From contig VBBY01000021.1 of NCBI GenBank assembly GCA_005881595.1, positions 39,977 to 103,976 on the forward strand: a stretch of 64,000 bases of DNA, written 5' to 3'. Positions 1 to 64,000 of the stretch are shown here, in pieces. The notes beneath the pieces are model-generated. The model saw only the letters and a program-made list of their open reading frames with translations. It ran no database searches and was not told the DNA's origin. The position numbers and the translations under genes are program-made. Numbering within the stretch: position 1 is the first letter of the stretch; the number at the start of each line of letters is the position of its first letter. The DNA comes from Betaproteobacteria bacterium (GTDB lineage: Bacteria > Pseudomonadota > Gammaproteobacteria > Burkholderiales > SG8-39).

Positions 1-2298
1 GCGCCGCGCGCGCTCGGCGCGCATGCCGTCGCGCCGCAGCTCGGTGAACGAAGTGACGCTCCAGACGGCGGCTTGAATGCCCCAGTCCTTCTCCAGCAGC
101 TCGGCCGCGGCTATTACTTCGCGCAGGATCGCTCCGGAGCCTAGCAATTGCACCTGCGATCCATCGCGCAGGCGGTACATGCCGCGCAGGATCCCTTCCG
201 CCGCGTCTTCGGGCATCGCGGGATGCGGGTAGTTCTCGTTGCCGACGGTCACGTAATAGAACACATCCTCCTGGCCTTCGAGCATGCGGCGGGCGCCGTC
301 GTGCACGATGGCCGCGAGCTCGTAGCCGAAGCAGGGATCGTAGGCACGGCAATTCGGAATGGCCGAGGCAGCGAGATGCGAAGAGCCGTCCTGGTGCTGC
401 AAGCCCTCGCCCGCCAGCGTGGTGCGCCCGGCGGTGCCGCCGACGAGGAAGCCGCGCGCGCGGGAATCGGCCGCCGCCCAGATCAGGTCGCCGACGCGCT
501 GGAAGCCGAACATCGAGTAGTAGATGTAGAACGGCAGCATCGGCGTGCCGTGCGACGAATACGAGGTCGCGGCGGCGAGCCAGGATGAAAGCGCGCCCGC
601 CTCCGTGATGCCTTCCTCGAGGATCTGGCCGTCCTTCGCCTCGCGGTAATAGAGCAGCTCCTCGTGGTCCTCGGGCTCGTAGAGTTGCCCGAGGGCCGAA
701 TAGATGCCGAACTGCCTGAACAGCGTCTGCATGCCGAAGGTGCGCGCCTCGTCCGCGACGATCGGCACGACCCGCGCGCCGAGTGTTTCGTCCTTCATGA
801 GCTGCGCGAGCAGCTGCACGAACGCCATTGTCGTCGACTGATTGCGCGATGAGCTCTGCAGGGAGGGTACCGTGAGCGTGCTCGACGATGCAGTGCGCAT
901 TGGGAGGTAGCCGCCGAGCTCCTTCCGCCGCGCCTCCAGGTATCTGATCTCCTGGCTGTCGGCCCCCGGATGGAAAAAGCGCAGCTGCACCACGTCTTCG
1001 TCGGACAGCGGCAGCGCGAAGCGGTCGCGAAATTCCTTGAGGGCGGCGTCGTCCAGCTTCTTCTGCTGGTGCGTGCCCATCTTGCCCTGGCCCCACAACC
1101 CCATGCCGTAGCCTTTCTTGGTCTTGGCGAGGATCACCGTGGGCTGGCCCGCGTGCTCCGCCGCGGCGCGGTACGCGGCATAGATCTTCACCGGGTCGTG
1201 GCCGCCGCGGTGCAGCCGGTCGATGTCGGCATCGCTCATGTGCGCGATGATCTGACGGAGTTCGGGATACTTGTTGAAGAAATGCTCGCGGTTGAAGCGG
1301 CCGTCGGTCGCGGCATAGGTCTGGAATTCGCCGTCGACCGTTTCATGCAGCCGCTTGAGCAGCACGCCGTCCTCATCGCGCGCGAACAACGGGTCCCAGT
1401 CCGAGCCCCACAGCAGCTTGATCACGTTCCAGCCGGCGCCAGCGAACAGGCCTTCGAGCTCCTGCACGATAGAGCCGTTGCCGCGCACCGGGCCGTCCAG
1501 GCGCTGCAGGTTGCAGTTGACGACAAAGATCAGGTTGTCGAGGCCGTCGCGCGCCGCGAGCGACAGCCCGGCGAGCGACTCGGGCTCGTCCATTTCGCCG
1601 TCGCCGACGAAGGCCCACAGCTTGCGGCCCGCGGTCTTCTGGATGCCGCGGTGCTCGAGATACCGCATGAAGCGCGCCTGGTAGATCGCGTTGAGCGGCC
1701 CGAGGCCCATCGAGCCGGTCGGAAACTGCCAGAACTCCGGCATCAGATACGGATGGCAATAGGAACAAAGGCCAGCGCCGCCGGTTTCCTGCCGATAGTG
1801 ATTCAGCCGTTCTTCGCTCAATCTTCCTTCAAGAAACGCGCGCGCATAGATCCCGGGGGCGGAGTGCGGCTGGAAGTACACCAGGTCGCCGTCGCGCCCG
1901 CCGCGGAAGAAATGGTTGAAGCCGACTTCGAAAAGATCGGCCGCCGACGCGTAGCTGGCGATGTGCCCGCCGAGCTCGGCATGCGCGCGGTTGGCGCGCA
2001 CCACCATGGCAAGCGCGTTCCAGCGCACGATCGAAGAGAGGCGCTGCTCGAGCTCGAGGTTGCCGGGAAACGGCGCCTGGTCGGCTAGCGCGATCGAATT
2101 CTTGTAAGGCGTGTTGAGCACCGGCGGCAGCGGCACGCGCCGCGCGCGCGCATGGTCGAGCAGCTTGCGCAGCAGGAAAGTCGCACGCTCGCGGCCCTCG
2201 GCCTGGACCAGCGCGTCGAAGGCGTCGAGCCATTCGCGCGTCTCGGCCGGGTCGGCGTCCGACGGGTTGATGCGCCAGAATGCGGACAGGTCGGTCAT
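1..2298 (-). CDS. aceE: Pyruvate dehydrogenase E1 component, homodimeric type (C-terminal end runs off window start)
   Basis: Minus-strand frame is open from ATG at 2298 to position 1. It translates MTDLSAFWRINPSDADPAETREWLDAFDALV...HIASYASAADLFEVGFNHFFRG...GDGEMDEPES...NCNLQRLDGPVRGNG, typical AceE. It is absent from the ORF track because it is truncated. Confidence 0.9.
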   Translation of the reverse strand, partial: MTDLSAFWRINPSDADPAETREWLDAFDALVQAEGRERATFLLRKLLDHARARRVPLPPVLNTPYKNSIALADQAPFPGNLELEQRLSSIVRWNALAMVVRANRAHAELGGHIASYASAADLFEVGFNHFFRGGRDGDLVYFQPHSAPGIYARAFLEGRLSEERLNHYRQETGGAGLCSYCHPYLMPEFWQFPTGSMGLGPLNAIYQARFMRYLEHRGIQKTAGRKLWAFVGDGEMDEPESLAGLSLAARDGLDNLIFVVNCNLQRLDGPVRGNGSIVQELEGLFAGAGWNVIKLLWGSDWDPLFARDEDGVLLKRLHETVDGEFQTYAATDGRFNREHFFNKYPELRQIIAHMSDADIDRLHRGGHDPVKIYAAYRAAAEHAGQPTVILAKTKKGYGMGLWGQGKMGTHQQKKLDDAALKEFRDRFALPLSDEDVVQLRFFHPGADSQEIRYLEARRKELGGYLPMRTASSSTLTVPSLQSSSRNQSTTMAFVQLLAQLMKDETLGARVVPIVADEARTFGMQTLFRQFGIYSALGQLYEPEDHEELLYYREAKDGQILEEGITEAGALSSWLAAATSYSSHGTPMLPFYIYYSMFGFQRVGDLIWAAADSRARGFLVGGTAGRTTLAGEGLQHQDGSSHLAASAIPNCRAYDPCFGYELAAIVHDGARRMLEGQEDVFYYVTVGNENYPHPAMPEDAAEGILRGMYRLRDGSQVQLLGSGAILREVIAAAELLEKDWGIQAAVWSVTSFTELRRDGMRAERARR

Positions 2299-2498
2299 CG
2301 CGGCATCGTAGCGCGCCCGGGCTGGCATTTGGTCGTGTTTATTGATACCATGCCGCCCGCAGGATATCGAGCAGCGAATTTGTACCCCTCTCCCGCCGCC
2401 AAAAGCGTCGTCCGTAGTGGCCGGCAGTTCCCTTGATCGTCGTGCCCGGCGTGGTCGCGCCCGGATTTGTCGCGACTTCCAGTAGAAGGAAGAAGTAA

Positions 2499-2702
2499 AT
2501 GGCGACCGGTACCGTCAAGTGGTTCAACGACTCCAAAGGCTTCGGCTTCATCACCCCGACTGAAGGCGGCGAAGATCTGTTCGCGCATCACACCGCGATC
2601 CAGATGAACGGCTTCAAGACGCTGAAGGAGGGCCAGAAGGTCGAGTTTGAAGTGAAGCGCGGCCCCAAAGGCCTGCAGGCGGCGAACATCAAGCCGCTCT
2701 AA
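2499..2702 (+). CDS. cspA: Cold-shock protein, CspA family
   Basis: 67 aa, [20 protein letters not shown]...DLFAHH (RNP1/RNP2 motifs). Long 5' untranslated gap upstream and a strong terminator downstream. Confidence 0.93.
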
Positions 2703-2719
2703 GCGCTCCACGCAACGAC

Positions 2720-2750
2720 AAAAAGCCCGCTTCGAAAGCGGGCTTTTTGT
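2720..2750. terminator. Bidirectional rho-independent terminator
   Basis: AAAAAGCCCGCTT-cga-AAGCGGGCTTTTT: 8-bp GC-rich stem (2725-2732/2736-2743) flanked by an A-run and a T-run. It can therefore terminate cspA (+) and the convergent small ORFs (-). Confidence 0.85.
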
Positions 2751-2796
2751 TTACCATCCTCACTGGATGAATGAACAGGCCGGCGATCATCGTGTT

Positions 2797-2934
2797 CTAC
2801 GGGCAGCCCGCGCCTGGCTTGGGCGGCGCGCACGCGCCGATCGGCTCCGGCGTATTGGAGATGGTGATGCCGATCGCGGGCCGCTCGGCGCAGGCCGCAA
2901 GCAGCAGGAGCGATGCGACCAGCGCGAGTCGCAC
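2797..2934 (-). CDS. Possible small lipoprotein (about 45 aa, GTG start)
   Basis: VRLALVASLLLLAAC|AERP...: signal peptide plus lipobox LAAC. It starts 5 nt after the stop of the upstream small ORF and ends just before the bidirectional terminator. No recognisable homology and a weak SD. Confidence 0.3.
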   Translation of the reverse strand: MRLALVASLLLLAACAERPAIGITISNTPEPIGACAPPKPGAGCP

Positions 2935-2939
2935 GCCGT

Positions 2940-3140
2940 TCAGAGATAGGTAGTCAGAAAGCCGTACAAAACCGTCGCTACCCACGCCATCAGACCAAGT
3001 CCGCAGATCAGCGCAACGGCGAACAAGCTGTCCTCAGGCCGGAAAGCGGCTTTCTGAAAGCGTCCGTAGCAGGACGCAGAATAGGCGTGGTTAAAGGCGT
3101 GCTGCGCTGCGCGAGCTTTCCTCTGTCTGCGCCTTGACAT
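2940..3140 (-). CDS. Possible small tail-anchored membrane protein (66 aa)
   Basis: MSRRRQRKARAAQ... basic N-terminus and one C-terminal hydrophobic helix (LFAVALICGLGLMAWVATVLYGFL). Lower GC than its surroundings. No recognised family. Confidence 0.3.
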   Translation of the reverse strand: MSRRRQRKARAAQHAFNHAYSASCYGRFQKAAFRPEDSLFAVALICGLGLMAWVATVLYGFLTTYL

Positions 3141-3238
3141 GCTTGCTCGATCCTTAACGCTGTCCTGCGGCTGGACCGATACTCTAATGTCGCAGCGGTG
3201 GACCGCCCGTGATATAGGTCACAATTTACCAAAGAGGG

Positions 3239-3634
3239 TCAGAAGCGGCGATGGATGCCGAGATAGATTTTCGTGCCGAGCTCAGGGCCGGTGCGGCAAC
3301 AGCTGACTCGTATGCCGCTGCCATTCGCATCGGGCTCGTCCTGGAAATTCAGCAATCCGAGCCGGCCGTACAGCCTCCACCCCTCTGAGCGCTCCAGGGG
3401 GCCGAGCCTTTCGGCGCGCTGCTCTGCGAACGTATCGAGCGCTTGCAGATCCATGTCATGCCCCAACGCACGAATGGCAGACGGTGAATGGGCGAGCACG
3501 CGGGGAGGAGCCTGCTCGAAGCGCTCGAGCGATGCGGGGTGATAGGCCTGCGCGGCGGCTTCTCCGGCAACGGCGAGCAGCAGGGCCATCACGCCCGGCA
3601 TGACGCGGCGCATTGGGATTCCGGCTGCTTGCAT
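3239..3634 (-). CDS. Hypothetical secreted protein
   Basis: 131-aa ORF. An internal MRRVMPGVMALLLAVAGEAAAQA looks like a Sec signal peptide (possible true start at 3613). The protein ends ...KIYLGIHRRF with a terminal Phe. No recognised family. Confidence 0.5.
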   Translation of the reverse strand: MQAAGIPMRRVMPGVMALLLAVAGEAAAQAYHPASLERFEQAPPRVLAHSPSAIRALGHDMDLQALDTFAEQRAERLGPLERSEGWRLYGRLGLLNFQDEPDANGSGIRVSCCRTGPELGTKIYLGIHRRF

Positions 3635-3775
3635 ACGACACCCCGCAAATGCCCGGATGGTCCGCCGATCGACCGGTGGGCGCTGCGAAGGAGGTCAGGT
3701 TTTTGCGCTCTTTCACCAAGCGGCCCGCGTGGAAGTGAAAATTGTTGTCACGCGAACGGCGAGACGCCGGGGTTT

Positions 3776-3851
3776 TGGTGCCGGCTGACGGATTCGAACC
3801 GCCGACCAACGGCTTACAAAGCCGCTGCTCTACCAGCTGAGCTAAGCCGGC
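3776..3851 (-). tRNA. tRNA-Thr (anticodon UGU)
   Basis: Reverse complement GCCGGCTTAGCTCAGCTGGTAGAGCAGCGGCTTTGTAAGCCGTTGGTCGGCGGTTCGAATCCGTCAGCCGGCACCA folds as a cloverleaf: 7-bp acceptor, D arm GCTC/GAGC, anticodon loop TTTGTAA, T loop TTCGAAT, encoded CCA. Confidence 0.95.
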
Positions 3852-3880
3852 ACGGCGCGCGCATTATGCACCGGCCGCGC

Positions 3881-4342
3881 CTACTTGATTCGCCTCAGCG
3901 TCGGCTTGCCGCCGGAGGGCTTCTTCGGCGGCTCGGGGTGGGCGGGCGCGGGCAGCGCGGCGGGAGACCTGGGCTTGCCGAGCAGCGACGCCGGCTCGGC
4001 CTCGGCCTTCGCCTGCGCCGGGGGCTTCGGCGAATCCGTGTCGAAGGTCATGCCGTGCCCGGTCTCGCGCGCGTAGAGCGCGAACACGCTGGCGATCGGC
4101 ACCGAGATCTGGCGCGCGACGCCGCCGAAGCGCGCGGAGAACTCGATCAGCTCGTTTCCCATCTGCAGCTTGTGCACCGCGTTCGGGCTGATGTTGAGCG
4201 TGATCTCGCCGTTCTTGACGTACTCGGAGGGCACCTGCGCGCGCGAGTCGACCTTGACCGCGACGTGCGGCGTGTAGCCGTTGTCGACGCACCACTCGAA
4301 CAGCGCGCGCAGCAGGTACGGCTTGGTCGGGATCTCGTTCAT
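3881..4342 (-). CDS. sspB: ClpXP adaptor, stringent starvation protein B
   Basis: MNEIPTKPYLLRALFEWCVDNGYTPHVAV...ITLNISPNAV, a disordered Pro/Ala-rich linker and a basic C-terminal tail. Located downstream of sspA. Confidence 0.9.
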   Translation of the reverse strand: MNEIPTKPYLLRALFEWCVDNGYTPHVAVKVDSRAQVPSEYVKNGEITLNISPNAVHKLQMGNELIEFSARFGGVARQISVPIASVFALYARETGHGMTFDTDSPKPPAQAKAEAEPASLLGKPRSPAALPAPAHPEPPKKPSGGKPTLRRIK

Positions 4343-4349
4343 CGCCCGA

Positions 4350-4949
4350 TTACTTCCGCATCACCTTCTCCGAGGGCGTGAGCGCCTCGATGAACGCCGG
4401 CCGCGAGAAGATGCGCTCGGCGTACTTCATGAGCGGCGCGGCGGTCTTGCCGAGCTTGATGCCGTAGTGATCCAGCCGCCACAAGAGCGGCGCGATCGCC
4501 ACGTCGAGCATGGTGAAGTCGTCGCCGAGCATGTGCTTGGTCTTGGTGAACACCGGCGCCAGCTCGATCAGCCGGTCGGTGACGTGCTGGCGCGCGCGCT
4601 CGACCTGCTTTTCCTTGCCGGACTCCAGGCTTTCGATCTGCGAGAACAGCTCGACTTCCATGTTGAACAGCATCAGCCGCGCGCGCGCGCGCATCACCGG
4701 GTCGGCCGGCATCAGCTGCGGATGCGGAAAGCGTTCGTCGATGTACTCGTTGATGATGTTCGACTCGTACAGGATCAGATCGCGCTCCACCAGCACCGGC
4801 AGCCGGTTGTACGGATTCATCACCGCGATGTCCTCGGGCTTGTTGTACAGGTCGACGTCGATGACCTGGAAGTCCATGCCCTTTTCGTAGAGCACGAAGC
4901 GGCAGCGGTGGCTGAAAGGGCAGGTAGTGCCCGAATAGAGTTGCATCAT
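4350..4949 (-). CDS. sspA: Stringent starvation protein A (GST-like)
   Basis: 199 aa, MMQLYSGTTCPFSHRCRFVLYEKGMDF...NPYNRLPVLVERDLILYESNIINEYIDERFPHPQLMP, classic SspA. Confidence 0.93.
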   Translation of the reverse strand: MMQLYSGTTCPFSHRCRFVLYEKGMDFQVIDVDLYNKPEDIAVMNPYNRLPVLVERDLILYESNIINEYIDERFPHPQLMPADPVMRARARLMLFNMEVELFSQIESLESGKEKQVERARQHVTDRLIELAPVFTKTKHMLGDDFTMLDVAIAPLLWRLDHYGIKLGKTAAPLMKYAERIFSRPAFIEALTPSEKVMRK

Positions 4950-4993
4950 GGCTTGGATTCCGCCTGAAAAACCGGCCGCGGTGCGGCCCGCAG

Positions 4994-5689
4994 TTACTTC
5001 ACGTCCTTCCAGTATTCCCTCTTCAGGAGATAGGTGAAGACAAAAACGATGGCCAGCACGTACAGCACCACGATGCCGATCACCTTGCGCGTGGTGGCGG
5101 CGGGCTCGCCGACGTACACCAGGAAATTGACGAGGTCGCGCACCGTGGCGTCATATTCCGCGGGCGACTGGATGCCTTTGGCGATCTCGGTCCACTTGCG
5201 GCTCTCGCGGTCGTAGGCGCGCTCGCCCTGCAGCGTCCATAGCGCGTGCGGCATGGCGACGTTCTCGAACACGGCGTTGTTCCAGCCGGTGGCGGTCTTC
5301 GCATCGCGATAGAAGCTGCGCAGGTAGGTGTAGAGCCAATCCGCGCTGCGCGAGCGCGCGGCCAGCGAAAGGTCGGGCGGCGCCACGCCGAACCAGCTCT
5401 TGCTTTCCCTGCGCGGCATCACCGTGCGGATCGGCTCGCCGACCTTGTCGGCGGTGAACATGAAGTAGTCCCTGATCTGCGCCTCGGTCAGGTCGAGGTC
5501 CGTCAGCTTGCCGTAGCGCATGGATTCCAGGCCGTGGCAGCCGAGGCAGTAATTGACGTACGTGCGAGCGCCGGCCTGCAGGCTGATGAGGTCGTGGGGA
5601 TCGTGCGGCGAGCTGTCCAGGCGATAGCCGGCCTCGGCGGCCCAGCCGCACAGCGGAGCGAGCAGCAAAACGATCACCAGTTTTCTCAT
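4994..5689 (-). CDS. petC: Cytochrome c1 of the bc1 complex
   Basis: MRKLVIVLLLAPLCGWA signal peptide, heme motif CLGCHG, C-terminal TM anchor. The ATG at 5689 overlaps the petB stop (TGATG). The longer 326-aa track ORF is an upstream extension. Confidence 0.9.
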   Translation of the reverse strand: MRKLVIVLLLAPLCGWAAEAGYRLDSSPHDPHDLISLQAGARTYVNYCLGCHGLESMRYGKLTDLDLTEAQIRDYFMFTADKVGEPIRTVMPRRESKSWFGVAPPDLSLAARSRSADWLYTYLRSFYRDAKTATGWNNAVFENVAMPHALWTLQGERAYDRESRKWTEIAKGIQSPAEYDATVRDLVNFLVYVGEPAATTRKVIGIVVLYVLAIVFVFTYLLKREYWKDVK

Positions 5690-6963
5690 CAGTGCGTCAC
5701 CCGCTCGGGGACCGGCTTCACCTCGTCGCGCCCCGTGTACCAGGGCATCAGGATGAAGAACAGGAAGTAGACCACCGTGCACAGCCGCGCCAACCAGGTG
5801 GCCCGGTCCTTGGTGTCGAGGAAGAAGGCGTCGAAGCCGAACTGGCCCCACACGGTGGTCGACTCGGTGCCGAGGTAGCCGAGGATCAGGAAGGCGACGA
5901 CGAAGACGGCGAGCGCGCTCTTGTAGTAGGGCCCGCGATAGCGGATCGAGCGCACCGGGCTGCGGTCGAGCCAAGGCAGGAAGAACAGGATCAGCACCGC
6001 CGCGCCCATCGCCAGCACGCCGGGGAACTGCGAATGAAACAGCGGCGGGACTGCGCGCAGGACCGAGTAGTACGGCGTGAAATACCAGACCGGCGCGATG
6101 TGCTGCGGGGTCTTCAGCGGATCGGCCGGGATGAAGTTGTTGTATTCGAGGAAGTAGCCGCCGACCTCGGGGATGAAGAACATGACGAAGCAGAAGATGC
6201 CGAGGAATGCCACCGCGCCCATCAGGTCCTTCACCGTGTAGTACGGATGGAACGGGATGCCGTCGAGCGGGTGGCCGCTGGCGTCCTGGTACTTCTTGAT
6301 ATCGACCCCGTCCGGGTTGTTGGAGCCAACGTCATGCAGCGCGAGCAGGTGCACCACCACCAGGCCCAGAAGCACCAGCGGAAACGCGATGACGTGCAGC
6401 GCGAAAAAGCGGTTCAGCGTTGCGTCGGACACCACGTAATCGCCGCGGATCCACAGCGCGAGGTCCGGCCCGATGAACGGCACCGTGCCGAACAGGTTGA
6501 CGATGACCTGCGCGCCCCAGTAGGACATCTGCCCCCACGGCAGCAGGTAGCCGAAGAACGCCTCGCCCATCAGCGTGAGGTAGATCAGCATGCCGAAGAT
6601 CCACACCAGCTCGCGCGGCTCCCTGTGCGAGCCGTACAGCATGGCGCGGAACATGTGCAGGTACACGACGATGAAGAACGCCGAGGCGCCGGTCGAGTGG
6701 ATGTAGCGGATGATCCAGCCGCCCGGCACGTCGCGCATGATGTAATCGATCGAGCCGAACGCCAGATTGGCGTCGGGCTTGTAGTTCATCGTCAGGAAGA
6801 TGCCAGACACGATCTGAATGACCAGCACCAGCAGCGCGAGCGAGCCGAAGAAGTACCAGAAATTGAAGTTCTTCGGCGCGTAGTACTCGGCGGCGTGCTT
6901 GCGCCACTCCTGCTTGAGGCTCGGCATCCTCGAGTCGACCCAGCTCCACAGGCGCGCAGCCAT
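5689..6963 (-). CDS. petB: Cytochrome b of the bc1 complex
   Basis: 424 aa. FFGSLALLVLVIQIVSGIFLTMNYKP, RYIHSTGASAFFIVVYLHMFR, LPWGQMSYWGAQVI, PVWYFTPYY. Confidence 0.96.
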   Translation of the reverse strand: MAARLWSWVDSRMPSLKQEWRKHAAEYYAPKNFNFWYFFGSLALLVLVIQIVSGIFLTMNYKPDANLAFGSIDYIMRDVPGGWIIRYIHSTGASAFFIVVYLHMFRAMLYGSHREPRELVWIFGMLIYLTLMGEAFFGYLLPWGQMSYWGAQVIVNLFGTVPFIGPDLALWIRGDYVVSDATLNRFFALHVIAFPLVLLGLVVVHLLALHDVGSNNPDGVDIKKYQDASGHPLDGIPFHPYYTVKDLMGAVAFLGIFCFVMFFIPEVGGYFLEYNNFIPADPLKTPQHIAPVWYFTPYYSVLRAVPPLFHSQFPGVLAMGAAVLILFFLPWLDRSPVRSIRYRGPYYKSALAVFVVAFLILGYLGTESTTVWGQFGFDAFFLDTKDRATWLARLCTVVYFLFFILMPWYTGRDEVKPVPERVTH

Positions 6964-6966
6964 CGG

Positions 6967-7566
6967 CTAGGCCCCTTTCGTTGCTTTGTCTTCGCCGATC
7001 ACCAGCCCGGCCTCCGCGACGAACGCGTAGGGCGGCACCCTCAGGTTGGTCGGCGCCGGTGCGCCGCGGAACACGCGCCCCGCGTAATCGAACTTCGAGC
7101 CGTGGCAGGGACAATAGAAGCCGCCCGGCCAGTCCGCGCCCATCTCGGCCCTGGCTTCGGCGGTCTTCAGCTGCGGCGAGCAGCCCAGGTGAGTACAAAC
7201 GCCTTCCATCACCATGATCTCGGGCTTCAACGAGCGGTATTCGTTCGTCGCGTAAGGCGGCTGCTCGGAAGCCTTCGACAAGGGATCGGTCAGCTTCGGC
7301 TCCGCGGCCTTGAGCGAATCGAGCATTTCCCGGGTGCGGTGGAGCACCCACACCGGCTTGCCGCGCCACTCGATCACCGCGAGCTCACCGGGGCCGACTC
7401 TGGAAAGGTCGACGTCGACCGGCGCACCGGCGGCCTTCGCGCGCTCCGAAGGCCACATGCTGGCCACGAAAGGGGCCGCTGCGCACACGCTGGCCGCGCC
7501 GCCGACGACCGACGTGGCGACCAGCAGGTTGCGCCGCGTCCTGTCTATTTTTTTCTGATCGTTCAT
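6967..7566 (-). CDS. petA: Ubiquinol-cytochrome c reductase Rieske Fe-S subunit
   Basis: 199 aa. Tat-like N-terminus (TRRNLLVATSVVGGA) and Rieske boxes CTHLGCSP and CPCHGSKF. Confidence 0.95.
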   Translation of the reverse strand: MNDQKKIDRTRRNLLVATSVVGGAASVCAAAPFVASMWPSERAKAAGAPVDVDLSRVGPGELAVIEWRGKPVWVLHRTREMLDSLKAAEPKLTDPLSKASEQPPYATNEYRSLKPEIMVMEGVCTHLGCSPQLKTAEARAEMGADWPGGFYCPCHGSKFDYAGRVFRGAPAPTNLRVPPYAFVAEAGLVIGEDKATKGA

Positions 7567-7678
7567 GGAGATGGCTCGGGGTGGGCGGCGCGCGAAAGCG
7601 TGCGATTCTACCGACGGGGCCTCGCCCTGTCTAGGATTTCGCGCGTAAACATCTAAATCTTAAGAGGAATTCTGTATA

Positions 7679-8869
7679 ATGATCAGTTCGCTCATGTACC
7701 GCCTCTGGCTCATTTTTTCGCAGGCCGCGACGATCGCGGTGGCGGCGCTGTTCGTCGTATCGACTTTCCGCCCGGAATGGCTGCCCCCGCGCGCGGGCGC
7801 GCAGGTCCCTCTATCGATCACGCAGCCGAGCAGCGCAGGACCGATGCAGGTCGCCGCGCGCGCTGGCCCCGCGCCTGCGTCCTATTACGACGCGGTGCAG
7901 CGCGCAACGCCTTCGGTGGTGAACATCTTCACCTCCAAGGAAGTCCGCGCGCCGCGCCATCCTTTGCTCAACGATCCGATTTTCCGGCGCTTCTTCGGCG
8001 ACCAGCTGCCCGACGAGGCACAACGCGCCGCCAGCCTCGGCTCGGGCGTGATCGTCAGCAGCAGCGGCTACGTGCTGACCAATCATCACGTGGTCGAGGC
8101 GGCGGACGAAATCGAGGTGGCATTGGCCGACGGCAAGAAGCTGCTGGCGAAAGTGGTGGGCAACGATCCCGAGACCGATCTCGCGGTGCTGCGCCTCGAC
8201 GCGCAGAACCTCCCGGCGATCGGCTTCGGCTCCTCCGACGCGCTGCGCGTCGGCGACGTGGTGCTCGCCATCGGCAATCCGTTCGGCGTCGGGCAGACGG
8301 TCACCAGCGGCATCGTCTCCGCCCTCGGCCGCACCGGCCTGGGCATCAACACCTTCGAGAACTTCATCCAGACCGATGCCGCGATCAACCCGGGCAACTC
8401 GGGCGGCGCGCTGGTCGATGCGGCCGGCAACCTGATCGGCATCAATACGGCGATTTTCTCGCGCTCGGGCGGCTCGATGGGGATCGGCTTCGCCATCCCG
8501 GTGTCGACCGCCAAGATGGTGCTCGAGCAGATCGTCAGGAGCGGCAGCGTCACGCGCGGCTGGATCGGCGTCGAAGTGCAGGAGGTCACGCCGCCGGTCG
8601 CCGAATCCTTCAAGCTCGACGGCACGCGAGGCGCGCTAATCGCCGGGGTGCTGCGCGGCGGGCCCGCCGACAAGGCCGGCATCAAGCCGGGCGACGTGCT
8701 GCTCGAGGTGCAGGGCAAGCCGGTCGCCGATCCCGCGGCGATGCTGAACCTCGTCGCCGCTCTCGCGCCGGGCTCGGCGGCGACGATGAAAGTGAAGCGC
8801 CAGGGCCAGGACATGGACGCCAGCGTCACCGTCGGCCGGCGTCCCAAGCCGCAGGCGCGGCCGGAGTAA
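7679..8869 (+). CDS. Periplasmic trypsin-like serine protease with one PDZ domain (DegS/AlgW-like, S1C)
   Basis: N-terminal TM. Catalytic-triad contexts TNHHVV, DLAVLRL and GNSGGALVD, with a C-terminal PDZ (GALIAGVLRGGPADKAGIKPGDVLLEV). SD AAGAGGA lies 11 nt upstream. Confidence 0.88.
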   Translation: MISSLMYRLWLIFSQAATIAVAALFVVSTFRPEWLPPRAGAQVPLSITQPSSAGPMQVAARAGPAPASYYDAVQRATPSVVNIFTSKEVRAPRHPLLNDPIFRRFFGDQLPDEAQRAASLGSGVIVSSSGYVLTNHHVVEAADEIEVALADGKKLLAKVVGNDPETDLAVLRLDAQNLPAIGFGSSDALRVGDVVLAIGNPFGVGQTVTSGIVSALGRTGLGINTFENFIQTDAAINPGNSGGALVDAAGNLIGINTAIFSRSGGSMGIGFAIPVSTAKMVLEQIVRSGSVTRGWIGVEVQEVTPPVAESFKLDGTRGALIAGVLRGGPADKAGIKPGDVLLEVQGKPVADPAAMLNLVAALAPGSAATMKVKRQGQDMDASVTVGRRPKPQARPE

Positions 8870-9024
8870 AAATCCTAGAAGGCGGCTACGCGCTCTCCGC
8901 CCTCGGCCGCAGCGCCGTGCAGCACATCAGAGCTTTAGCTGGGTTAAACGCATAGCGGCGCACGCTGGCCGGACTTGGGGTCTGGCGCTATAGTTCTTCC
9001 TCCAAACCCCGATAAGAGGATCAC

Positions 9025-9387
9025 ATGACGGCGTTCTTCAAGCGGTTTATATGCAGGCTGGTCATCCTTAGCAGCATCGTGCTGCCGTATTCGGCGAATA
9101 CGCAGGCGGCGATGATCGGCACCGGGCAGGCGATTGCGAACGTCGAGGCGCAGCGCGCCAAGGTGAAGGATTTCGTGGCGCGCGCGGATGCGCAGAGGAA
9201 GCTGGCGGCGCTCGGCGTCGGCGCGGCGGCGGCGGGCGAGCGCGTGAATGCGCTCACCGACGACGAAGCTCAGCTGATCGCCGGGCGGATCGACACGCTG
9301 CCGGCCGGCGGGGTCGGCACCGAAGTTGCGCTGGCAATCATACTGATCCTGCTCCTGGTCATTTTCCTCTTCGACAGAAGGCACTGA
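9025..9387 (+). CDS. PA2779-like small membrane-anchored protein, copy 1
   Basis: 120 aa: signal peptide, AAMIGT, ...ALGVGAAAAGERVNALTDDEAQLIAGRIDTLPAGG, C-terminal TM. From memory it resembles the 'PA2779 family'. SD AAGAGGA upstream. Confidence 0.65.
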   Translation: MTAFFKRFICRLVILSSIVLPYSANTQAAMIGTGQAIANVEAQRAKVKDFVARADAQRKLAALGVGAAAAGERVNALTDDEAQLIAGRIDTLPAGGVGTEVALAIILILLLVIFLFDRRH

Positions 9388-9398
9388 GGAGACATCCA

Positions 9399-9761
9399 AT
9401 GAAAGCGTTCCTCCGCCGTTTCATCTGCCGCTTCCTTGCCGTGAGCCTCGTCGCCCTGCCTTACGCGGCGCAGACCCAGGCCGCCCTGATCGGCGTCGAT
9501 GAGGCGCTTGCGGCACAGCGCCAGGCCGAGCGCGGCGAGCTGACGGGCTTCCTCGCGCGCGCCGACGTGCAGAAGCAGCTCGCCGTGCTGGGCGTTGCCC
9601 CCGCCGCGGCCGCCGAGCGTGCGAACGCGCTCACCGACGACGAGGTGCAGCAGCTCGCGGGCCGGATCGACTCGCTTCCGGCGGGCGCCGACATCTCCGC
9701 GGCCGCGCTCCTCCTGGTGCTCATCGTGATCCTGCTGCTCTTCATGCTCGACAGGCGCTGA
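9399..9761 (+). CDS. PA2779-like small membrane-anchored protein, copy 2 (tandem paralog)
   Basis: 120 aa with the same architecture as copy 1 (AALIGV...VLGVAPAAAAERANALTDDEVQQLAGRIDSLPAGA, C-terminal TM). It starts 11 nt after copy 1. Confidence 0.65.
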   Translation: MKAFLRRFICRFLAVSLVALPYAAQTQAALIGVDEALAAQRQAERGELTGFLARADVQKQLAVLGVAPAAAAERANALTDDEVQQLAGRIDSLPAGADISAAALLLVLIVILLLFMLDRR

Positions 9762-9776
9762 GCTAGACCCCGATTT

Positions 9777-10928
9777 CTACTTCTCCATGAAAGCGCGGAT
9801 CTGATCGGCGACCTTGCCGATCGAGAACAGCCCGTCAAGGTGGCCGCTGGTGCCGTCGATCTCGTAGAGCTCGACGTAGTTGCCCTGCGCGCGCAGCTTG
9901 TCGGCGGCTCTGCGCGACAGCTCGGGCGGGAACAGCAGATCGGTTTTCGCCGGCAGAAACAGCACTTTCGCCTTGATTCGCGCCTGCTCCTTTTCGACGT
10001 TGTAGAGCTGGTTGGCTTTCGCCATCCACACGAAATGGCTCGCATCGGTGGCGCCGGCGCGCGCCTGACCCGCCTTGTTCAGGGCATCCTCGATGGCGAA
10101 CAGGTTGCCCAGGGCATCGGCCGGATTGCCGCCTTCGGACGCCCACTTGTAGCCGTGCAGCTTTTCCGCCCAGGCAAAATGCACCGTCGTGAGCGTCACC
10201 AGTTTGAGCGATTGCGCCAGTCCTGCAGCCGGCTCCGGGCCGCCGTGGTAGTCGCCGCCCTTCCAGTTCGGATCGAGCTTGATGGGGGCGACCCAGGCGT
10301 CGAGCATGGCGATGACGTACGGATGGATGTCCAGGCCGGGGCCGATGACGTGGATCACCCGCTCGACCAGCTCCGGGTACGCCGCGCCCCATTCCATGGC
10401 CTGAATCGCGCCGCCCGATGCCCCGGCCACCGCCTTCAGCTTCTTGACGCCGAGCGAATCGATGAGCGCCTTGTGCGCGCGAACGAAGTCGCGCATCGAA
10501 ACGACGGGAAATGCCGAGCCGTAGGGCTTCCCGGTATCCGGATTGATGGTCGAAGGCCCGGTGGTGCCGACCGCAGGACTTTTTACATTCAGGTTGACCA
10601 GCGTATCTGCGCTCACCACGAAGTATTTGTCGGTATCGATCGCCTTGCCCGCGCCGATGATCGCGTCCCAGTAGCCGGCAGCCTTGTCGTCGGCCTTGTA
10701 GCGTCCTGCCGCATGCGAGGTCCCGGAGAAAAAGTGCGGGACGAACACGGCGTTGTCGCCGGCGGCGTTGAGCTTGCCGTAGGTCTCGTAGCCGACCCGC
10801 ACGTTCTTGATCGGCTTGCCGCCCACGCTGGCGTATTGCGGCAGCGTGAAGAATCTCTTCTCCGTGAGCAGCTGCGCGAACGCATTGCCGGCGACGGCAA
10901 ATGCAACGATGGCGAGAAGCGCGCGCAT
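9777..10928 (-). CDS. Secreted alpha/beta hydrolase, MetX (homoserine O-acetyltransferase)-like esterase
   Basis: [18 protein letters not shown] signal peptide. MetX-like core (VGYETYGKLNAAGDNAVFVPHFFSGTSHAAG...; nucleophile context AGASGGAIQAMEW; ...DLLFPP...GHLDG). The ATG at 10928 overlaps the tatC stop by 1 nt. Confidence 0.8.
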   Translation of the reverse strand: MRALLAIVAFAVAGNAFAQLLTEKRFFTLPQYASVGGKPIKNVRVGYETYGKLNAAGDNAVFVPHFFSGTSHAAGRYKADDKAAGYWDAIIGAGKAIDTDKYFVVSADTLVNLNVKSPAVGTTGPSTINPDTGKPYGSAFPVVSMRDFVRAHKALIDSLGVKKLKAVAGASGGAIQAMEWGAAYPELVERVIHVIGPGLDIHPYVIAMLDAWVAPIKLDPNWKGGDYHGGPEPAAGLAQSLKLVTLTTVHFAWAEKLHGYKWASEGGNPADALGNLFAIEDALNKAGQARAGATDASHFVWMAKANQLYNVEKEQARIKAKVLFLPAKTDLLFPPELSRRAADKLRAQGNYVELYEIDGTSGHLDGLFSIGKVADQIRAFMEK

Positions 10929-11686
10929 CAGATTTCCCCCTTTGTTGTGAGGTCCGGCTGGTTGCTTTCGGCGGCCTTGACGAAGCGGCCCAGGACGAGC
11001 CCGGCCTCGTAAAGCAGGCACATCGGGATGGCGAGCAGCAGCTGGGACAGCACGTCGGGCGGCGTGACGACCGCGGCGATGACGAATGCGCCGACGATGA
11101 CGTACGGCCGGGCGTCGCGCAGCTTCTCGACGCTCACCACGCCCATCCTCACCAGCACGATGACCACGATCGGGATCTCGAAGGTGACCCCGAAGGCGAT
11201 GAACATCGTGATCACGAAGCTGAAATACGCCTCGATGTCGGGTGCCGGCGTGATCGACTTCGGCGCGAAGCCGTGGATGAACGCGAACACCCTGCCGAAC
11301 ACGAAGAAGTAGCAGAAAGCCACGCCGAGCAGGAACAGCGCCGTGCTGCCGATCACCAGCGGCAGCGCCAGCCTCTTCTCGTGCGCGTACAGCCCGGGCG
11401 CGACAAAGGCCCACGCCTGGTACAGGACATACGGCAGCGCGATCATGAACGCGACCAGCGCCGTCACCTTCACGGGCACCATGAACGGGGTGACGACGCC
11501 GATGGCGATCATGCTGGCGCCCTCGGGGAGCGCGCGCATCAGCGGCAGGGCGAGGGCGTCGTAGATCGGCCCGGAGCCGGGCCAGATGAACAGCGCGACG
11601 AAGATGGCGAGCACCACGGCAACCGCGCGCACCAGGCGCGAGCGCAGCTCGATCAGGTGCGAGATGAAGGTTTCCTGGTCGCTCAT
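10928..11686 (-). CDS. tatC: Twin-arginine translocase subunit TatC
   Basis: 252 aa, six [42 protein letters not shown]. Confidence 0.95.
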
Positions 11687-12003
11687 CCCGGCTTGTTTTC
11701 CGGGGGCTTGCCTTCGGCCGCCGCCGCGACGGACTGGTTGAGCTCGTCTGCGGTCTTGGCGAGCTCCGTATTGACCGAGGTCTCCACGTCGCTCGCCGCC
11801 TTCTGCATCGAGTCGCGCATCTTGCGCAGCTCGTCGAGCTCGATCTCGCGGTTGATGTCGGCCTTGACGTCGGCGACGTAGCGCTGCAGCCGGCCCGCGA
11901 GGTGGCCGAGCGTGCGCGCCACGCGCGGCAGCTTCTCGGGCCCGATCACGATCAGCGCGACCAGCCCGATTACCAGCAGCTCTGAGAATCCTATGTCGAA
12001 CAT
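11683..12003 (-). CDS. tatB: Twin-arginine translocase subunit TatB
   Basis: [31 protein letters not shown]... followed by an amphipathic helix. 4-nt overlap with tatC. Confidence 0.92.
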
Positions 12004-12016
12004 TGGTCAGCCTGGG

Positions 12017-12046
12017 AACAAAAAGGCGCCCGGGCGGGCGCCTTTG
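12017..12046 (-). terminator. Intra-operon hairpin plus T-run between tatA and tatB (attenuator or partial terminator)
   Basis: Minus strand reads CAAAGGCGCCCGCCCGGGCGCCTTTTTGT: a 7-bp all-GC stem (12025-12031/12036-12042) extended by A:T pairs, then TTTTT. It lies 20 nt after the tatA stop. Confidence 0.6.
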
Positions 12047-12065
12047 CTGGGGACCGCGCCGGCGC

Positions 12066-12293
12066 TCAGGCCTTCTGCTCGGTCTTTTCCTTGATTTCGC
12101 CCTCGATCGTCTTGCCCGTTACCTGCGGCGCGGCGCCGGCGTCGGCAGCCTTGTCGCCCTCGCGCATGCCGTCCTTGAAGCCGCGCACGGCGCCGCCGAG
12201 GTCCGCGCCGATGTTGCGCAGCTTCTTGGTGCCGAAAATCAGCATCACGATCACCAGGACGATCAGCCAGTGCCAAATGCTGAGCGAACCCAT
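12066..12293 (-). CDS. tatA: Twin-arginine translocase subunit TatA
   Basis: 75 aa, [40 protein letters not shown]. Confidence 0.95.
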
Positions 12294-12302
12294 ACGCGTC
12301 TC

Positions 12303-12662
12303 CTATTTCCTCCTCTGCAGCATCGGGCCGAGAGGCTCGGGCCCGCCGAGGACGTGCATGTGGAGATGATACACCTCCTGATGCCCCACGCGCCCCGTGT
12401 TGATGATGGCGCGAAAGCCGTCGGCGGCCCCCTCCTTGCGCGCCAGCTCTCCGGCGAGCGCAAGCATCTTGCCCAGAGGCCGCAGCTGGCTCATCCCGGC
12501 GTCGTACAGCGACGGCAGGTGCTCCTTCGGAACGATGAGGAAATGCACCGCCGCCTGCGGCCGGATGTCGTGGAAGGCAAACACGTCGTCATCCTCGTAG
12601 AGTTTCTTCGCCGGGATCTCGCCGCTGGCGATCTTGCAGAAAATGCAGTTGGGGTCGTTCAT
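12303..12662 (-). CDS. HIT-family (histidine triad) nucleotide hydrolase
   Basis: [25 protein letters not shown]... and the HxHxH triad in [12 protein letters not shown]. The longer 158-aa track ORF is an upstream extension into hisE. Confidence 0.9.
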
Positions 12663-12988
12663 TTCTTCCTGGCGGCCTTCTCGTCGATGCCGGAGATGCC
12701 CTCGCGGCGGTGCATTTCGGCCAGCACGTCGCCGGGGCCCAGGCCGTGGCGCGCGAGCACGATCATGCAATGGAACCACAGGTCGGCGGTCTCGCGCACC
12801 AGGTGCTGGCGGTCGCCGCTCTTCGCGGCCAGCACCGTCTCGGTGGCCTCCTCGCCGATTTTCTTCAGCAGCGCGTCCTCGCCTTGCGACAGCAGCCGGG
12901 CGACATAGGAGGTCTTTACATCTCCATGCTTTCTCTCCTCGATCGTCGCAGCGATGCGCTCGAGCGTCGCGTAGAGTCCAGGTTTCAT
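12659..12988 (-). CDS. hisE: Phosphoribosyl-ATP pyrophosphatase
   Basis: 109 aa, [20 protein letters not shown]...[30 protein letters not shown]...[17 protein letters not shown] overlap with hisI. Confidence 0.9.
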
Positions 12989-13367
12989 TTTTTGTAGATC
13001 AGCGACGGATCCTTCAGCACCGGATCGGTCGCCACCCACCTCCCGTTCTGCAGTTTTCTGAAGAAACAGCTCTCGCGGCCGGTATGGCAGGCAATGCCGC
13101 CCACCTGCTCCACCCTGAGCAGCAGCGCATCCGCGTCGCAGTCGATGCGCACTTCGCGCACTTTCTGGACGTGCCCGGAATCCTCGCCCTTGCGCCAGAG
13201 CTTCTTGCGCGAGCGCGACCAATAGACCGCCTCCTGGCCCGCCACCGTCTTTTCCAGCGCTTCCCGGTTCATCCACGCGACGGTGAGCACCCTGCCCGAG
13301 GAAAAATCCTGCGCGACGACGGGGATCAGCCCCTGCTCGTTCCACGGCACTTCATCGAGCCATTCGT

Positions 13368-13371
<4 letters not shown>
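12985..13371 (-). CDS. hisI: Phosphoribosyl-AMP cyclohydrolase
   Basis: 128 aa, [29 protein letters not shown]...[22 protein letters not shown]...[22 protein letters not shown]. Confidence 0.92.
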
Positions 13372-14126
<755 letters not shown>

Positions 14127-14128
14127 GG

Positions 14129-14878
14129 CTAGTCCTTGGCGAGCGCCTTGTCGGCGGTCGCCTGGGCCTTCTTCAAGTCGAGCTTGCCCTCGTAGAGCGC
14201 GCGGCCGGCGATCGCGCCGATGATGCCCTCGGGAGCGAGCTGGCTGCACACCGCCTGCACGTCCTTGAGGCTGTTGAGGCCGCCCGAGGCGATGATCGGC
14301 GTCTTGATGGCCTGCGCCAGCTTGAGCGTCGCGTCGATGTTGACCCCGGTCAGCATGCCGTCGCGGCCGATGTCGGTATAGATCAGCGCCTCGACGCCAT
14401 ACTCCTCGAATTTCTTCGCCAGGTCGACGACGTCGTGGCCAGTCATCTTCGACCAGCCCTCGACCGCCACTTTCCCGTCCTTGGCGTCCAGGCCGGCGAT
14501 GACATGGCCGGGAAAGGCGTAGCAGGCGTCGGACAGGAACCCCGGGTTCTTGACGGCGGCAGTGCCGATCACCACGAAGCTGACGCCCGCGTCGAGGTAG
14601 CTCTCGATGGCATCCAGGTCGCGGATGCCGCCGCCGAGCTGGATCGGCACCTGCCCGCCGACCGCCGCGATCATGTCGCGGATCACTTTCTCGTTCTTCG
14701 GCCGGCCGGCGATGGCGCCGTTCAGGTCGACGATGTGGAGGCGCCGGGCGCCTTCGCCCGCCCAATGCCTCGCCATCGCGACCGGGTCGTCGGAAAACAC
14801 GGTAGCGCTGCTCATGTCGCCTTGCTTCAGGCGCACGCAGCGCCCGTCCTTCAGGTCAATAGCCGGGATGATGAGCAC
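14129..14878 (-). CDS. hisA: ProFAR isomerase (1-(5-phosphoribosyl)-5-[(5-phosphoribosylamino)methylideneamino]imidazole-4-carboxamide isomerase)
   Basis: 249 aa, [21 protein letters not shown]...LHIVDLNGA...QLGGGIR...ASGG. Confidence 0.94.
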
Positions 14879-14896
14879 TCAGTGCTCGATTGAAAA

Positions 14897-15508
14897 TCAG
14901 GGACGCCAGCGCACGAAGTTGGAGAGAAGTTGCAGGCCCGCAGACTGGCTTTTTTCCGGATGGAACTGTACGGCAAAAATGTTATCCCGGGCAACCGCGC
15001 AGGTAAAGGGCATGCCGTAGACGCACGTGGCCGCCGTCAGCCCCTCGTCGCGCGGCGCCGGGAAGTAGCTGTGCACGAAGTAGAACCGGCTGCGGTCGGC
15101 AACTCCCGCCCACAGCGCGTGGCGCCGCCGCTGCAGCACCTCGTTCCAGCCCATATGCGGAATCTTGAGACCGGAGACCCTGAAGCGCGGGACGTTGCCG
15201 GGCAGCAATCCGAGGCCCCGGGTGTCGCCCTCCTCGCCGCGCTCGAACAGCATCTGCAGGCCGATGCAGATGCCGAGGAAGGGCTTGGCCCCGGCCGCCT
15301 CGACGACTGCCTCGCGCGCCCCGCTCGCGGCCAGCTGGCGCATGCAGTCGGGCATCGCGCCCTGACCGGGCACCACGACCCGCTCCGCGGACCGGATGGC
15401 CGCCGGATCGGCGGTAGCCAGGACTTCGGCGCCGGGGGCGACATGCTCCAGCGCCTTGGCCACCGAGCGCAGATTCCCCATGCCGTAATCGACGACGGCA
15501 ATCCTCAA
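14897..15508 (-). CDS. hisH: Imidazole glycerol phosphate synthase glutaminase subunit
   Basis: 203 aa, [16 protein letters not shown]...[12 protein letters not shown]...FHPEKS. Confidence 0.94.
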
Positions 15509-16096
15509 TTAAAGCGAGCCCTTCGTCGAAGGCACTGCGCCGGCCGCGCGCGGGTCGGGCTCGGCCGCCATGCGCAATGCGCGCGCAAACGCCTTGAACA
15601 CGGTTTCGCACTGGTGATGCGCGTTGTCGCCGCGCAGGTTGTCGATGTGCAGGGTGACCTGCGCGTGGTTGGCGAAGCCCTGGAAGAACTGCTGCACCAG
15701 GTCGACGTCGAACTCGCCGATCAGCGCGCGGGTGAATTTGACGTGGTACTCGAGTCCCGGCCGGCCGGAGAAATCGATCACCGCGCGCGACAGCGCCTCG
15801 TCGAGAGGCACGTAGGCGTGGCCGAAGCGGCGTACGCCGGCCTTGTCGCCGAGCGCCCGGGCGAACGCCTGCCCCAGCGTGATGCCGATGTCCTCGACGG
15901 TGTGATGCGCGTCGATGTGCAGATCGCCCTGCGCCTCGATGTCCAGGTCGAGCAGGGCGTGGCGCGCCACCTGGTCGAGCATGTGCTCGAGGAAGGGCAG
16001 CCCGGTCGAGAGCTTCGCATCGCCCTTGCCGTCGACGTTGAGCCGCACCCGGATCCGGGTTTCCTTGGTGTTGCGGACGACTTCGGCGCTACGCAT
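15509..16096 (-). CDS. hisB: Imidazoleglycerol-phosphate dehydratase
   Basis: 195 aa, [16 protein letters not shown]...[33 protein letters not shown]...[17 protein letters not shown]. Confidence 0.94.
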
Positions 16097-16097
16097 G

Positions 16098-17150
16098 TCA
16101 AAGCGCTTCCTGGAGGGCGGTGAGCAGTATACGGTTTTCGTCGGGCGTGCCGACCGTGATCCGCAGGCAATCGCGCAATCCCGGATGCAGATTCCTCACC
16201 AGCACGCCTTGCCGCCTCAGCGCCTCGTAAGTGCGCTCCGCCCGCGGAACGCGCACCAGGAAAAAGTTCGCCTGCGAAGGAAACACCGTCACGCCGGGGA
16301 GGCCGGCGAGGGCCGCGCCGAGCACCGCGCGCTCGGTCCTGATCCGCGCCGCCTGCTCTTCGAGCACCTCGAGCCGCTCCAGCATGAAAAGCGCAGCCGC
16401 CTGGGTGAGCACGTTGACGTTGTAGGCCTGCCGTACTTTGTTGAACTGCTCGATCCATTGCGGCCGGCCGGCGAGATAGCCCAGGCGGATGCCGGCCAGG
16501 CCGAGCTTGGACAGCGTGCGCAGCACGACCAGGTTCGGATGCTCGCCCAGGCGCTGCATGAAGGTCCTGCCGGCGAACACGTGATACGCCTCATCCAGGA
16601 CGACGAGTCCTTCGGCGGCGCGGATCACCCGCAGGACGTCTTCCTCCGGATACAGCACGCCGGTGGGATTATTCGGATAGGCGATGAACACGAGCTCCGG
16701 CCGCTCGCTTTTCATGCGCACGAGGAACGCGCCGGCGTCGAAGGAGAAGTCCTCGCGCAGCGGCACCGCCACGGCTTTCATCCCGCACAGCGCGGCATTC
16801 ATGCCGTACATGACGAAGCTCGGCGCCGGATACATCATCGTCGTCCCCGGGCGCGCCACCGCCAGCGTGATGATCTGGAGCAGGTCGTCGGAGCCGTTTC
16901 CGAGCAGCAGCTCCATGCCCGCGGGCAGGTTCATCCGCCGCGCGAGCAGCTCGCGCACGCGCCGCCCGGTCGGCTCGGGATAGCGATTCAGATCGACGCG
17001 GGACAGCGCTTCGGCCAGCTCGCGGCGCAGCGCGGGCGGCAGCGGGTAGGGGTTTTCCATGGCGTCGAGCTTCACCATGCCCTGCGCTTCCGGCACCTGA
17101 TATGCGGTCAGCGCGAGGATTTCCGGGCGCACCAGCTTCTCGGGGCTCAT
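16098..17150 (-). CDS. hisC: Histidinol-phosphate aminotransferase
   Basis: 350 aa from [20 protein letters not shown]...[12 protein letters not shown]...YPNNPTG...[15 protein letters not shown] (PLP Lys). ATGA overlap with hisD. The upstream part of the 462-aa track ORF is spurious. Confidence 0.92.
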
Positions 17151-18430
17151 TTGAATCTCATCTGCGCGGAGCGGGCGTGGGCCGTCAGCCCCTCGCCTTC
17201 GGCCAGGACCGCGGCCAGCTTGCCGAGCCTGGCCGCCGCGGCCTGCGACACGCCGATGACGCTGGAGCGCTTCTGGAAATCGTAGACGCCGAGCGGCGAG
17301 GAGAAGCGCGCGCTGCCGGCAGTGGGCAGGACGTGGTTCGGCCCCGCGCAATAGTCGCCGATCGCCTCGGAGCTCCAGCGGCCGAGGAAAATGGCGCCCG
17401 CGTGTTTCAGCTTTGGCAGCCAGGCCTGCGGGTCCTCCACCGACAGCTCGAGATGCTCGGGCGCGATGCGGTTGGCAAGCGCGCACGCCTCCTCGAGGTC
17501 GCGCGTCTCGATGAGCGCTCCACGCGCCGCCAGCGACGCGGCGATGATTTCCCGCCTCGGCATCGCAGGAAGAAGTTTTTTCATCGAAAGCTCGACCTGA
17601 TCGAGATAAGAGGATTGCGGGGAAAGCAGAAGCGCCTGCGCCGCCTCGTCGTGCTCAGCCTGCGAAAACAGGTCCATCGCCAGCCAGTCGGCAGGTGTAC
17701 GGCCGTCCGCGATCACCAGGATTTCCGACGGCCCGGCGACCATGTCGATGCCGACCTGCCCGAACACCTGGCGCTTGGCTTCGGCGACATAGACGTTGCC
17801 GGGACCGACGATCTTGTCGACGCGCGGCACGCTCCGCGTGCCGTACGCGAGCGCGCCGACTGCCTGCGCGCCGCCGATGCCGATCACGCGGTCTACTTCG
17901 GCGAGCGCCGCGGCAGCCAGGACCAGCGGCTTGGGAGCGGGACTCACCATCACCAGCTCGCGCACGCCGGCGACTTTGGCCGGGAGCGCGTTCATCAGGA
18001 CGGAGGACGGGTACGCCGCCTTGCCGCCCGGCACATAGATCCCGACGCGATCGATTGCGGTCACGCGCTGGCCAAGGCGCGTGCCGTCCTGGTCGGTGTA
18101 GTCCCAGGAGCTCTGCAGCTGCCGCCGGTGGAAGTCGCGGATGCGCTCGCCCGCCTCGCGCAACGCGCCGGCCTGCTCGCGTGACAGCGACTCCAGCGCC
18201 CTCTGCAGCTTTTCCCTAGGCACCTCGAGCTCGGCCAGCGAGCGCGCCGCGACGCGATCAAATTTGCGCGTGTAGTCGAGCACGGCCTCGTCGCCGCGAG
18301 AGCGCACATCGGCGAGGATCGCGCGTACCGATTCCTGCACCGCCGTATCCTGCAGCCCCGCGTGGCGCGTCAGCGCCGCCAGCTCGGCCTCGAACCCGGC
18401 GTCGCGCGTGGCGAGGCGCCGCAGCTTCAT
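17147..18430 (-). CDS. hisD: Histidinol dehydrogenase
   Basis: 427 aa. ...[27 protein letters not shown]...QAEHDE...APEHLEL...[13 protein letters not shown]. Confidence 0.95.
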
Positions 18431-19071
18431 CGGCCGGCGGCTTTCGAGAAGGCGTCGATCAGCGGCTGCAGCGCAGCTCGCTTGGTCTTGAGCGCCGCCT
18501 GGTTGACGATCAAGCGCGCCGACACCGGCATGATTTCCTCGACCGGAACGAGGCTGTTGGCGCGCAAGGTGTTGCCGGTGGAAACGAGATCGACAATCGC
18601 ATCGGCAAGACCGACCAGCGGCGCGAGCTCCATCGACCCGTACAGGCGAATCAGGTCCACATGCACGCCTTTTGCGGCAAAGTGCTCACGGGTGATGTTG
18701 ACGTACTTGGTCGCAACGCGCAGGCGCGCGCCCTGCCGCACCGCGCCTGCGTAATCGAAGCCCTTGCGCACCGCGACCATCATCCGGCAGGCGGCGATGC
18801 CGAGATCGACCGGCTGGTACAGCCCCTCGCCGCCGTGCTCGGCCAGCACGTCGCGTCCGGCTACGCCGAGATCCGCGCCCCCGCGCTCGACATAGGTCGG
18901 CGTGTCCGAAGCGCGCACCACGATCAGCTGCACGTCACGCCGGTTCGTGGCAAGCACCAGCTTGCGCGAGCGCTCGGGGTCGTCGTTCGGCCGGATACCG
19001 ACGCGCTCCAGCAGCGGCGCCGTCTCGTCGAAGATGCGCCCCTTGGATAGCGCGATGCTGATCTTGACCAT
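18427..19071 (-). CDS. hisG: ATP phosphoribosyltransferase, short form (HisZ-dependent type)
   Basis: 214 aa from [21 protein letters not shown]...[21 protein letters not shown]...[12 protein letters not shown]. It lacks the C-terminal regulatory domain. Confidence 0.92.
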
Positions 19072-19075
19072 AAAC

Positions 19076-19097
19076 GAAAAAGGCCCCGATGGGGCCG
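19076..19097 (-). terminator. Hairpin plus T-run between murA and hisG (terminator-like or attenuator)
   Basis: Minus strand reads GGCCCC-atc-GGGGCC-TTTTT-cgtttATG (stem 19082-19087/19091-19096). The T-run ends 5 nt before the hisG ATG. Confidence 0.55.
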
Positions 19098-19123
19098 ATA
19101 AGGCTCTGAATTTTACTGCAATT

Positions 19124-20369
<1,246 letters not shown>

Positions 20370-20377
<8 letters not shown>

Positions 20378-20609
20378 CCGATTTCCACTCCTCAGGCGTC
20401 AGCGTGCGCATCGAAAGGGCATGAATTTCCTCGCGCATGCGCTCGCCGAGCGCCGCGTAAACCAGCTGATGTCGCTGCACGCGGCTCCTTCCCGCGAACT
20501 CCCCGGACACGATCAGCGCCTGGAAATGCTGTCCGTCGCCGACCACTTCCACGTGCTCGCAGGCGAGCCCCGCCGCGATCCCCGTCTTTACGCTTTCAGG
20601 CGTCACCAT
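20370..20609 (-). CDS. BolA/IbaG-family protein
   Basis: 79 aa, ...[56 protein letters not shown]. Conserved position between the ABC-2 genes and murA. Confidence 0.85.
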
Positions 20610-21365
20610 TCAATACCTCAGCTTGTACCCGGCCTTGAGCAGCCCGAGGCTGATCAGGCTAACGATCAAAAAGCTTACCCCGAGCACCGCCAGGCTGGCA
20701 TACGGAGGCACGTCGGAAATGCCGAGGAAGCCATAGCGAAAGCCATCGACCATGTAAAAGAACGGGTTGGCGTGCGACAGCTTCTGCCAGAAGCCGGGCA
20801 ACGAATGAATCGAATAGAACACGCCGGAAAGAAAGCTGAGAGGCATGATGACGAAGTTCTGAAACGCCGCCAGCTGATCGATCTTTTCGGAGACGATGCC
20901 GGCGATCAGGCCGAGCGCCCCGAGCAGCGCGGCTCCGAGCAGCGCGAACGCAAATGCCCAGAGCGGCGCGCCGAGCCGCAGCTCGACGAACCAGACGGTC
21001 ACGGCGAGCACCCCGGCACCCACCAGCAGCCCGCGGATCACCGCGGCCAGCACGTAGGCGCCGAAGAACTCGAGGTGGGAGACCGGCGAGAGCAGGATGA
21101 ACACGATGTTGCCGGTGATTTTCGACTGGATCAGGCTGGATGAGCTGTTGGCGAACGCGTTCTGCAGGACGCTCATCATGACCAGGCCCGGGACGAGGAA
21201 CGAGGTATAGCGCACGCCTTCGTACACCTGCAGGCGTCCTTCCAGCGCCTGCCCGAAAATGATCAGGTATAGGAGCGCGCTCAGCACCGGCGCGGCGACG
21301 GTCTGCACGCTCACTTTCCAGAAGCGCAGCAGCTCCTTGAGGAAAAGCGTCCAGAAGCCGGTCAC
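20610..21365 (-). CDS. ABC-2 type transporter permease
   Basis: 251 aa from GTG at 21365 (GTGA overlap with the ATPase stop). VTGFWTLFLKELLRFWKV..., six TM. The 628-aa track ORF is a run-on artefact. Confidence 0.85.
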   Translation of the reverse strand: MTGFWTLFLKELLRFWKVSVQTVAAPVLSALLYLIIFGQALEGRLQVYEGVRYTSFLVPGLVMMSVLQNAFANSSSSLIQSKITGNIVFILLSPVSHLEFFGAYVLAAVIRGLLVGAGVLAVTVWFVELRLGAPLWAFAFALLGAALLGALGLIAGIVSEKIDQLAAFQNFVIMPLSFLSGVFYSIHSLPGFWQKLSHANPFFYMVDGFRYGFLGISDVPPYASLAVLGVSFLIVSLISLGLLKAGYKLRY

Positions 21366-22261
21366 GACTGCCGCCCGGTCAGGCGCAGGAACACTTCTTC
21401 CAGATCGGGCGGCTGCACCTCCAGCTCGACGATGCCGATAGCGCTCTCGCGCAGCCTCGCCAGCACCGCCTCGAGCTCGCGGGCGCTCGGCAGGCGCAGC
21501 GTGAACAGCGGTCCGTCGCGCGCGACCACCTGCGCCGGAAACGGCTCCGGCAGCCGCTCCGCATCGAGCCGCACGCGCAGCTGCAGGCCCGAAAAGGTCT
21601 CGAGCAGGTTCCTGGTCGAGTCGAGCGCGGCAACGCGGCCCGCCTTCAGCATCGCGATGCGGTTGCAGTGAAGTTCGGCCTCCTCGAGGTAGTGCGTGGT
21701 CAGCACGATCGTGTGGCCTTCGCGGTTGAGCCGGCGCACGAACTGCCACAGGCCCTGCCGGAGCTCGACGTCGACGCCGGCGGTCGGCTCGTCGAGCACG
21801 ATCACCGGCGGCTTGTGCACCAGCGCCTGCGCCACCAGCACGCGGCGCTTCATGCCGCCCGAGAGCGCGCGCATATTGGCGTTTGCCTTCGCTGTCAGAT
21901 CCAGATGGTGCATCACCTCGTCGATCCAGGCGTCGTTGCCGCGGATGCCGAAGTAGCCCGACTGGATGCGCAGCGTCTCGCGCACGGTGAAGAACGGGTC
22001 GAACACCAGCTCCTGGGGCACCACGCCGAGCATGCGCCGCGCGCGCCGGTAGTCTTCGACCACGTTCGCGCCCATCACGCTTGCCGCCCCGGAATCCGGC
22101 CGCGCCAAGCCGGCAATCACGTTGATGAGGGTCGTCTTGCCGGCGCCATTGGGGCCGAGCAGGCCGAAGAACTCGCCCTGCCCGATCGCGAGGCTCACGC
22201 CCGCGAGCGCGCGCACGGCACCGAAGCGCTTCTCGAGCTGCCTGACATCGATGGCGTTCAG
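21362..22261 (-). CDS. ABC transporter ATP-binding protein (ABC-2 family); probable CTG start
   Basis: Walker [10 protein letters not shown], signature LSGGMKRR, Walker B VIVLDEPT. The only canonical in-frame start (GTG at 22216) would delete the conserved N-terminal strand LNAIDVRQLEKRFGA. The CTG at 22261 overlaps the mlaB stop (CTGA). Confidence 0.85.
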   Translation of the reverse strand: MNAIDVRQLEKRFGAVRALAGVSLAIGQGEFFGLLGPNGAGKTTLINVIAGLARPDSGAASVMGANVVEDYRRARRMLGVVPQELVFDPFFTVRETLRIQSGYFGIRGNDAWIDEVMHHLDLTAKANANMRALSGGMKRRVLVAQALVHKPPVIVLDEPTAGVDVELRQGLWQFVRRLNREGHTIVLTTHYLEEAELHCNRIAMLKAGRVAALDSTRNLLETFSGLQLRVRLDAERLPEPFPAQVVARDGPLFTLRLPSARELEAVLARLRESAIGIVELEVQPPDLEEVFLRLTGRQS

Positions 22262-22551
22262 TGGTGCGGCGCGGCAGCGGGCAGCAGGCGCTCCACGCCG
22301 TACAGACGGGCGATCGTCTGCAGCGATGCGGGAAGGTTGGTAAAGGAGACTTCCTGCTGGCGCGCCTTGGCGTCGCGCAGCCAGGCGAGGAGCAGCGCGA
22401 GCAGAGAGGAATCCATCTCGGTGACTTCGCCGAGATCGACGCTCTGCACCCCTTCTTCGAGGTGGCGCCGGCCTTCTTCGAGCAGCCGAGCGACATTGGC
22501 CAGGGTCACCGGCCCGCTGACGATGATGCGGCGGCCCTCGCGCCGGATCAT
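22258..22551 (-). CDS. mlaB: STAS-domain protein of the Mla pathway (MlaB-like)
   Basis: 97 aa, MIRREGRRIIVSGPVTLANVARLLEEG...VDLGEVTEMDSSLLALLLAWLRDA. ATGA overlap with mlaC. Confidence 0.8.
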   Translation of the reverse strand: MIRREGRRIIVSGPVTLANVARLLEEGRRHLEEGVQSVDLGEVTEMDSSLLALLLAWLRDAKARQQEVSFTNLPASLQTIARLYGVERLLPAAAPHH

Positions 22552-23177
22552 TTCTGCGGCGCCCCGCCGGCGGCTTCGAGCGTGCGGTTCTTCGCGCTCA
22601 GGCTCTTGATCAGGCCCTCGATCCCCGACTCGCGCACGGTGTTGTTGAACTCGGTCCGGTAGTTGGCGACCAGGCTCACGCCGCCGACCATCACGTCGTA
22701 GACCTTCCAGCCGGAGGCGGTCTTTTCCATGCTGTAGTCGATCGGCACCGGCTGCGCGCCGGGCTGCAGCACGCGCACGTTGACTGTGACGTCGGTCTCG
22801 GTCGGCTTGGCGCGCAGGGGCCGGAATTCGAATTTCTGCTCGGCGAAGGCGGCGAGCGCGCTGGCGTAGGTGCGCACCAGCAGGATCTTGAATTCCTCGG
22901 TGAGGCGCTTCTTCTGCCCCGCGTCCGCCTTGTTCCAGCTCTGACCCATCGCGAGGGCGGTCATGCCGGCGAAATTGAAGTGCGGCAGCACCTTCTCGTT
23001 GATCAGCTCGATGAGCTTGTTGCGATTGCCGCGGATCTCCTTGTCCTTGGCGATCAGATCCACCACCTCGAGCGTCACGTTCTTCACCAGCACGTCGGGC
23101 GTCGCTTCCTGGCCCTGCACGCTGGCGAGCAGAAGTGCGGCGGAGAGACACAAAGCGGCTTTAGCGATCGTGCGCAT
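22548..23177 (-). CDS. mlaC: Periplasmic phospholipid-binding protein MlaC (Ttg2D family)
   Basis: 209 aa with a signal peptide. ...KVLPHFNFAGMTALAMGQSWNKADAGQKKRLTEEFKILLVRTYASAL...WKVYDVMVGGVSLVANYR. Confidence 0.9.
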   Translation of the reverse strand: MRTIAKAALCLSAALLLASVQGQEATPDVLVKNVTLEVVDLIAKDKEIRGNRNKLIELINEKVLPHFNFAGMTALAMGQSWNKADAGQKKRLTEEFKILLVRTYASALAAFAEQKFEFRPLRAKPTETDVTVNVRVLQPGAQPVPIDYSMEKTASGWKVYDVMVGGVSLVANYRTEFNNTVRESGIEGLIKSLSAKNRTLEAAGGAPQK

Positions 23178-23940
23178 GTTGTACCACCCTCAAATCATTA
23201 ACGCCCGCGGCAGGCTCCACGTTGACTGGCGTTTTGAAACTGCGCTCTTCTCGAATGCGTTCCTCGCGCGGAGGCTGTCCATCATAGATCAGGCTCCTGC
23301 GGCGCTGCAGGTAGGCGTCGCGCTGAAATACGTACTTGTCGAGCGCCGCCTCCTCCAGGATGCGGCTCGCGTCGAGCAGATCGGCGCGCACGCCGACCAG
23401 GCGCAGCGCGACCGCGGAATTGCGCAGCCTGATCGGCCTGAAATCGCCGACCGGATCGGTATAGATGTCGGCCGCGGTGCCGACGCTGTCGCGCAGCGTG
23501 CTCGAGCCCAGAATCGGCAGCACGAGATACGGACCGTCGCCAACTCCCCAGCGGCCCAGGGTCTGGCCGAAATCCTCGTTGTGCTTCTCGATGCCCATGT
23601 CGGAGGCCACGTCGTGAATGCCCAGCAGCCCGAAGCTGCTGTTGAAGGCGAAGCGCGCCCAGTCCTCCACGCCGTCCTGGATCTTGCCCTGCAGCAGGTT
23701 GTTGACGCCGATGAAAAGGTCGGCGATGTTGGAAAAGAAATTGCGCACCCGGCTGCGGATCTCCTCGTGCAGCAGATCGCGATAAGCCGTGGCCACCGGC
23801 CTGGCGATCGCCGCGTCGACGGTCTCGTTGAACTTGTACACGCCGCGGTTGAATCCTTCGAATGGATCGCGTGGATCGCCGTCCGCGGTGGCGCATGCCG
23901 CCAGCAACGCAAGCAGCACCGCGCTCGCCGGGAGCCTCAC
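23161..23940 (-). CDS. mlaA: Outer-membrane lipoprotein MlaA (VacJ family)
   Basis: Lipobox LLAAC. DPFEGFNRGVYKFNETVD...NFFSNIADLFIGVNNLLQGK...FGLLGIHDVASDMGI...EDFGQTLGRWGVGDGPYLVLPILG. Confidence 0.92.
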   Translation of the reverse strand: MRLPASAVLLALLAACATADGDPRDPFEGFNRGVYKFNETVDAAIARPVATAYRDLLHEEIRSRVRNFFSNIADLFIGVNNLLQGKIQDGVEDWARFAFNSSFGLLGIHDVASDMGIEKHNEDFGQTLGRWGVGDGPYLVLPILGSSTLRDSVGTAADIYTDPVGDFRPIRLRNSAVALRLVGVRADLLDASRILEEAALDKYVFQRDAYLQRRRSLIYDGQPPREERIREERSFKTPVNVEPAAGVNDLRVVQHAHDR

Positions 23941-24413
23941 TTCGCCGGTTCCTTGGCCGGTTCGGCCGCCTTGCTGAACAGGAACTGGCTGATGAGGTTC
24001 TCGAGCACCACCGCCGACTGGGTCAGGCGCAGGCGGTCGCCGTTCTTCAGCATCACACCGTCGCCTCCGGCCTCGAGCCCGATGTACTGCTCGCCGAGGA
24101 TTCCCGAGGTCAGGATCTTGGCGGTCGTGTCGCGCGGGAACTGGTAGGCGGCGTCGAGGTTGATCGCGACGAGCGCCTCGTAGCTTTCATTGTCGAAGCG
24201 GATGTCGGCGACCCTGCCGATCACCACGCCGGCGCTCTTCACCGGCGCGCGCGCCTTCAGGCCGCCGATATTGGCGAACTTGGCATACACCTGGTAGGCC
24301 GGCGCGGTGTTGAAGGAGGCGAGGTTGCCGACCTTGAGCGCGAGAAACAGCAAACCCGCAAGGCCCGCCGCGACGAAGATTCCGACCCACAGATCGATAG
24401 CCGAGCGGTTCAT
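23937..24413 (-). CDS. mlaD: MCE-domain protein MlaD
   Basis: 158 aa from [30 protein letters not shown]...[18 protein letters not shown]. The upstream part of the 406-aa track ORF is spurious. Confidence 0.92.
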
Positions 24414-25222
24414 TGTCCGTGACCTCCTCCGGTGAACATGAGTGCGGTGAGCACGAAATCGAGCGCGAGAATGGCGAGCGACGAGGTAACCACCGTGCGC
24501 GTGGTGGCGCGCGACACGCCCTCCGCGGTCGGCGGGGCGTCGTAGCCCTCGAATACCGCGATCCAGGTCACCGCGATGCCGAACACGACGCTCTTGATGA
24601 TGCCGTTGACGATGTCGTTGCGCAGGTCGACCGCGGCCTGCATCTGCGACCAGAACGCGCCGGCGTCGACGCCGATCAGCTGCACGCCGACCAGGTAGCC
24701 GCCGAAGATTCCCATGGCGGAGAACAGCGCCGCCAAGAGCGGCATCGAGATCACGCCGCCCCAGAAGCGCGGCGCCACCACGCGCGCCACCGGATCGACC
24801 GCCATCATTTCCATCGCCGAGAGCTGCTCGGTCGCCTTCATCAGGCCGATCTCCGCGGTGATCGCCGAGCCGGCGCGGCTGGCGAAAAGCAGCCCCGCGA
24901 CGACCGGGCCGAGCTCGCGCACCAGCGACAGCGCGACCAGCACGCCGAGCGACTCGGAAGCCCCGAAGCGCTGCAGCGTGTCGTAGCCCTGCAGCGCGAG
25001 CACCATGCCGACGAACAGTCCCGAGACCAGGATGATGATCAGCGACAGCACGCCGGCGAAATAGATCTCGGCGATCGTCAGGCGAAAGCGCCGCAGCGCG
25101 GTGCCAGAATGCACGACCAGGTAGGCGAGGAAGCGGCTGGCGAAGCCCAGCCGCCACACGTGGGAGGTCACGCCGGCGCCGAGGCGCTCCAGCCGCTGGC
25201 GAAGAGCAGCGACGATCTGCAT
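24410..25222 (-). CDS. mlaE: Phospholipid ABC transporter permease MlaE
   Basis: 270 aa, ...[63 protein letters not shown]... Confidence 0.93.
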
Positions 25223-25223
25223 G

Positions 25224-26054
25224 TCAGGCGGCGGCAGGCTCGAGATCGGCGCCGTAGTCGGGCGCGGGGTAGTGGAACGGCACCGGGCCCTCGGATTTGC
25301 CGTTGACGAACTGGTTGACGAAGGGCTCGGAGCTCGCGCGGATCTCGGCGGGCGTGCCCTGGGCGATGACGCGGCCCGCCGCCATGAAGTAGACGTAGTC
25401 GACCACGCCGAGCGCCTCCTGCACGTCGTGCGTGACGATGATCGAGGTGGCGCCGAGCGAATCGTTCAGCTCGCGGATCAGGCGGGCGATGACGCCGAAC
25501 GAGATCGGGTCGAGGCCCGTGAACGGCTCGTCGTACAGGATCAGCTGCGGATCGAGCGCGATCGAGCGCGCGAGCGCGACGCGACGCGCCATGCCGCCGG
25601 AGAGCTCGGTCGGCATCAGCCGGGCCGCGCCGCGCAGCCCGACCGCCTGCAGCTTCAGCAGCACCAGGTCGCGCAGCAGGTCATCGGGGAGCTCGGCGTG
25701 CTCGCGCAGCGGGAACGCGACGTTCTCGTAGACCGACATGTCGGTGAACAGCGCGCCGAACTGGAACAGCATGCCCATCTTGCGGCGCATGCGGTAAAGC
25801 CCTTCGCGGTCGAGCTTGCCGGTGAGCTCCCCGAGCACGCGCGCGGTGCCGCCGCTGGGCAGGTAAGCCCCCATGATGATCCGCAGCAGCGTGGTCTTGC
25901 CGCAACCCGACTGGCCCATGATGCCGACCACGCTGCCGCGCGCGATCTTAAGGTTGATGTCGCGCAGCACGGGGTGCGCGGGATCGTAACCGAAGGAAAC
26001 GTTCCCTATTTCAACGATAGAGGAATGCCGCTCAGAGTCAGGGGATTGCTGCAC
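25224..26054 (-). CDS. mlaF: Phospholipid ABC transporter ATP-binding protein MlaF
   Basis: 276 aa. Walker [62 protein letters not shown]. Confidence 0.93.
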
Positions 26055-26070
26055 GGCGTAATATTATCGC

Positions 26071-26826
26071 GTGAGGGAAGGATCCGCGAACGAGGCTGCA
26101 GTGCGCGTTGCCGCGCTGGCAAAGCGCTACGGCAAGCTCGATGCTTTGAAACGCGTCGATCTCGACGTGCCGGCGGGCGAGGCGTTCGGCCTGGTGGGCG
26201 CCAACGGGGCGGGCAAGACCACGCTCATCAAATGCGCGCTCGACCTCTGCGCCTACGACTCGGGCAGCGTTGCGATCTTTGGCGTCGCCGCCCGCCTGCC
26301 GCAGGCGCGCCGGCGCCTGGTCTACCTTCCGGAGCGCTTCGTGCCGCCGCACTACCTGCGTTGCCGGGAGTTCCTCGAGCTGATGCTGGAGCTCTCGGGG
26401 GCCCGTTACGAGCCGGCGCGCGCGCGACGGCTGCTGGAGGAACTGGAGCTCGAGCGCGACGTGCTCGAGCGCCCGGTGCGGCAGCTGTCGAAGGGGATGA
26501 CGCAGAAGCTCGGCCTCGCCTCCTGCTTCCTGGTCGAGCGCGACCTCTTTGTTCTCGACGAACCGATGAGCGGCCTTGACCCCGCCACCCGGGTCGCGGT
26601 GAAATCGGTTCTGCGCCGACTGAGCGCTGAAGGCAGGACGCTGTTCTTTACTTCGCACGTTCTCGCCGACGTCGAAGAGCTCTGTTCGTCCATCGCGGTG
26701 CTGGACCAGGGAACGGTCCGCTTCCGCGGCTCGCCGGCGGCGCTTTGCGCGCGTTACGCGCAGACTCACCTGGAGCGGGCGTTCATGAGGTGCATCCGTG
26801 ACGACGAATCCGCAGCCGGCGCCTGA
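26071..26826 (+). CDS. Orphan ABC transporter ATP-binding protein (ABC-2/CcmA-like)
   Basis: 251 aa with a GTG start. Walker A GANGAGKTT, signature LSKGMTQKLG, Walker B LFVLDEPMSGLD, H-loop TSHVL. No adjacent permease. The 3' end overlaps the next gene by 29 nt. Confidence 0.88.
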   Translation: MREGSANEAAVRVAALAKRYGKLDALKRVDLDVPAGEAFGLVGANGAGKTTLIKCALDLCAYDSGSVAIFGVAARLPQARRRLVYLPERFVPPHYLRCREFLELMLELSGARYEPARARRLLEELELERDVLERPVRQLSKGMTQKLGLASCFLVERDLFVLDEPMSGLDPATRVAVKSVLRRLSAEGRTLFFTSHVLADVEELCSSIAVLDQGTVRFRGSPAALCARYAQTHLERAFMRCIRDDESAAGA

Positions 26827-28204
26827 GGCGAAGCCGGGGCTGCTGGTCGTCGACGACGATCCGCTGATCACCGATACGCTGGCCTTCGCCCTGCAGGCCG
26901 ACTACGCGGTGCACGCCTGCGACAGCCGGCAGCAAGCCATCGAGCTTCTGCGGCAGCTGCGCGACGCGCCGCCGCTTGCGCTGGTCGACCTCGGCCTGCC
27001 GCCGGCGCCGCACACGCCCGATGAAGGCTTCCAGCTGATCGCCGACCTGCTGGCGCATTCCCCGAGCATGAAGATCTTCGTGCTCTCGGGCCAGAACGAT
27101 GCGGCGAACGCACGCCATGCGCGCGCGCTGGGCGCCTGGGAGTTTGTCGCCAAGCCGAGCGATCCGGCGCTGCTCAGGCGCCTGCTGGCGCGCGCGCTCG
27201 AGCTGCCGGCGGCCGAAGCGCCCGAGCTGGTCGGCGCGAGCCCCGTGCTGGCGAAGCTCAAGCAGCAGATCGCGCAATTCGCCGGCTCGCCGTACCCGGT
27301 GCTGATCGAGGGCGAATCCGGCAGCGGCAAGGAGCTGGTCGCGCGCAATCTGCACCGGCTCTCGCCGCGCTCGGGCCGCCCGTACCTCACCCTCAATTGC
27401 GCCGCGATCTCGCCCACGCTGGTCGAGCCGACCCTGTTCGGGTACGTCAAGGGAGCGTTCACCGGTGCCGCCTCCAACAAGGCGGGGTATTTCGAGGACG
27501 CCCAGGACGGAACCCTGCTGCTCGACGAGATCGGCGAGTTGCCGCTCGAGCTGCAGGCGAAGCTGCTGCGCGTGCTGGAGAACGGCGAGTACCAGCGCGT
27601 GGGGGAAACGCAGCGCAGGGTTTCCCGCTGCCGCGTCATCGCCGCAACCAACCGCGACCTGCGACGCGACGTCAAACAGGGGGCGTTCCGCGCCGACCTG
27701 TATCACCGCCTGTCGGTGTTCAGCCTGAACGTGCCGCCGCTGCGCGAAATGGAAGGCGACAAGCTCCAGCTGCTCGAGCACTTCCGCCGCTTTTATGCGG
27801 CGCAATCGGGCATGCAGCCTTTCGAGCTCGACGACGACGCCACCGCCCGCTGGGCGCGGTACGACTTTCCCGGCAACGTGCGCGAGCTGCGCAACGTCGT
27901 GATCAGGCTCAGCACGAAGTATTCCGGGCAGCGCGTGTCCGTGGCGGAGCTCGAGCCCGAGCTCGACCTCGAGGCCCTTTATCCCGGGTCCGCCGTCGAA
28001 GGCGGCGCGATCGTCGAGCAGGCCGTGCGTCAGCTGGAGCGATCTGGGGCTTTCAACCTCGACGAAACGCTGCGCGCCTGGGAGCGGGGCTACATCGAGG
28101 CGGCGCTGCGCCTGACGCGCGGCAACGTCAGCCAGGCGGCGAAGCTGCTCGGCGTGAACCGCACCACGCTCTACAGCCGCATGCACCCCGACGAGGACAA
28201 ATAG
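26798..28204 (+). CDS. Sigma-54-dependent response regulator (NtrC family; PrsR/PilR-like)
   Basis: 468 aa. Receiver (LLVVDDD...LVDLGLPP...), AAA+ (GESGSGKE, intact GAFTGA, ENGEYQRVG, LYHRL), C-terminal HTH (GNVSQAAKLLGVNRTTLYSRM). Confidence 0.92.
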   Translation: MTTNPQPAPEAKPGLLVVDDDPLITDTLAFALQADYAVHACDSRQQAIELLRQLRDAPPLALVDLGLPPAPHTPDEGFQLIADLLAHSPSMKIFVLSGQNDAANARHARALGAWEFVAKPSDPALLRRLLARALELPAAEAPELVGASPVLAKLKQQIAQFAGSPYPVLIEGESGSGKELVARNLHRLSPRSGRPYLTLNCAAISPTLVEPTLFGYVKGAFTGAASNKAGYFEDAQDGTLLLDEIGELPLELQAKLLRVLENGEYQRVGETQRRVSRCRVIAATNRDLRRDVKQGAFRADLYHRLSVFSLNVPPLREMEGDKLQLLEHFRRFYAAQSGMQPFELDDDATARWARYDFPGNVRELRNVVIRLSTKYSGQRVSVAELEPELDLEALYPGSAVEGGAIVEQAVRQLERSGAFNLDETLRAWERGYIEAALRLTRGNVSQAAKLLGVNRTTLYSRMHPDEDK

Positions 28205-28206
28205 CG

Positions 28207-29616
28207 GTGGCGCTTTACCTGGAGCACTTCGGGCTCGCCGAGCCGCCGTTCCGCATCACGCCGCACACCGACTTTTTCTTCGACGGCGCCGACCGGGGCG
28301 CCACCCTGGAGGCGCTGATCTACGCCATCCTGCACGACGAGGGCATCGTCAAGCTGTCGGGCGAAGTAGGCAGCGGCAAGACCATGCTGTGCCGGGTGCT
28401 GATGGAGCGGCTGCCGCCGCACGTGGAGACGATCTACCTCGCCACGCCATCGCTCGCGCGCGACGAGATCCTTCACGCCATTGCCGACGACCTGGAACTC
28501 AGGCTGACGCACGAGCGCACCACGGTGGCGCTGCGCGAGCTGCAGGAGCATCTGATCCGGCTGTACGGCGCCGGCCGCCGCGTCGTGGTCCTCATCGACG
28601 AGGCGCACGTCATGCCCGAGGAGACGCTCGAGCAGGTGCGCCTGCTGTCGAACCTCGAGTCGAACCGCCACAAGCTGATGCAGCTGGTCCTGTTCGGCCA
28701 GCCCGAGCTCGACGCGACCCTCGCCAAGCCGTCGTTGCGCCAGCTGCGCGACCGCATTACGCACGCCTTTCGCATGCGCCCGCTGGCGGAGCCCGAAGTC
28801 GCCAAATACGTATCGTTCCGCATGCGGGCGGCCGGCTACCGGGGACCCGACGTGTTCGCGCCGGGCGCGCTGGCGCGGGTGGCACGTGCCTCCGGCGGGC
28901 TCACGCGCCGCATCAACATACTTGCCGACAAATCGCTGCTCGCGGCCTTCACGCAGGACGCGCACGCGGTCACCGAGCGTCACGTGCGCGCGGCAATCGC
29001 CGACTCCGAATTTGCCCGGCTCAGGAGGCCGTGGCGGCCGGCCGCGTACGCCGGCGCGGCGCTCGCCGCCGGTGTGCTCATCGGCGCGGCGGTTCATTGG
29101 GCGTTTTTCGCACGCGCGGTAAAGCTGGAAGCACCGGCGGCCCAGATACCCGCCATCCCGCCAGCGCAGGCTGCCCGGGTGCCGGCAGCGGCAGCCATAG
29201 AACCGGAACCCCCTCCGCAACCTCCGCCCCCCAAACTCCTGAGGCAAGATCAAGTACAGCGCCTAAGCGGGTACTCACCGGGTGGCCAGCGCCTGCTTAC
29301 CGAGCGCATCGCAGCAACGCAGGAGTTGCTCGAGCGCGTGCCCGATGAGCAATTTGCCATCGAGCTGTTCATCACGGACAACACCAACCCGGCACGCGTG
29401 GAGCGTTTTCTGGTGCGCGCGCGCGAGCTGGTTCCGCTCGGCGAGTTGTTCGTCATCCCGGTGGCGCGCGGTGGGCAGTACCGGCTGCGGGTGATTTTCG
29501 GCGAGTTCCCGAGCCGCGCGGCGGCGATCGAGGCGGGGAAGCGTTTACCGCCGCGCTACCAGCAGGCGTTTCGGGCCTTGCCACGCAGCTTCGCGGAACT
29601 CCGTGGCCAAATTTAG
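28207..29616 (+). CDS. ExeA/GspA/MshM-like AAA+ ATPase with TM segment and SPOR-like C-terminal domain
   Basis: GTG at 28207, 3 nt after the RR stop. LEHFGLAEPPF, Walker A GEVGSGKTM, Walker B VVVLIDEAH, TM AAYAGAALAAGVLIGAAVHWAFF, Pro-rich linker, C-terminus QFAIELF...GGQYRLRVIFGEFPSRAAAIEAGKRLP. Confidence 0.88.
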   Translation: MALYLEHFGLAEPPFRITPHTDFFFDGADRGATLEALIYAILHDEGIVKLSGEVGSGKTMLCRVLMERLPPHVETIYLATPSLARDEILHAIADDLELRLTHERTTVALRELQEHLIRLYGAGRRVVVLIDEAHVMPEETLEQVRLLSNLESNRHKLMQLVLFGQPELDATLAKPSLRQLRDRITHAFRMRPLAEPEVAKYVSFRMRAAGYRGPDVFAPGALARVARASGGLTRRINILADKSLLAAFTQDAHAVTERHVRAAIADSEFARLRRPWRPAAYAGAALAAGVLIGAAVHWAFFARAVKLEAPAAQIPAIPPAQAARVPAAAAIEPEPPPQPPPPKLLRQDQVQRLSGYSPGGQRLLTERIAATQELLERVPDEQFAIELFITDNTNPARVERFLVRARELVPLGELFVIPVARGGQYRLRVIFGEFPSRAAAIEAGKRLPPRYQQAFRALPRSFAELRGQI

Positions 29617-29715
29617 ACAGGACCAGGAAAACGCCAGCAGGACAGGTGCTTAGACCACTTTCCTCAAGTTGGTATCGTGCTATGCTTCGCAGCGGGAGGG
29701 AAGCTAGGCGGTGCA

Positions 29716-31467
29716 ATGAGGTTTGGGACAACGGCTGCGGTAGCGTTGCTGGCAGGTCTGCTGAGCGCTTGCGCCCAGGCACCGGTCAAGCCGGCAGAGT
29801 CGCATCTCCGGGCCGGCGAGCCGCGGCCCGAGGGCTTGATTCCGCCGCCGGTTCAGATGGCGCCGGTGCTGCCGCGGCCGAAGCCGAGCGTCAGGCCGGA
29901 GACCTATAGCGTAGTCGTCAGCAACGTGCGGGTGCAGGAATTGCTGTTCGCCCTCGCGCGCGACGCCAGGCTGAATGTCGACATCAGCCCCGACATCACC
30001 GGCACCGCCACCCTCAATGCGATCGACCAGACGCTGCCGCAGCTGCTGTCACGGATCTCGCGCCAGGTAGACCTGCGCTGGGAAATCGACGGGCAAACCC
30101 TCGTCGTGATGCGCGATACGCCGTTCCTGCGCGCCTACAAGATCGACTATCTCAGCGCGGCACGCAACGTGACGATGAAGTCGACGGCGTCGACGCTGTT
30201 CGGCGGCGGTACCGGTGCCGCCGCTGCCTCGGGCGCGGCGACGACGGGCGCGACCGCGACCATCGACGTCACAGCGGAGAACAAGCTGTGGGAGTCGATC
30301 GTGCTGAACGTGAAGGAAATTCTGCGCGAGACCGACAAGATCCTGCCCGCCGCTGCGACAGCGGCGGCCATACCGGTGCAGCCGCCGCCGGTCGCGCCTG
30401 GCCCCGGGCAGAGCGCCACCGCTCCGGGGCCGGCGGCGCCGCCGGCCCCCACCTACCAGGAGGCGGCTTCGGTCATTGCCAACCGCGAGAGCGGAGTCCT
30501 CTATGTGAGGGCAACTTCCAAGCAGCATGAAAAGGTGCAGGAATTTCTCGACCAGGTCATGGCGGGCGCCAAGCGCCAGGTGCTGGTCGAGGCCACCGTG
30601 GCCGAAGTCCAGCTGAGAAACGAATACCAGCGCGGCATCGAGTGGCAGCGCCTGCGCTCGGGACCGGGGGGCTTCGAGCTCACGCAGCCAGGGCTTCCGC
30701 CGCCGACAGGATTCAACCCCAACCCGTTCGTGATCGGCTACGTGTCGACCGGCAACAATTTCTCGGTGACGTTGAAGCTGCTCGAGCAGTTCGGCGATGT
30801 CAGGGTGCTGTCGAGCCCGAAGCTCAGCGTTATGAATAACCAGACCGCGATCCTGCGGGTGACGCGGGACATCATCTATTTCACCATCACCCCCTCCACC
30901 CAGCCGATCACCTTCACGGGCGGCGGAGCCGGCGGCATCACGGTCAACGCCTCGTTCACCACGACCCCCAACGTCGCCGCCGAGGGATTCATGATGGCAG
31001 TGCTGCCGCAGATCAACGAAACCGATGGCGTCGTGCTCAACGTGAGGCCGACGATCCGCCGCCAGGTCGCCAGCGCCCGGGATCCCAATCCGGCGCTGCA
31101 GGGGCTGGCGACCCAGAACGACATTCCCCTGTTCGAGACGCGCGAGTTCGATTCGATCCTCCGGCTGCAGAGCGGCGAGATCGCCGTGCTGGCCGGCCTG
31201 ATGCAGGACCAGGTGGAAAACACCGACGCCGGAATTCCCGGCATCCGCAGCATCCCGCTCGTCGGCGAGGCGCTTTCGTCGCGCAGCGATCTGACGAGGA
31301 AGACGGAGCTGGTCATCTTTCTGCGCGCCAGCGTGATCCGCGATCCCAGCACCGAGGGCGACTTCCGCAGGTTCCGCGACCAGCTCCCGGGCGGTGACTT
31401 CTTTACGAAGCCGAACCCGGGCCGCATCGCTCCGCCCGTCGCGCCGGCGGGCGAGCCGCTACGGTGA
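29716..31467 (+). CDS. Secretin, lipoprotein type (MshL-like)
   Basis: MRFGTTAAVALLAGLLSAC lipobox. N-domain (YSVVVSNVRVQELLFALARDARLNVDI...), Ala/Gly/Pro/Thr-rich linkers, secretin core (VLVEATVAEVQL...VRVLSSPKLSVMNNQTAIL...IPLFETREFDSILRLQSGEIAVLAGL...PGIRSIPLVG...ELVIFLRASVI). An alternative ATG lies at 29677. Confidence 0.9.
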   Translation: MRFGTTAAVALLAGLLSACAQAPVKPAESHLRAGEPRPEGLIPPPVQMAPVLPRPKPSVRPETYSVVVSNVRVQELLFALARDARLNVDISPDITGTATLNAIDQTLPQLLSRISRQVDLRWEIDGQTLVVMRDTPFLRAYKIDYLSAARNVTMKSTASTLFGGGTGAAAASGAATTGATATIDVTAENKLWESIVLNVKEILRETDKILPAAATAAAIPVQPPPVAPGPGQSATAPGPAAPPAPTYQEAASVIANRESGVLYVRATSKQHEKVQEFLDQVMAGAKRQVLVEATVAEVQLRNEYQRGIEWQRLRSGPGGFELTQPGLPPPTGFNPNPFVIGYVSTGNNFSVTLKLLEQFGDVRVLSSPKLSVMNNQTAILRVTRDIIYFTITPSTQPITFTGGGAGGITVNASFTTTPNVAAEGFMMAVLPQINETDGVVLNVRPTIRRQVASARDPNPALQGLATQNDIPLFETREFDSILRLQSGEIAVLAGLMQDQVENTDAGIPGIRSIPLVGEALSSRSDLTRKTELVIFLRASVIRDPSTEGDFRRFRDQLPGGDFFTKPNPGRIAPPVAPAGEPLR

Positions 31468-31468
31468 C

Positions 31469-32791
31469 ATGAGCCTGCTCCTCGAGGCGCTGAAAAAAGC
31501 CGAGAAGGCGAAAGAAGAGGCGCAGAAGCGGGCGCGCGGCGACTCGGGCGGCGCAGCGGGAGAGTTGCGCCTGGAAGGCGAGGCCGCGCCCGCAGTCGAC
31601 AACACGCGCGTCGTTACGCGTCCCGAGCTGCCCGACATCTCGCAGCCGCTTGAGATCGTCAGCGACGACCTGGCCGTGAAGGAGCCGGCGAGCGCCGGGG
31701 AGAAGCTGTCGCCTGAATACACGGCGGCGCCGTCGCCGCGGCCGCAAGCCCCGCTTCGCGAAGCCGATCCCCGATCCGCTGACCGTGCGGCGGCAAGGAA
31801 GGTGTTCGAGGCAAAGTTCAAGGAGCCGAATCCGCGCATGCCCTTTTACATCGCCATGGGCGTGCTCGGCGTGTTCGCGCTCGGCACGGTCGGCTATTTC
31901 TGGTATCAGCTTCGACCGCCTTATGCCCTGGTCAACGCCAATCCGCCGCGGCCCGACGGCGAAGCGGTGGTTGCGGCGGCCGCCGAGACCACTGCGCCGA
32001 CAAGACCTGCCGCCGCGCCAACTGGCCAGGGGCCGATCCCCGGTCTTCCGGGGTCCGCTGCGCTGCCCGCGCCGACACCAGCCCGCACACCGGCGGCGGC
32101 TTCTTCCCCGACGCAGATATTGGCCGTACCCAAACCAGCGGCCAGGCCCCTTCTGAGCGCTCCGCCCGCGCGCCTCATCCCGGACTCGCCCATCGTCGTC
32201 CCGGAACGCCGCGCCGCACCTCAGGTGCATCCAAAGGTCGAGTCGGGCTATGCCGCCTATCTCGCCGGCGACCTGGCCACCGCGCGCGCCGACTACCAGG
32301 AGGTATTGCGCGAGGAACCGGCCAACCGCGATGCCCTGCTCGGGCTGGCCGCCATCGACGTGCGCACCGGGCGTTATGAGCCCGCTGAGGCGATCTACCT
32401 CCGGCTTCTGCAATCCGACCCGCGCGACTCCCATGCGCACGCGGCGCTGATCGAGTTGCGCGCAGGCCGCATGGACCCGCTGGCCGCCGAGAGCCGCGTC
32501 AAGTCGCTGCTGGCCAACGACCCGGCCGCCGACGTGCTGTATTTCACGCTCGGCAACCAGCTCGCGCTGCAGGGCCGCTGGGCCGAGGCGCAGCAGTACT
32601 ACTCCAAGGCGTTTGCCGCCGATCCGGACAACGCCGACTTCGCCTATAACCTCGCGGTGAGCCTCGATCACCTGCGCCAGCCCAAGCTCGCGCTCGAGTA
32701 TTACGCTCGCGCACTCGCGCTGGCGGAGAAACGCGCCGCGAGCTTCGAGCTTGCGACGGTCCGCAGCCGCGTGCAGCAGCTCGGCCATTGA
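31469..32791 (+). CDS. Bitopic protein with GspB-like N-terminus, Pro/Ala-rich linker and periplasmic TPR repeats (MshN-like role)
   Basis: 440 aa. MSLLLEALKKAEKAKEE (GspB/ExeB-type N-terminus), TM MPFYIAMGVLGVFALGTVGYFWY, then 4 or more TPR-like repeats. ATG is 1 nt after the secretin stop. Confidence 0.8.
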   Translation: MSLLLEALKKAEKAKEEAQKRARGDSGGAAGELRLEGEAAPAVDNTRVVTRPELPDISQPLEIVSDDLAVKEPASAGEKLSPEYTAAPSPRPQAPLREADPRSADRAAARKVFEAKFKEPNPRMPFYIAMGVLGVFALGTVGYFWYQLRPPYALVNANPPRPDGEAVVAAAAETTAPTRPAAAPTGQGPIPGLPGSAALPAPTPARTPAAASSPTQILAVPKPAARPLLSAPPARLIPDSPIVVPERRAAPQVHPKVESGYAAYLAGDLATARADYQEVLREEPANRDALLGLAAIDVRTGRYEPAEAIYLRLLQSDPRDSHAHAALIELRAGRMDPLAAESRVKSLLANDPAADVLYFTLGNQLALQGRWAEAQQYYSKAFAADPDNADFAYNLAVSLDHLRQPKLALEYYARALALAEKRAASFELATVRSRVQQLGH

Positions 32792-32862
32792 CACTTTCTG
32801 ACTGCGGTCGTGGATTCTGACCTGCGGCCAATACTGGTGCCCGATATCATTGTTCCGTCCGG

Positions 32863-34572
32863 ATGAACTCACCCACCAATCCGCAGGCAAAGCGGCACAT
32901 CGGCCAGATCCTGATCGACCAGGGCATCCTGACCGAGGACCAGCTGCGCATCGCGCTGCTCGAGCAGACCAAGCAGCACATGCCGGTAGGAAGGCTGCTG
33001 GTGCAGCTCGGCTTCGTGTCCGAGGCGACGCTGCGCGATGCGCTGTCGGAAAAGCTCGGGCTGCAGTCGGTGGACCTGGGACGCATCATCGTCGACCCGG
33101 CGGCGCTCAAGACGCTGCCGCGCGACATGGCGCGGCGCTACCGCGTGTTCCCCGTAGCGCTCGACCGCCAGCAGAAAAAGTTCATCGTCGCCCTCTCCGA
33201 CACCAATAACATCGTCGCGATCGACCAGCTGCGCGCGCACCTGAAGGGCGAGTTCGAGGTCGAGCTGCGCCTCGCCGGCGACACCGAGATCGACCGCGCC
33301 ATCGAGCACTACTACGGGCACGAGTTCTCGATCGACGGCATCCTGAAGGAGATCGAGACCGGCGAGGTCGACTACACGACCATCGTCGACGGCGACGAGT
33401 ACTCGCAGCCGGTGGTGCGCCTGATCTCGGCGCTGCTCGCCGACTCGGTGGAGCGCGCCGCCTCGGACATCCACTTCGAGCCCGAGCAGAACTTCCTGCG
33501 CATCCGCTACCGCATCGACGGCGTGCTGCGCCAGATCCGCTCGCTGCACAAGACCTACTGGCCGGCGATGGCCGTGCGCATCAAGGTGATGGCGAAAATG
33601 AACATTGCCGAGACCCGCGCGCCGCAGGACGGCCGCATCTCCGCCACCATGTCGGGCCGCGTCGTCGACTTCCGCGTCGCCAGCCTGCCGACCAGCCACG
33701 GCGAGAACCTGGTGCTGCGCATCCTCGACCGGCAAAAGGGCATCGTGCCGCTCGACAAGCTCGGCCTGGAGGAGGAGCAGCTCGAGCTGCTCAAGCGCAT
33801 GATCGCCCGGCCGGAGGGCATCATCCTGGTCACCGGGCCGACCGGGAGCGGCAAGACCACGACGCTCTACTCGATCCTCAACCACATCAACTCCGACGGC
33901 ATCAACGTGATGACGCTCGAGGACCCGGTCGAGTACCCGATGACGCTGATCCGCCAGACTTCGGTGGCCGAGGCGGCGAAGCTCGATTTCGCGAACGGCA
34001 TCCGCGCCATGATGCGCCAGGACCCCGACGTCATCCTGGTCGGCGAGATCCGCGACCAGGAGACCGCCGAGATGGCGTTCCGCGCCGCGATGACTGGCCA
34101 CCAGGTGTACACGACGCTGCACACCAACTCCGCGGTGGGCGCCTTCCCGCGGCTGCTCGACATCGGCATCGTGCCCGACACCATGGCGGGCAACATCATC
34201 GGCATCCTAGCGCAGCGCCTGGTGAGGAGACTGTGCCGCACCTGCCGGCAGTCCTATGACCCGGACGCTCGGGAGCGCCGGCTGCTCGGCGTGGCGCCCA
34301 CCGAGTCCGCAGCGCTCTACCGCGCAGTCGGTTGCGAGCACTGCGACTACCAGGGGTTTCGCGGGCGCCAGTCGATCCTCGAGATCCTCAAGGTCGACGG
34401 CGCGCTCGACGAGATGGTGGCGCGCCGCGCCACCGCGCGCGAGATCCTCGCTGCGGCGCGCGTCCAGGGCTTCAAGACCCTCGCCGACGACGGCGCACGC
34501 CTGGTCCGCCAGGGGGCCACCAGCCTGGACGAGCTGATGCGCGTGGTCGACCTGACCGACCGCATGGCCTGA
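32863..34572 (+). CDS. GspE/PilB/MshE-family assembly ATPase with N-terminal MshEN-like domain
   Basis: 569 aa. Walker A GPTGSGKTT, Asp box LEDPVEY, Walker B DVILVGEIRD, His box TLHTNSA, CxxC...CxxC (CRTC...CEHC). Two 24-aa MshEN-type motifs at residues 12-64. Confidence 0.95.
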   Translation: MNSPTNPQAKRHIGQILIDQGILTEDQLRIALLEQTKQHMPVGRLLVQLGFVSEATLRDALSEKLGLQSVDLGRIIVDPAALKTLPRDMARRYRVFPVALDRQQKKFIVALSDTNNIVAIDQLRAHLKGEFEVELRLAGDTEIDRAIEHYYGHEFSIDGILKEIETGEVDYTTIVDGDEYSQPVVRLISALLADSVERAASDIHFEPEQNFLRIRYRIDGVLRQIRSLHKTYWPAMAVRIKVMAKMNIAETRAPQDGRISATMSGRVVDFRVASLPTSHGENLVLRILDRQKGIVPLDKLGLEEEQLELLKRMIARPEGIILVTGPTGSGKTTTLYSILNHINSDGINVMTLEDPVEYPMTLIRQTSVAEAAKLDFANGIRAMMRQDPDVILVGEIRDQETAEMAFRAAMTGHQVYTTLHTNSAVGAFPRLLDIGIVPDTMAGNIIGILAQRLVRRLCRTCRQSYDPDARERRLLGVAPTESAALYRAVGCEHCDYQGFRGRQSILEILKVDGALDEMVARRATAREILAAARVQGFKTLADDGARLVRQGATSLDELMRVVDLTDRMA

Positions 34573-34588
34573 GCCGCCGGGAGGCCCA

Positions 34589-35794
34589 TTGCCCCTCTTC
34601 ACCTACAAGGCCATAGACGCCCGGGGCAAGAGCGTGGTGGGCCGGGTGGAGGCGGTGAACCTGTTCGATCTCGAGCAGCGCCTAGCGCGCATGGAGCTCG
34701 ATCTCGTGCTCGGCGCCCCCTCCAGCACGCGCTCCCGGCTCATCGGCGGCGGCAAAGTCACGCGCCAGGACCTGATCAACTTCTGCTTTCACCTCGAGCA
34801 GCTCGCCAGCGCCGGGGTGCCGGTCATGGAGGGCCTGGCCGACCTGCGCGAGAGCGTCGAGAACCCGCGCTTCCGGGAGGTGGTGTCCGGGATGATCGAA
34901 TCGATCGAAGGCGGCCGCAACCTGTCGCAAGCGCTCGCCGAGTACCCCGAGGTGTATGGCAGGGTGTTCGTGAGCCTCGTGCGCTCAGGCGAGCAGACCG
35001 GAAAGCTGCCCGAGGTGCTGCGCAGCCTCTCCGAGTCGCTGAAGTGGGAGGACGAGCTCGCGGCGCAGACCAAGAAGCTGTTGATGTACCCGGCGTTCGT
35101 CGGCAGCGTCGTGCTGCTGGTCACCTTCTTCCTGATGATCTACCTGGTGCCGCAGATGACCGGGTTCATCCGCAACATGGGGCAGGATATCCCGCTGCAG
35201 ACGCGCATCCTGATGGCGGTGTCCGACTTTTTCGTGAACTACTGGTGGGCCGTCGTCGCCGCGCCGTTCGCCGCCTGGTTCGGCCTCAAGCTTGCGATGC
35301 AGACGAACCCGGCCGTCGAGTACGCCGTGGACCACTACAAGATCACGATGCCGCTGATCGGCCCGATCCTGAGAAAGATCATCCTGTCGCGTTTCGCCTC
35401 GAGCTTCGCCATGATGTATGCCTCGGGCATCACGGTCCTCGACGCGATCCGCAGCTGCGAGGAAATCGTCGGCAACCGGCCCCTGGAAGCCGCCTTGCAC
35501 CGGGCCGGCCAGCAGATCGCGGAGGGCAAGAACCTGACGGCGGCGTTCCAGGATCTCGGCGTGTTCCCGGCGCTCGTGATCCGGATGCTGCGCATCGGCG
35601 AAAACACCGGGGCGCTCGACACGGCGCTGCTCAACGTCAGCTATTTCTACAACCGCGAAGTGAAGGAATCGATCGGCAAGGTGCAGGCGATGATCGAGCC
35701 GGCCCTGACGCTGGTGCTCGGCGCAATTCTCGGCTGGGTGATGCTGTCGGTCCTCGGGCCGGTGTACGACACGATCTCGAAGATGAAATTCTAG
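34589..35794 (+). CDS. GspF/PilC/MshG-family inner-membrane platform protein
   Basis: 401 aa. TTG start preceded by GGGAGG. Duplicated T2SSF repeats (...LSQALAEYPEVYGRVFVSLVRSGEQTGKL... / ...LTAAFQDLGVFPALVIRMLRIGENTGALD...), 3 TM. Confidence 0.93.
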   Translation: MPLFTYKAIDARGKSVVGRVEAVNLFDLEQRLARMELDLVLGAPSSTRSRLIGGGKVTRQDLINFCFHLEQLASAGVPVMEGLADLRESVENPRFREVVSGMIESIEGGRNLSQALAEYPEVYGRVFVSLVRSGEQTGKLPEVLRSLSESLKWEDELAAQTKKLLMYPAFVGSVVLLVTFFLMIYLVPQMTGFIRNMGQDIPLQTRILMAVSDFFVNYWWAVVAAPFAAWFGLKLAMQTNPAVEYAVDHYKITMPLIGPILRKIILSRFASSFAMMYASGITVLDAIRSCEEIVGNRPLEAALHRAGQQIAEGKNLTAAFQDLGVFPALVIRMLRIGENTGALDTALLNVSYFYNREVKESIGKVQAMIEPALTLVLGAILGWVMLSVLGPVYDTISKMKF

Positions 35795-35796
35795 CC

Positions 35797-37356
35797 ATGG
35801 CCACGCGGCGCATTCTCTACTTCACGGCCGAGGACCATTACCTCTACCGCAGCGCCGGGGCGGGGCTCGAGCTGGAGACGAAGTTCTCCGGCGACGACCT
35901 CGGCGTCACGGCGTTCCGCGAGCACCTGCGCGGCCTGAAGGGCGAGCTGTTCTGCGTGCTGGTCGATGTCGCGGGCGAGGACTTCCACGAGGACCAGATT
36001 CCGTTCCTGCGCGGCGGCGACCGCGAGGCGGTGCTGCAGCGCCGGCTGGCGCAGCGCTACCGCGACACCCGGCTCGCCGCGGCGCTGTCGCTCGGCTACG
36101 TGGCCGGCACGCGGCGCAACGAACGGCTGCTGCTCGCCTCGTTCACGAACACGCAGCAGCTTGCGCCCTGGCTGGATGCGCTGGAGGAAGCGGGCACCAA
36201 GCTGACCGGCGTCTACTCGGTGCCGCTGCTCGCGCCGGCGCTGGCGCGCAAGCTGGGCGCGAAAGCCGGCCGCGCCTTCGTCGTCACGATCAACCGGGCG
36301 GGGTTGCGGCAGTGCTTCATCGAGGCGGGCCGGTTGCGGTTCGCGCGCCTGGAGCGCACCGTGGACATGGTGCCGCAGGCGCTCGCCATATTCGTGCGCT
36401 CCGAGATGCTGCGGCTCGCGCAGTACCTGGGCACGTTGCGCGTGCTTCCCCGCGAGGGGCCGCCGGTGCAGGTATTCGTGGTCGCGCCGCGCGCGCAGCG
36501 CTCGACTTTCGAGCAGGCGCTGGTGTCCGACGCCCGGCTCGTGTTCCACACCGTCGACGAAGGCGAGGCGCTGCGCAGCGTCGGCGTGCGCCGTGCGCCC
36601 GAGCGGATCCTCGGTGAAGCGCTGTATCTGCATCTCGCGGCGAAAAAGCCGCCGCGCGAACAGTTCGCAAGCAGCGCCGAGCGGCGCCGCTATCAGGTAT
36701 GGCGGCTGCAGCGCGGCATCGTCGCTGCCGGCGCGCTCGGCTTCGCTGCCTGCGCGCTGTATGCCGGAGCGCAATGGATCGAGGCCTGGCAGGTGCGCGA
36801 CCGCGCTGCTAGCCAGCAGCACGACGCGCGTCTTGCCGCCGCGCAATATGGGCGCATCACCGCGGGCTTTCCGGTGACCCAGACCTCGACGGAGAACCTG
36901 AAGGTCGCGGTGGTCGAGTTTCGGCGCATCGCCGAGCGCAGCGCGTCCCCCGAGAAGGCCTTCGTGCACGTCTCGCGCGTGCTCGAGCAGTTTCCCCAGA
37001 TCGAGCTCGACAGCTTCAACTGGGGCGTGGGGCGACCGGACGCGCGGCGTGACCGACCCGCCGGCGCGCCCCCCGATGCCGCGGCCGCGAAACCCGGGCA
37101 GAGCAGCGCCGCCGAGACGCTGGAGCTTTCCGGCCGCGTCAACGCCACCCAGCGCAACGACTATCGCGCGATCACGGCGCAGGTGCAGCGCTTCGCCGCG
37201 GCGCTCGGCGCATCGCAGGGCTACGAGCTGGTCCGCACGCAGCTGCCCTTCGATATCACGTCGGAGGGCACGCTGACCGGCGACATCGGCGGCAGCAGCG
37301 CGGAGTCCGGCGAGGCGCCGCGCTTCACGGTCACGCTGGCGCGGAGGCTGCCGTGA
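35797..37356 (+). CDS. Bitopic assembly protein, GspL / fused PilM-PilN (MshI)-like
   Basis: 519 aa. About 330-aa cytoplasmic domain, one TM (IVAAGALGFAACALYAGAQWI), about 170-aa periplasmic domain. The position after the E/F genes and the topology fit GspL/MshI. Sequence homology was not verified. Confidence 0.6.
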   Translation: MATRRILYFTAEDHYLYRSAGAGLELETKFSGDDLGVTAFREHLRGLKGELFCVLVDVAGEDFHEDQIPFLRGGDREAVLQRRLAQRYRDTRLAAALSLGYVAGTRRNERLLLASFTNTQQLAPWLDALEEAGTKLTGVYSVPLLAPALARKLGAKAGRAFVVTINRAGLRQCFIEAGRLRFARLERTVDMVPQALAIFVRSEMLRLAQYLGTLRVLPREGPPVQVFVVAPRAQRSTFEQALVSDARLVFHTVDEGEALRSVGVRRAPERILGEALYLHLAAKKPPREQFASSAERRRYQVWRLQRGIVAAGALGFAACALYAGAQWIEAWQVRDRAASQQHDARLAAAQYGRITAGFPVTQTSTENLKVAVVEFRRIAERSASPEKAFVHVSRVLEQFPQIELDSFNWGVGRPDARRDRPAGAPPDAAAAKPGQSSAAETLELSGRVNATQRNDYRAITAQVQRFAAALGASQGYELVRTQLPFDITSEGTLTGDIGGSSAESGEAPRFTVTLARRLP

Positions 37357-37961
37357 CCCTGACGCGCGAAGAGCTCAGGAAGCTGCTGCTGCCGGGCCTC
37401 GCCGCGTTGGCGCTGGTCGCCGCCGGCGCCGGCCTGGTGTGGGGCGCCCAGCAATCGGTGCGCAGCGCCCTGCTGCGGCTTGCCGCGGCCGAGGCCGACC
37501 GCAGGGAAAGCACCGAACGCCTGACCCGCATCGCGGAGGAAGAGCGCGAGGTCAAGGAGAAGCTCGACGTCTATCAGCAACTGAAGCAGCTCAACATCCT
37601 GGGCGAGGAGCACCGGCTGGAATGGGCCGACGCCATCACCCGCATCCGCACTCAGCGCGAGCTGCTCGACCTGCGCTACCGCGTCGACCGGCAGAAGCTG
37701 CTGATCTCGGCGCCCGGCAAGCCCGCCAACGTGGATTTCTACGCCAGCACCATGAAGGTGGAGCTCGCTCTGCTGCACGAGGAAGACCTGCTGCGCTTCC
37801 TTGCCGATCTGCGCGCCTCCGGCAATGCGTACTACTCGGTGAAGCAGTGCCTGATCACGCGCACCGGCCAGGCGGCCACCGGCGCCTCCATCGTGCCGCG
37901 GCTGCGCGCCGATTGCGAGATCGACCTGATCACGATCATCGACCGGGCGGCCAAGCGATGA
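37353..37961 (+). CDS. Bitopic assembly protein, GspM / PilO (MshJ)-like
   Basis: 202 aa, GTG start with a 4-nt overlap. N-terminal TM (LLLPGLAALALVAAGAGLVWG), coiled coil (RIAEEEREVKEKLDVYQQLKQL), C-terminal globular domain. Confidence 0.6.
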   Translation: MTLTREELRKLLLPGLAALALVAAGAGLVWGAQQSVRSALLRLAAAEADRRESTERLTRIAEEEREVKEKLDVYQQLKQLNILGEEHRLEWADAITRIRTQRELLDLRYRVDRQKLLISAPGKPANVDFYASTMKVELALLHEEDLLRFLADLRASGNAYYSVKQCLITRTGQAATGASIVPRLRADCEIDLITIIDRAAKR

Positions 37962-38392
37962 AGCCAGCGCTCGTCTTCCTGCTCGGCCTGTCGCTCGCTG
38001 CGGCGGCTGGTCCCTGCGGGGCGCAGGAATTCGGCCGCCTGTTCTTCACGCCGGAGCAGCGCGCCGCGCTCGACGCCCGGCGCAAGGCGCGCGTGCCGGA
38101 CAGGCCGGCCGCAGCGCCGACCGTCGCTTCGCCCACTACGCGACTCGACGGCTACGTGGTCCGCTCCGAGGGTCGCTCCACGGTCTGGGTAAACGGTGAA
38201 TCGCTCCAGGACGGCTCGGCCGAGAGGCTGCGCGATCCGGGCCGCAGCGGCGACGGGCGAGTGCGCGTGCCGGCCGGTGACGGCGGGGCGCGCATCGGAT
38301 TGAAGCCGGGAGAAGTGCTCGACCGCGGCACCGGTGAAGTGCATGACCTGATCGGCGACGGCGAAATCAAGGTGCGGCGTGGCCGGCCCTGA
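37958..38392 (+). CDS. Small periplasmic protein, PilP / GspC-HR / MshK-like candidate
   Basis: 144 aa. Signal peptide MKPALVFLLGLSLAAAAGPCGA, LFFTPEQRAALD, Pro-rich spacer, beta-rich C-terminus (LDGYVVRSEGRSTVWVNGESL...IGLKPGEVLD). ATGA overlap with the upstream gene. Confidence 0.55.
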   Translation: MKPALVFLLGLSLAAAAGPCGAQEFGRLFFTPEQRAALDARRKARVPDRPAAAPTVASPTTRLDGYVVRSEGRSTVWVNGESLQDGSAERLRDPGRSGDGRVRVPAGDGGARIGLKPGEVLDRGTGEVHDLIGDGEIKVRRGRP

Positions 38393-40145
38393 GCGCCTTG
38401 GCGTGCGGCGGCTGCAACGCGGTGCCGCGTTGCTGCTGCTGCTCGCTGTGCTGGTGCTGGGCGCGTCATGGTTCCTGGTTTCGCGGCTGGACGCGATAGC
38501 CGGTGCATTCACGGCGATCGACCGCAACCGCAATGCGACGGTCCTCAGCCAGGCGAAGCAGACGTTGATCGGCTACGTTGCCCTGCAGGCGGTCAAGGCC
38601 GGAGAAGACAGCCCAGGACGCCTGCCATGCCCTGAAGCGCCGGGAAATATAGCCACCGCAAATGAAGGCCAGGCCGCTGCAGCCTGCACGCTGCCTGCGG
38701 TGGGTCGACTGCCATGGCGAACGCTCGGTCTGGACAAGCTGGTGGACTCCAGAAGCGAGCCGCTGTGGTACGTCGTTTCTCCCGGGTGGGCAATCACCGC
38801 CGGAAACCTGCTCATCAACTCGAACACCATCGGCCAGCTGAATGTCGACGGGCAGGCCAACGCCGCGGTGGCCCTGATCATCGCCCCGGGTGCGGCGATG
38901 AACGTCGCGGCGAGCGCAGGCTGCACTGCCCGCAACCAGGCGCGCAGCGCTCCGGCCCCGACCATGGACGCGCGCGATTACATCGAATGCTTCAATACCG
39001 GCACGTCGACGTTCGCCACGACCGGGCCGACGACCTCGTTCAACGACCAGGTCGTTCGCATCACTGCTGCAGACGTGATGCCGGGAATCGAGGCAGCGAT
39101 CGCGTCTCGCGTGGAGCGCGAAATCGCGCCGCTCCTGAGAGGCGTCTATGCAACGAATAGCTGGGGAGCAAACGTCTCGGCCGGCAATCCGGTATATCCC
39201 TTTGCCGCGCCTTTCGCGGATCCGTCGCTGACCGCGAGCTATCAGAGCAGCAGCGCCTCGTGCGCGGGCGGCGTCTGCAAGGGCCTGCTGCCGGTCATGT
39301 TTTCGAGCGCCCCGGGCACCAGCACGCCTTGCACGCCGAGCGCGGGATCGCCGTGCGATCCGACCTTCGTGCGCTGGGTGAGTCCACCCGCCCCGGTATT
39401 TGCCCGCACCGGCGGTGCCGCGCTGGGTCCCCCGGCCCCGACCTGCTCGGTGCTCGCTGCGAGCGTCGACTGCACCATCTTTGCCAGCGGGCCCCTTGTC
39501 GGCCTGCCCGCGCCGATGACCTTCACCTTGGCTGCGACGGCGAGCAAAGTCGGCATGGCGCTGCGCAAATTCGACACGACAGTCGCCATGACCGGCATAG
39601 ATCCCGCGGGCAGGAGCATAGTGAGCGCGCCGATGGCCTCGGACGGCTCCGCGCGGGTGACGCTGAGCGGCAGCATCCCGATCAGCGGCGGCAACGTCAT
39701 CTCCAACGCGCTTTGCACTTTCCTGGGGCTGACGTGCTACCAGATGAACATCAGCATGCCGATTGCGCTTCTGGCCGATCATCCCGTGCTGAATTCCACC
39801 GACCCGGTCACCGGCTGGTTCATGCGCAACGAGTGGTACCGCGTCCTCTATTACGCCGCCGCACAGACTACAACGCCGGCTGCGCTTCCGACCGCGCCGG
39901 CCTGCACCCCGGGAACCAACTGTGTCACGGTCAGCAACCTGGCTCCCGCCGACAACAAGCGCGCCATCCTGATTCTCACCGGGCGCAGCATCAACGGCAG
40001 CGCGCGCCCGAGCGGCACTCTCGCCGACTACCTGGAATTCGGCAATGCCGCCGGCAACTTCGAGCGCCAGCCGGTAAGCACCGCGGTCGACGCGGCGGTG
40101 AAGAAGCCCTTCAACGACCGCATCGTCGTCGTCGACGTCAACTGA
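38379..40145 (+). CDS. Large Cys-rich GspK/PilX-like minor-pilin-like protein (possible tip or adhesin subunit)
   Basis: 588 aa (GTG at 38379, alternative GTG at 38403). N-terminus RRLQRGAALLLLLAVLVLGASWFLVS resembles Glu5-less GspK/PilX-type anchors. About 18 Cys. It shares the motifs GRLPCPE, AILILTGRS and FNDR with the next gene. Confidence 0.7.
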   Translation: MAGPERLGVRRLQRGAALLLLLAVLVLGASWFLVSRLDAIAGAFTAIDRNRNATVLSQAKQTLIGYVALQAVKAGEDSPGRLPCPEAPGNIATANEGQAAAACTLPAVGRLPWRTLGLDKLVDSRSEPLWYVVSPGWAITAGNLLINSNTIGQLNVDGQANAAVALIIAPGAAMNVAASAGCTARNQARSAPAPTMDARDYIECFNTGTSTFATTGPTTSFNDQVVRITAADVMPGIEAAIASRVEREIAPLLRGVYATNSWGANVSAGNPVYPFAAPFADPSLTASYQSSSASCAGGVCKGLLPVMFSSAPGTSTPCTPSAGSPCDPTFVRWVSPPAPVFARTGGAALGPPAPTCSVLAASVDCTIFASGPLVGLPAPMTFTLAATASKVGMALRKFDTTVAMTGIDPAGRSIVSAPMASDGSARVTLSGSIPISGGNVISNALCTFLGLTCYQMNISMPIALLADHPVLNSTDPVTGWFMRNEWYRVLYYAAAQTTTPAALPTAPACTPGTNCVTVSNLAPADNKRAILILTGRSINGSARPSGTLADYLEFGNAAGNFERQPVSTAVDAAVKKPFNDRIVVVDVN

Positions 40146-40966
40146 TGCGGGCACGCCAGCGCCTCCCGGGCAGCGCCGGTTTCAGCCTGGTCGAGCTGGC
40201 GATCGTGCTGCTCGTGGTGACGCTGATGCTGTCGAGCCTGCTGTACACGCTGTCCGCGCAGACCGAGCAGCGCAATTTCGAGGACACCCGCCGGCGCCTG
40301 GAGCAGGCGCGCGAGCTGGTGCTCGCGTTCGCGATCGTCAATGGGCGCCTGCCCTGCCCTGCGCGCGCGAACAGCGCCGGCGTCGAGGTGCGCAACGCCG
40401 CGGGCGAATGCAAGGATGCGGCAAACGTCGAGGACTATTACGGCGGCACGCCAGGCGGAGTCGTCGGCGGTCTCCTGCCCGCGGCAACGATCGGCTATCC
40501 GACCCTCGACGCTGGCGGATTCGCGCTGGATGCGTGGCAAGCCGCGCCGCAAAACCGCATCCGCTACGCCGTGGCGAAACTCATCACCAATTGCTCGGGC
40601 ACCTCCACGCTGCCGCACTTCGAGAACGCCACCAACCTGAAGGGCAACGGCATCAGCTGCCAGCCGAACGACCTGCTCATCTGCAAATCGGCGACCGGCA
40701 TTACCCCCATCGCCTGCGGCGGCAGCGCGAATCAGATCATGAGCCAGAGCCTGGTCGCGGCGGTCATCTTTTCGACCGGCAAGAACGCCACCACCACGGG
40801 CGGGACCGGCGCGGACGAGCTCGCCAACCTGAACGGCGACCAGATATTCGTCTTTCACCCGCCGGCGCCCAGCGGCGCGGCCAACGGCGAATTCGACGAC
40901 CAGTTCACCTGGATCACGGTCGGCGAGCTCTACGGCAAGCTGATTGCCGCAGGTGTGCTTCCCTAG
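40145..40966 (+). CDS. Prepilin-type N-terminal cleavage/methylation domain protein (minor pilin or pseudopilin)
   Basis: 273 aa. MRARQRLPGSAG|FSLVELAIVLLVVTLMLSSLLY (class III signal with Glu5). GRLPCPA motif and multiple Cys. ATGA overlap with the upstream gene. Confidence 0.85.
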   Translation: MRARQRLPGSAGFSLVELAIVLLVVTLMLSSLLYTLSAQTEQRNFEDTRRRLEQARELVLAFAIVNGRLPCPARANSAGVEVRNAAGECKDAANVEDYYGGTPGGVVGGLLPAATIGYPTLDAGGFALDAWQAAPQNRIRYAVAKLITNCSGTSTLPHFENATNLKGNGISCQPNDLLICKSATGITPIACGGSANQIMSQSLVAAVIFSTGKNATTTGGTGADELANLNGDQIFVFHPPAPSGAANGEFDDQFTWITVGELYGKLIAAGVLP

Positions 40967-42681
40967 GCGGCGGGTCCGGTCAGCGCGAAGCAGACGTCGC
41001 CGTCCAGGTTGCTCTCGAGAGCGAGCTGATAGCCGCTCGACTCGGCCTGGCGCGCCGCCTGATACAGGCCGATGCCCAGGCCGCTCGCGGATTCCACCGG
41101 GGCGCGCATTAGCGTCGACTCCATTTCGCGCGGCACGGCGCTTCCAGAATCGCGCACCCGCAGGGCGATGCTGCTGTCCCAATCGAGGGAGACATGCACG
41201 CGCGTGGCGCGCTTGGCGAGCGCGTTGCGGATCAGGTTATCGGCGACGCTGTCGAACAGCGAGCGCGGCACGCGCGCGTCCTGCGGCAGCTTCCTCGCCT
41301 CGAACTCGACGCCTTCCCCGCGGTACTGGCGGCCGAGCGCGTCCCACCAGGCTTGCGCGGGCACGTAGGTTTCCCCGGCGGCGTTCGGGCGCTGCAGCTT
41401 GGCGAGCGTCTCGGACAGCCGCTGGGTGATCAGCGGCAGCTGCCGCCGGATCAGCGCCTGCAGCTGCGTGGAATCGCGCTCATGGTCGCGCGCCGCGACC
41501 GAGCAGAGCACGTTCAGCGACTGCAGCAGGTTCTTGATGTCGTGCGTCATGCGCGCGCCGGTCTCGTGCACCGCCTGGACATAGCTCGCCTGCCGCAGCT
41601 GCTCCTCGCGCAGCTTCGCCATGTAGAACTCGCCGAGCAGCTGGCCGAGCAGGTGCAGGTGCCAGAGCAGCGCCGGGCTCAGGCGGTAGCGCGAGTAGAT
41701 GCGCAGCGAAACGGCGCTGTTCTCGAAGTCGACGGCATGCGGTGTGCGCTCGCCTTTTTCGCCGCTCGCCTCGGCGGCTTTCCAGCTCACGCCGGACACC
41801 GACGGCAGGCGCGCGAGGCCGCTGAGCGCCTCGACGAGAAAGCGTTCCGGGCGCGCTTCGCGCTGCAGCAGCTCGGCGAGGAAATGCAGCCACTGCTCCA
41901 CCGGCAGGCCGATGGAGAACAGATAGCGCACGAAGAACACGTTCAGCCCGGCGAACCCGCTGCGCGGGTTCCACGCCAGCCCGACGAGCAGCACCGCACC
42001 GGCGGTCAGGAACACGGTGTAGGTGAGCGCTTCCAGATAGCCGGTTCGCCTCAGCGTCATGAAGGTGAAGCTGCCCAGGATCACCACGCCCAGCAGCAGC
42101 ATCAGGAACATGCTGTAGAAGAAATCGATCACCTGCGCCGTATCCGCCGGCTCGGGCTCCGCCGGAAGCGCCAGAATGAGCACGAACGCAAGCGGCAGCA
42201 GATATTCGGCGGCGCTGCGGATCTCGGGGCTGATTTCCGGGCTCGGGGCGATCTCGGGCAGGATCACCACCGCGAGCAGCGCGAGAAGATACGCCAGCAC
42301 CACCAGGTAGCTCAGCCGCTGCCAGCGCGCGTGGTGCTGGTAGACCTTGCCGCCCACCAGTCCGGCAAGCACCACCACCCAGAACGCGAGCAGCCACCAG
42401 TCGAGCGCCAGCATGACGCCAAACGCGACCAGCGAAAGGATGAAGCCCTGCATCGGCGAGATGCGCTGCTCGGCGCGCAGGAACGGCTGCCACAGCAGCA
42501 GCAGGCCGAGGTGCACGAGGAGGAGCGCTCGCGCCCATGGGTCGGCGACGCCGCGGAACACCGCGACGTGAAGCGTGGCGAGCATCGCCGCGACCACCAG
42601 GCGCCAATAGTCCTGGCTGAAAGCCCAGACGCTGTTGGCCAGGCGCGCAAACACCGGCTCGGAGAGATGCGCGGGTTGCAT
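40963..42681 (-). CDS. Polytopic sensor histidine kinase (PrsK-like architecture)
   Basis: 572 aa. About 8 N-terminal TM helices with very short loops. H-box MTHDIKNLLQSL, N-box DNLIRNALAK, G-boxes RDSGSAVP/GLGIGLY. Converges on the pilin-like gene with a shared CTAG. Confidence 0.88.
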   Translation of the reverse strand: MQPAHLSEPVFARLANSVWAFSQDYWRLVVAAMLATLHVAVFRGVADPWARALLLVHLGLLLLWQPFLRAEQRISPMQGFILSLVAFGVMLALDWWLLAFWVVVLAGLVGGKVYQHHARWQRLSYLVVLAYLLALLAVVILPEIAPSPEISPEIRSAAEYLLPLAFVLILALPAEPEPADTAQVIDFFYSMFLMLLLGVVILGSFTFMTLRRTGYLEALTYTVFLTAGAVLLVGLAWNPRSGFAGLNVFFVRYLFSIGLPVEQWLHFLAELLQREARPERFLVEALSGLARLPSVSGVSWKAAEASGEKGERTPHAVDFENSAVSLRIYSRYRLSPALLWHLHLLGQLLGEFYMAKLREEQLRQASYVQAVHETGARMTHDIKNLLQSLNVLCSVAARDHERDSTQLQALIRRQLPLITQRLSETLAKLQRPNAAGETYVPAQAWWDALGRQYRGEGVEFEARKLPQDARVPRSLFDSVADNLIRNALAKRATRVHVSLDWDSSIALRVRDSGSAVPREMESTLMRAPVESASGLGIGLYQAARQAESSGYQLALESNLDGDVCFALTGPAA

Positions 42682-42716
42682 TGGCGGGATCCCGCGACTA
42701 GTCTACAAATGAAAAC

Positions 42717-43478
42717 ATGCCAGCTGCCATTCTCGCCCGTTTCGTGCTGCTGGAGGCGCGCCGCGGCGGCCTGCCCTGGCTCGCTGCCGCGAGCATCGCC
42801 CTCGCCCTCGGGCTGGCGGCATTTCTTTCGCAGGTGGCGGTCACCGAAAGCCTGGCGCTGCAGGCTTCGATCGTCGCGGCGCTGCTGCGCGCGAGCGCCG
42901 TGTTCCTGATCGCCGCGCACGTGGCTTCCAGCACGCTGCGCGAGCTCAACGACAAGGAGCTCGAGCGGATGCTGTCGCTGCCGCTGTCGCGCTCCACGCA
43001 ATATCTCGGGCGACTCGCCGGCTTTGCGCTGTGCGGGGCCGCGCTCGCCGCGGCCTGCGCGGCTCCGCTGCTGCTCTGGGCGTCCGCGGGCACGGTGGCG
43101 CTATGGGCACTGTCGCTCGCCTGCGAGACTGCACTGGTCGCTGCGGCGGCACTTTTTTTCTCCATGACGCTCGCACAGCTGGTGCCCGCGATTGCGGCGA
43201 GCGCCGGGCTCTACGTTCTCGCCCGCTCGATGGCCGCGATCCAGTCGATCGCCGGCGGCCCGCTGGCTGAAGCTTCGCTGCCGCACGAGGTGGCGCGCTG
43301 GGCCGTCGATGCGATTGCGCTGCTTCTGCCGCGGCTCGAGACAGTGACACGCACCGGGTGGCTGCTCTATGGCCCGCCAGACGCCGGGGCCTACGCGGCC
43401 GCGCTCGCCGGGCTGATGCTGTACACGGGGCTCCTGATCGCGGCCGGCCTGTTCGATTTTCACCGGCGCAACCTGTGA
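42717..43478 (+). CDS. ABC-2-type permease-like membrane protein
   Basis: 253 aa, about 6 TM. N-terminus ILARFVLLEARRGGLPWLAAASIALAL is typical of ABC2_membrane (NosY-like) permeases. No adjacent ATPase. Confidence 0.7.
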   Translation: MPAAILARFVLLEARRGGLPWLAAASIALALGLAAFLSQVAVTESLALQASIVAALLRASAVFLIAAHVASSTLRELNDKELERMLSLPLSRSTQYLGRLAGFALCGAALAAACAAPLLLWASAGTVALWALSLACETALVAAAALFFSMTLAQLVPAIAASAGLYVLARSMAAIQSIAGGPLAEASLPHEVARWAVDAIALLLPRLETVTRTGWLLYGPPDAGAYAAALAGLMLYTGLLIAAGLFDFHRRNL

Positions 43479-44200
43479 ATCGCGACGCGCGAGCACTCGC
43501 CTGCGTGCCGTCATGGGTATGGCTCGCGCTCGGGCTCAGCCTCGCTGCGCAGCTCACCTGGCAAAGCACGCGCCAACCCGCGCCGCCGGCCGCCGCGGAT
43601 CTCCCCCCGCCGCCGCCGGTGCAGGCCCTGCGCCTGGCGAGCTTCGGCGAGCCGGAGGCGGCCGCGCGTCTCGTCACGTTATACGTCCAGGCTTTCGACC
43701 TGGGCGGAGGAAACGCGCTGCCCTACAAGAACCTGGATTACCGCCGGCTTGCCGGCTGGCTGCGCGCGATACTCGAGCTCGACCCGCGCAGCGAGTATCC
43801 GCTGTTTCTCGCGGCGCGCGTGTATGCGGAAGTTCCCGATGAGGCGCGCAGTCGCATCGCCCTGGAATTCGCGTACCAGGAGTTTCTCAAGGATCCCAAC
43901 CGGCGCTGGCCGTGGCTTGCCCACGCCGCGCTCCTTGCCAAGCACCGGCTGGGGGACCTGGCGCTTGCGCGCCGCTACGCTGCGGCTATCGACCGCTACA
44001 CGACTTCGGAGGACGTCCCCCTGTGGGCCAGGCAGATGGAGATCTTCATCCTCGAGGACATGAGCGAGCTGGAGGCGGCGAAGATCATGATCGGCGGGCT
44101 GCTCGCAAAAGGGGCCATCCGCGATCCTGCCGAGGCCCGGTTCCTCAAGCAGCGGCTCGACGAGCTGGAGGCGCGTATCGCTCGCGGGACGAAAAGATAG
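43475..44200 (+). CDS. Membrane-anchored helical-repeat (TPR-like) hypothetical protein
   Basis: 241 aa, GTG start in a GTGA overlap with the permease. N-terminal TM (VPSWVWLALGLSLAAQLTW), Pro-rich spacer, alpha-helical repeats. No recognised family. Confidence 0.6.
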   Translation: MNRDARALACVPSWVWLALGLSLAAQLTWQSTRQPAPPAAADLPPPPPVQALRLASFGEPEAAARLVTLYVQAFDLGGGNALPYKNLDYRRLAGWLRAILELDPRSEYPLFLAARVYAEVPDEARSRIALEFAYQEFLKDPNRRWPWLAHAALLAKHRLGDLALARRYAAAIDRYTTSEDVPLWARQMEIFILEDMSELEAAKIMIGGLLAKGAIRDPAEARFLKQRLDELEARIARGTKR

Positions 44201-44204
44201 AAAG

Positions 44205-44240
44205 TGTCGAAGGACCGACGCTGTTGTCGGGAACTCGACG
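44205..44240 (+). promoter_or_regulatory. Two tandem dyad repeats TGTCG-N6-CGACG (candidate enhancer/UAS for the sigma-54 activator)
   Basis: TGTCGaaggacCGACG (44205-44220) and TGTCGggaactCGACG (44225-44240). They are spaced exactly 20 bp apart, with centres about 80 and 60 bp upstream of the -24 GG. An AT-rich tract (44251-44290) lies between them and the promoter. Confidence 0.4.
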
Positions 44241-44291
44241 CCGTTGCCTCGTAAATTGATGTCCTGGCGGCTTTTTTGACCCATTTTTGCG

Positions 44292-44307
44292 TGGCACGGA
44301 TGTTGCA
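44292..44307 (+). promoter_or_regulatory. Sigma-54 (-24/-12) promoter
   Basis: TGGCACGgatgTTGCA matches the consensus TGGCACG-N4-TTGCW exactly. It lies 39 nt upstream of the pilin ATG, with SD AGGGGAG at 44332-44338. Confidence 0.78.
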
Positions 44308-44345
44308 AGTAGGCTATCGCCTGGACGGTCCAGGGGAGATTGGCA

Positions 44346-45056
44346 ATGAAGAAAAGAGGGCAGGGCTTCACGCTGGTGGAGATCGCGATCGTGCTGGTGA
44401 TCATCGGGCTGCTGCTGGGCGGCATCCTGAAGGGGCAGGAAATGATCACCCAGGCGAAGATCAAGAACGTGATCGCGGATTTCTCCGGCGTCTCGGCGGC
44501 CTACCACGGCTACCAGGACCGCTACCGCGCCATTCCCGGCGACGACCCCAACGCCGGAACGCGCTGGACGACCGCGCCCGCCGCGCAGCCTGGCGATGGC
44601 AACGGCGTGGTCGGGGGAACTTATAACAATGCCTGCCCCACGGTCGTCGCTGCTGGCACTGCGGAAACGTGCAAGTGGTGGGACGATCTGCGGCGCGCAG
44701 GGTTCGTTTCCGGCAACGGCCCGCAGCAGCCTTTCAATGCGGTCACCGGCCTGATAGGCGTACAGACCGGCGACGGCGCGGGCCCGCCGAGCGGGCCGGT
44801 GCTGGGGGTTGGTGGGACCGGCGCGGGCGGATTCTCCGGGCTCATCATCTGCTCGGCGAACCTGCCCGACAAGATCGCGATTGCCGTCGACACGCAGATG
44901 GACGACGGCCAACGCCTGTCCGGTTCCGTGCGCGGTCAGCAACAGTCGGCGCCCAACCCCGCGATCGCCGTTGACGCCACCGCCGCCGGCTCAGGCGGCA
45001 ACAACAACTACGCGGAGACCGGCACCAACACCTACGTCCTCTGCCGCGCGTTCTAG
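44346..45056 (+). CDS. Type IV pilin / pseudopilin (probable major subunit)
   Basis: 236 aa. MKKRGQG|FTLVEIAIVLVIIGLLLGGILKGQEMI (class III signal, Glu5). Two Cys pairs, including a C-terminal D-region-like pair (IICSANL...YVLCRAF). The track ORF starts 6 nt earlier at a TTG. Confidence 0.9.
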   Translation: MKKRGQGFTLVEIAIVLVIIGLLLGGILKGQEMITQAKIKNVIADFSGVSAAYHGYQDRYRAIPGDDPNAGTRWTTAPAAQPGDGNGVVGGTYNNACPTVVAAGTAETCKWWDDLRRAGFVSGNGPQQPFNAVTGLIGVQTGDGAGPPSGPVLGVGGTGAGGFSGLIICSANLPDKIAIAVDTQMDDGQRLSGSVRGQQQSAPNPAIAVDATAAGSGGNNNYAETGTNTYVLCRAF

Positions 45057-47032
45057 CCGCGCAGCAGCCGCACTTCCGCGGCGGCGAGCGATTCAGGATC
45101 GCCGAGAAGCACGACCACGTCGCCGGCTTGCAAGGCACCCGCCCCTGCAGCGGTCAGCTTGCTGCGCGCCCCGCGCCGGCGCACGGCCCTCACCTGCACG
45201 CCTAGCGCGTCGAGCCCGAGCTGCGCGAGCGGCCTGCCGAGGGCGTGGGCGTGCTCATCGAGCGTGACCGAGTGCAGGCGCGCAAGCGCTTCGCCGTCGC
45301 CGTCGAGCTCGTCGCCGCTGCCGTGGAACAGGCCGCGCAGCAGCTGATACTGCTCGCCGCGCACCTGGCTCATGCGGCGCATGACGCGGCTGAGCGGAAC
45401 GCCGACGAGCACCAGCGTGTGCGAAGCCAGCATGACGCCCGACTCGAACGCCTCGGGCACGACTTCGGATGCGCCGGCTGCGGTAAGACGGGGAATATCG
45501 TCCTCGTCGCGCGCGCGCACGATCACCGGCACCGCTGGATTGAGCGCGTGAATATGGGTAAGCACGCGCACCGCGGCATCGACGTCGGCGAACGTCACGA
45601 CCACGCCCGCAGCCCGCGCGATGCCGGCTGCGACCAGCGCCTCGCGACGCGAGCTGTCGGCGAAAACCACCGCGTCGCCGGCGAGCGCCGCCTCGCGCAC
45701 GCGCTCCGGATCGAGATCGAGCGCCACGTAACGTACGCCTTCGGCGTCGAGCAGCCGCGCAAGGCGCTGCCCGTTGCGCCCGTAGCCCAGGACGATGACG
45801 TGACGCTCGACCTCGATCGACTGCGCCGCGATGCGATGCAGCTCGAGCGAGCGCAGCATCCACTCCGCGCCCGACAGGCGCATGACGATGCGGTCGCTCG
45901 CCGCGATGAGGAACGGCGTCGCGAGCATCGAAAGGATCATGGCGGCGAGCAGGCCCTGCAGCACTGGCTCCGGCACCACCCGCGTCGGCGCCGCGAGCGA
46001 CAGCAGCACGAAGCCGAATTCTCCCGCCTGGGCGAGGGCGATCCCGACGCGCAACGCGGTGCCCGGCGCGCTGCCGAACGCGGTCGAAAGCAGCGCGATG
46101 AGCGCGAACTTGGCGCCGACTAGCAGCGCGAACAGAAGCATCACCAGCGGGAACTCGCCAAGCACCAGGCGCAGATCGAGCATCATGCCGACCGTCACGA
46201 AGAACAGCCCGAGCAGAACATCGCGGAAGGGCTTGATGTCCTCCTCGACCTGGAAGCGGAACTCCGTCTCGGAGATCAGCATCCCGGCGAGAAACGCCCC
46301 CAGCACGAGAGACAGGCCCGCCAGGCCGGTGACAAAGGCGAGCAGCAGCGTCACGAGCAGCACGTTCAGGACGAACAGCTCGTTCGAGCGGCGGCGCGCG
46401 ACGATTCCCAGCCAGGCGCGCATCAGCCTTGGCCCGAGGGTGATCACGACCGCGAGCGCGAGCACCGCCTTGCCCAGGGCGATGGCGAGCGCCGCACCGA
46501 GCGCGTCGGCGGATTGGTCGAGCGCGGGAAGCAGCACCAGCAGGGGAACCACCGCGAGGTCCTGGAACAGCAGCATGCCGATGACCTGGCGGCCGTGCGC
46601 CGTGTCGAGCTCGAGACGCTCGGCGAGCAGCCTGGAGACCATCGCGGTCGAGGACATCGCGGCGATGCCCCCGAGGGTGAGCCCCGCCTGCCACGAGGCG
46701 CCGGCGGCAAGCGCGGCGCCGAGCGCAAGCGCTATCGTCGCGCTCACCTGGGCAAGGCCGAGCCCGAATACCGCGCGACGCATGGCGAGGAGCTTCGGCA
46801 AGCTGAATTCGAGCCCGATCGAGAACATCAGGAACACCACGCCGAACTCGGCGAGCCGGCGGGTTTCCTCGATGCCGGAGACCAGCCCCAGCGCGTGCGG
46901 GCCCAGGGCGAGGCCGGTCGCCAGATAGCCGATCATCGGCGGCAGCTGCAGGCTCCTGCAGACCGCCACCGCGAGCACGCTGCTCGCGAGCAGCACGAGC
47001 ACCGATTGGAGGGAAACGACCGCGGAATCCAT
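45053..47032 (-). CDS. Monovalent cation:proton antiporter-2 (CPA2) K+ efflux protein with TrkA-N/TrkA-C domains (KefB/YbaL-like)
   Basis: 659 aa, about 12 TM (...GYLATGLALGPHALG...EFGVVFLMFSIGLEFS...). RCK domain HVIVLGYGRNGQRLARLL, C-terminal TrkA-C. Confidence 0.9.
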   Translation of the reverse strand: MDSAVVSLQSVLVLLASSVLAVAVCRSLQLPPMIGYLATGLALGPHALGLVSGIEETRRLAEFGVVFLMFSIGLEFSLPKLLAMRRAVFGLGLAQVSATIALALGAALAAGASWQAGLTLGGIAAMSSTAMVSRLLAERLELDTAHGRQVIGMLLFQDLAVVPLLVLLPALDQSADALGAALAIALGKAVLALAVVITLGPRLMRAWLGIVARRRSNELFVLNVLLVTLLLAFVTGLAGLSLVLGAFLAGMLISETEFRFQVEEDIKPFRDVLLGLFFVTVGMMLDLRLVLGEFPLVMLLFALLVGAKFALIALLSTAFGSAPGTALRVGIALAQAGEFGFVLLSLAAPTRVVPEPVLQGLLAAMILSMLATPFLIAASDRIVMRLSGAEWMLRSLELHRIAAQSIEVERHVIVLGYGRNGQRLARLLDAEGVRYVALDLDPERVREAALAGDAVVFADSSRREALVAAGIARAAGVVVTFADVDAAVRVLTHIHALNPAVPVIVRARDEDDIPRLTAAGASEVVPEAFESGVMLASHTLVLVGVPLSRVMRRMSQVRGEQYQLLRGLFHGSGDELDGDGEALARLHSVTLDEHAHALGRPLAQLGLDALGVQVRAVRRRGARSKLTAAGAGALQAGDVVVLLGDPESLAAAEVRLLRG

Positions 47033-47050
47033 GGGCTATACTTGCCCGCA

Positions 47051-48052
47051 ATGATAAAGGCCGCGCCGAAAAAACAGCTGGACAGCGCAGCGGGCGCGCT
47101 CGATATCGCCCGGCGGGTGCTCTCCATCGAGGCCGACGCGGTGCGGGGGCTGATCGGGCGCCTCGACGAGCGCTTCCTCGCCGCCGTGTCGCTGATCCAT
47201 GCTCGCCGCGGCCGCGTCATCGTCAGCGGCATCGGCAAGTCGGGTCACGTCGCGCGCAAGATCGCCTCCACGCTGTCGAGCACCGGAACGCCCGCCTACT
47301 TCGTGCATCCGGCGGAAGCGAGCCACGGCGATCTCGGGATGATCGAGAGCGGCGACGTGTTCGTTGCCATCTCGTATTCGGGATCGAGCGAGGAGCTGCT
47401 CGAGATCGTTCCGCTGGTGAAGCGACGCGGCGCAAAATTGATCGCCATGACTGGGCGCGCGGATTCGGCGCTGGCGCGAGAAGCCGATGTGCTTCTCGAC
47501 GCCGCGGTCGAGCAGGAAGCCTGCCCCCACAATCTCGCGCCGACGGCGAGCACCACCGCGGCCCTCGCGCTGGGAGACGCGCTCGCCGTCGCGCTTCTCA
47601 GCGCGCGCGGCTTCTCGGCGGACGATTTCGCGCGCAGCCATCCCCGCGGCAGGCTGCCCCGCCAGGCGCTGGTGCACGTCGCCGACGTCATGCGCCGCGG
47701 CAATGACATGCCGTGCGTCAAGGACGGCGTGCCGGCCATGCAGGCGGTGGTCGAGATGTCCCGCAGCCGCATGGGGATGACCGCGGTGGTGGACGAAGCC
47801 GGACGCGTGCGCGGCATCTTCACCGACGGCGATCTGCGCCGCTCGCTGGAGAAAGGCGCCGACTTCCATGCCGTCGCCGTCGACAGCCTCATGACGGCCG
47901 GGCCCAAAACCATTCGCGCGGAGGCGCTGGCGGTCGAGGCCGTGCAGCTGATGGAGCTGCACAAGGTCAACCAGCTGCTGGTGGTCGACGAGCGCGACCG
48001 GCTGGTCGGCGCGCTCAACATGCACGACCTGTTCCGCGCCAAAGTCATCTGA
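47051..48052 (+). CDS. kdsD: Arabinose-5-phosphate isomerase
   Basis: 333 aa. SIS domain (GRVIVSGIGKSGHVARKIASTLSSTGTPAYFVHPAEASHGDLG) plus tandem CBS. The upstream part of the 512-aa track ORF is spurious. Confidence 0.93.
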   Translation: MIKAAPKKQLDSAAGALDIARRVLSIEADAVRGLIGRLDERFLAAVSLIHARRGRVIVSGIGKSGHVARKIASTLSSTGTPAYFVHPAEASHGDLGMIESGDVFVAISYSGSSEELLEIVPLVKRRGAKLIAMTGRADSALAREADVLLDAAVEQEACPHNLAPTASTTAALALGDALAVALLSARGFSADDFARSHPRGRLPRQALVHVADVMRRGNDMPCVKDGVPAMQAVVEMSRSRMGMTAVVDEAGRVRGIFTDGDLRRSLEKGADFHAVAVDSLMTAGPKTIRAEALAVEAVQLMELHKVNQLLVVDERDRLVGALNMHDLFRAKVI

Positions 48053-48059
48053 AGCAGGC

Positions 48060-48599
48060 ATGCCTCATCCCGCCTCCGACGCGCTGGAACGGGCGCGGCG
48101 CATCCGCCTCATGATCCTCGACGTCGACGGCGTGCTGACCGACGGCACCCTCTGGTACGGCGCGCGCGGAATCGAGGAGCTGAAGGGCTTCCACTCTGTC
48201 GACGGCCTTGGCCTCCAGATGCTGCGGCAGAGCGGGGTGCACGCGGCGATTCTCTCCGGGCGCAGCTCGAGCGGCGTGGCGGCGCGGGCGCTCGAGCTCG
48301 GCATCGAGCACGTGCTGCAGGGGATCGGCGACAAGCTCGCCGCGTATCGCTCGCTCATCGAGCGCCTGGGCCTCACCCCGGAGCAGACCGGCTACATGGG
48401 CGACGACCTCGTCGACATCCCGGTGCTCGCGCGCTGCGGCTTCGCCTGCGCCCCCGGCGGTTCGCCCGAGGAGGTGCGCAGGCGGGCGCACTATGTTTGC
48501 GCGGCGCCGGCGGGACGCGGCGCGGTGCGCGAGGTCTGCGAGTTCTTGATGCGCGCACAAGGAACCATGGACCGCGTGCTGCGGGAGTACCTGAAGTGA
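48060..48599 (+). CDS. kdsC: 3-deoxy-D-manno-octulosonate 8-phosphate phosphatase
   Basis: 179 aa. HAD motif LMILDVDGVLTDG...; GDDLVDIPV. Confidence 0.92.
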   Translation: MPHPASDALERARRIRLMILDVDGVLTDGTLWYGARGIEELKGFHSVDGLGLQMLRQSGVHAAILSGRSSSGVAARALELGIEHVLQGIGDKLAAYRSLIERLGLTPEQTGYMGDDLVDIPVLARCGFACAPGGSPEEVRRRAHYVCAAPAGRGAVREVCEFLMRAQGTMDRVLREYLK

Positions 48600-49171
48600 G
48601 GTTCTCGAACACGCGGCTGTTCCCGCTCGTGCTGATGCTGGCGCTCGCGCTGCTGACCTTCTACCTGGAGCGCGCGGTGCGCGAGGAGGAGCCGCATGCG
48701 CCGCTGCGCCGCCACGACCCCGACTACACGGTGTCGAACTTCCTGACCACCACCTACAGCCGCGACGGCGTCGCCGAGGCGGTGATGTCGGCGACGCGGA
48801 TGGTACATTACCCCGACGACGACTCGACCGAGCTGCTGGCTCCGCGCATGGTGCAGACCAGGCCCGCCGAGCCGCGCATCACGCTGAGCGCCGAGCGCGG
48901 TGCGTTGTCGCGCGACGGCGAGGAGGTTTTTCTCTATGACAACGTCGTGCTGGTGCGCGAAGCCATGGCCGAGCGCCCCGAAGCGCGCTTGAGCACCAGC
49001 TTCCTGCACATCGTGCGCGACCGCTCTCTCGTGCGCACCGACCGCGAGGTCACGATCGTCGAGGACCGCAGCTCGCTGAGCGGCCGCGGCATGGAGTACA
49101 ACACCGAGTCGCGACAGTTCACCCTGAACGCCGAAGTGCGGGGGCGTTTCGAGCCGAAGAAGGGGCCATGA
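48596..49171 (+). CDS. lptC: LPS export protein LptC
   Basis: 191 aa. GTG in a GTGA overlap with kdsC. N-terminal TM (RLFPLVLMLALALLTFYL) and beta-jellyroll-type sequence. Conserved kdsC-lptC-lptA-lptB order. Confidence 0.85.
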   Translation: MRFSNTRLFPLVLMLALALLTFYLERAVREEEPHAPLRRHDPDYTVSNFLTTTYSRDGVAEAVMSATRMVHYPDDDSTELLAPRMVQTRPAEPRITLSAERGALSRDGEEVFLYDNVVLVREAMAERPEARLSTSFLHIVRDRSLVRTDREVTIVEDRSSLSGRGMEYNTESRQFTLNAEVRGRFEPKKGP

Positions 49172-49689
49172 AGCGCGTCTGGCTGGCGGCAATTCTTTCG
49201 GCGGCGTGCGTCGCCTGGGCCGAAAAGGCGGACCGGGACAAGCCGACGCAGATCGAAGCCAACCGCCTTAGCGCCGACGACACGCGACGCATGAACATCT
49301 TCGAGGGCAACGTGGTCCTCACCAAGGGGACCATCGTGGTGCGCGCCGAGCGCATCGTCGTGCACCAGGATGCCGAGGGCTATCAATCGTCGACCGCCAC
49401 CGGCAACCCGGTGCGCTTCCGCCAGCGGCAGGATCCGAAGGAAGGCAGGGACGGCGCCTGGGTCGACGGCGAGGCCCTGCGCATCGAGATCGACGATCGC
49501 AACAGCAAGATCGAGCTGTTCGAAAATGCGCGCGTCAACCGCGACGGCGACGAGGTCGCCGGCAACTACATCCTGGTCGACCAGCGCTCCGATTTCTTCT
49601 CGGTCAGCGCCGGCAAGGGGTCGAGCGGCGGGCGCGTGCGCGCGGTGATCCAGCCGAAGATCAACCCGGCCGACGCGGAAAAAAAATGA
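49168..49689 (+). CDS. lptA: LPS transport periplasmic protein LptA
   Basis: 173 aa. Signal peptide. [44 protein letters not shown] (OstA-like). Confidence 0.9.
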
Positions 49690-50432
49690 AGGCCAATGAG
49701 CGCACCGGGCTGAGCCAGCTGCGCTCGCAGCGCCTGCGCAAGCGCTACAAGTCGCGCACCGTGGTGCAGGACGTCTCGCTCGATGTCTCCAGCGGCGAGG
49801 TGGTGGGGCTGCTCGGCCCCAACGGCGCGGGCAAGACGACCTGCTTCTACATGATCGTCGGGCTGATACCGGTCGATGCCGGCAGCATCCACCTCGACAC
49901 CACCGAGCTCACGCACCTGCCGATCCACCGCCGCGCGCGGCTGGGCATCTCGTACCTGCCGCAGGAGAATTCGGTGTTCCGGCGCCTCACGGTGGAAGAG
50001 AACGTGCAGGCCATCCTCGAGCTGCAGGGACTCCAGCCGGGCGAGATCGAGCCGCGCCTCGCCGAGCTGCTGAAGGACCTCAACATCGCGCATCTGCGCA
50101 AGCACGCCGCGATCTCGCTCTCGGGCGGCGAGCGCCGCCGCCTCGAGATCGCGCGCGCCCTCGCCACCAAGCCGGCGTTCATCCTGCTCGACGAGCCGTT
50201 CGCCGGCGTCGACCCGATCGCCGTGCTCGACATTCAGCGCATCATCAGGTTCCTCAAGGAACGCGGGATCGGCGTCCTGATCACCGATCACAACGTGCGC
50301 GAGACCCTGGGCATCTGCGACCGGGCCTACATCATCAACGAAGGCGCGGTGCTCGCCTCGGGGCATCCCGAGGAGATTGTTTATAATGACAGCGTGCGCC
50401 GTGTTTACCTCGGCGAGAACTTCCGGATGTAG
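49686..50432 (+). CDS. lptB: LPS export ABC transporter ATP-binding protein LptB
   Basis: 248 aa. [56 protein letters not shown]. Confidence 0.95.
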
Positions 50433-50470
50433 CCTCGCTGTGTTCACGCCATGACGGCACACTCCCCACG

Positions 50471-51868
50471 ATGAAGCCGTCCCTGCAGTTCCGGTTGTCG
50501 CAGCATCTCACGCTAACTCCGCAGCTGCAGCAGTCCATCCGCCTGCTGCAGCTGTCGACGGTCGAGCTCAACCAGGAGATCGACCGCATGCTGATGGAGA
50601 ACCCGGCGCTCGAGCGCGAGGACGCCGAAGGCGAGCCCGAGGCCGCCGCACCCGCGCCCGCGCCGGCAGGCGGCGCCGGCGCGGGCGGCAGCACCGAGCC
50701 CGCGGCCCCCGACACCGACTGGTCGGCGGATATCGCCTCCAGCTGGCGCGGGCCGGATGACGATGACGAAGGCGACCGCAGCTTCACCGCGCCGGACACG
50801 CCGACGCTGCGCGATCACCTGCGCGGCCAGCTCTCGCTCACCAATCTCGGCGATCGCGACCGCGCATTCGTCCAGCTGCTGATCGACGCCCTCGACGAGG
50901 ACGGCTATCTGACCCAGCCGCTCGAGGAAATCGCCGCGCTGCTGCCCGCCGAAGCCGATCCCGAGGAGCTCGGCATCGCGCTCAGGCACCTGCAGAACCT
51001 GGAGCCCGCCGGCGTGGGCGCGCGCTCCCCCGGGGAATGCCTGGCGCTGCAGCTGCGCATCATCCCCGATGAGCCGGCTCGGCGCCTGGCGCTCGACATC
51101 GTGGAAAAGCATCTGGAGCTGCTGGCGAGCCGCGATTACACGCGCCTCAAGAACCTCACCGGCGCGGGCGACGAGGCGCTGCGCGCGGCGCAGCGCCTGA
51201 TCCAGGCGCTCAATCCGCGCCCGGGCGCCGCCTACGCCAAGGTGGAGACGCGCTACGTGATTCCCGACGTCATCGTGCGCAAGCAGCGCGGCGTCTGGCG
51301 CGCGAGCCTCAATCCGGACGCCATGCCGCGCCTGCGCATCAACCGCCTGTACGCCGAGCTCGCGGCTGGAGCGCGCACCAGCGGCGCCGCCATCGCCTCG
51401 CAGCTGCAGGAGGCGCGCTGGCTGATCAAGAACGTGCAGCAGCGCTTCGACACCATCCTGCGCGTATCGCAGGCGATCGTCGACCAGCAGCGCCATTTCC
51501 TCGAGCACGGCGAAGTCGCGATGCGGCCGCTGGTGCTGCGCGAGATTGCGCAGACGCTCGGGCTCCACGAAAGCACCATCTCGCGCGTCACCACGCAGAA
51601 GTACATGGCCACACCGCGCGGCACTTTCGAGCTCAAGTATTTCTTCGGCAGCCACGTCGCCACCGAGGCCGGTGGCGCCGCGTCCTCGACCGCGATCCGC
51701 GCGCTGATCAAGCAGCTGGTGGCCGCCGAGGACGCGAAAGCCCCGCTTTCGGACGCGCGCATCTCCCAGATCCTCGGCGAGCAAGGCATCGTGGTGGCGC
51801 GCCGCACGATTGCAAAATATCGTGAGGCGCTGCAGATCCCGCCTGTCAACCAAAGAAAATCCCTATAG
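50471..51868 (+). CDS. rpoN: RNA polymerase sigma-54 factor
   Basis: 465 aa. [29 protein letters not shown], acidic/Ala-rich region II, HTH and RpoN box [16 protein letters not shown]. Confidence 0.97.
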
Positions 51869-51898
51869 CGGAGAAGCGCGTATAATCCGCGCGCTCCA

Positions 51899-52384
51899 AT
51901 GAGTCTCGTCGCCAATCTTCTGCGCGCCGACCACATCGTGCTCGGGCTGCAGGTGTCGAGCAAGAAGCGGCTGTTAGAGCAGGCCGGCCTGCTGTTCGAG
52001 AACCATCACGGCCTCGCCCGCAGCCTGGTCTTCGACAGCCTGTTCGCGCGCGAGCGCCTCGGCTCGACCGGGCTCGGCCAGGGGGTAGCGATTCCGCACG
52101 GCCGCATCAAGGGGCTGAAGGAGGCGCTGGGCGCGTTCCTGCGGCTCGCGCAGCCGGTGCCGTTCGACGCCCCCGACGGCAATCCGGTCAGCCTGGTATT
52201 CGTGCTGCTGGTTCCCGAAAAGGCGACCGAGAAGCACCTGCAGATCCTTTCCGAGCTCGCGCAGATGTTCAGCGACAAGGCGCTGCGCGAGGCGATGAGC
52301 GGGGCGCCGGACGCCGGTGCCCTTCACCAGCTGATCACGGCGTGGCAACCGGATGCTGCAGGTCAACGTCGCGCGGCTGCATGA
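51899..52384 (+). CDS. ptsN: PTS-Ntr EIIA component
   Basis: 161 aa. ...FARERLGSTGLGQGVAIPHGRIKGL (phosphorylatable His)...VFVLLVPE. Confidence 0.92.
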   Translation: MSLVANLLRADHIVLGLQVSSKKRLLEQAGLLFENHHGLARSLVFDSLFARERLGSTGLGQGVAIPHGRIKGLKEALGAFLRLAQPVPFDAPDGNPVSLVFVLLVPEKATEKHLQILSELAQMFSDKALREAMSGAPDAGALHQLITAWQPDAAGQRRAAA

Positions 52385-53276
52385 CGACAATCGCGAGGCG
52401 TTGTCGCTCGCCTGGATCGCGGGGCGCGAAGGCGGTACCGCGGTGCGGCGCGAGGCGGCCAGGGCCGCCTCGCTGATCGGCCATCTCAACCTCACCCACC
52501 CCAACAGCATCCAGGTCGTCGGCGCCTACGAGGCCGGCACGCTTGCCGGATGCGTCGAGCGGCTGTTCGAGTTCGCGCCCGCGGCGGTGATCATCGCCGA
52601 CGGCGTCACGCCGCCGCCGCAGCTGCTCGAGGTCGCGGCGAGGACCCACACGCCGCTCTTTACTTCGCCGATGCCGGCCGCGGGCGTGATCGACAAGCTG
52701 GCACGCTACCTTGCCAAGGCGCTCGCCGAGAGCACCGAGCGGCACGGCGTTTTCATGGACGTGCTCGGCCTTGGCGTGCTGATCACCGGCGAGTCGGGCG
52801 TGGGCAAGAGCGAGCTCGGCCTCGAGCTCATCAGCCGCGGGCACGGCCTGGTGGCCGACGACATCGTGGAGATCTCACGCATCGCCGCCAACACGCTCGA
52901 CGGCCGCTGCCCGCCGATGCTGAGGGATTTTCTCGAGGTGAGAGGCCTGGGGCTGCTCAACATCCGCACCATCTTCGGCGAGACCGCGGTGCGCCCGAAG
53001 ATGAAGCTCAAGCTGATCGCGCATCTCGAGAAGCCCCGCCCCGAAGGGCGCGATCCCGGCGAGCGCCTGCCGCTTGCCGACCTGTGGGAGGACATACTCG
53101 GCGTGACGGTGCGCAAGGTCATCATCCCGGTCGCCGCCGGCCGCAACCTCGCCGTGCTGGTCGAGGCCGCGGTGCGCAACCACATCCTCAAGCTGCGCGG
53201 CGTCGACTCGACCGCCGAGTTCCTGGCGCGACAGAAACGGCAGCTCGACGGCAGCGAGAGCGAAGGCGAAAAGTAG
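52353..53276 (+). CDS. hprK: HPr kinase/phosphorylase
   Basis: 307 aa. HGVFMDVLGLGVLITGESGVGKSELGLELISRGHGLVADD, EVRGLGLLNIR. Overlaps the ptsN 3' end by 32 nt. Confidence 0.92.
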   Translation: MLQVNVARLHDDNREALSLAWIAGREGGTAVRREAARAASLIGHLNLTHPNSIQVVGAYEAGTLAGCVERLFEFAPAAVIIADGVTPPPQLLEVAARTHTPLFTSPMPAAGVIDKLARYLAKALAESTERHGVFMDVLGLGVLITGESGVGKSELGLELISRGHGLVADDIVEISRIAANTLDGRCPPMLRDFLEVRGLGLLNIRTIFGETAVRPKMKLKLIAHLEKPRPEGRDPGERLPLADLWEDILGVTVRKVIIPVAAGRNLAVLVEAAVRNHILKLRGVDSTAEFLARQKRQLDGSESEGEK

Positions 53277-54128
53277 GTGCAGCTCATCCTGGTGAGCGGG
53301 CTGTCGGGCTCCGGCAAGAGCATTGCGCTCAAGGTGCTCGAAGACAGCGGCTCCTACTGCGTCGACAACCTGCCCGCGACGCTGCTGCTCGAGGTGGTCG
53401 ACTTTCTGGCCGAGGCGGGCCACGAGCGGGCCGCCGTGAGCGTCGACGCAAGAAGCGCAGCCGTTGCCGCGCTGCCCGAGAACATCGCCAAGCTGCGCAG
53501 CCGCGGAGTCGACTGCCGGGTGCTGTACCTCGAGGCGAATTCTCCGACGCTGCTGCGGCGCTTCTCCGAGACACGGCGCAGTCATCCGCTCGCCGGCTCC
53601 GGTCTGACGCTTTCCGAGGCGATCGAGCGCGAGCGCACGCTGCTGGCCGGCGTCGCGGCGCTCGCGCAGCGCATCGATACGAGCGAGTTGCAGCCGCGCG
53701 TGCTGCAGAACTGGACCAGGGAGCTGCTCGCCCTCGACGCAGGCTCGCTCACGCTGCTTTTCGAGTCGTTCGCGTACCGCGACGGCATTCCGCTCGACGC
53801 CGACTGGGTGCTCGACTGCCGCATGCTGCCCAACCCGCACTACGATCCGCAGTTGCGTCCTCTTACCGGTCGCGACAGCGCCGTGGCCGAGTACCTGGGC
53901 CGCGATGCCGCGGTGCAGCGCTGGCTGGAGGACGTGCGGGCGCTGCTCGCGCGCTGGCTGCCGGAGATCGCCCGGGAGAACCGCAGCTACGTTACCGTGG
54001 CCATCGGCTGCACAGGCGGCCGTCACCGCTCCGTGTACCTCGCCGAGCGGCTCGCCGAGGCGTTTCGCGCGCAGTGGCGCGTGCTGGTGCGCCATCGCGG
54101 CCTGGCTCTCGAAGGCGCGCAAGCGTAA
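53277..54128 (+). CDS. rapZ: RNase adapter protein RapZ
   Basis: 283 aa, GTG start. LILVSGLSGSGKSIALKVLEDSGSYCVDNLP; ...AIGCTGGRHRSVYLAERL. Confidence 0.93.
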   Translation: MQLILVSGLSGSGKSIALKVLEDSGSYCVDNLPATLLLEVVDFLAEAGHERAAVSVDARSAAVAALPENIAKLRSRGVDCRVLYLEANSPTLLRRFSETRRSHPLAGSGLTLSEAIERERTLLAGVAALAQRIDTSELQPRVLQNWTRELLALDAGSLTLLFESFAYRDGIPLDADWVLDCRMLPNPHYDPQLRPLTGRDSAVAEYLGRDAAVQRWLEDVRALLARWLPEIARENRSYVTVAIGCTGGRHRSVYLAERLAEAFRAQWRVLVRHRGLALEGAQA

Positions 54129-54697
54129 TGCAGGACTTCGCCCTTTTTCCGCTGAACACGGTGCTCTTTCCCGGCGGTCGCCTGCCGTTGCGGATCTTCG
54201 AGCAGCGCTACATGGAAATGGCCAAGGTCTGCCTGCGCGACGACACGCCCTTCGGCGTATGCCTGATCCGCGATGGCGCGGAAGTCGGCGCGCCGGCGAC
54301 CCCGGTGGAGACCGGCTGCCTCGCCCGTATCGCCGCCTGGGACATGCCGCAACTGGGCATGCTGCATATCATCGCCCGCGGCGAGCGGCGCTTTCGCATC
54401 CTCGGCAGGCGAGTCGAGCCCAACGGCCTCGCGCGCGCCTCGATCGAAATGCTTCCCGACGATATCGACGCTCCGGTGCCGGAGCAGTGCAAGTCCTGCG
54501 TGCGCCTGCTCGAGCGCGTGATCGCGCAGCAGGGCGAGGGGCTTTTCGAGGCGCCGCACCGGCTCGATTCCAGCGCCTGGGTGAGCGCCCGTCTCGCCGA
54601 ACTCCTTCCGCTTCCCCTTTCGGCGAAGCAGGAGCTGTTCGAGCTGACCGACGCGCGCGCTCGGCTCGAGCGCCTCAACAATCTCCTGGGGAGGTAG
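54128..54697 (+). CDS. LON N-terminal (substrate-binding) domain protein
   Basis: 189 aa. MQDFALFPLNTVLFPGGRLPLRIFEQRYMEM...FGVCLI. The ATG overlaps the rapZ stop by 1 nt. Confidence 0.85.
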   Translation: MQDFALFPLNTVLFPGGRLPLRIFEQRYMEMAKVCLRDDTPFGVCLIRDGAEVGAPATPVETGCLARIAAWDMPQLGMLHIIARGERRFRILGRRVEPNGLARASIEMLPDDIDAPVPEQCKSCVRLLERVIAQQGEGLFEAPHRLDSSAWVSARLAELLPLPLSAKQELFELTDARARLERLNNLLGR

Positions 54698-54739
54698 CGG
54701 TTCTCCACTAAAATACCGTACGGGTCGCAACCATAACTA

Positions 54740-55114
54740 ATGGCGCTTTCGCACCGAAACTATGCCAAAGTCCGGGTGGTAGCGCCCGTGGGACGTCTCG
54801 ACCACGACAACTGCGAAGCTTTCAGGAACGACCTCGCTCCCCACCTCGATGCCTGCCTGCGCGAGGGCCAGGCGCTGATCTTCGATCTGTCCGGCCTCGA
54901 GTACGTGTCCAGCGCCGGGTTGCGCTGCCTGATGCTTGCCGCCAGGCAGGCGGCCAGCCGCAGCGGCCGCCTGGTGATCGCTTCGCTGCAGCCCCTGGTC
55001 GCCGAAATTTTCCAGATCAGCCGCTTCAACCTCGTTTTCGACGTGTTCCCAACGATGCGCGAGGCGCTCGCTTCGGTTTCGTCTGAGGCGGTCGAAGCTT
55101 TCGAGCGCGGCTGA
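54740..55114 (+). CDS. STAS-domain anti-sigma-factor antagonist (SpoIIAA/RsbV-like)
   Basis: 124 aa. LIFDLSGLEYVSSAGLRCLMLAAR (conserved phospho-Ser context), LQPLVAEIFQISRFNLVFDVF. Confidence 0.88.
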   Translation: MALSHRNYAKVRVVAPVGRLDHDNCEAFRNDLAPHLDACLREGQALIFDLSGLEYVSSAGLRCLMLAARQAASRSGRLVIASLQPLVAEIFQISRFNLVFDVFPTMREALASVSSEAVEAFERG

Positions 55115-55120
55115 TCGGGC

Positions 55121-56077
55121 ATGCGCGTCCGCTTCTGGGGCACGCGCGGTTCGATGCCTGTGGCGCTCACCGCCGCCGACGTCCGGGACAAGCTCGCCCA
55201 GGCCCTGGTCGCGGCCGACGGCCGGCGTTTCGAGTCGTTCGGCGCTGCCTACGACTTTGCGCAGCAGGAGCTGCCGTTCACGCTCACACATACCTTCGGC
55301 GGCCACTCGTCCTGTGTCGAGCTGGAAACCGGCAGCAACGAATATTTCGTGTGCGACATGGGCAGCGGGGCACGGCCCTTCGGCGCTCACGTGCTGGCGC
55401 GACAGGGCGGCCGGCCGGCGACGGTGAACGTGTTCATGTCGCACGTCCACTGGGACCACATCATGGGCTTTCCCTTCTTCGGGCCGGCCTACGTGCCGGG
55501 AACGACAATCCGCATCCACGGCTGCCACGATATCCTGGAGCAGGCGCTGCGGCTGCAGCAGGCGCCGCCTTGTTTCCCGGTACCGTTCGACCAGCTGGCC
55601 GCGAAGATCGAGTTCGTGAAGCTCGTGCCCGGCGAGACCTATGCGGGCGGCAGCGTAAGCGTGACGCCCAAGATCCAGCGCCATTCGGGAGACTCCTACG
55701 GCTATCGGTTTGAGGCGGGCGGCAAAGTACTGATCTACTCCACCGACTCCGAGCACAAGCTCGAAAACCGCGGCGAGGCCGAGGCCTTCGTCGCCTTCTT
55801 CCGGGACGCCGACCTCGTCGTATTCGACGCCATGTACTCGCTCGCCGAGGTGGCCTCGGTGAAGGCTGACTGGGGCCATTCCAGCAACATCGTCGGGGTC
55901 GAGCTCTGCCAGATGGCGGGCGTCAAGCACCTGGTGCTGTTCCACCACGAGCCCAGCTCCGACGATGCGGCGATCGAAGCCGTGTTGAGGGACACGCGCC
56001 GCCTCGAGGAGCTGACCCGCGGCGCGCGGTCGCTGCGCGTCTCGGCGGCTTACGACGGGCTGGAGATCGATCTCTGA
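55121..56077 (+). CDS. MBL-fold metallo-hydrolase
   Basis: 318 aa. MRVRFWGTRGS..., metal motif SHVHWDHIMGFP, ...LVLFHHEP. Confidence 0.85.
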   Translation: MRVRFWGTRGSMPVALTAADVRDKLAQALVAADGRRFESFGAAYDFAQQELPFTLTHTFGGHSSCVELETGSNEYFVCDMGSGARPFGAHVLARQGGRPATVNVFMSHVHWDHIMGFPFFGPAYVPGTTIRIHGCHDILEQALRLQQAPPCFPVPFDQLAAKIEFVKLVPGETYAGGSVSVTPKIQRHSGDSYGYRFEAGGKVLIYSTDSEHKLENRGEAEAFVAFFRDADLVVFDAMYSLAEVASVKADWGHSSNIVGVELCQMAGVKHLVLFHHEPSSDDAAIEAVLRDTRRLEELTRGARSLRVSAAYDGLEIDL

Positions 56078-58065
56078 CACTGCGTTCAGGGCCGCGGCTG
56101 ATAGGCGCAGCGCTGCTCGCCGTCTGCGTCCTGCTCATCGGCCTCCAGTCGCCGCCGGTCGCAGCGTTGCGCGAAACCCTGTTCGACGGCTATCAAAGGC
56201 TGATGCCGCGCGTGCGCAGCTCCGCGCCGGCGGTCATCGTGGACATCGACGAGCGCTCGCTCGACACGCTGGGGCAGTGGCCGTGGCCACGCAGCGTCAC
56301 GGCAGACCTCGTGCGCGCCATTGCGCGCGCCGGGCCGGCGGCGATCGGCGTCGACGTGCTGTTCGTCGAGCCGGACCGCTCGGTGGCGGGAGCCGACGCG
56401 GCGCTCGCGCAAGCGGTCCAGGGCGCAAAAGTGGTGCTGGGCATCGCCGGAATCGACTATCGCGACCGCCGTTTCCCGCATCCGCCGCACGCCGCGCCGG
56501 TACTATCGTCCGGCCGGCGCGAGCTGCCGTTACAGCAGTTCGATGGCCAGCTGCAAAGCCGGCCGGAGATCGATCGGGCAGCCGCCGGCCGCGGGCTGAT
56601 CAGCGCCGACTCACCGGATCGCATCCTGCGGCGAATCCCCCTGGTTGCGCGGATCGGAAAAGTCATCGTGCCGGCGCTTGCGGTGGAGATGATTCGCATC
56701 GCCACCGGCGCGCAGGAGTTGCGCATCGACGACCAAGGCGGCGAGCACGTGGACCTCAACGTCGGTCCTGCGTCGATTCCGATCCAGTCCGACGGCACGC
56801 TGAACGTGTATTTCGGGCGTCACGATGCGCAGCGCTTCGTCTCGGCCGAGGATGTGCTTTCCGGAAAGGCCGCGGCTGAGTTTTTTCGCGACAAATTCGT
56901 CCTCGTCGGCGTATCGGGATTGGGGTTGCTCGATTTCCAGGCGACCCCGCTTGGCGAGCGCATTCCGGGCGTCGAAGTGCACGCGCAAATCCTCGAGCAG
57001 ATTTTCGATGGCACCTATCTGCGCCGGCCCACGGGCGCGGCGTGGACCGAAGCCGCGCTGCTGGCCGGCGTGGGGGTTCTGCTCGTCTTGTTCGTTCCGA
57101 CAGTGCGCCCGTGGATATCCTTCGCGCTTCTGGCGGCGGCCCTGCTCGCGCTTGCGGCAGCAGGGATCCTCGCCTTCATGACCGGACTGCTCCTGAACGT
57201 CACGGCGCCCGCGCTGGCGGCGCTCGCCGTCTTCGCCGCCCTGCTCGGGGCGACGTTTGCCGAAGCCGACCGCCAGCGGCGGCTGCTGCGCGAAGCGCAG
57301 GCGCGCGTCGCCGGCGAACTGGAAGCCGCGCGGCGCATCCAGATGGGCCTGCTGCCGGCGCCGCGCACGATTTTCGCCGGTCAGACCGGTTTCGCCCTCG
57401 ACGCGCTGCTCGAGCCGGCGCGAATGGTCGGCGGCGATTTTTACGACTGCTTCATGGTGGACGAGAACCGGCTTTTCCTGGTGGTCGGCGACGTTTCCGG
57501 AAAGGGGCTTCCGGCGAGCCTTTTCATGGCGCTCTCCAAGTCGCTATTGAAGAGCATCGCCCTGCGGGGTCCTGGTGACCCCGGCTCGCTCCTCATGCGC
57601 GCAAACGCGGAAATCTGCCGCGACAACGCTGAATCGTTCTTCGTCACTGCGTTCGCAGGGCTGCTCGACGTGCGCAGCGGCGCGCTGGCTTTCTGCAATG
57701 CGGGCCACGAGCCGGCGATTGCCTGCCGGCCGGGCGGCGTCCCCGAACGCGTCGAGCATTCCGGCGGGCCGCCGCTATGCGTGCTGGAGGGCTTCGAGTA
57801 TCCAAGCGGACACCGCGTCCTGGAAGCGGGCGAGTGGCTGTGCGTGCTCTCCGATGGCGTGACCGAGGCGATGAACGCGGCGGGCGAGTTCTACGGCGCC
57901 GCGCGCCTGCGCGAGGTATTGAAACCCCTTTCGTCGGCCGCGCCGGATGCGGTCGTCGCGGCGGTACGAGCGGACGTGCGGGAATTCACCGGCACCACGG
58001 AGCAATCAGACGACCTTACCCTGCTTTGCGTGCGCTGGAACGGCGCAGCTGCTAGCGGACGCTGA
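56074..58065 (+). CDS. CHASE2 sensor / PP2C (SpoIIE, RsbU-like) serine phosphatase; probable CTG start
   Basis: CHASE2 (VIVDIDERSLDTLGQWPWPRS...GVDVLFVEPD...), 3 TM. PP2C motifs GGDFYD, VVGDVSGKG, SDGVTEA, DDLTLL. The first canonical start (TTG at 56167) would remove the N-terminal TM RLIGAALLAVCVLLIGL. The CTG at 56074 overlaps the MBL stop (CTGA). Confidence 0.85.
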   Translation: MTLRSGPRLIGAALLAVCVLLIGLQSPPVAALRETLFDGYQRLMPRVRSSAPAVIVDIDERSLDTLGQWPWPRSVTADLVRAIARAGPAAIGVDVLFVEPDRSVAGADAALAQAVQGAKVVLGIAGIDYRDRRFPHPPHAAPVLSSGRRELPLQQFDGQLQSRPEIDRAAAGRGLISADSPDRILRRIPLVARIGKVIVPALAVEMIRIATGAQELRIDDQGGEHVDLNVGPASIPIQSDGTLNVYFGRHDAQRFVSAEDVLSGKAAAEFFRDKFVLVGVSGLGLLDFQATPLGERIPGVEVHAQILEQIFDGTYLRRPTGAAWTEAALLAGVGVLLVLFVPTVRPWISFALLAAALLALAAAGILAFMTGLLLNVTAPALAALAVFAALLGATFAEADRQRRLLREAQARVAGELEAARRIQMGLLPAPRTIFAGQTGFALDALLEPARMVGGDFYDCFMVDENRLFLVVGDVSGKGLPASLFMALSKSLLKSIALRGPGDPGSLLMRANAEICRDNAESFFVTAFAGLLDVRSGALAFCNAGHEPAIACRPGGVPERVEHSGGPPLCVLEGFEYPSGHRVLEAGEWLCVLSDGVTEAMNAAGEFYGAARLREVLKPLSSAAPDAVVAAVRADVREFTGTTEQSDDLTLLCVRWNGAAASGR

Positions 58066-58705
58066 TCTCGACGCGCCGGTTGCGCGGCTCGTCGACGTTG
58101 TCGGCGGTCGGCACAAGAAGCTCGCGCTCGCCGCGGCCGGCGGTCTGGATCTGCCCGGCGGGAATGCCGATCTCGATAAGGAAGCCCTTTACCCGCTCGG
58201 CACGCCGTGCCGACAGCAGATCGTTCCTCTCAGGCTCGCCAACGGTATCGGTATGCCCGACGACCATGATGTCCGGGACGGCTCGCTGCTTCAGCGCCGC
58301 CAGGATCTTTTTCAGCTCCCCTTTCGATTCGTCGGTCAGCTCGTCAGTGGCGGTAATGAAGTAAAGCAGGAACGTGGTCGGCATGGCGGGCAAGGCCTGG
58401 AGCGTGACACCGAAGGACTGGCGCACTTCGGCGTCCGAAAGCTGCGTAATCTCGGCTTTCCCGCCCGTCAGCCGGCTCGCCGCGAACGGCTTGTTGAGCA
58501 CATGGCGCTCGCCGCCGCGCTGCACGATGACGGTGCCGGTATGCCCGTCCGCGCTGGGCAGAACCACCACGGTCTCGTCGGGCGGTCGCTGTACGACGAT
58601 ATGCCTGTCCGGGCTGGGCAGAACCACGACCGGCTCTTCGAGGGGTGCCGGCTGCGCATAGATCGCGCCGAGGATAACCAGCGCGCCAAGCACCAGCACC
58701 AGCAT
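58052..58705 (-). CDS. OmpA-family (peptidoglycan-binding) protein
   Basis: 217 aa. N-terminal hydrophobic anchor. C-terminal OmpA_C (VVGHTDTVGEPERNDLLSARRAERVKGFL...NRRVEISV). Confidence 0.88.
   Translation of the reverse strand: MLVLVLGALVILGAIYAQPAPLEEPVVVLPSPDRHIVVQRPPDETVVVLPSADGHTGTVIVQRGGERHVLNKPFAASRLTGGKAEITQLSDAEVRQSFGVTLQALPAMPTTFLLYFITATDELTDESKGELKKILAALKQRAVPDIMVVGHTDTVGEPERNDLLSARRAERVKGFLIEIGIPAGQIQTAGRGERELLVPTADNVDEPRNRRVEISVR
58541..58660 (-). repeat. Two tandem copies of a 60-bp (20-aa) repeat inside the OmpA-family gene
   Basis: 58541-58585 vs 58601-58645: atgcc(c/t)gtcc(gc/gg)gctgggcagaaccac... Encodes ..VVVLPSPDRHIVVQRPP / ..VVVLPSADGHTGTVIVQR. Confidence 0.6.
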
Positions 58706-58709
58706 TCGC

Positions 58710-59174
58710 TCAGCTTCCCGGCTCGGTGACCTTCACCACGAACTCGGTACCGCGGACACCCATGATCGAGGACGGCGTGCGCACCCTCATAGCGTCGGGC
58801 GACTGCTTGACCATCTTGCCGGAGACGACGGCGAGCGTTCCCTTCTTCAGCGAGGCATCGAAATGCCCGTTGTGCGTGGTCGAATCGAACGCATAGCGCT
58901 CGATCGCCAATACGCTGCCTGGGCCCACCGAAAGCACGCTGTTGTCGGAGAACGTCACCCCGGCGGAGCCGTCGGCGCCGGTGACCAGCGTGTCGGACTC
59001 CTGCACCGGCATGCCCACCGTGGCCGGCAGCCGCTCACCCTGCCGCTCGAGGAACACCGCTCCCGCGGCGGCCTTGATCTGCCCCACATCGCCCGCCCAA
59101 ACGCCGGCCGCGAAGCAGAACAGGCATGCCAAAAGTGTCCAACGCATGATGGCCCTCCCTTGGGTCACGTTCAA
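58710..59174 (-). CDS. FecR-domain periplasmic protein
   Basis: 154 aa. The probable true start is MRWTLLACLFCFAAGVWA at 59147. ...GDVGQIKAAAGAVFLERQGERLPATVGMPVQESDTLVTGADGSAGVTFSDNSVLSVGPGSVL... Confidence 0.8.
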   Translation of the reverse strand: MNVTQGRAIMRWTLLACLFCFAAGVWAGDVGQIKAAAGAVFLERQGERLPATVGMPVQESDTLVTGADGSAGVTFSDNSVLSVGPGSVLAIERYAFDSTTHNGHFDASLKKGTLAVVSGKMVKQSPDAMRVRTPSSIMGVRGTEFVVKVTEPGS

Positions 59175-59199
59175 CGGGCTCTATAATGCGCCCGATCCC

Positions 59200-59634
59200 A
59201 TGTCCCATAGCGTTAAAAACTCCCGCCTGGCGATGTTTCCGTCGCGGCTTGCCGAGCTGCGTCCTTTGTCCGCGTTCCTGACAGATTTTTGCGACCGGGC
59301 GGGCATCGAGCGGGAGCGCTGCCTGCGGCTCCACCTGGTGGTGGAGGAGCTGTTCATCAACACCATCCGGCACGGCCATCGAAACGACTGCGATGCGCCC
59401 GTATGGGTGAGCCTCGAGGCGGGCGCCGGGGCGGTACAGGTGACCTACGAGGACACCGCGCCGCCATTCAATCCCTACGCCAGGCTGCCTGACAAGTCTA
59501 TCGACATGACGACGACGCTCGAAAGGCGCGCGATCGGCGGCCTCGGAGTCCTTCTCACCAAGGAGCTGGCAGCGACACGCGATTACGCCTATGTGTTCGG
59601 CCGTAACCGCATCCGCCTCACCATGACGCGTTAG
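59200..59634 (+). CDS. Anti-sigma regulatory factor, Ser/Thr protein kinase (RsbW/SpoIIAB-like HATPase)
   Basis: 144 aa. N-box LVVEELFINTIRHG, G-box GGLGVLLTKELA. ATG at 59200; the track ORF's upstream part lies antisense in the FecR gene. Confidence 0.85.
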   Translation: MSHSVKNSRLAMFPSRLAELRPLSAFLTDFCDRAGIERERCLRLHLVVEELFINTIRHGHRNDCDAPVWVSLEAGAGAVQVTYEDTAPPFNPYARLPDKSIDMTTTLERRAIGGLGVLLTKELAATRDYAYVFGRNRIRLTMTR

Positions 59635-60661
59635 AAGCGCCAAGCCGCGCGATGAGCTTTTTCACCGGGGCCGGCGCGGCGGCCTGCGCGGCATCCTCGA
59701 GATCGATCCAGAGCCGTCCCGGCGCCGCGACGCCCGGCAGCGTTCTTGCGACCCCGCACAGCACGGGGCGGATGCGCAGGCGAAAGTGCGTGAAGCCGTG
59801 CTCGAGCGGCTCCAGCTCGCGCGTCGATGAGATCTCGCAACCCAGCTCGCGAGCCTGCGCGGCATATCCTGCGTTGCTCGCCGCCGGGAAAGTCCAAAGA
59901 CCGCCCCAAAGCCCCGCGCCGGGCCTGCGCTCGAGCAGCACCTGCTGGTTGTGCAACAGCAGCAGCCAGGTGGCGTCTCTCAGCGGAACGGTCCTCCTTG
60001 GTCGCGGTGCAGGCAGCTCGTGCACGCGGCTCTCGCGCCGCGCCACGCAGCGCCGCCTCACCGGGCACAGATCGCAACGCGGCTGCCTTGTGCAGACGGT
60101 CGCGCCGAGATCCATCAGCGCCTGCGTGTAGACGCCGACGTCGTCCTTGGGAAGCAGGCGCTCTGCGAGCCGCCACAGCTTCGCTTCGACTTCACGCTCC
60201 CCGGGCCAGCCTTCGACGCCGTAGCAGCGCGCGAGCACGCGCTTGACGTTGCCGTCGAGAATCGCGGCGCGGCGGCCGAAGGCGAACGCGGCGATCGCCG
60301 CGGCGCTCGAGCGCCCGATGCCGGGAACCTGCTCGATCTCGTCTACCGAATCCGGGAATCTGCCGCCGTGCTCCGAGACGAGCTTTCGAGCGGCCCGATG
60401 CAGGTTGCGCGCGCGGGCGTAGTAGCCGAGGCCGCTCCAGAGCCGCAGCACCTCGTCCTCGTCCGCCGCGGCGAGCGCCTGCACGTCGGGAAAGCGGGAC
60501 ACGAAGCGCCGATAGTAGGGAATGGCCGCCGCTACCTGCGTCTGCTGCAGCATCACTTCCGAGAGCCAGATGCGGTATGGGTCGCGCGTGTCCTGCCAGG
60601 GAAGCCCTTTGCGCCCGTGACGGCGCTGCCAGGCAACGAGAAGGCTTGCGAAAGCGGGCAC
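59618..60661 (-). CDS. mutY: A/G-specific adenine DNA glycosylase
   Basis: 347 aa. LPWQDTRDPYRIWLSEVMLQQTQV, PGIGRSSAAAI, 4Fe-4S cluster CTRQPRCDLCPVRRRC, C-terminal NUDIX-like domain. Confidence 0.94.
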   Translation of the reverse strand: MPAFASLLVAWQRRHGRKGLPWQDTRDPYRIWLSEVMLQQTQVAAAIPYYRRFVSRFPDVQALAAADEDEVLRLWSGLGYYARARNLHRAARKLVSEHGGRFPDSVDEIEQVPGIGRSSAAAIAAFAFGRRAAILDGNVKRVLARCYGVEGWPGEREVEAKLWRLAERLLPKDDVGVYTQALMDLGATVCTRQPRCDLCPVRRRCVARRESRVHELPAPRPRRTVPLRDATWLLLLHNQQVLLERRPGAGLWGGLWTFPAASNAGYAAQARELGCEISSTRELEPLEHGFTHFRLRIRPVLCGVARTLPGVAAPGRLWIDLEDAAQAAAPAPVKKLIARLGASNASW

Positions 60662-60681
60662 GCCCGGATTCTAATGGGGGC

Positions 60682-61866
60682 ATGGGCAGCCCCGTCGAGC
60701 GCATCCGCGAATACCACCGCGAGCTGAAGGAACTCCGGCACGACCTGCACGCGCACCCCGAGCTGGGGTTCGAGGAGACCCGTACTTCCGCGCTGGTGGC
60801 AGACAAGCTGGCAAGCTGGGGCATCGAAGTGCATCGCGGCCTCGCGAAGACCGGGGTGGTGGGCGTGGTGAAAGGCCGCGGCACCTCAGGCGGCCGCGCC
60901 ATCGGCCTGCGCGCCGACATGGACTGCCTGCCGGTGCACGAGACCGGGAGCGTGTCCTACCGCTCGCGCCACGATGGCCGCATGCACGCATGCGGGCACG
61001 ACGGGCACACCACCATGCTGCTGGGTGCCGCACGCTACCTGGCGCAGACCCGCAACTTCGGCGGCACCGCCTACCTCATCTTCCAGCCCGCCGAGGAAAG
61101 CGGCGGCGGCGGGCAGGTGATGGTGAAAGAGGGCCTGTTCGAGCGCTTCCCGGCGAACGAGATCTACGCGCTGCACAACTGGCCGGGGCTGCCGCCCGGA
61201 AAGCTGGCGGTGCGCGCCGGACCGGTCATGGCCGCGACCGACGAGATCCAGATCACGGTGCGCGGACGCGGCGGACACGCGGCGATGCCGCACCTCGTCG
61301 TCGATCCGGTCGTCGCCGCGTCGCACATCATCGCCGCGCTGCAGACGATCGCGAGCCGCAACGTCAGCCCCGTGGACGCGGTGGTGGTGAGCATAGCCTC
61401 GATGCAGACCAGCCAGCTCGGCGCGTTCAACGTGATCCCCGATAGCGTGCGCCTGATCGGCACGCTGCGCAGCTTCCGGCGCGAGACGCGCGAGCTCGCC
61501 GAGAAGCGCGTGAAGGAAATCGCGACGCACGTCGCGCAGGCGTTCGGCGCGAGCGCCGAGATCGACTTGCGGCGAGGCTATCCGCCCACCATCAACAGCG
61601 AGCGCGAAGCGCGGCTCGCCGCGCGCGTCGGCGAGCGCATCTTCGGCAAGGCAAACGTGGTCACCGACGCCGACCCCACCATGGGAGGCGAAGACTTCGC
61701 CTACATGCTGCTCGAGCGCCCAGGCGCCTACGCGTGGCTCGGCCAGGGCGGCGGTCCCGGCGGCTGCTTCCTCCACAATCCGAACTACGACTTCAACGAT
61801 GAGGTGATTCCGCTCGGCGCGGGCTATCTCGCCGCGCTCGTCGAGGAGTCCTTGCCGCTAGAATAA
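60682..61866 (+). CDS. M20-family amidohydrolase (hippurate hydrolase / N-acyl-L-amino-acid amidohydrolase-like)
   Basis: 394 aa. LRHDLHAHPELGFEE, GLRADMDCLP, MHACGHDGHT, FQPAEE, GGEDFAYM. Confidence 0.9.
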   Translation: MGSPVERIREYHRELKELRHDLHAHPELGFEETRTSALVADKLASWGIEVHRGLAKTGVVGVVKGRGTSGGRAIGLRADMDCLPVHETGSVSYRSRHDGRMHACGHDGHTTMLLGAARYLAQTRNFGGTAYLIFQPAEESGGGGQVMVKEGLFERFPANEIYALHNWPGLPPGKLAVRAGPVMAATDEIQITVRGRGGHAAMPHLVVDPVVAASHIIAALQTIASRNVSPVDAVVVSIASMQTSQLGAFNVIPDSVRLIGTLRSFRRETRELAEKRVKEIATHVAQAFGASAEIDLRRGYPPTINSEREARLAARVGERIFGKANVVTDADPTMGGEDFAYMLLERPGAYAWLGQGGGPGGCFLHNPNYDFNDEVIPLGAGYLAALVEESLPLE

Positions 61867-61870
61867 GGCG

Positions 61871-63076
61871 GTGCAGAGGAAACAGGTGCCGGTGGGACAG
61901 CTGCAGTTCGGCATGTACGTCGCCGAGCTCGATCGCCCGTGGACCGATACGCCCTTCATGTTCCAGGGCTTTCACCTGCGCACCGACCAGCAGCTGGAGG
62001 CCCTGAAGAAATTCTGCAAGCACGTCTTCGTCGACATGGAGAAGACCGAGCTCGAGGATCGCTCGCGCCCGCGCACCAAGCTGCCCAGCTTCAAGATCCG
62101 CGGCAACACCGCCTATCCCGACGCGGTCAGTGTCGAAACCGAGGTGCAGCGCGCGGCCCCGGTCTACACGCAAACCGTCGCCGCCGTGAACGAGCTCCTG
62201 CGGCCGCTCACCCAGGGCAGTACCGTCCTGGAGGGCAGGGAAGTCAGGGAATCGGTGACGCGCCTTACCGACAGCGTGGTGCGCAATCCCGACGCGCTGC
62301 TTCTGGTCTCCAAGCTGCGCGAAAAGAGCGCGGCGGCGCATGCCCGCGCGCTGCAGGTCTCCATCTACATGATCGTGTTCGCGCGCTTCCTGGAGCTGGC
62401 GCGCGAGGAGCTCGAGCTGCTCGGATTGCTCGGCCTGCTGCAGGACGTCGGCAAGACCCAGCTGCCGGCCTCGATCATGGAAAAGCAGGGACCCCTGACG
62501 CCGGAGCAGGCCGAGTTCGCGAAAAAGCACGTCGCCCTGTCGGCGGAGATCCTGAAGGCGACTCCCGGCCTGCCGTCGCGGCTGCCTGAGCTTGCCTTGC
62601 TGCACCACGAACGGCAGGACGGCAGCGGTTACCCGCGCGGGCTCAAAGGCGAGCAGATCGGGCTCTACGGCTCGATCGCGGCGATCGCCGATACCTTCGA
62701 CGCGCTGACCGCGGTGCGGCCTTACGCCGAGACGCTGTCGCCATCGAGCGCGCTCAGCTTCCTGTACAAGGAGCGCGGCACCGGCTATCACTCCGAGCTC
62801 GTCGAGCAATTCATCCAGTGCGTCGGCGCGTTCCCGGTAGGCAGCGTGGTCGAGCTCAATTCCGCCGAAGTCGGCATCGTCATCGCGCAGAACCTGGTGC
62901 GCCGCCTCAAGCCGCGCGTGATGGTGGTGCTCGACGGCCAGGGCAACCCGATGCGGCCGCACAAGATCCTCGACCTCGACAAGGATCCCAAGGTTCGCCC
63001 GGACGAGCCCTACAGGATCCGGCGCACCATGGAGCAGAGCAAGCTCGAGGTCGACCCGCGAGAGCTGTTCCTCTAG
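61871..63076 (+). CDS. HD-GYP domain protein with DUF3391-like N-terminus; HD motif degenerate (QD)
   Basis: 401 aa. N-terminus VGQLQFGMYVAELDRPW. HD-GYP core with HHERQDGSGYPRGL and DTFDALTAVRPY, but LLQDVGK where LHDIGK is expected (CAG at 62441-62443). Confidence 0.88.
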   Translation: MQRKQVPVGQLQFGMYVAELDRPWTDTPFMFQGFHLRTDQQLEALKKFCKHVFVDMEKTELEDRSRPRTKLPSFKIRGNTAYPDAVSVETEVQRAAPVYTQTVAAVNELLRPLTQGSTVLEGREVRESVTRLTDSVVRNPDALLLVSKLREKSAAAHARALQVSIYMIVFARFLELAREELELLGLLGLLQDVGKTQLPASIMEKQGPLTPEQAEFAKKHVALSAEILKATPGLPSRLPELALLHHERQDGSGYPRGLKGEQIGLYGSIAAIADTFDALTAVRPYAETLSPSSALSFLYKERGTGYHSELVEQFIQCVGAFPVGSVVELNSAEVGIVIAQNLVRRLKPRVMVVLDGQGNPMRPHKILDLDKDPKVRPDEPYRIRRTMEQSKLEVDPRELFL

Positions 63077-63978
63077 CGCAGGTTCGCAACCCCGTAGGGC
63101 ACGTGGCCCGCGGCGACATGCGCGCGCGCGGAATCGACGTGGCCGCGCTGGTCGTCGAAGTAGAAGTCCGGCTCGAAGGCCTTCAGGAACGCGCCCTTGT
63201 CGAGGCCACCGAGAAACATCGCCTCGTCCACCGCGATGTTCCAGTCCATGAGCGTGCGCACCGCGCGCTCGTGGGCCGGCGCGCTGCGCGCGGTCACCAG
63301 CGCGGTGCGCAGGCGCATCGGCACGTCGGTGCCGGCGGCCGCCTGCAGGCGCTGCAGCGCTTCGAGCAGCGGCTTGAACGGGCCCGGCGGCAGCGGCTGC
63401 AGCGCATGCGCCGCCTCATGGCGCGTAAACGCATCCAGGCCGTCTTTCTGATACACGCGCTCCGCCTCGTCGGAGAACAGGACCGCGTCGCCGTCGAAGG
63501 CGATGCGCACCTCGCCCGAGTGGCGGCTCGCCGCCTGCGCCGACTCCGGGTAGACGCGCGCCGCGGGCACCTTCGATTCGAGCGCGCTCATCACGTCGTT
63601 TTCGTTCGCCGACAGGAACAGGTTCGCCTTCAGCGCGTCGAGGTAGCGATACGGGTTCGCCCCGCGCGTGAATACGCCGCGCTCCAGGCGCAGCCCCGCG
63701 CGCTCGGCCGAGCGGAACACCCGCAGGCCCGACACCGGGTCGTTCTTCGACAGGATCACCACCTCGACGCGTTGCGCCTGCGGCGTATTGAAGGCGAGGA
63801 GCTTCTTTACCAGCGCAAAGGCGACCCCTTCGCGCGCCGGCACGTCCAGGCGCGCGAGCTGCAGCGCGATATAGGCGCCCTCGCCGTCGCGCTCGAAAAC
63901 GCGGTTCTCGTCCTCGAAGTCGAGCAACGCGCGCGACGAAATCGCGACGACCAGCTTGCCTTCGACCGAGTACGGCAC
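63073..63978 (-). CDS. 5'-nucleotidase family protein (HAD-like; PF06189-type from memory)
   Basis: 301 aa, GTG start. KLVVAISSRALLDFEDENRVFE...IAFDGDAVLFSDEAERVY...LVTARSAPAHERAVRTL...FLGGLDKGAFLKAFEPDFYFDDQ. Confidence 0.75.
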   Translation of the reverse strand: MPYSVEGKLVVAISSRALLDFEDENRVFERDGEGAYIALQLARLDVPAREGVAFALVKKLLAFNTPQAQRVEVVILSKNDPVSGLRVFRSAERAGLRLERGVFTRGANPYRYLDALKANLFLSANENDVMSALESKVPAARVYPESAQAASRHSGEVRIAFDGDAVLFSDEAERVYQKDGLDAFTRHEAAHALQPLPPGPFKPLLEALQRLQAAAGTDVPMRLRTALVTARSAPAHERAVRTLMDWNIAVDEAMFLGGLDKGAFLKAFEPDFYFDDQRGHVDSARAHVAAGHVPYGVANLR

Positions 63979-64000
63979 GCACTGAATTTAGCACTGTTTG

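Follow-up and report, generated by a model that had tools for sequence, protein, structure and literature searches.

Control of pilin genes by sigma-54 together with a two-component activator is established (PMC6058289, PMC6528607, PMC7170775). In the PilS-PilR system, which acts on pilA in Pseudomonas aeruginosa and also occurs in Geobacter, Xanthomonas, Lysobacter and Myxococcus, a -24/-12 promoter of the major pilin gene is served by an NtrC-class regulator acting from upstream and by a multi-pass membrane kinase (PMC6058289, PMC7170775). At pilE of commensal Neisseria, Nps/Npa act with RpoN and IHF, and IHF bends the DNA that separates the activator site from the promoter (PMC6528607). A further arrangement, the PEP-CTERM box, was predicted by comparative genomics together with a regulator and a multi-pass kinase (PrsK/PrsR; Haft et al. 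2006); there, an upstream motif, in some cases repeated, is separated by a spacer of about 63 nt from a sigma-54 motif, after which a short leader opens a single-gene unit (PMC1569441). In a Burkholderiales strain, one such gene was later shown to depend on RpoN, and its start site was determined (PMC9850573).

Here we analysed a 64-kb stretch of DNA (henceforth, the window) with a pilus locus of uncultured soil Burkholderiales. While the pilus locus itself is unstudied, the evidence supports well that its mechanism is a standard pilin switch of a known kind. Specifically, we consider it probable that the 145-bp gap before the pilin gene, larger than any other intergenic space in the locus, serves as a compact control region for sigma-54, in which the locus-encoded regulator would bind a pair of dyads, helically phased T-runs would bend the DNA and pilin transcription would start near position 44318. 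The gap contains sequence elements that are unique in the window, conserved among related genomes and held in a fixed geometry, and regulator, kinase and rpoN are conserved as well. Pfam and NCBIfam scans gave the following map of genes (positions are those of the window):

26071-26826, + strand: ABC ATPase
26798-28204, + strand: candidate activator with a receiver, a sigma-54 AAA+ and a Fis-type HTH domain (GAFTGA, Walker A GESGSGKE and Walker B motifs)
28207-29616, + strand: ExeA/MshM-like ATPase
29677-31467, + strand: MshL-like secretin
31394-32791, + strand: TPR protein
32863-34572, + strand: MshE-type ATPase with a c-di-GMP-binding N-domain
34589-35794, + strand: GspF-like platform protein
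35791-40145, + strand: several proteins with no family match
about 40175-40966, + strand: minor pilin
40963-42681, - strand: candidate partner kinase, a multi-pass membrane histidine kinase (Pfam HATPase_c) about 1.5 kb upstream of the predicted enhancer
42717-43478, + strand: ABC-2 permease-like protein
about 43475-44200, + strand: protein with no family match
44346-45056, + strand: pilin-like gene of 236 aa, from the ATG at 44346 to a TAG (Pfam N_methyl, NCBIfam prepilin domain)
45053-47032, - strand: convergent KefB-like gene
50471-51868, + strand: rpoN, encoding sigma-54 (NCBIfam sigma-54 model, 713 bits against a cut-off of 621), with lptB and ptsN as neighbours

Downstream of the KefB-like gene the order is kdsD, lptB, rpoN and ptsN.

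Judged from sequence alone, the locus has in common with PilS-PilR the -24/-12 promoter of a major pilin gene, the NtrC-class regulator acting from upstream and the multi-pass membrane kinase. Unlike in that system, the genes for kinase and regulator stand apart and flank an assembly cluster of MSHA/type II-like character, and their products score closest to the PrsK, PrsR and NtrC models. The sites also differ: those of PilR are given as TGT-N11-AGA and GTCT (as quoted in PMC6058289), whereas the pilin gene studied here is preceded by two 16-bp dyads 20 bp apart, which read TGT-N10-ACG and contain GTCG. With pilE of Neisseria the locus shares RpoN, a response regulator with a kinase and, as we propose, a bend between activator site and promoter; the bend is made there by IHF, while the conserved feature here is a set of phased T-runs. 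NtrC at glnAp2 and nifLA, and NifA with its TGT-N10-ACA sites, provide the shared scheme of dyads for Fis-type HTH activators placed on one face of the DNA. For promoters independent of IHF, intrinsic bends have been suggested, and glnAp2 lacks phased A-tracts (PMC2709558), whereas the orthologs of the pilin promoter described here carry phased T-runs.

The closest architectural analogue of the region is the PEP-CTERM box. Models of the PEP-CTERM system are the best or second-best match for the locus kinase, regulator, TPR protein and ExeA-like ATPase, all four of them under the cut-offs. By contrast, the 17-nt motif 1 of the box ends in TTTACA (PMC1569441) and the motif here is TGTCG-N6-CGACG, while the gene under control is a prepilin and not a PEP-CTERM protein. 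Given the motif, the sub-cut-off scores and the target, we rejected membership in a PrsR regulon or PEP-CTERM-box family.

The elements of the gap and of the pilin leader are listed below:

44205-44220, no strand assigned: distal dyad TGTCGaaggacCGACG, an exact pattern match centred at about -105.5 from the predicted start
44225-44240, no strand assigned: proximal dyad TGTCGggaactCGACG, an exact pattern match centred at about -85.5 from the predicted start
44272-44288, + strand: T-runs T6 (44272-44277) and T5 (44284-44288), with centres at -18.5 and -7 from the first G of the promoter GG
44292-44307, + strand: predicted sigma-54 promoter TGGCACGgatgTTGCA (= TGGCACGGATGTTGCA), with -24 element TGGCACG, -12 element TTGCA, GG at 44293-44294 and GC at 44305-44306
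44317-44337, + strand: leader inverted repeat with core CCTGGAC-g-GTCCAGG (44320-44334), overlapping the ribosome-binding site

To compare these elements across genomes, we scanned species-representative genomes carrying the pilin, which gave 80 loci. In 71 of them the order was kinase (- strand), permease-like gene, gene for the protein with no family match, pilin and kefB-like gene (- strand); these syntenic loci come from uncultured Burkholderiales of species other than that of the window, and as related sequences share ancestry, all locus counts and spacer statistics given here overstate the number of independent events. Position weight matrices (PWMs) were built from the orthologous loci, with the window and its closest relative left out.

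The -24/-12 element at 44292-44307 is the sole exact match to TGGCACG-N4-TTGCW on either strand of the window, and no match with one mismatch was found in the 64 kb. Shuffling led us to expect 0.03 exact matches per window, with at least one match in 3 out of 100 shuffles. The element also agrees at 12 of 12 positions with TGGCAC-N5-TTGCW, its GG and GC being 10 nt apart. With the ortholog-derived PWM the window promoter scored 16.3 bits; the runner-up, at 10.5 bits, lies on the opposite strand within a coding region. The exact consensus that the initial annotation had reported at this position is thus real and unique in the 64 kb, and its further statement that no other intergenic space in the locus has a comparable -24/-12 site was borne out by both the pattern and the PWM scan of the window. 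No sigma-70-like promoter was predicted between 43900 and 45400.

The promoter takes the form GG[CT]A[CT]-N6-TGC in nearly all 71 syntenic loci, and a column-by-column comparison of the orthologs found the -24 and -12 bases near-invariant (a stricter pattern demanding TTGC[AT] matched just 19 of the 80 loci). According to the PWM, 69 of 71 syntenic loci have the element at a steady distance from the pilin ATG, with the GG mostly 52-60 nt (about 55) before it; this count of recovered loci, like the others below, is partly circular, as these loci also served to train the models, while the score of the window, the background in random windows and the fixed distances are free of this circularity. 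These observations give good support to the reading of the region before the pilin gene as a conserved sigma-54 promoter. By standard sigma-54 promoter geometry, transcription is predicted to start at about 44318 (44317 to 44319, + strand), i.e., about 12 nt past the C of the -12 GC.

Bacterial enhancer-binding proteins typically act from dyad sites some 70-150 bp upstream, usually at least two of them on the same face of the DNA. In the window, TGTCG-N6-CGACG occurs exactly twice, 20 bp from start to start, at the two places where it had first been noted. A single dyad is unremarkable, as the expected number of exact copies per window is about 0.6; we judged remarkable their pairing at 20 bp, with the pair 52 bp upstream of the window's sole -24/-12 site. 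Scored with the ortholog PWM, the pair reached 33.5 bits against 8.1 bits for the runner-up.

The same pair was recovered by PWM (a partly circular count) in 68 of 71 syntenic loci, the remaining three having dyads spaced by 19 or 21 bp. As the PWM has a fixed 20-bp spacing it misses such loci (L011, L018, L074 and L087), and the dyads there were confirmed by eye or by a flexible search. Across orthologs the dyad takes the form (T/C)GT(C/T)(G/A)-N6-(C/T)GAC(G/A), with a spacing of 20 bp in 63 of 68 loci and a distance of 66-70 bp from the start of the proximal dyad to the GG in 65 of 68. The half-sites are near-invariant, in contrast to the flanks and most of the spacer, where the information content is close to nil. 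The proximal dyad is the better conserved of the two: its columns T-G-T-C-G ... C-G-A-C are each retained in 56-66 of 66 ortholog sequences, and in 19 of the 66 the last base is A, so that the dyad reads TGT-N10-ACA. The pair looks like the enhancer of a bacterial enhancer-binding protein, and the initial annotation's proposal of an enhancer-like element 70-150 bp upstream gains support from the conserved 20-bp pairing and the fixed distance to the promoter. At 73 and 93 bp from the -12 element, the dyads are closer than the usual 100-140 bp (PMC2709558), a proximity that we count against the model.

The ease with which a single dyad arises would fit a reading in which these are mere consensus resemblances without function. 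Such a reading is contradicted by the comparative data, i.e., the conservation of both elements in a fixed geometry in about 70 species-level genomes whose surroundings have diverged, and also by the rarity of exact -24/-12 matches given above, and we regard chance as a negligible explanation. In a control with random anchors, dyad-pair scores did not exceed 15 out of 20 (with 3 of 1176 anchors reaching 15), compared with a median of 17 at the real sites. Similarly, of 615 windows of 300 nt drawn at random from these loci, none reached the enhancer threshold and one reached the promoter threshold.

The distal dyad starts 5 bp past the stop codon of the upstream gene (44198-44200). This position, together with the capacity of each dyad to fold a short hairpin and a weak terminator-like hairpin on the minus strand (44219-44206), would suit another origin of the dyads, namely as operators of a different type of regulator (e.g., a repressor) or as RNA or terminator hairpins of the gene ending at 44200. 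We consider this quite unlikely. The stems measure 4-5 bp and are followed by no T-tail on the + strand, the half-sites are conserved as bases rather than as compensatory pairs, and the dyads keep to within +/-2 bp of a constant distance from the -24 element, linking them to the promoter and not to the upstream gene. The terminator or RNA-structure version was rejected, since no + strand terminator was predicted in 43900-45400 and the region folds no better than shuffled sequences (z -1.71).

Between the enhancer-like pair and the promoter lies the AT-rich tract with two T-runs that had been reported at 44271-44290; the tract is present, while the exact runs occupy 44272-44277 and 44284-44288 within that span. 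Ortholog spacers have a GC content of 44%, compared with 68% for the loci overall, and on the top strand they contain about five times more T-runs than A-runs (1.54 vs. 0.30 per spacer). The centres of these T-runs cluster at about -48, -37, -28, -18 and -8 from the GG with almost none between (Rayleigh R of 0.73 at period 10), and the two T-runs of the window occupy two of the five slots. The 10-bp phasing suggests an intrinsic bend, which would fit the short distance between enhancer and promoter. We favour it over bending by IHF because the full IHF consensus occurs in 7 of 67 ortholog spacers and is absent from the window, and on the same grounds an IHF-mediated bend was dropped for the window. 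The window's two T-runs by themselves would give just a modest bend.

We then considered which protein might bind the dyads. The gene at 26798-28204 encodes the only GAFTGA-containing enhancer-binding protein in the 64 kb, and its complete set of sigma-54 activator motifs upholds the earlier designation of an NtrC-type activator encoded by the locus. Its nearest solved relatives are NtrC-family activators. Among profile models it comes closest to NtrC and PrsR, under the cut-offs of both families (348.4 bits vs. 502.6 for TIGR02915), and no PilR or PilS model appears among the listed NCBIfam matches, the best of which are NtrC, PrsR and PrsK.

Searching with the regulator itself yielded only proteins of at least 96% identity, too similar to inform on synteny between species, so we used the mid-locus protein 35791-37356 as query and took +/-10 kb around eight of its homologs (about 70-74% identity). 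Seven of these eight extended loci reach far enough upstream to cover the position of the regulator, and in all seven the order is unchanged: ABC ATPase, sigma-54 regulator, ExeA-like ATPase, secretin, TPR protein, MshE and GspF. The regulators of the extended loci are 74-78% identical to that of the window overall, and all retain the nearly invariant HTH GNV(S/T)QAAKLLG(V/I)NRTTLYSRM. Six of the eight (L081-L085 and L088) reach the pilin end, with kinase, permease-like gene, no-family gene and pilin in order; L087 extends into the beginning of the pilin gene and no further, and with a dyad spacing of 21 bp it escaped the PWM. In five of the six pilin-reaching loci, the scan of the + strand recovered no comparable -24/-12 site or dyad pair other than those before the pilin. 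No enhancer was found beyond the pilin upstream region in the fetched loci that were scanned, and in genomes with tandem pilins the pair stands ahead of the first copy only. In all nine non-syntenic pilin paralogs both the enhancer and the kinase are missing.

The conserved position of the regulator in seven of seven loci, its conserved HTH and the location of the dyad pair solely before the pilin make this protein, by a wide margin, the best candidate for binding the dyads. A sigma-54-dependent promoter could also be served by an enhancer-binding protein encoded elsewhere (e.g., a PilR or NtrC paralog), with the locus regulator controlling something else. Dyads of the TGT-N10-AC(G/A) type are generic for the protein class (NifA-like), our view of the genome is limited to 64 kb, and the gene of the locus regulator is 16 kb off and not beside the kinase gene. 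PilR sites have been described as TGT-N11-AGA plus GTCT elements (PMC6058289). We nevertheless find an activator encoded elsewhere improbable: the locus regulator is the window's sole such protein and is fixed in the extended loci with an HTH that hardly varies, the enhancer is missing from pilin paralogs outside the locus, and as the only detectable dyad pair in the 20-kb loci precedes the pilin, the locus regulator would otherwise have no local target.

With the locus regulator as the preferred candidate, its partner may be the membrane kinase encoded at 40963-42681, a pairing that is assumed because the two genes are not adjacent. The kinase is weakly PrsK-like (NCBIfam PrsK, TIGR02916; 59.7 bits against a cut-off of 300), and in 62 of 80 loci its gene neighbours that for the ABC-2 permease-like protein. 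A distance of 16 kb separates the regulator gene from the promoter. The initial annotation had also named RpoN at 50471-51868 as the sigma factor; the gene is genuine by its score, and it is not specific to the locus. Its lptB-rpoN-ptsN housekeeping context marks it as the cell's ordinary, general sigma-54 gene, outside the pilus locus.

Put together, these elements suggest the following mechanism. RNA polymerase with sigma-54 would be held as a closed complex on TGGCACG-N4-TTGCA (44292-44307). Dimers of the phosphorylated regulator may then occupy the dyads centred at about -85 and -105, both on one face of the DNA because the dyads are two helical turns apart, and build an active ATPase ring. 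The helically phased T-runs of the AT-rich spacer would bend the DNA such that the ring meets the polymerase across a loop of about 60 bp, and ATP hydrolysis would open the promoter for a start near 44318, yielding a pilin mRNA that spans one gene and has a leader of about 28 nt. The likely input is the multi-pass membrane kinase. The dyad-binding protein, the bend, the start site and the signal are the parts of this model that we infer.

The finding leaves the understanding of pilin genes and of sigma-54 promoters unchanged in principle. What it contributes is a strong phylogenetic footprint, a tight geometry with phased T-runs and a defined candidate pair of regulator and site for an unstudied pilus locus. 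A defined promoter, a 36-bp enhancer and a named candidate activator offer a handle on the pilus locus of abundant uncultured soil Burkholderiales, and the control region could be rebuilt in E. coli without culturing the source organisms. In addition, some 70 natural variants, with the distance kept within +/-2 bp and the T-runs in helical phase, bear on short-range, IHF-independent sigma-54 enhancers.

PilS senses PilA. A more far-reaching reading, which we put forward as speculative and rather doubtful, is that the regulator and kinase could form an undescribed two-component family. Although akin to PrsK/PrsR and PilS/PilR, this family would be separate from both, and it would be dedicated to the major pilin of an MSHA-like pilus, itself uncharacterised, with a wide distribution among uncultured soil Burkholderiales. 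Its enhancer would be unusually compact and IHF-independent, looped via conserved 10-bp-phased T-runs, and the kinase might sense the membrane pilin pool or the state of the linked ABC transporter or pilus machine.

The leader of the pilin gene contains a ribosome-binding site, GGGGAGA, at 44333-44339. The inverted repeat that overlaps it has 10-nt arms with 90% complementarity and a predicted hairpin of -12.2 kcal/mol (z -2.5), and no Rfam family matched in the leader or gap. Hairpins with z below -1.5 occur in 14 of 68 ortholog leaders (mean z -0.69), i.e., in the window and some relatives but not generally; we therefore rejected the hairpin as a conserved element, and its role is uncertain. 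The pilin gene itself is apparently a single-gene unit, convergent with the kefB-like gene. Its product begins MKKRGQG/FTLVEIAIVLV..., which fits the prepilin N-methylation motif, and ends ...TYVLCRAF. Homologs of this pilin number in the thousands, all of them from metagenome bins of uncultured Burkholderiales or Betaproteobacteria.

Gene order in the pilus locus (26071-45056) is kept across species, and this holds for several conserved proteins for which no Pfam or NCBIfam match was found, these being present in identical order in all related loci:

35791-40145 and ~43475-44200, conserved proteins without a family match, sizes approximately 521, 202, 144, 588 and 241 aa

The 241-aa protein has a hydrophobic segment at its start, and its gene always lies immediately before the enhancer, i.e., the two TGTCG-N6-CGACG dyads (44205-44220 and 44225-44240), which are followed by the sigma-54 -24/-12 element (44292-44307).

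The arrangement of these elements varied between relatives in both pilin and dyad number. Two tandem pilin genes follow the gene for the 241-aa protein in the loci L043, L051, L061 and L083 (and in L042 and L070), and in these genomes the enhancer and promoter are found upstream of the first copy only. In five orthologous loci (L015, L019, L022, L025 and L036) there is an additional dyad at the same 20-bp offset, which brings the number of phased sites upstream of the promoter to three. In L047 (~3941-4001), a pilin paralog from outside the conserved locus directly follows what resembles the 3' end of a tRNA; its -24/-12 element is good (16.4 bits), but there is no dyad pair within reach.

Downstream of the promoter, a near-perfect inverted repeat lies where the pilin transcript is predicted to start, and it extends into the ribosome-binding site:

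44317-44337, inverted repeat with the core CCTGGAC-g-GTCCAGG (44320-44334) in the pilin leader

At the same leader position some orthologs have different palindromes (e.g., CTTGGAG-t-CTCCAAG), and in others the ribosome-binding site itself takes part in the pairing, through its GGAG and a leader CTCC. Folding of the leaders indicated that a hairpin is not general, with z < -1.5 in 14 of 68 orthologs. The inverted repeat could act as a stabilising 5' hairpin, in translational control or as a second operator.

The pilin itself (44346-45056, +) is 58-84% identical to its homologs in L001-L080 (loci from species-level genomes) over its full length, including the C-terminal part; its interspecies conservation is unusually high for a pilin. 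Its stop codon overlaps that of the convergent KefB-like gene (45053-47032, -) by 4 nt (45053-45056), and there is therefore no room for an intergenic terminator between the two genes.

We also observed that the pilus locus is a mosaic. A GspF-like platform protein is found alongside a secretin of the MSHA type and an MshE ATPase of the c-di-GMP-binding kind. Resemblance to proteins of the PEP-CTERM system (PrsK, PrsR, PrsT and TIGR03015) was seen for the kinase, regulator, TPR protein and ExeA-like ATPase, all with matches below the cut-offs. A putative ABC exporter is split between opposite ends of the locus, its ATPase half adjoining the regulator (26798-28204, +) and its permease-like half adjoining the kinase (40963-42681, -).
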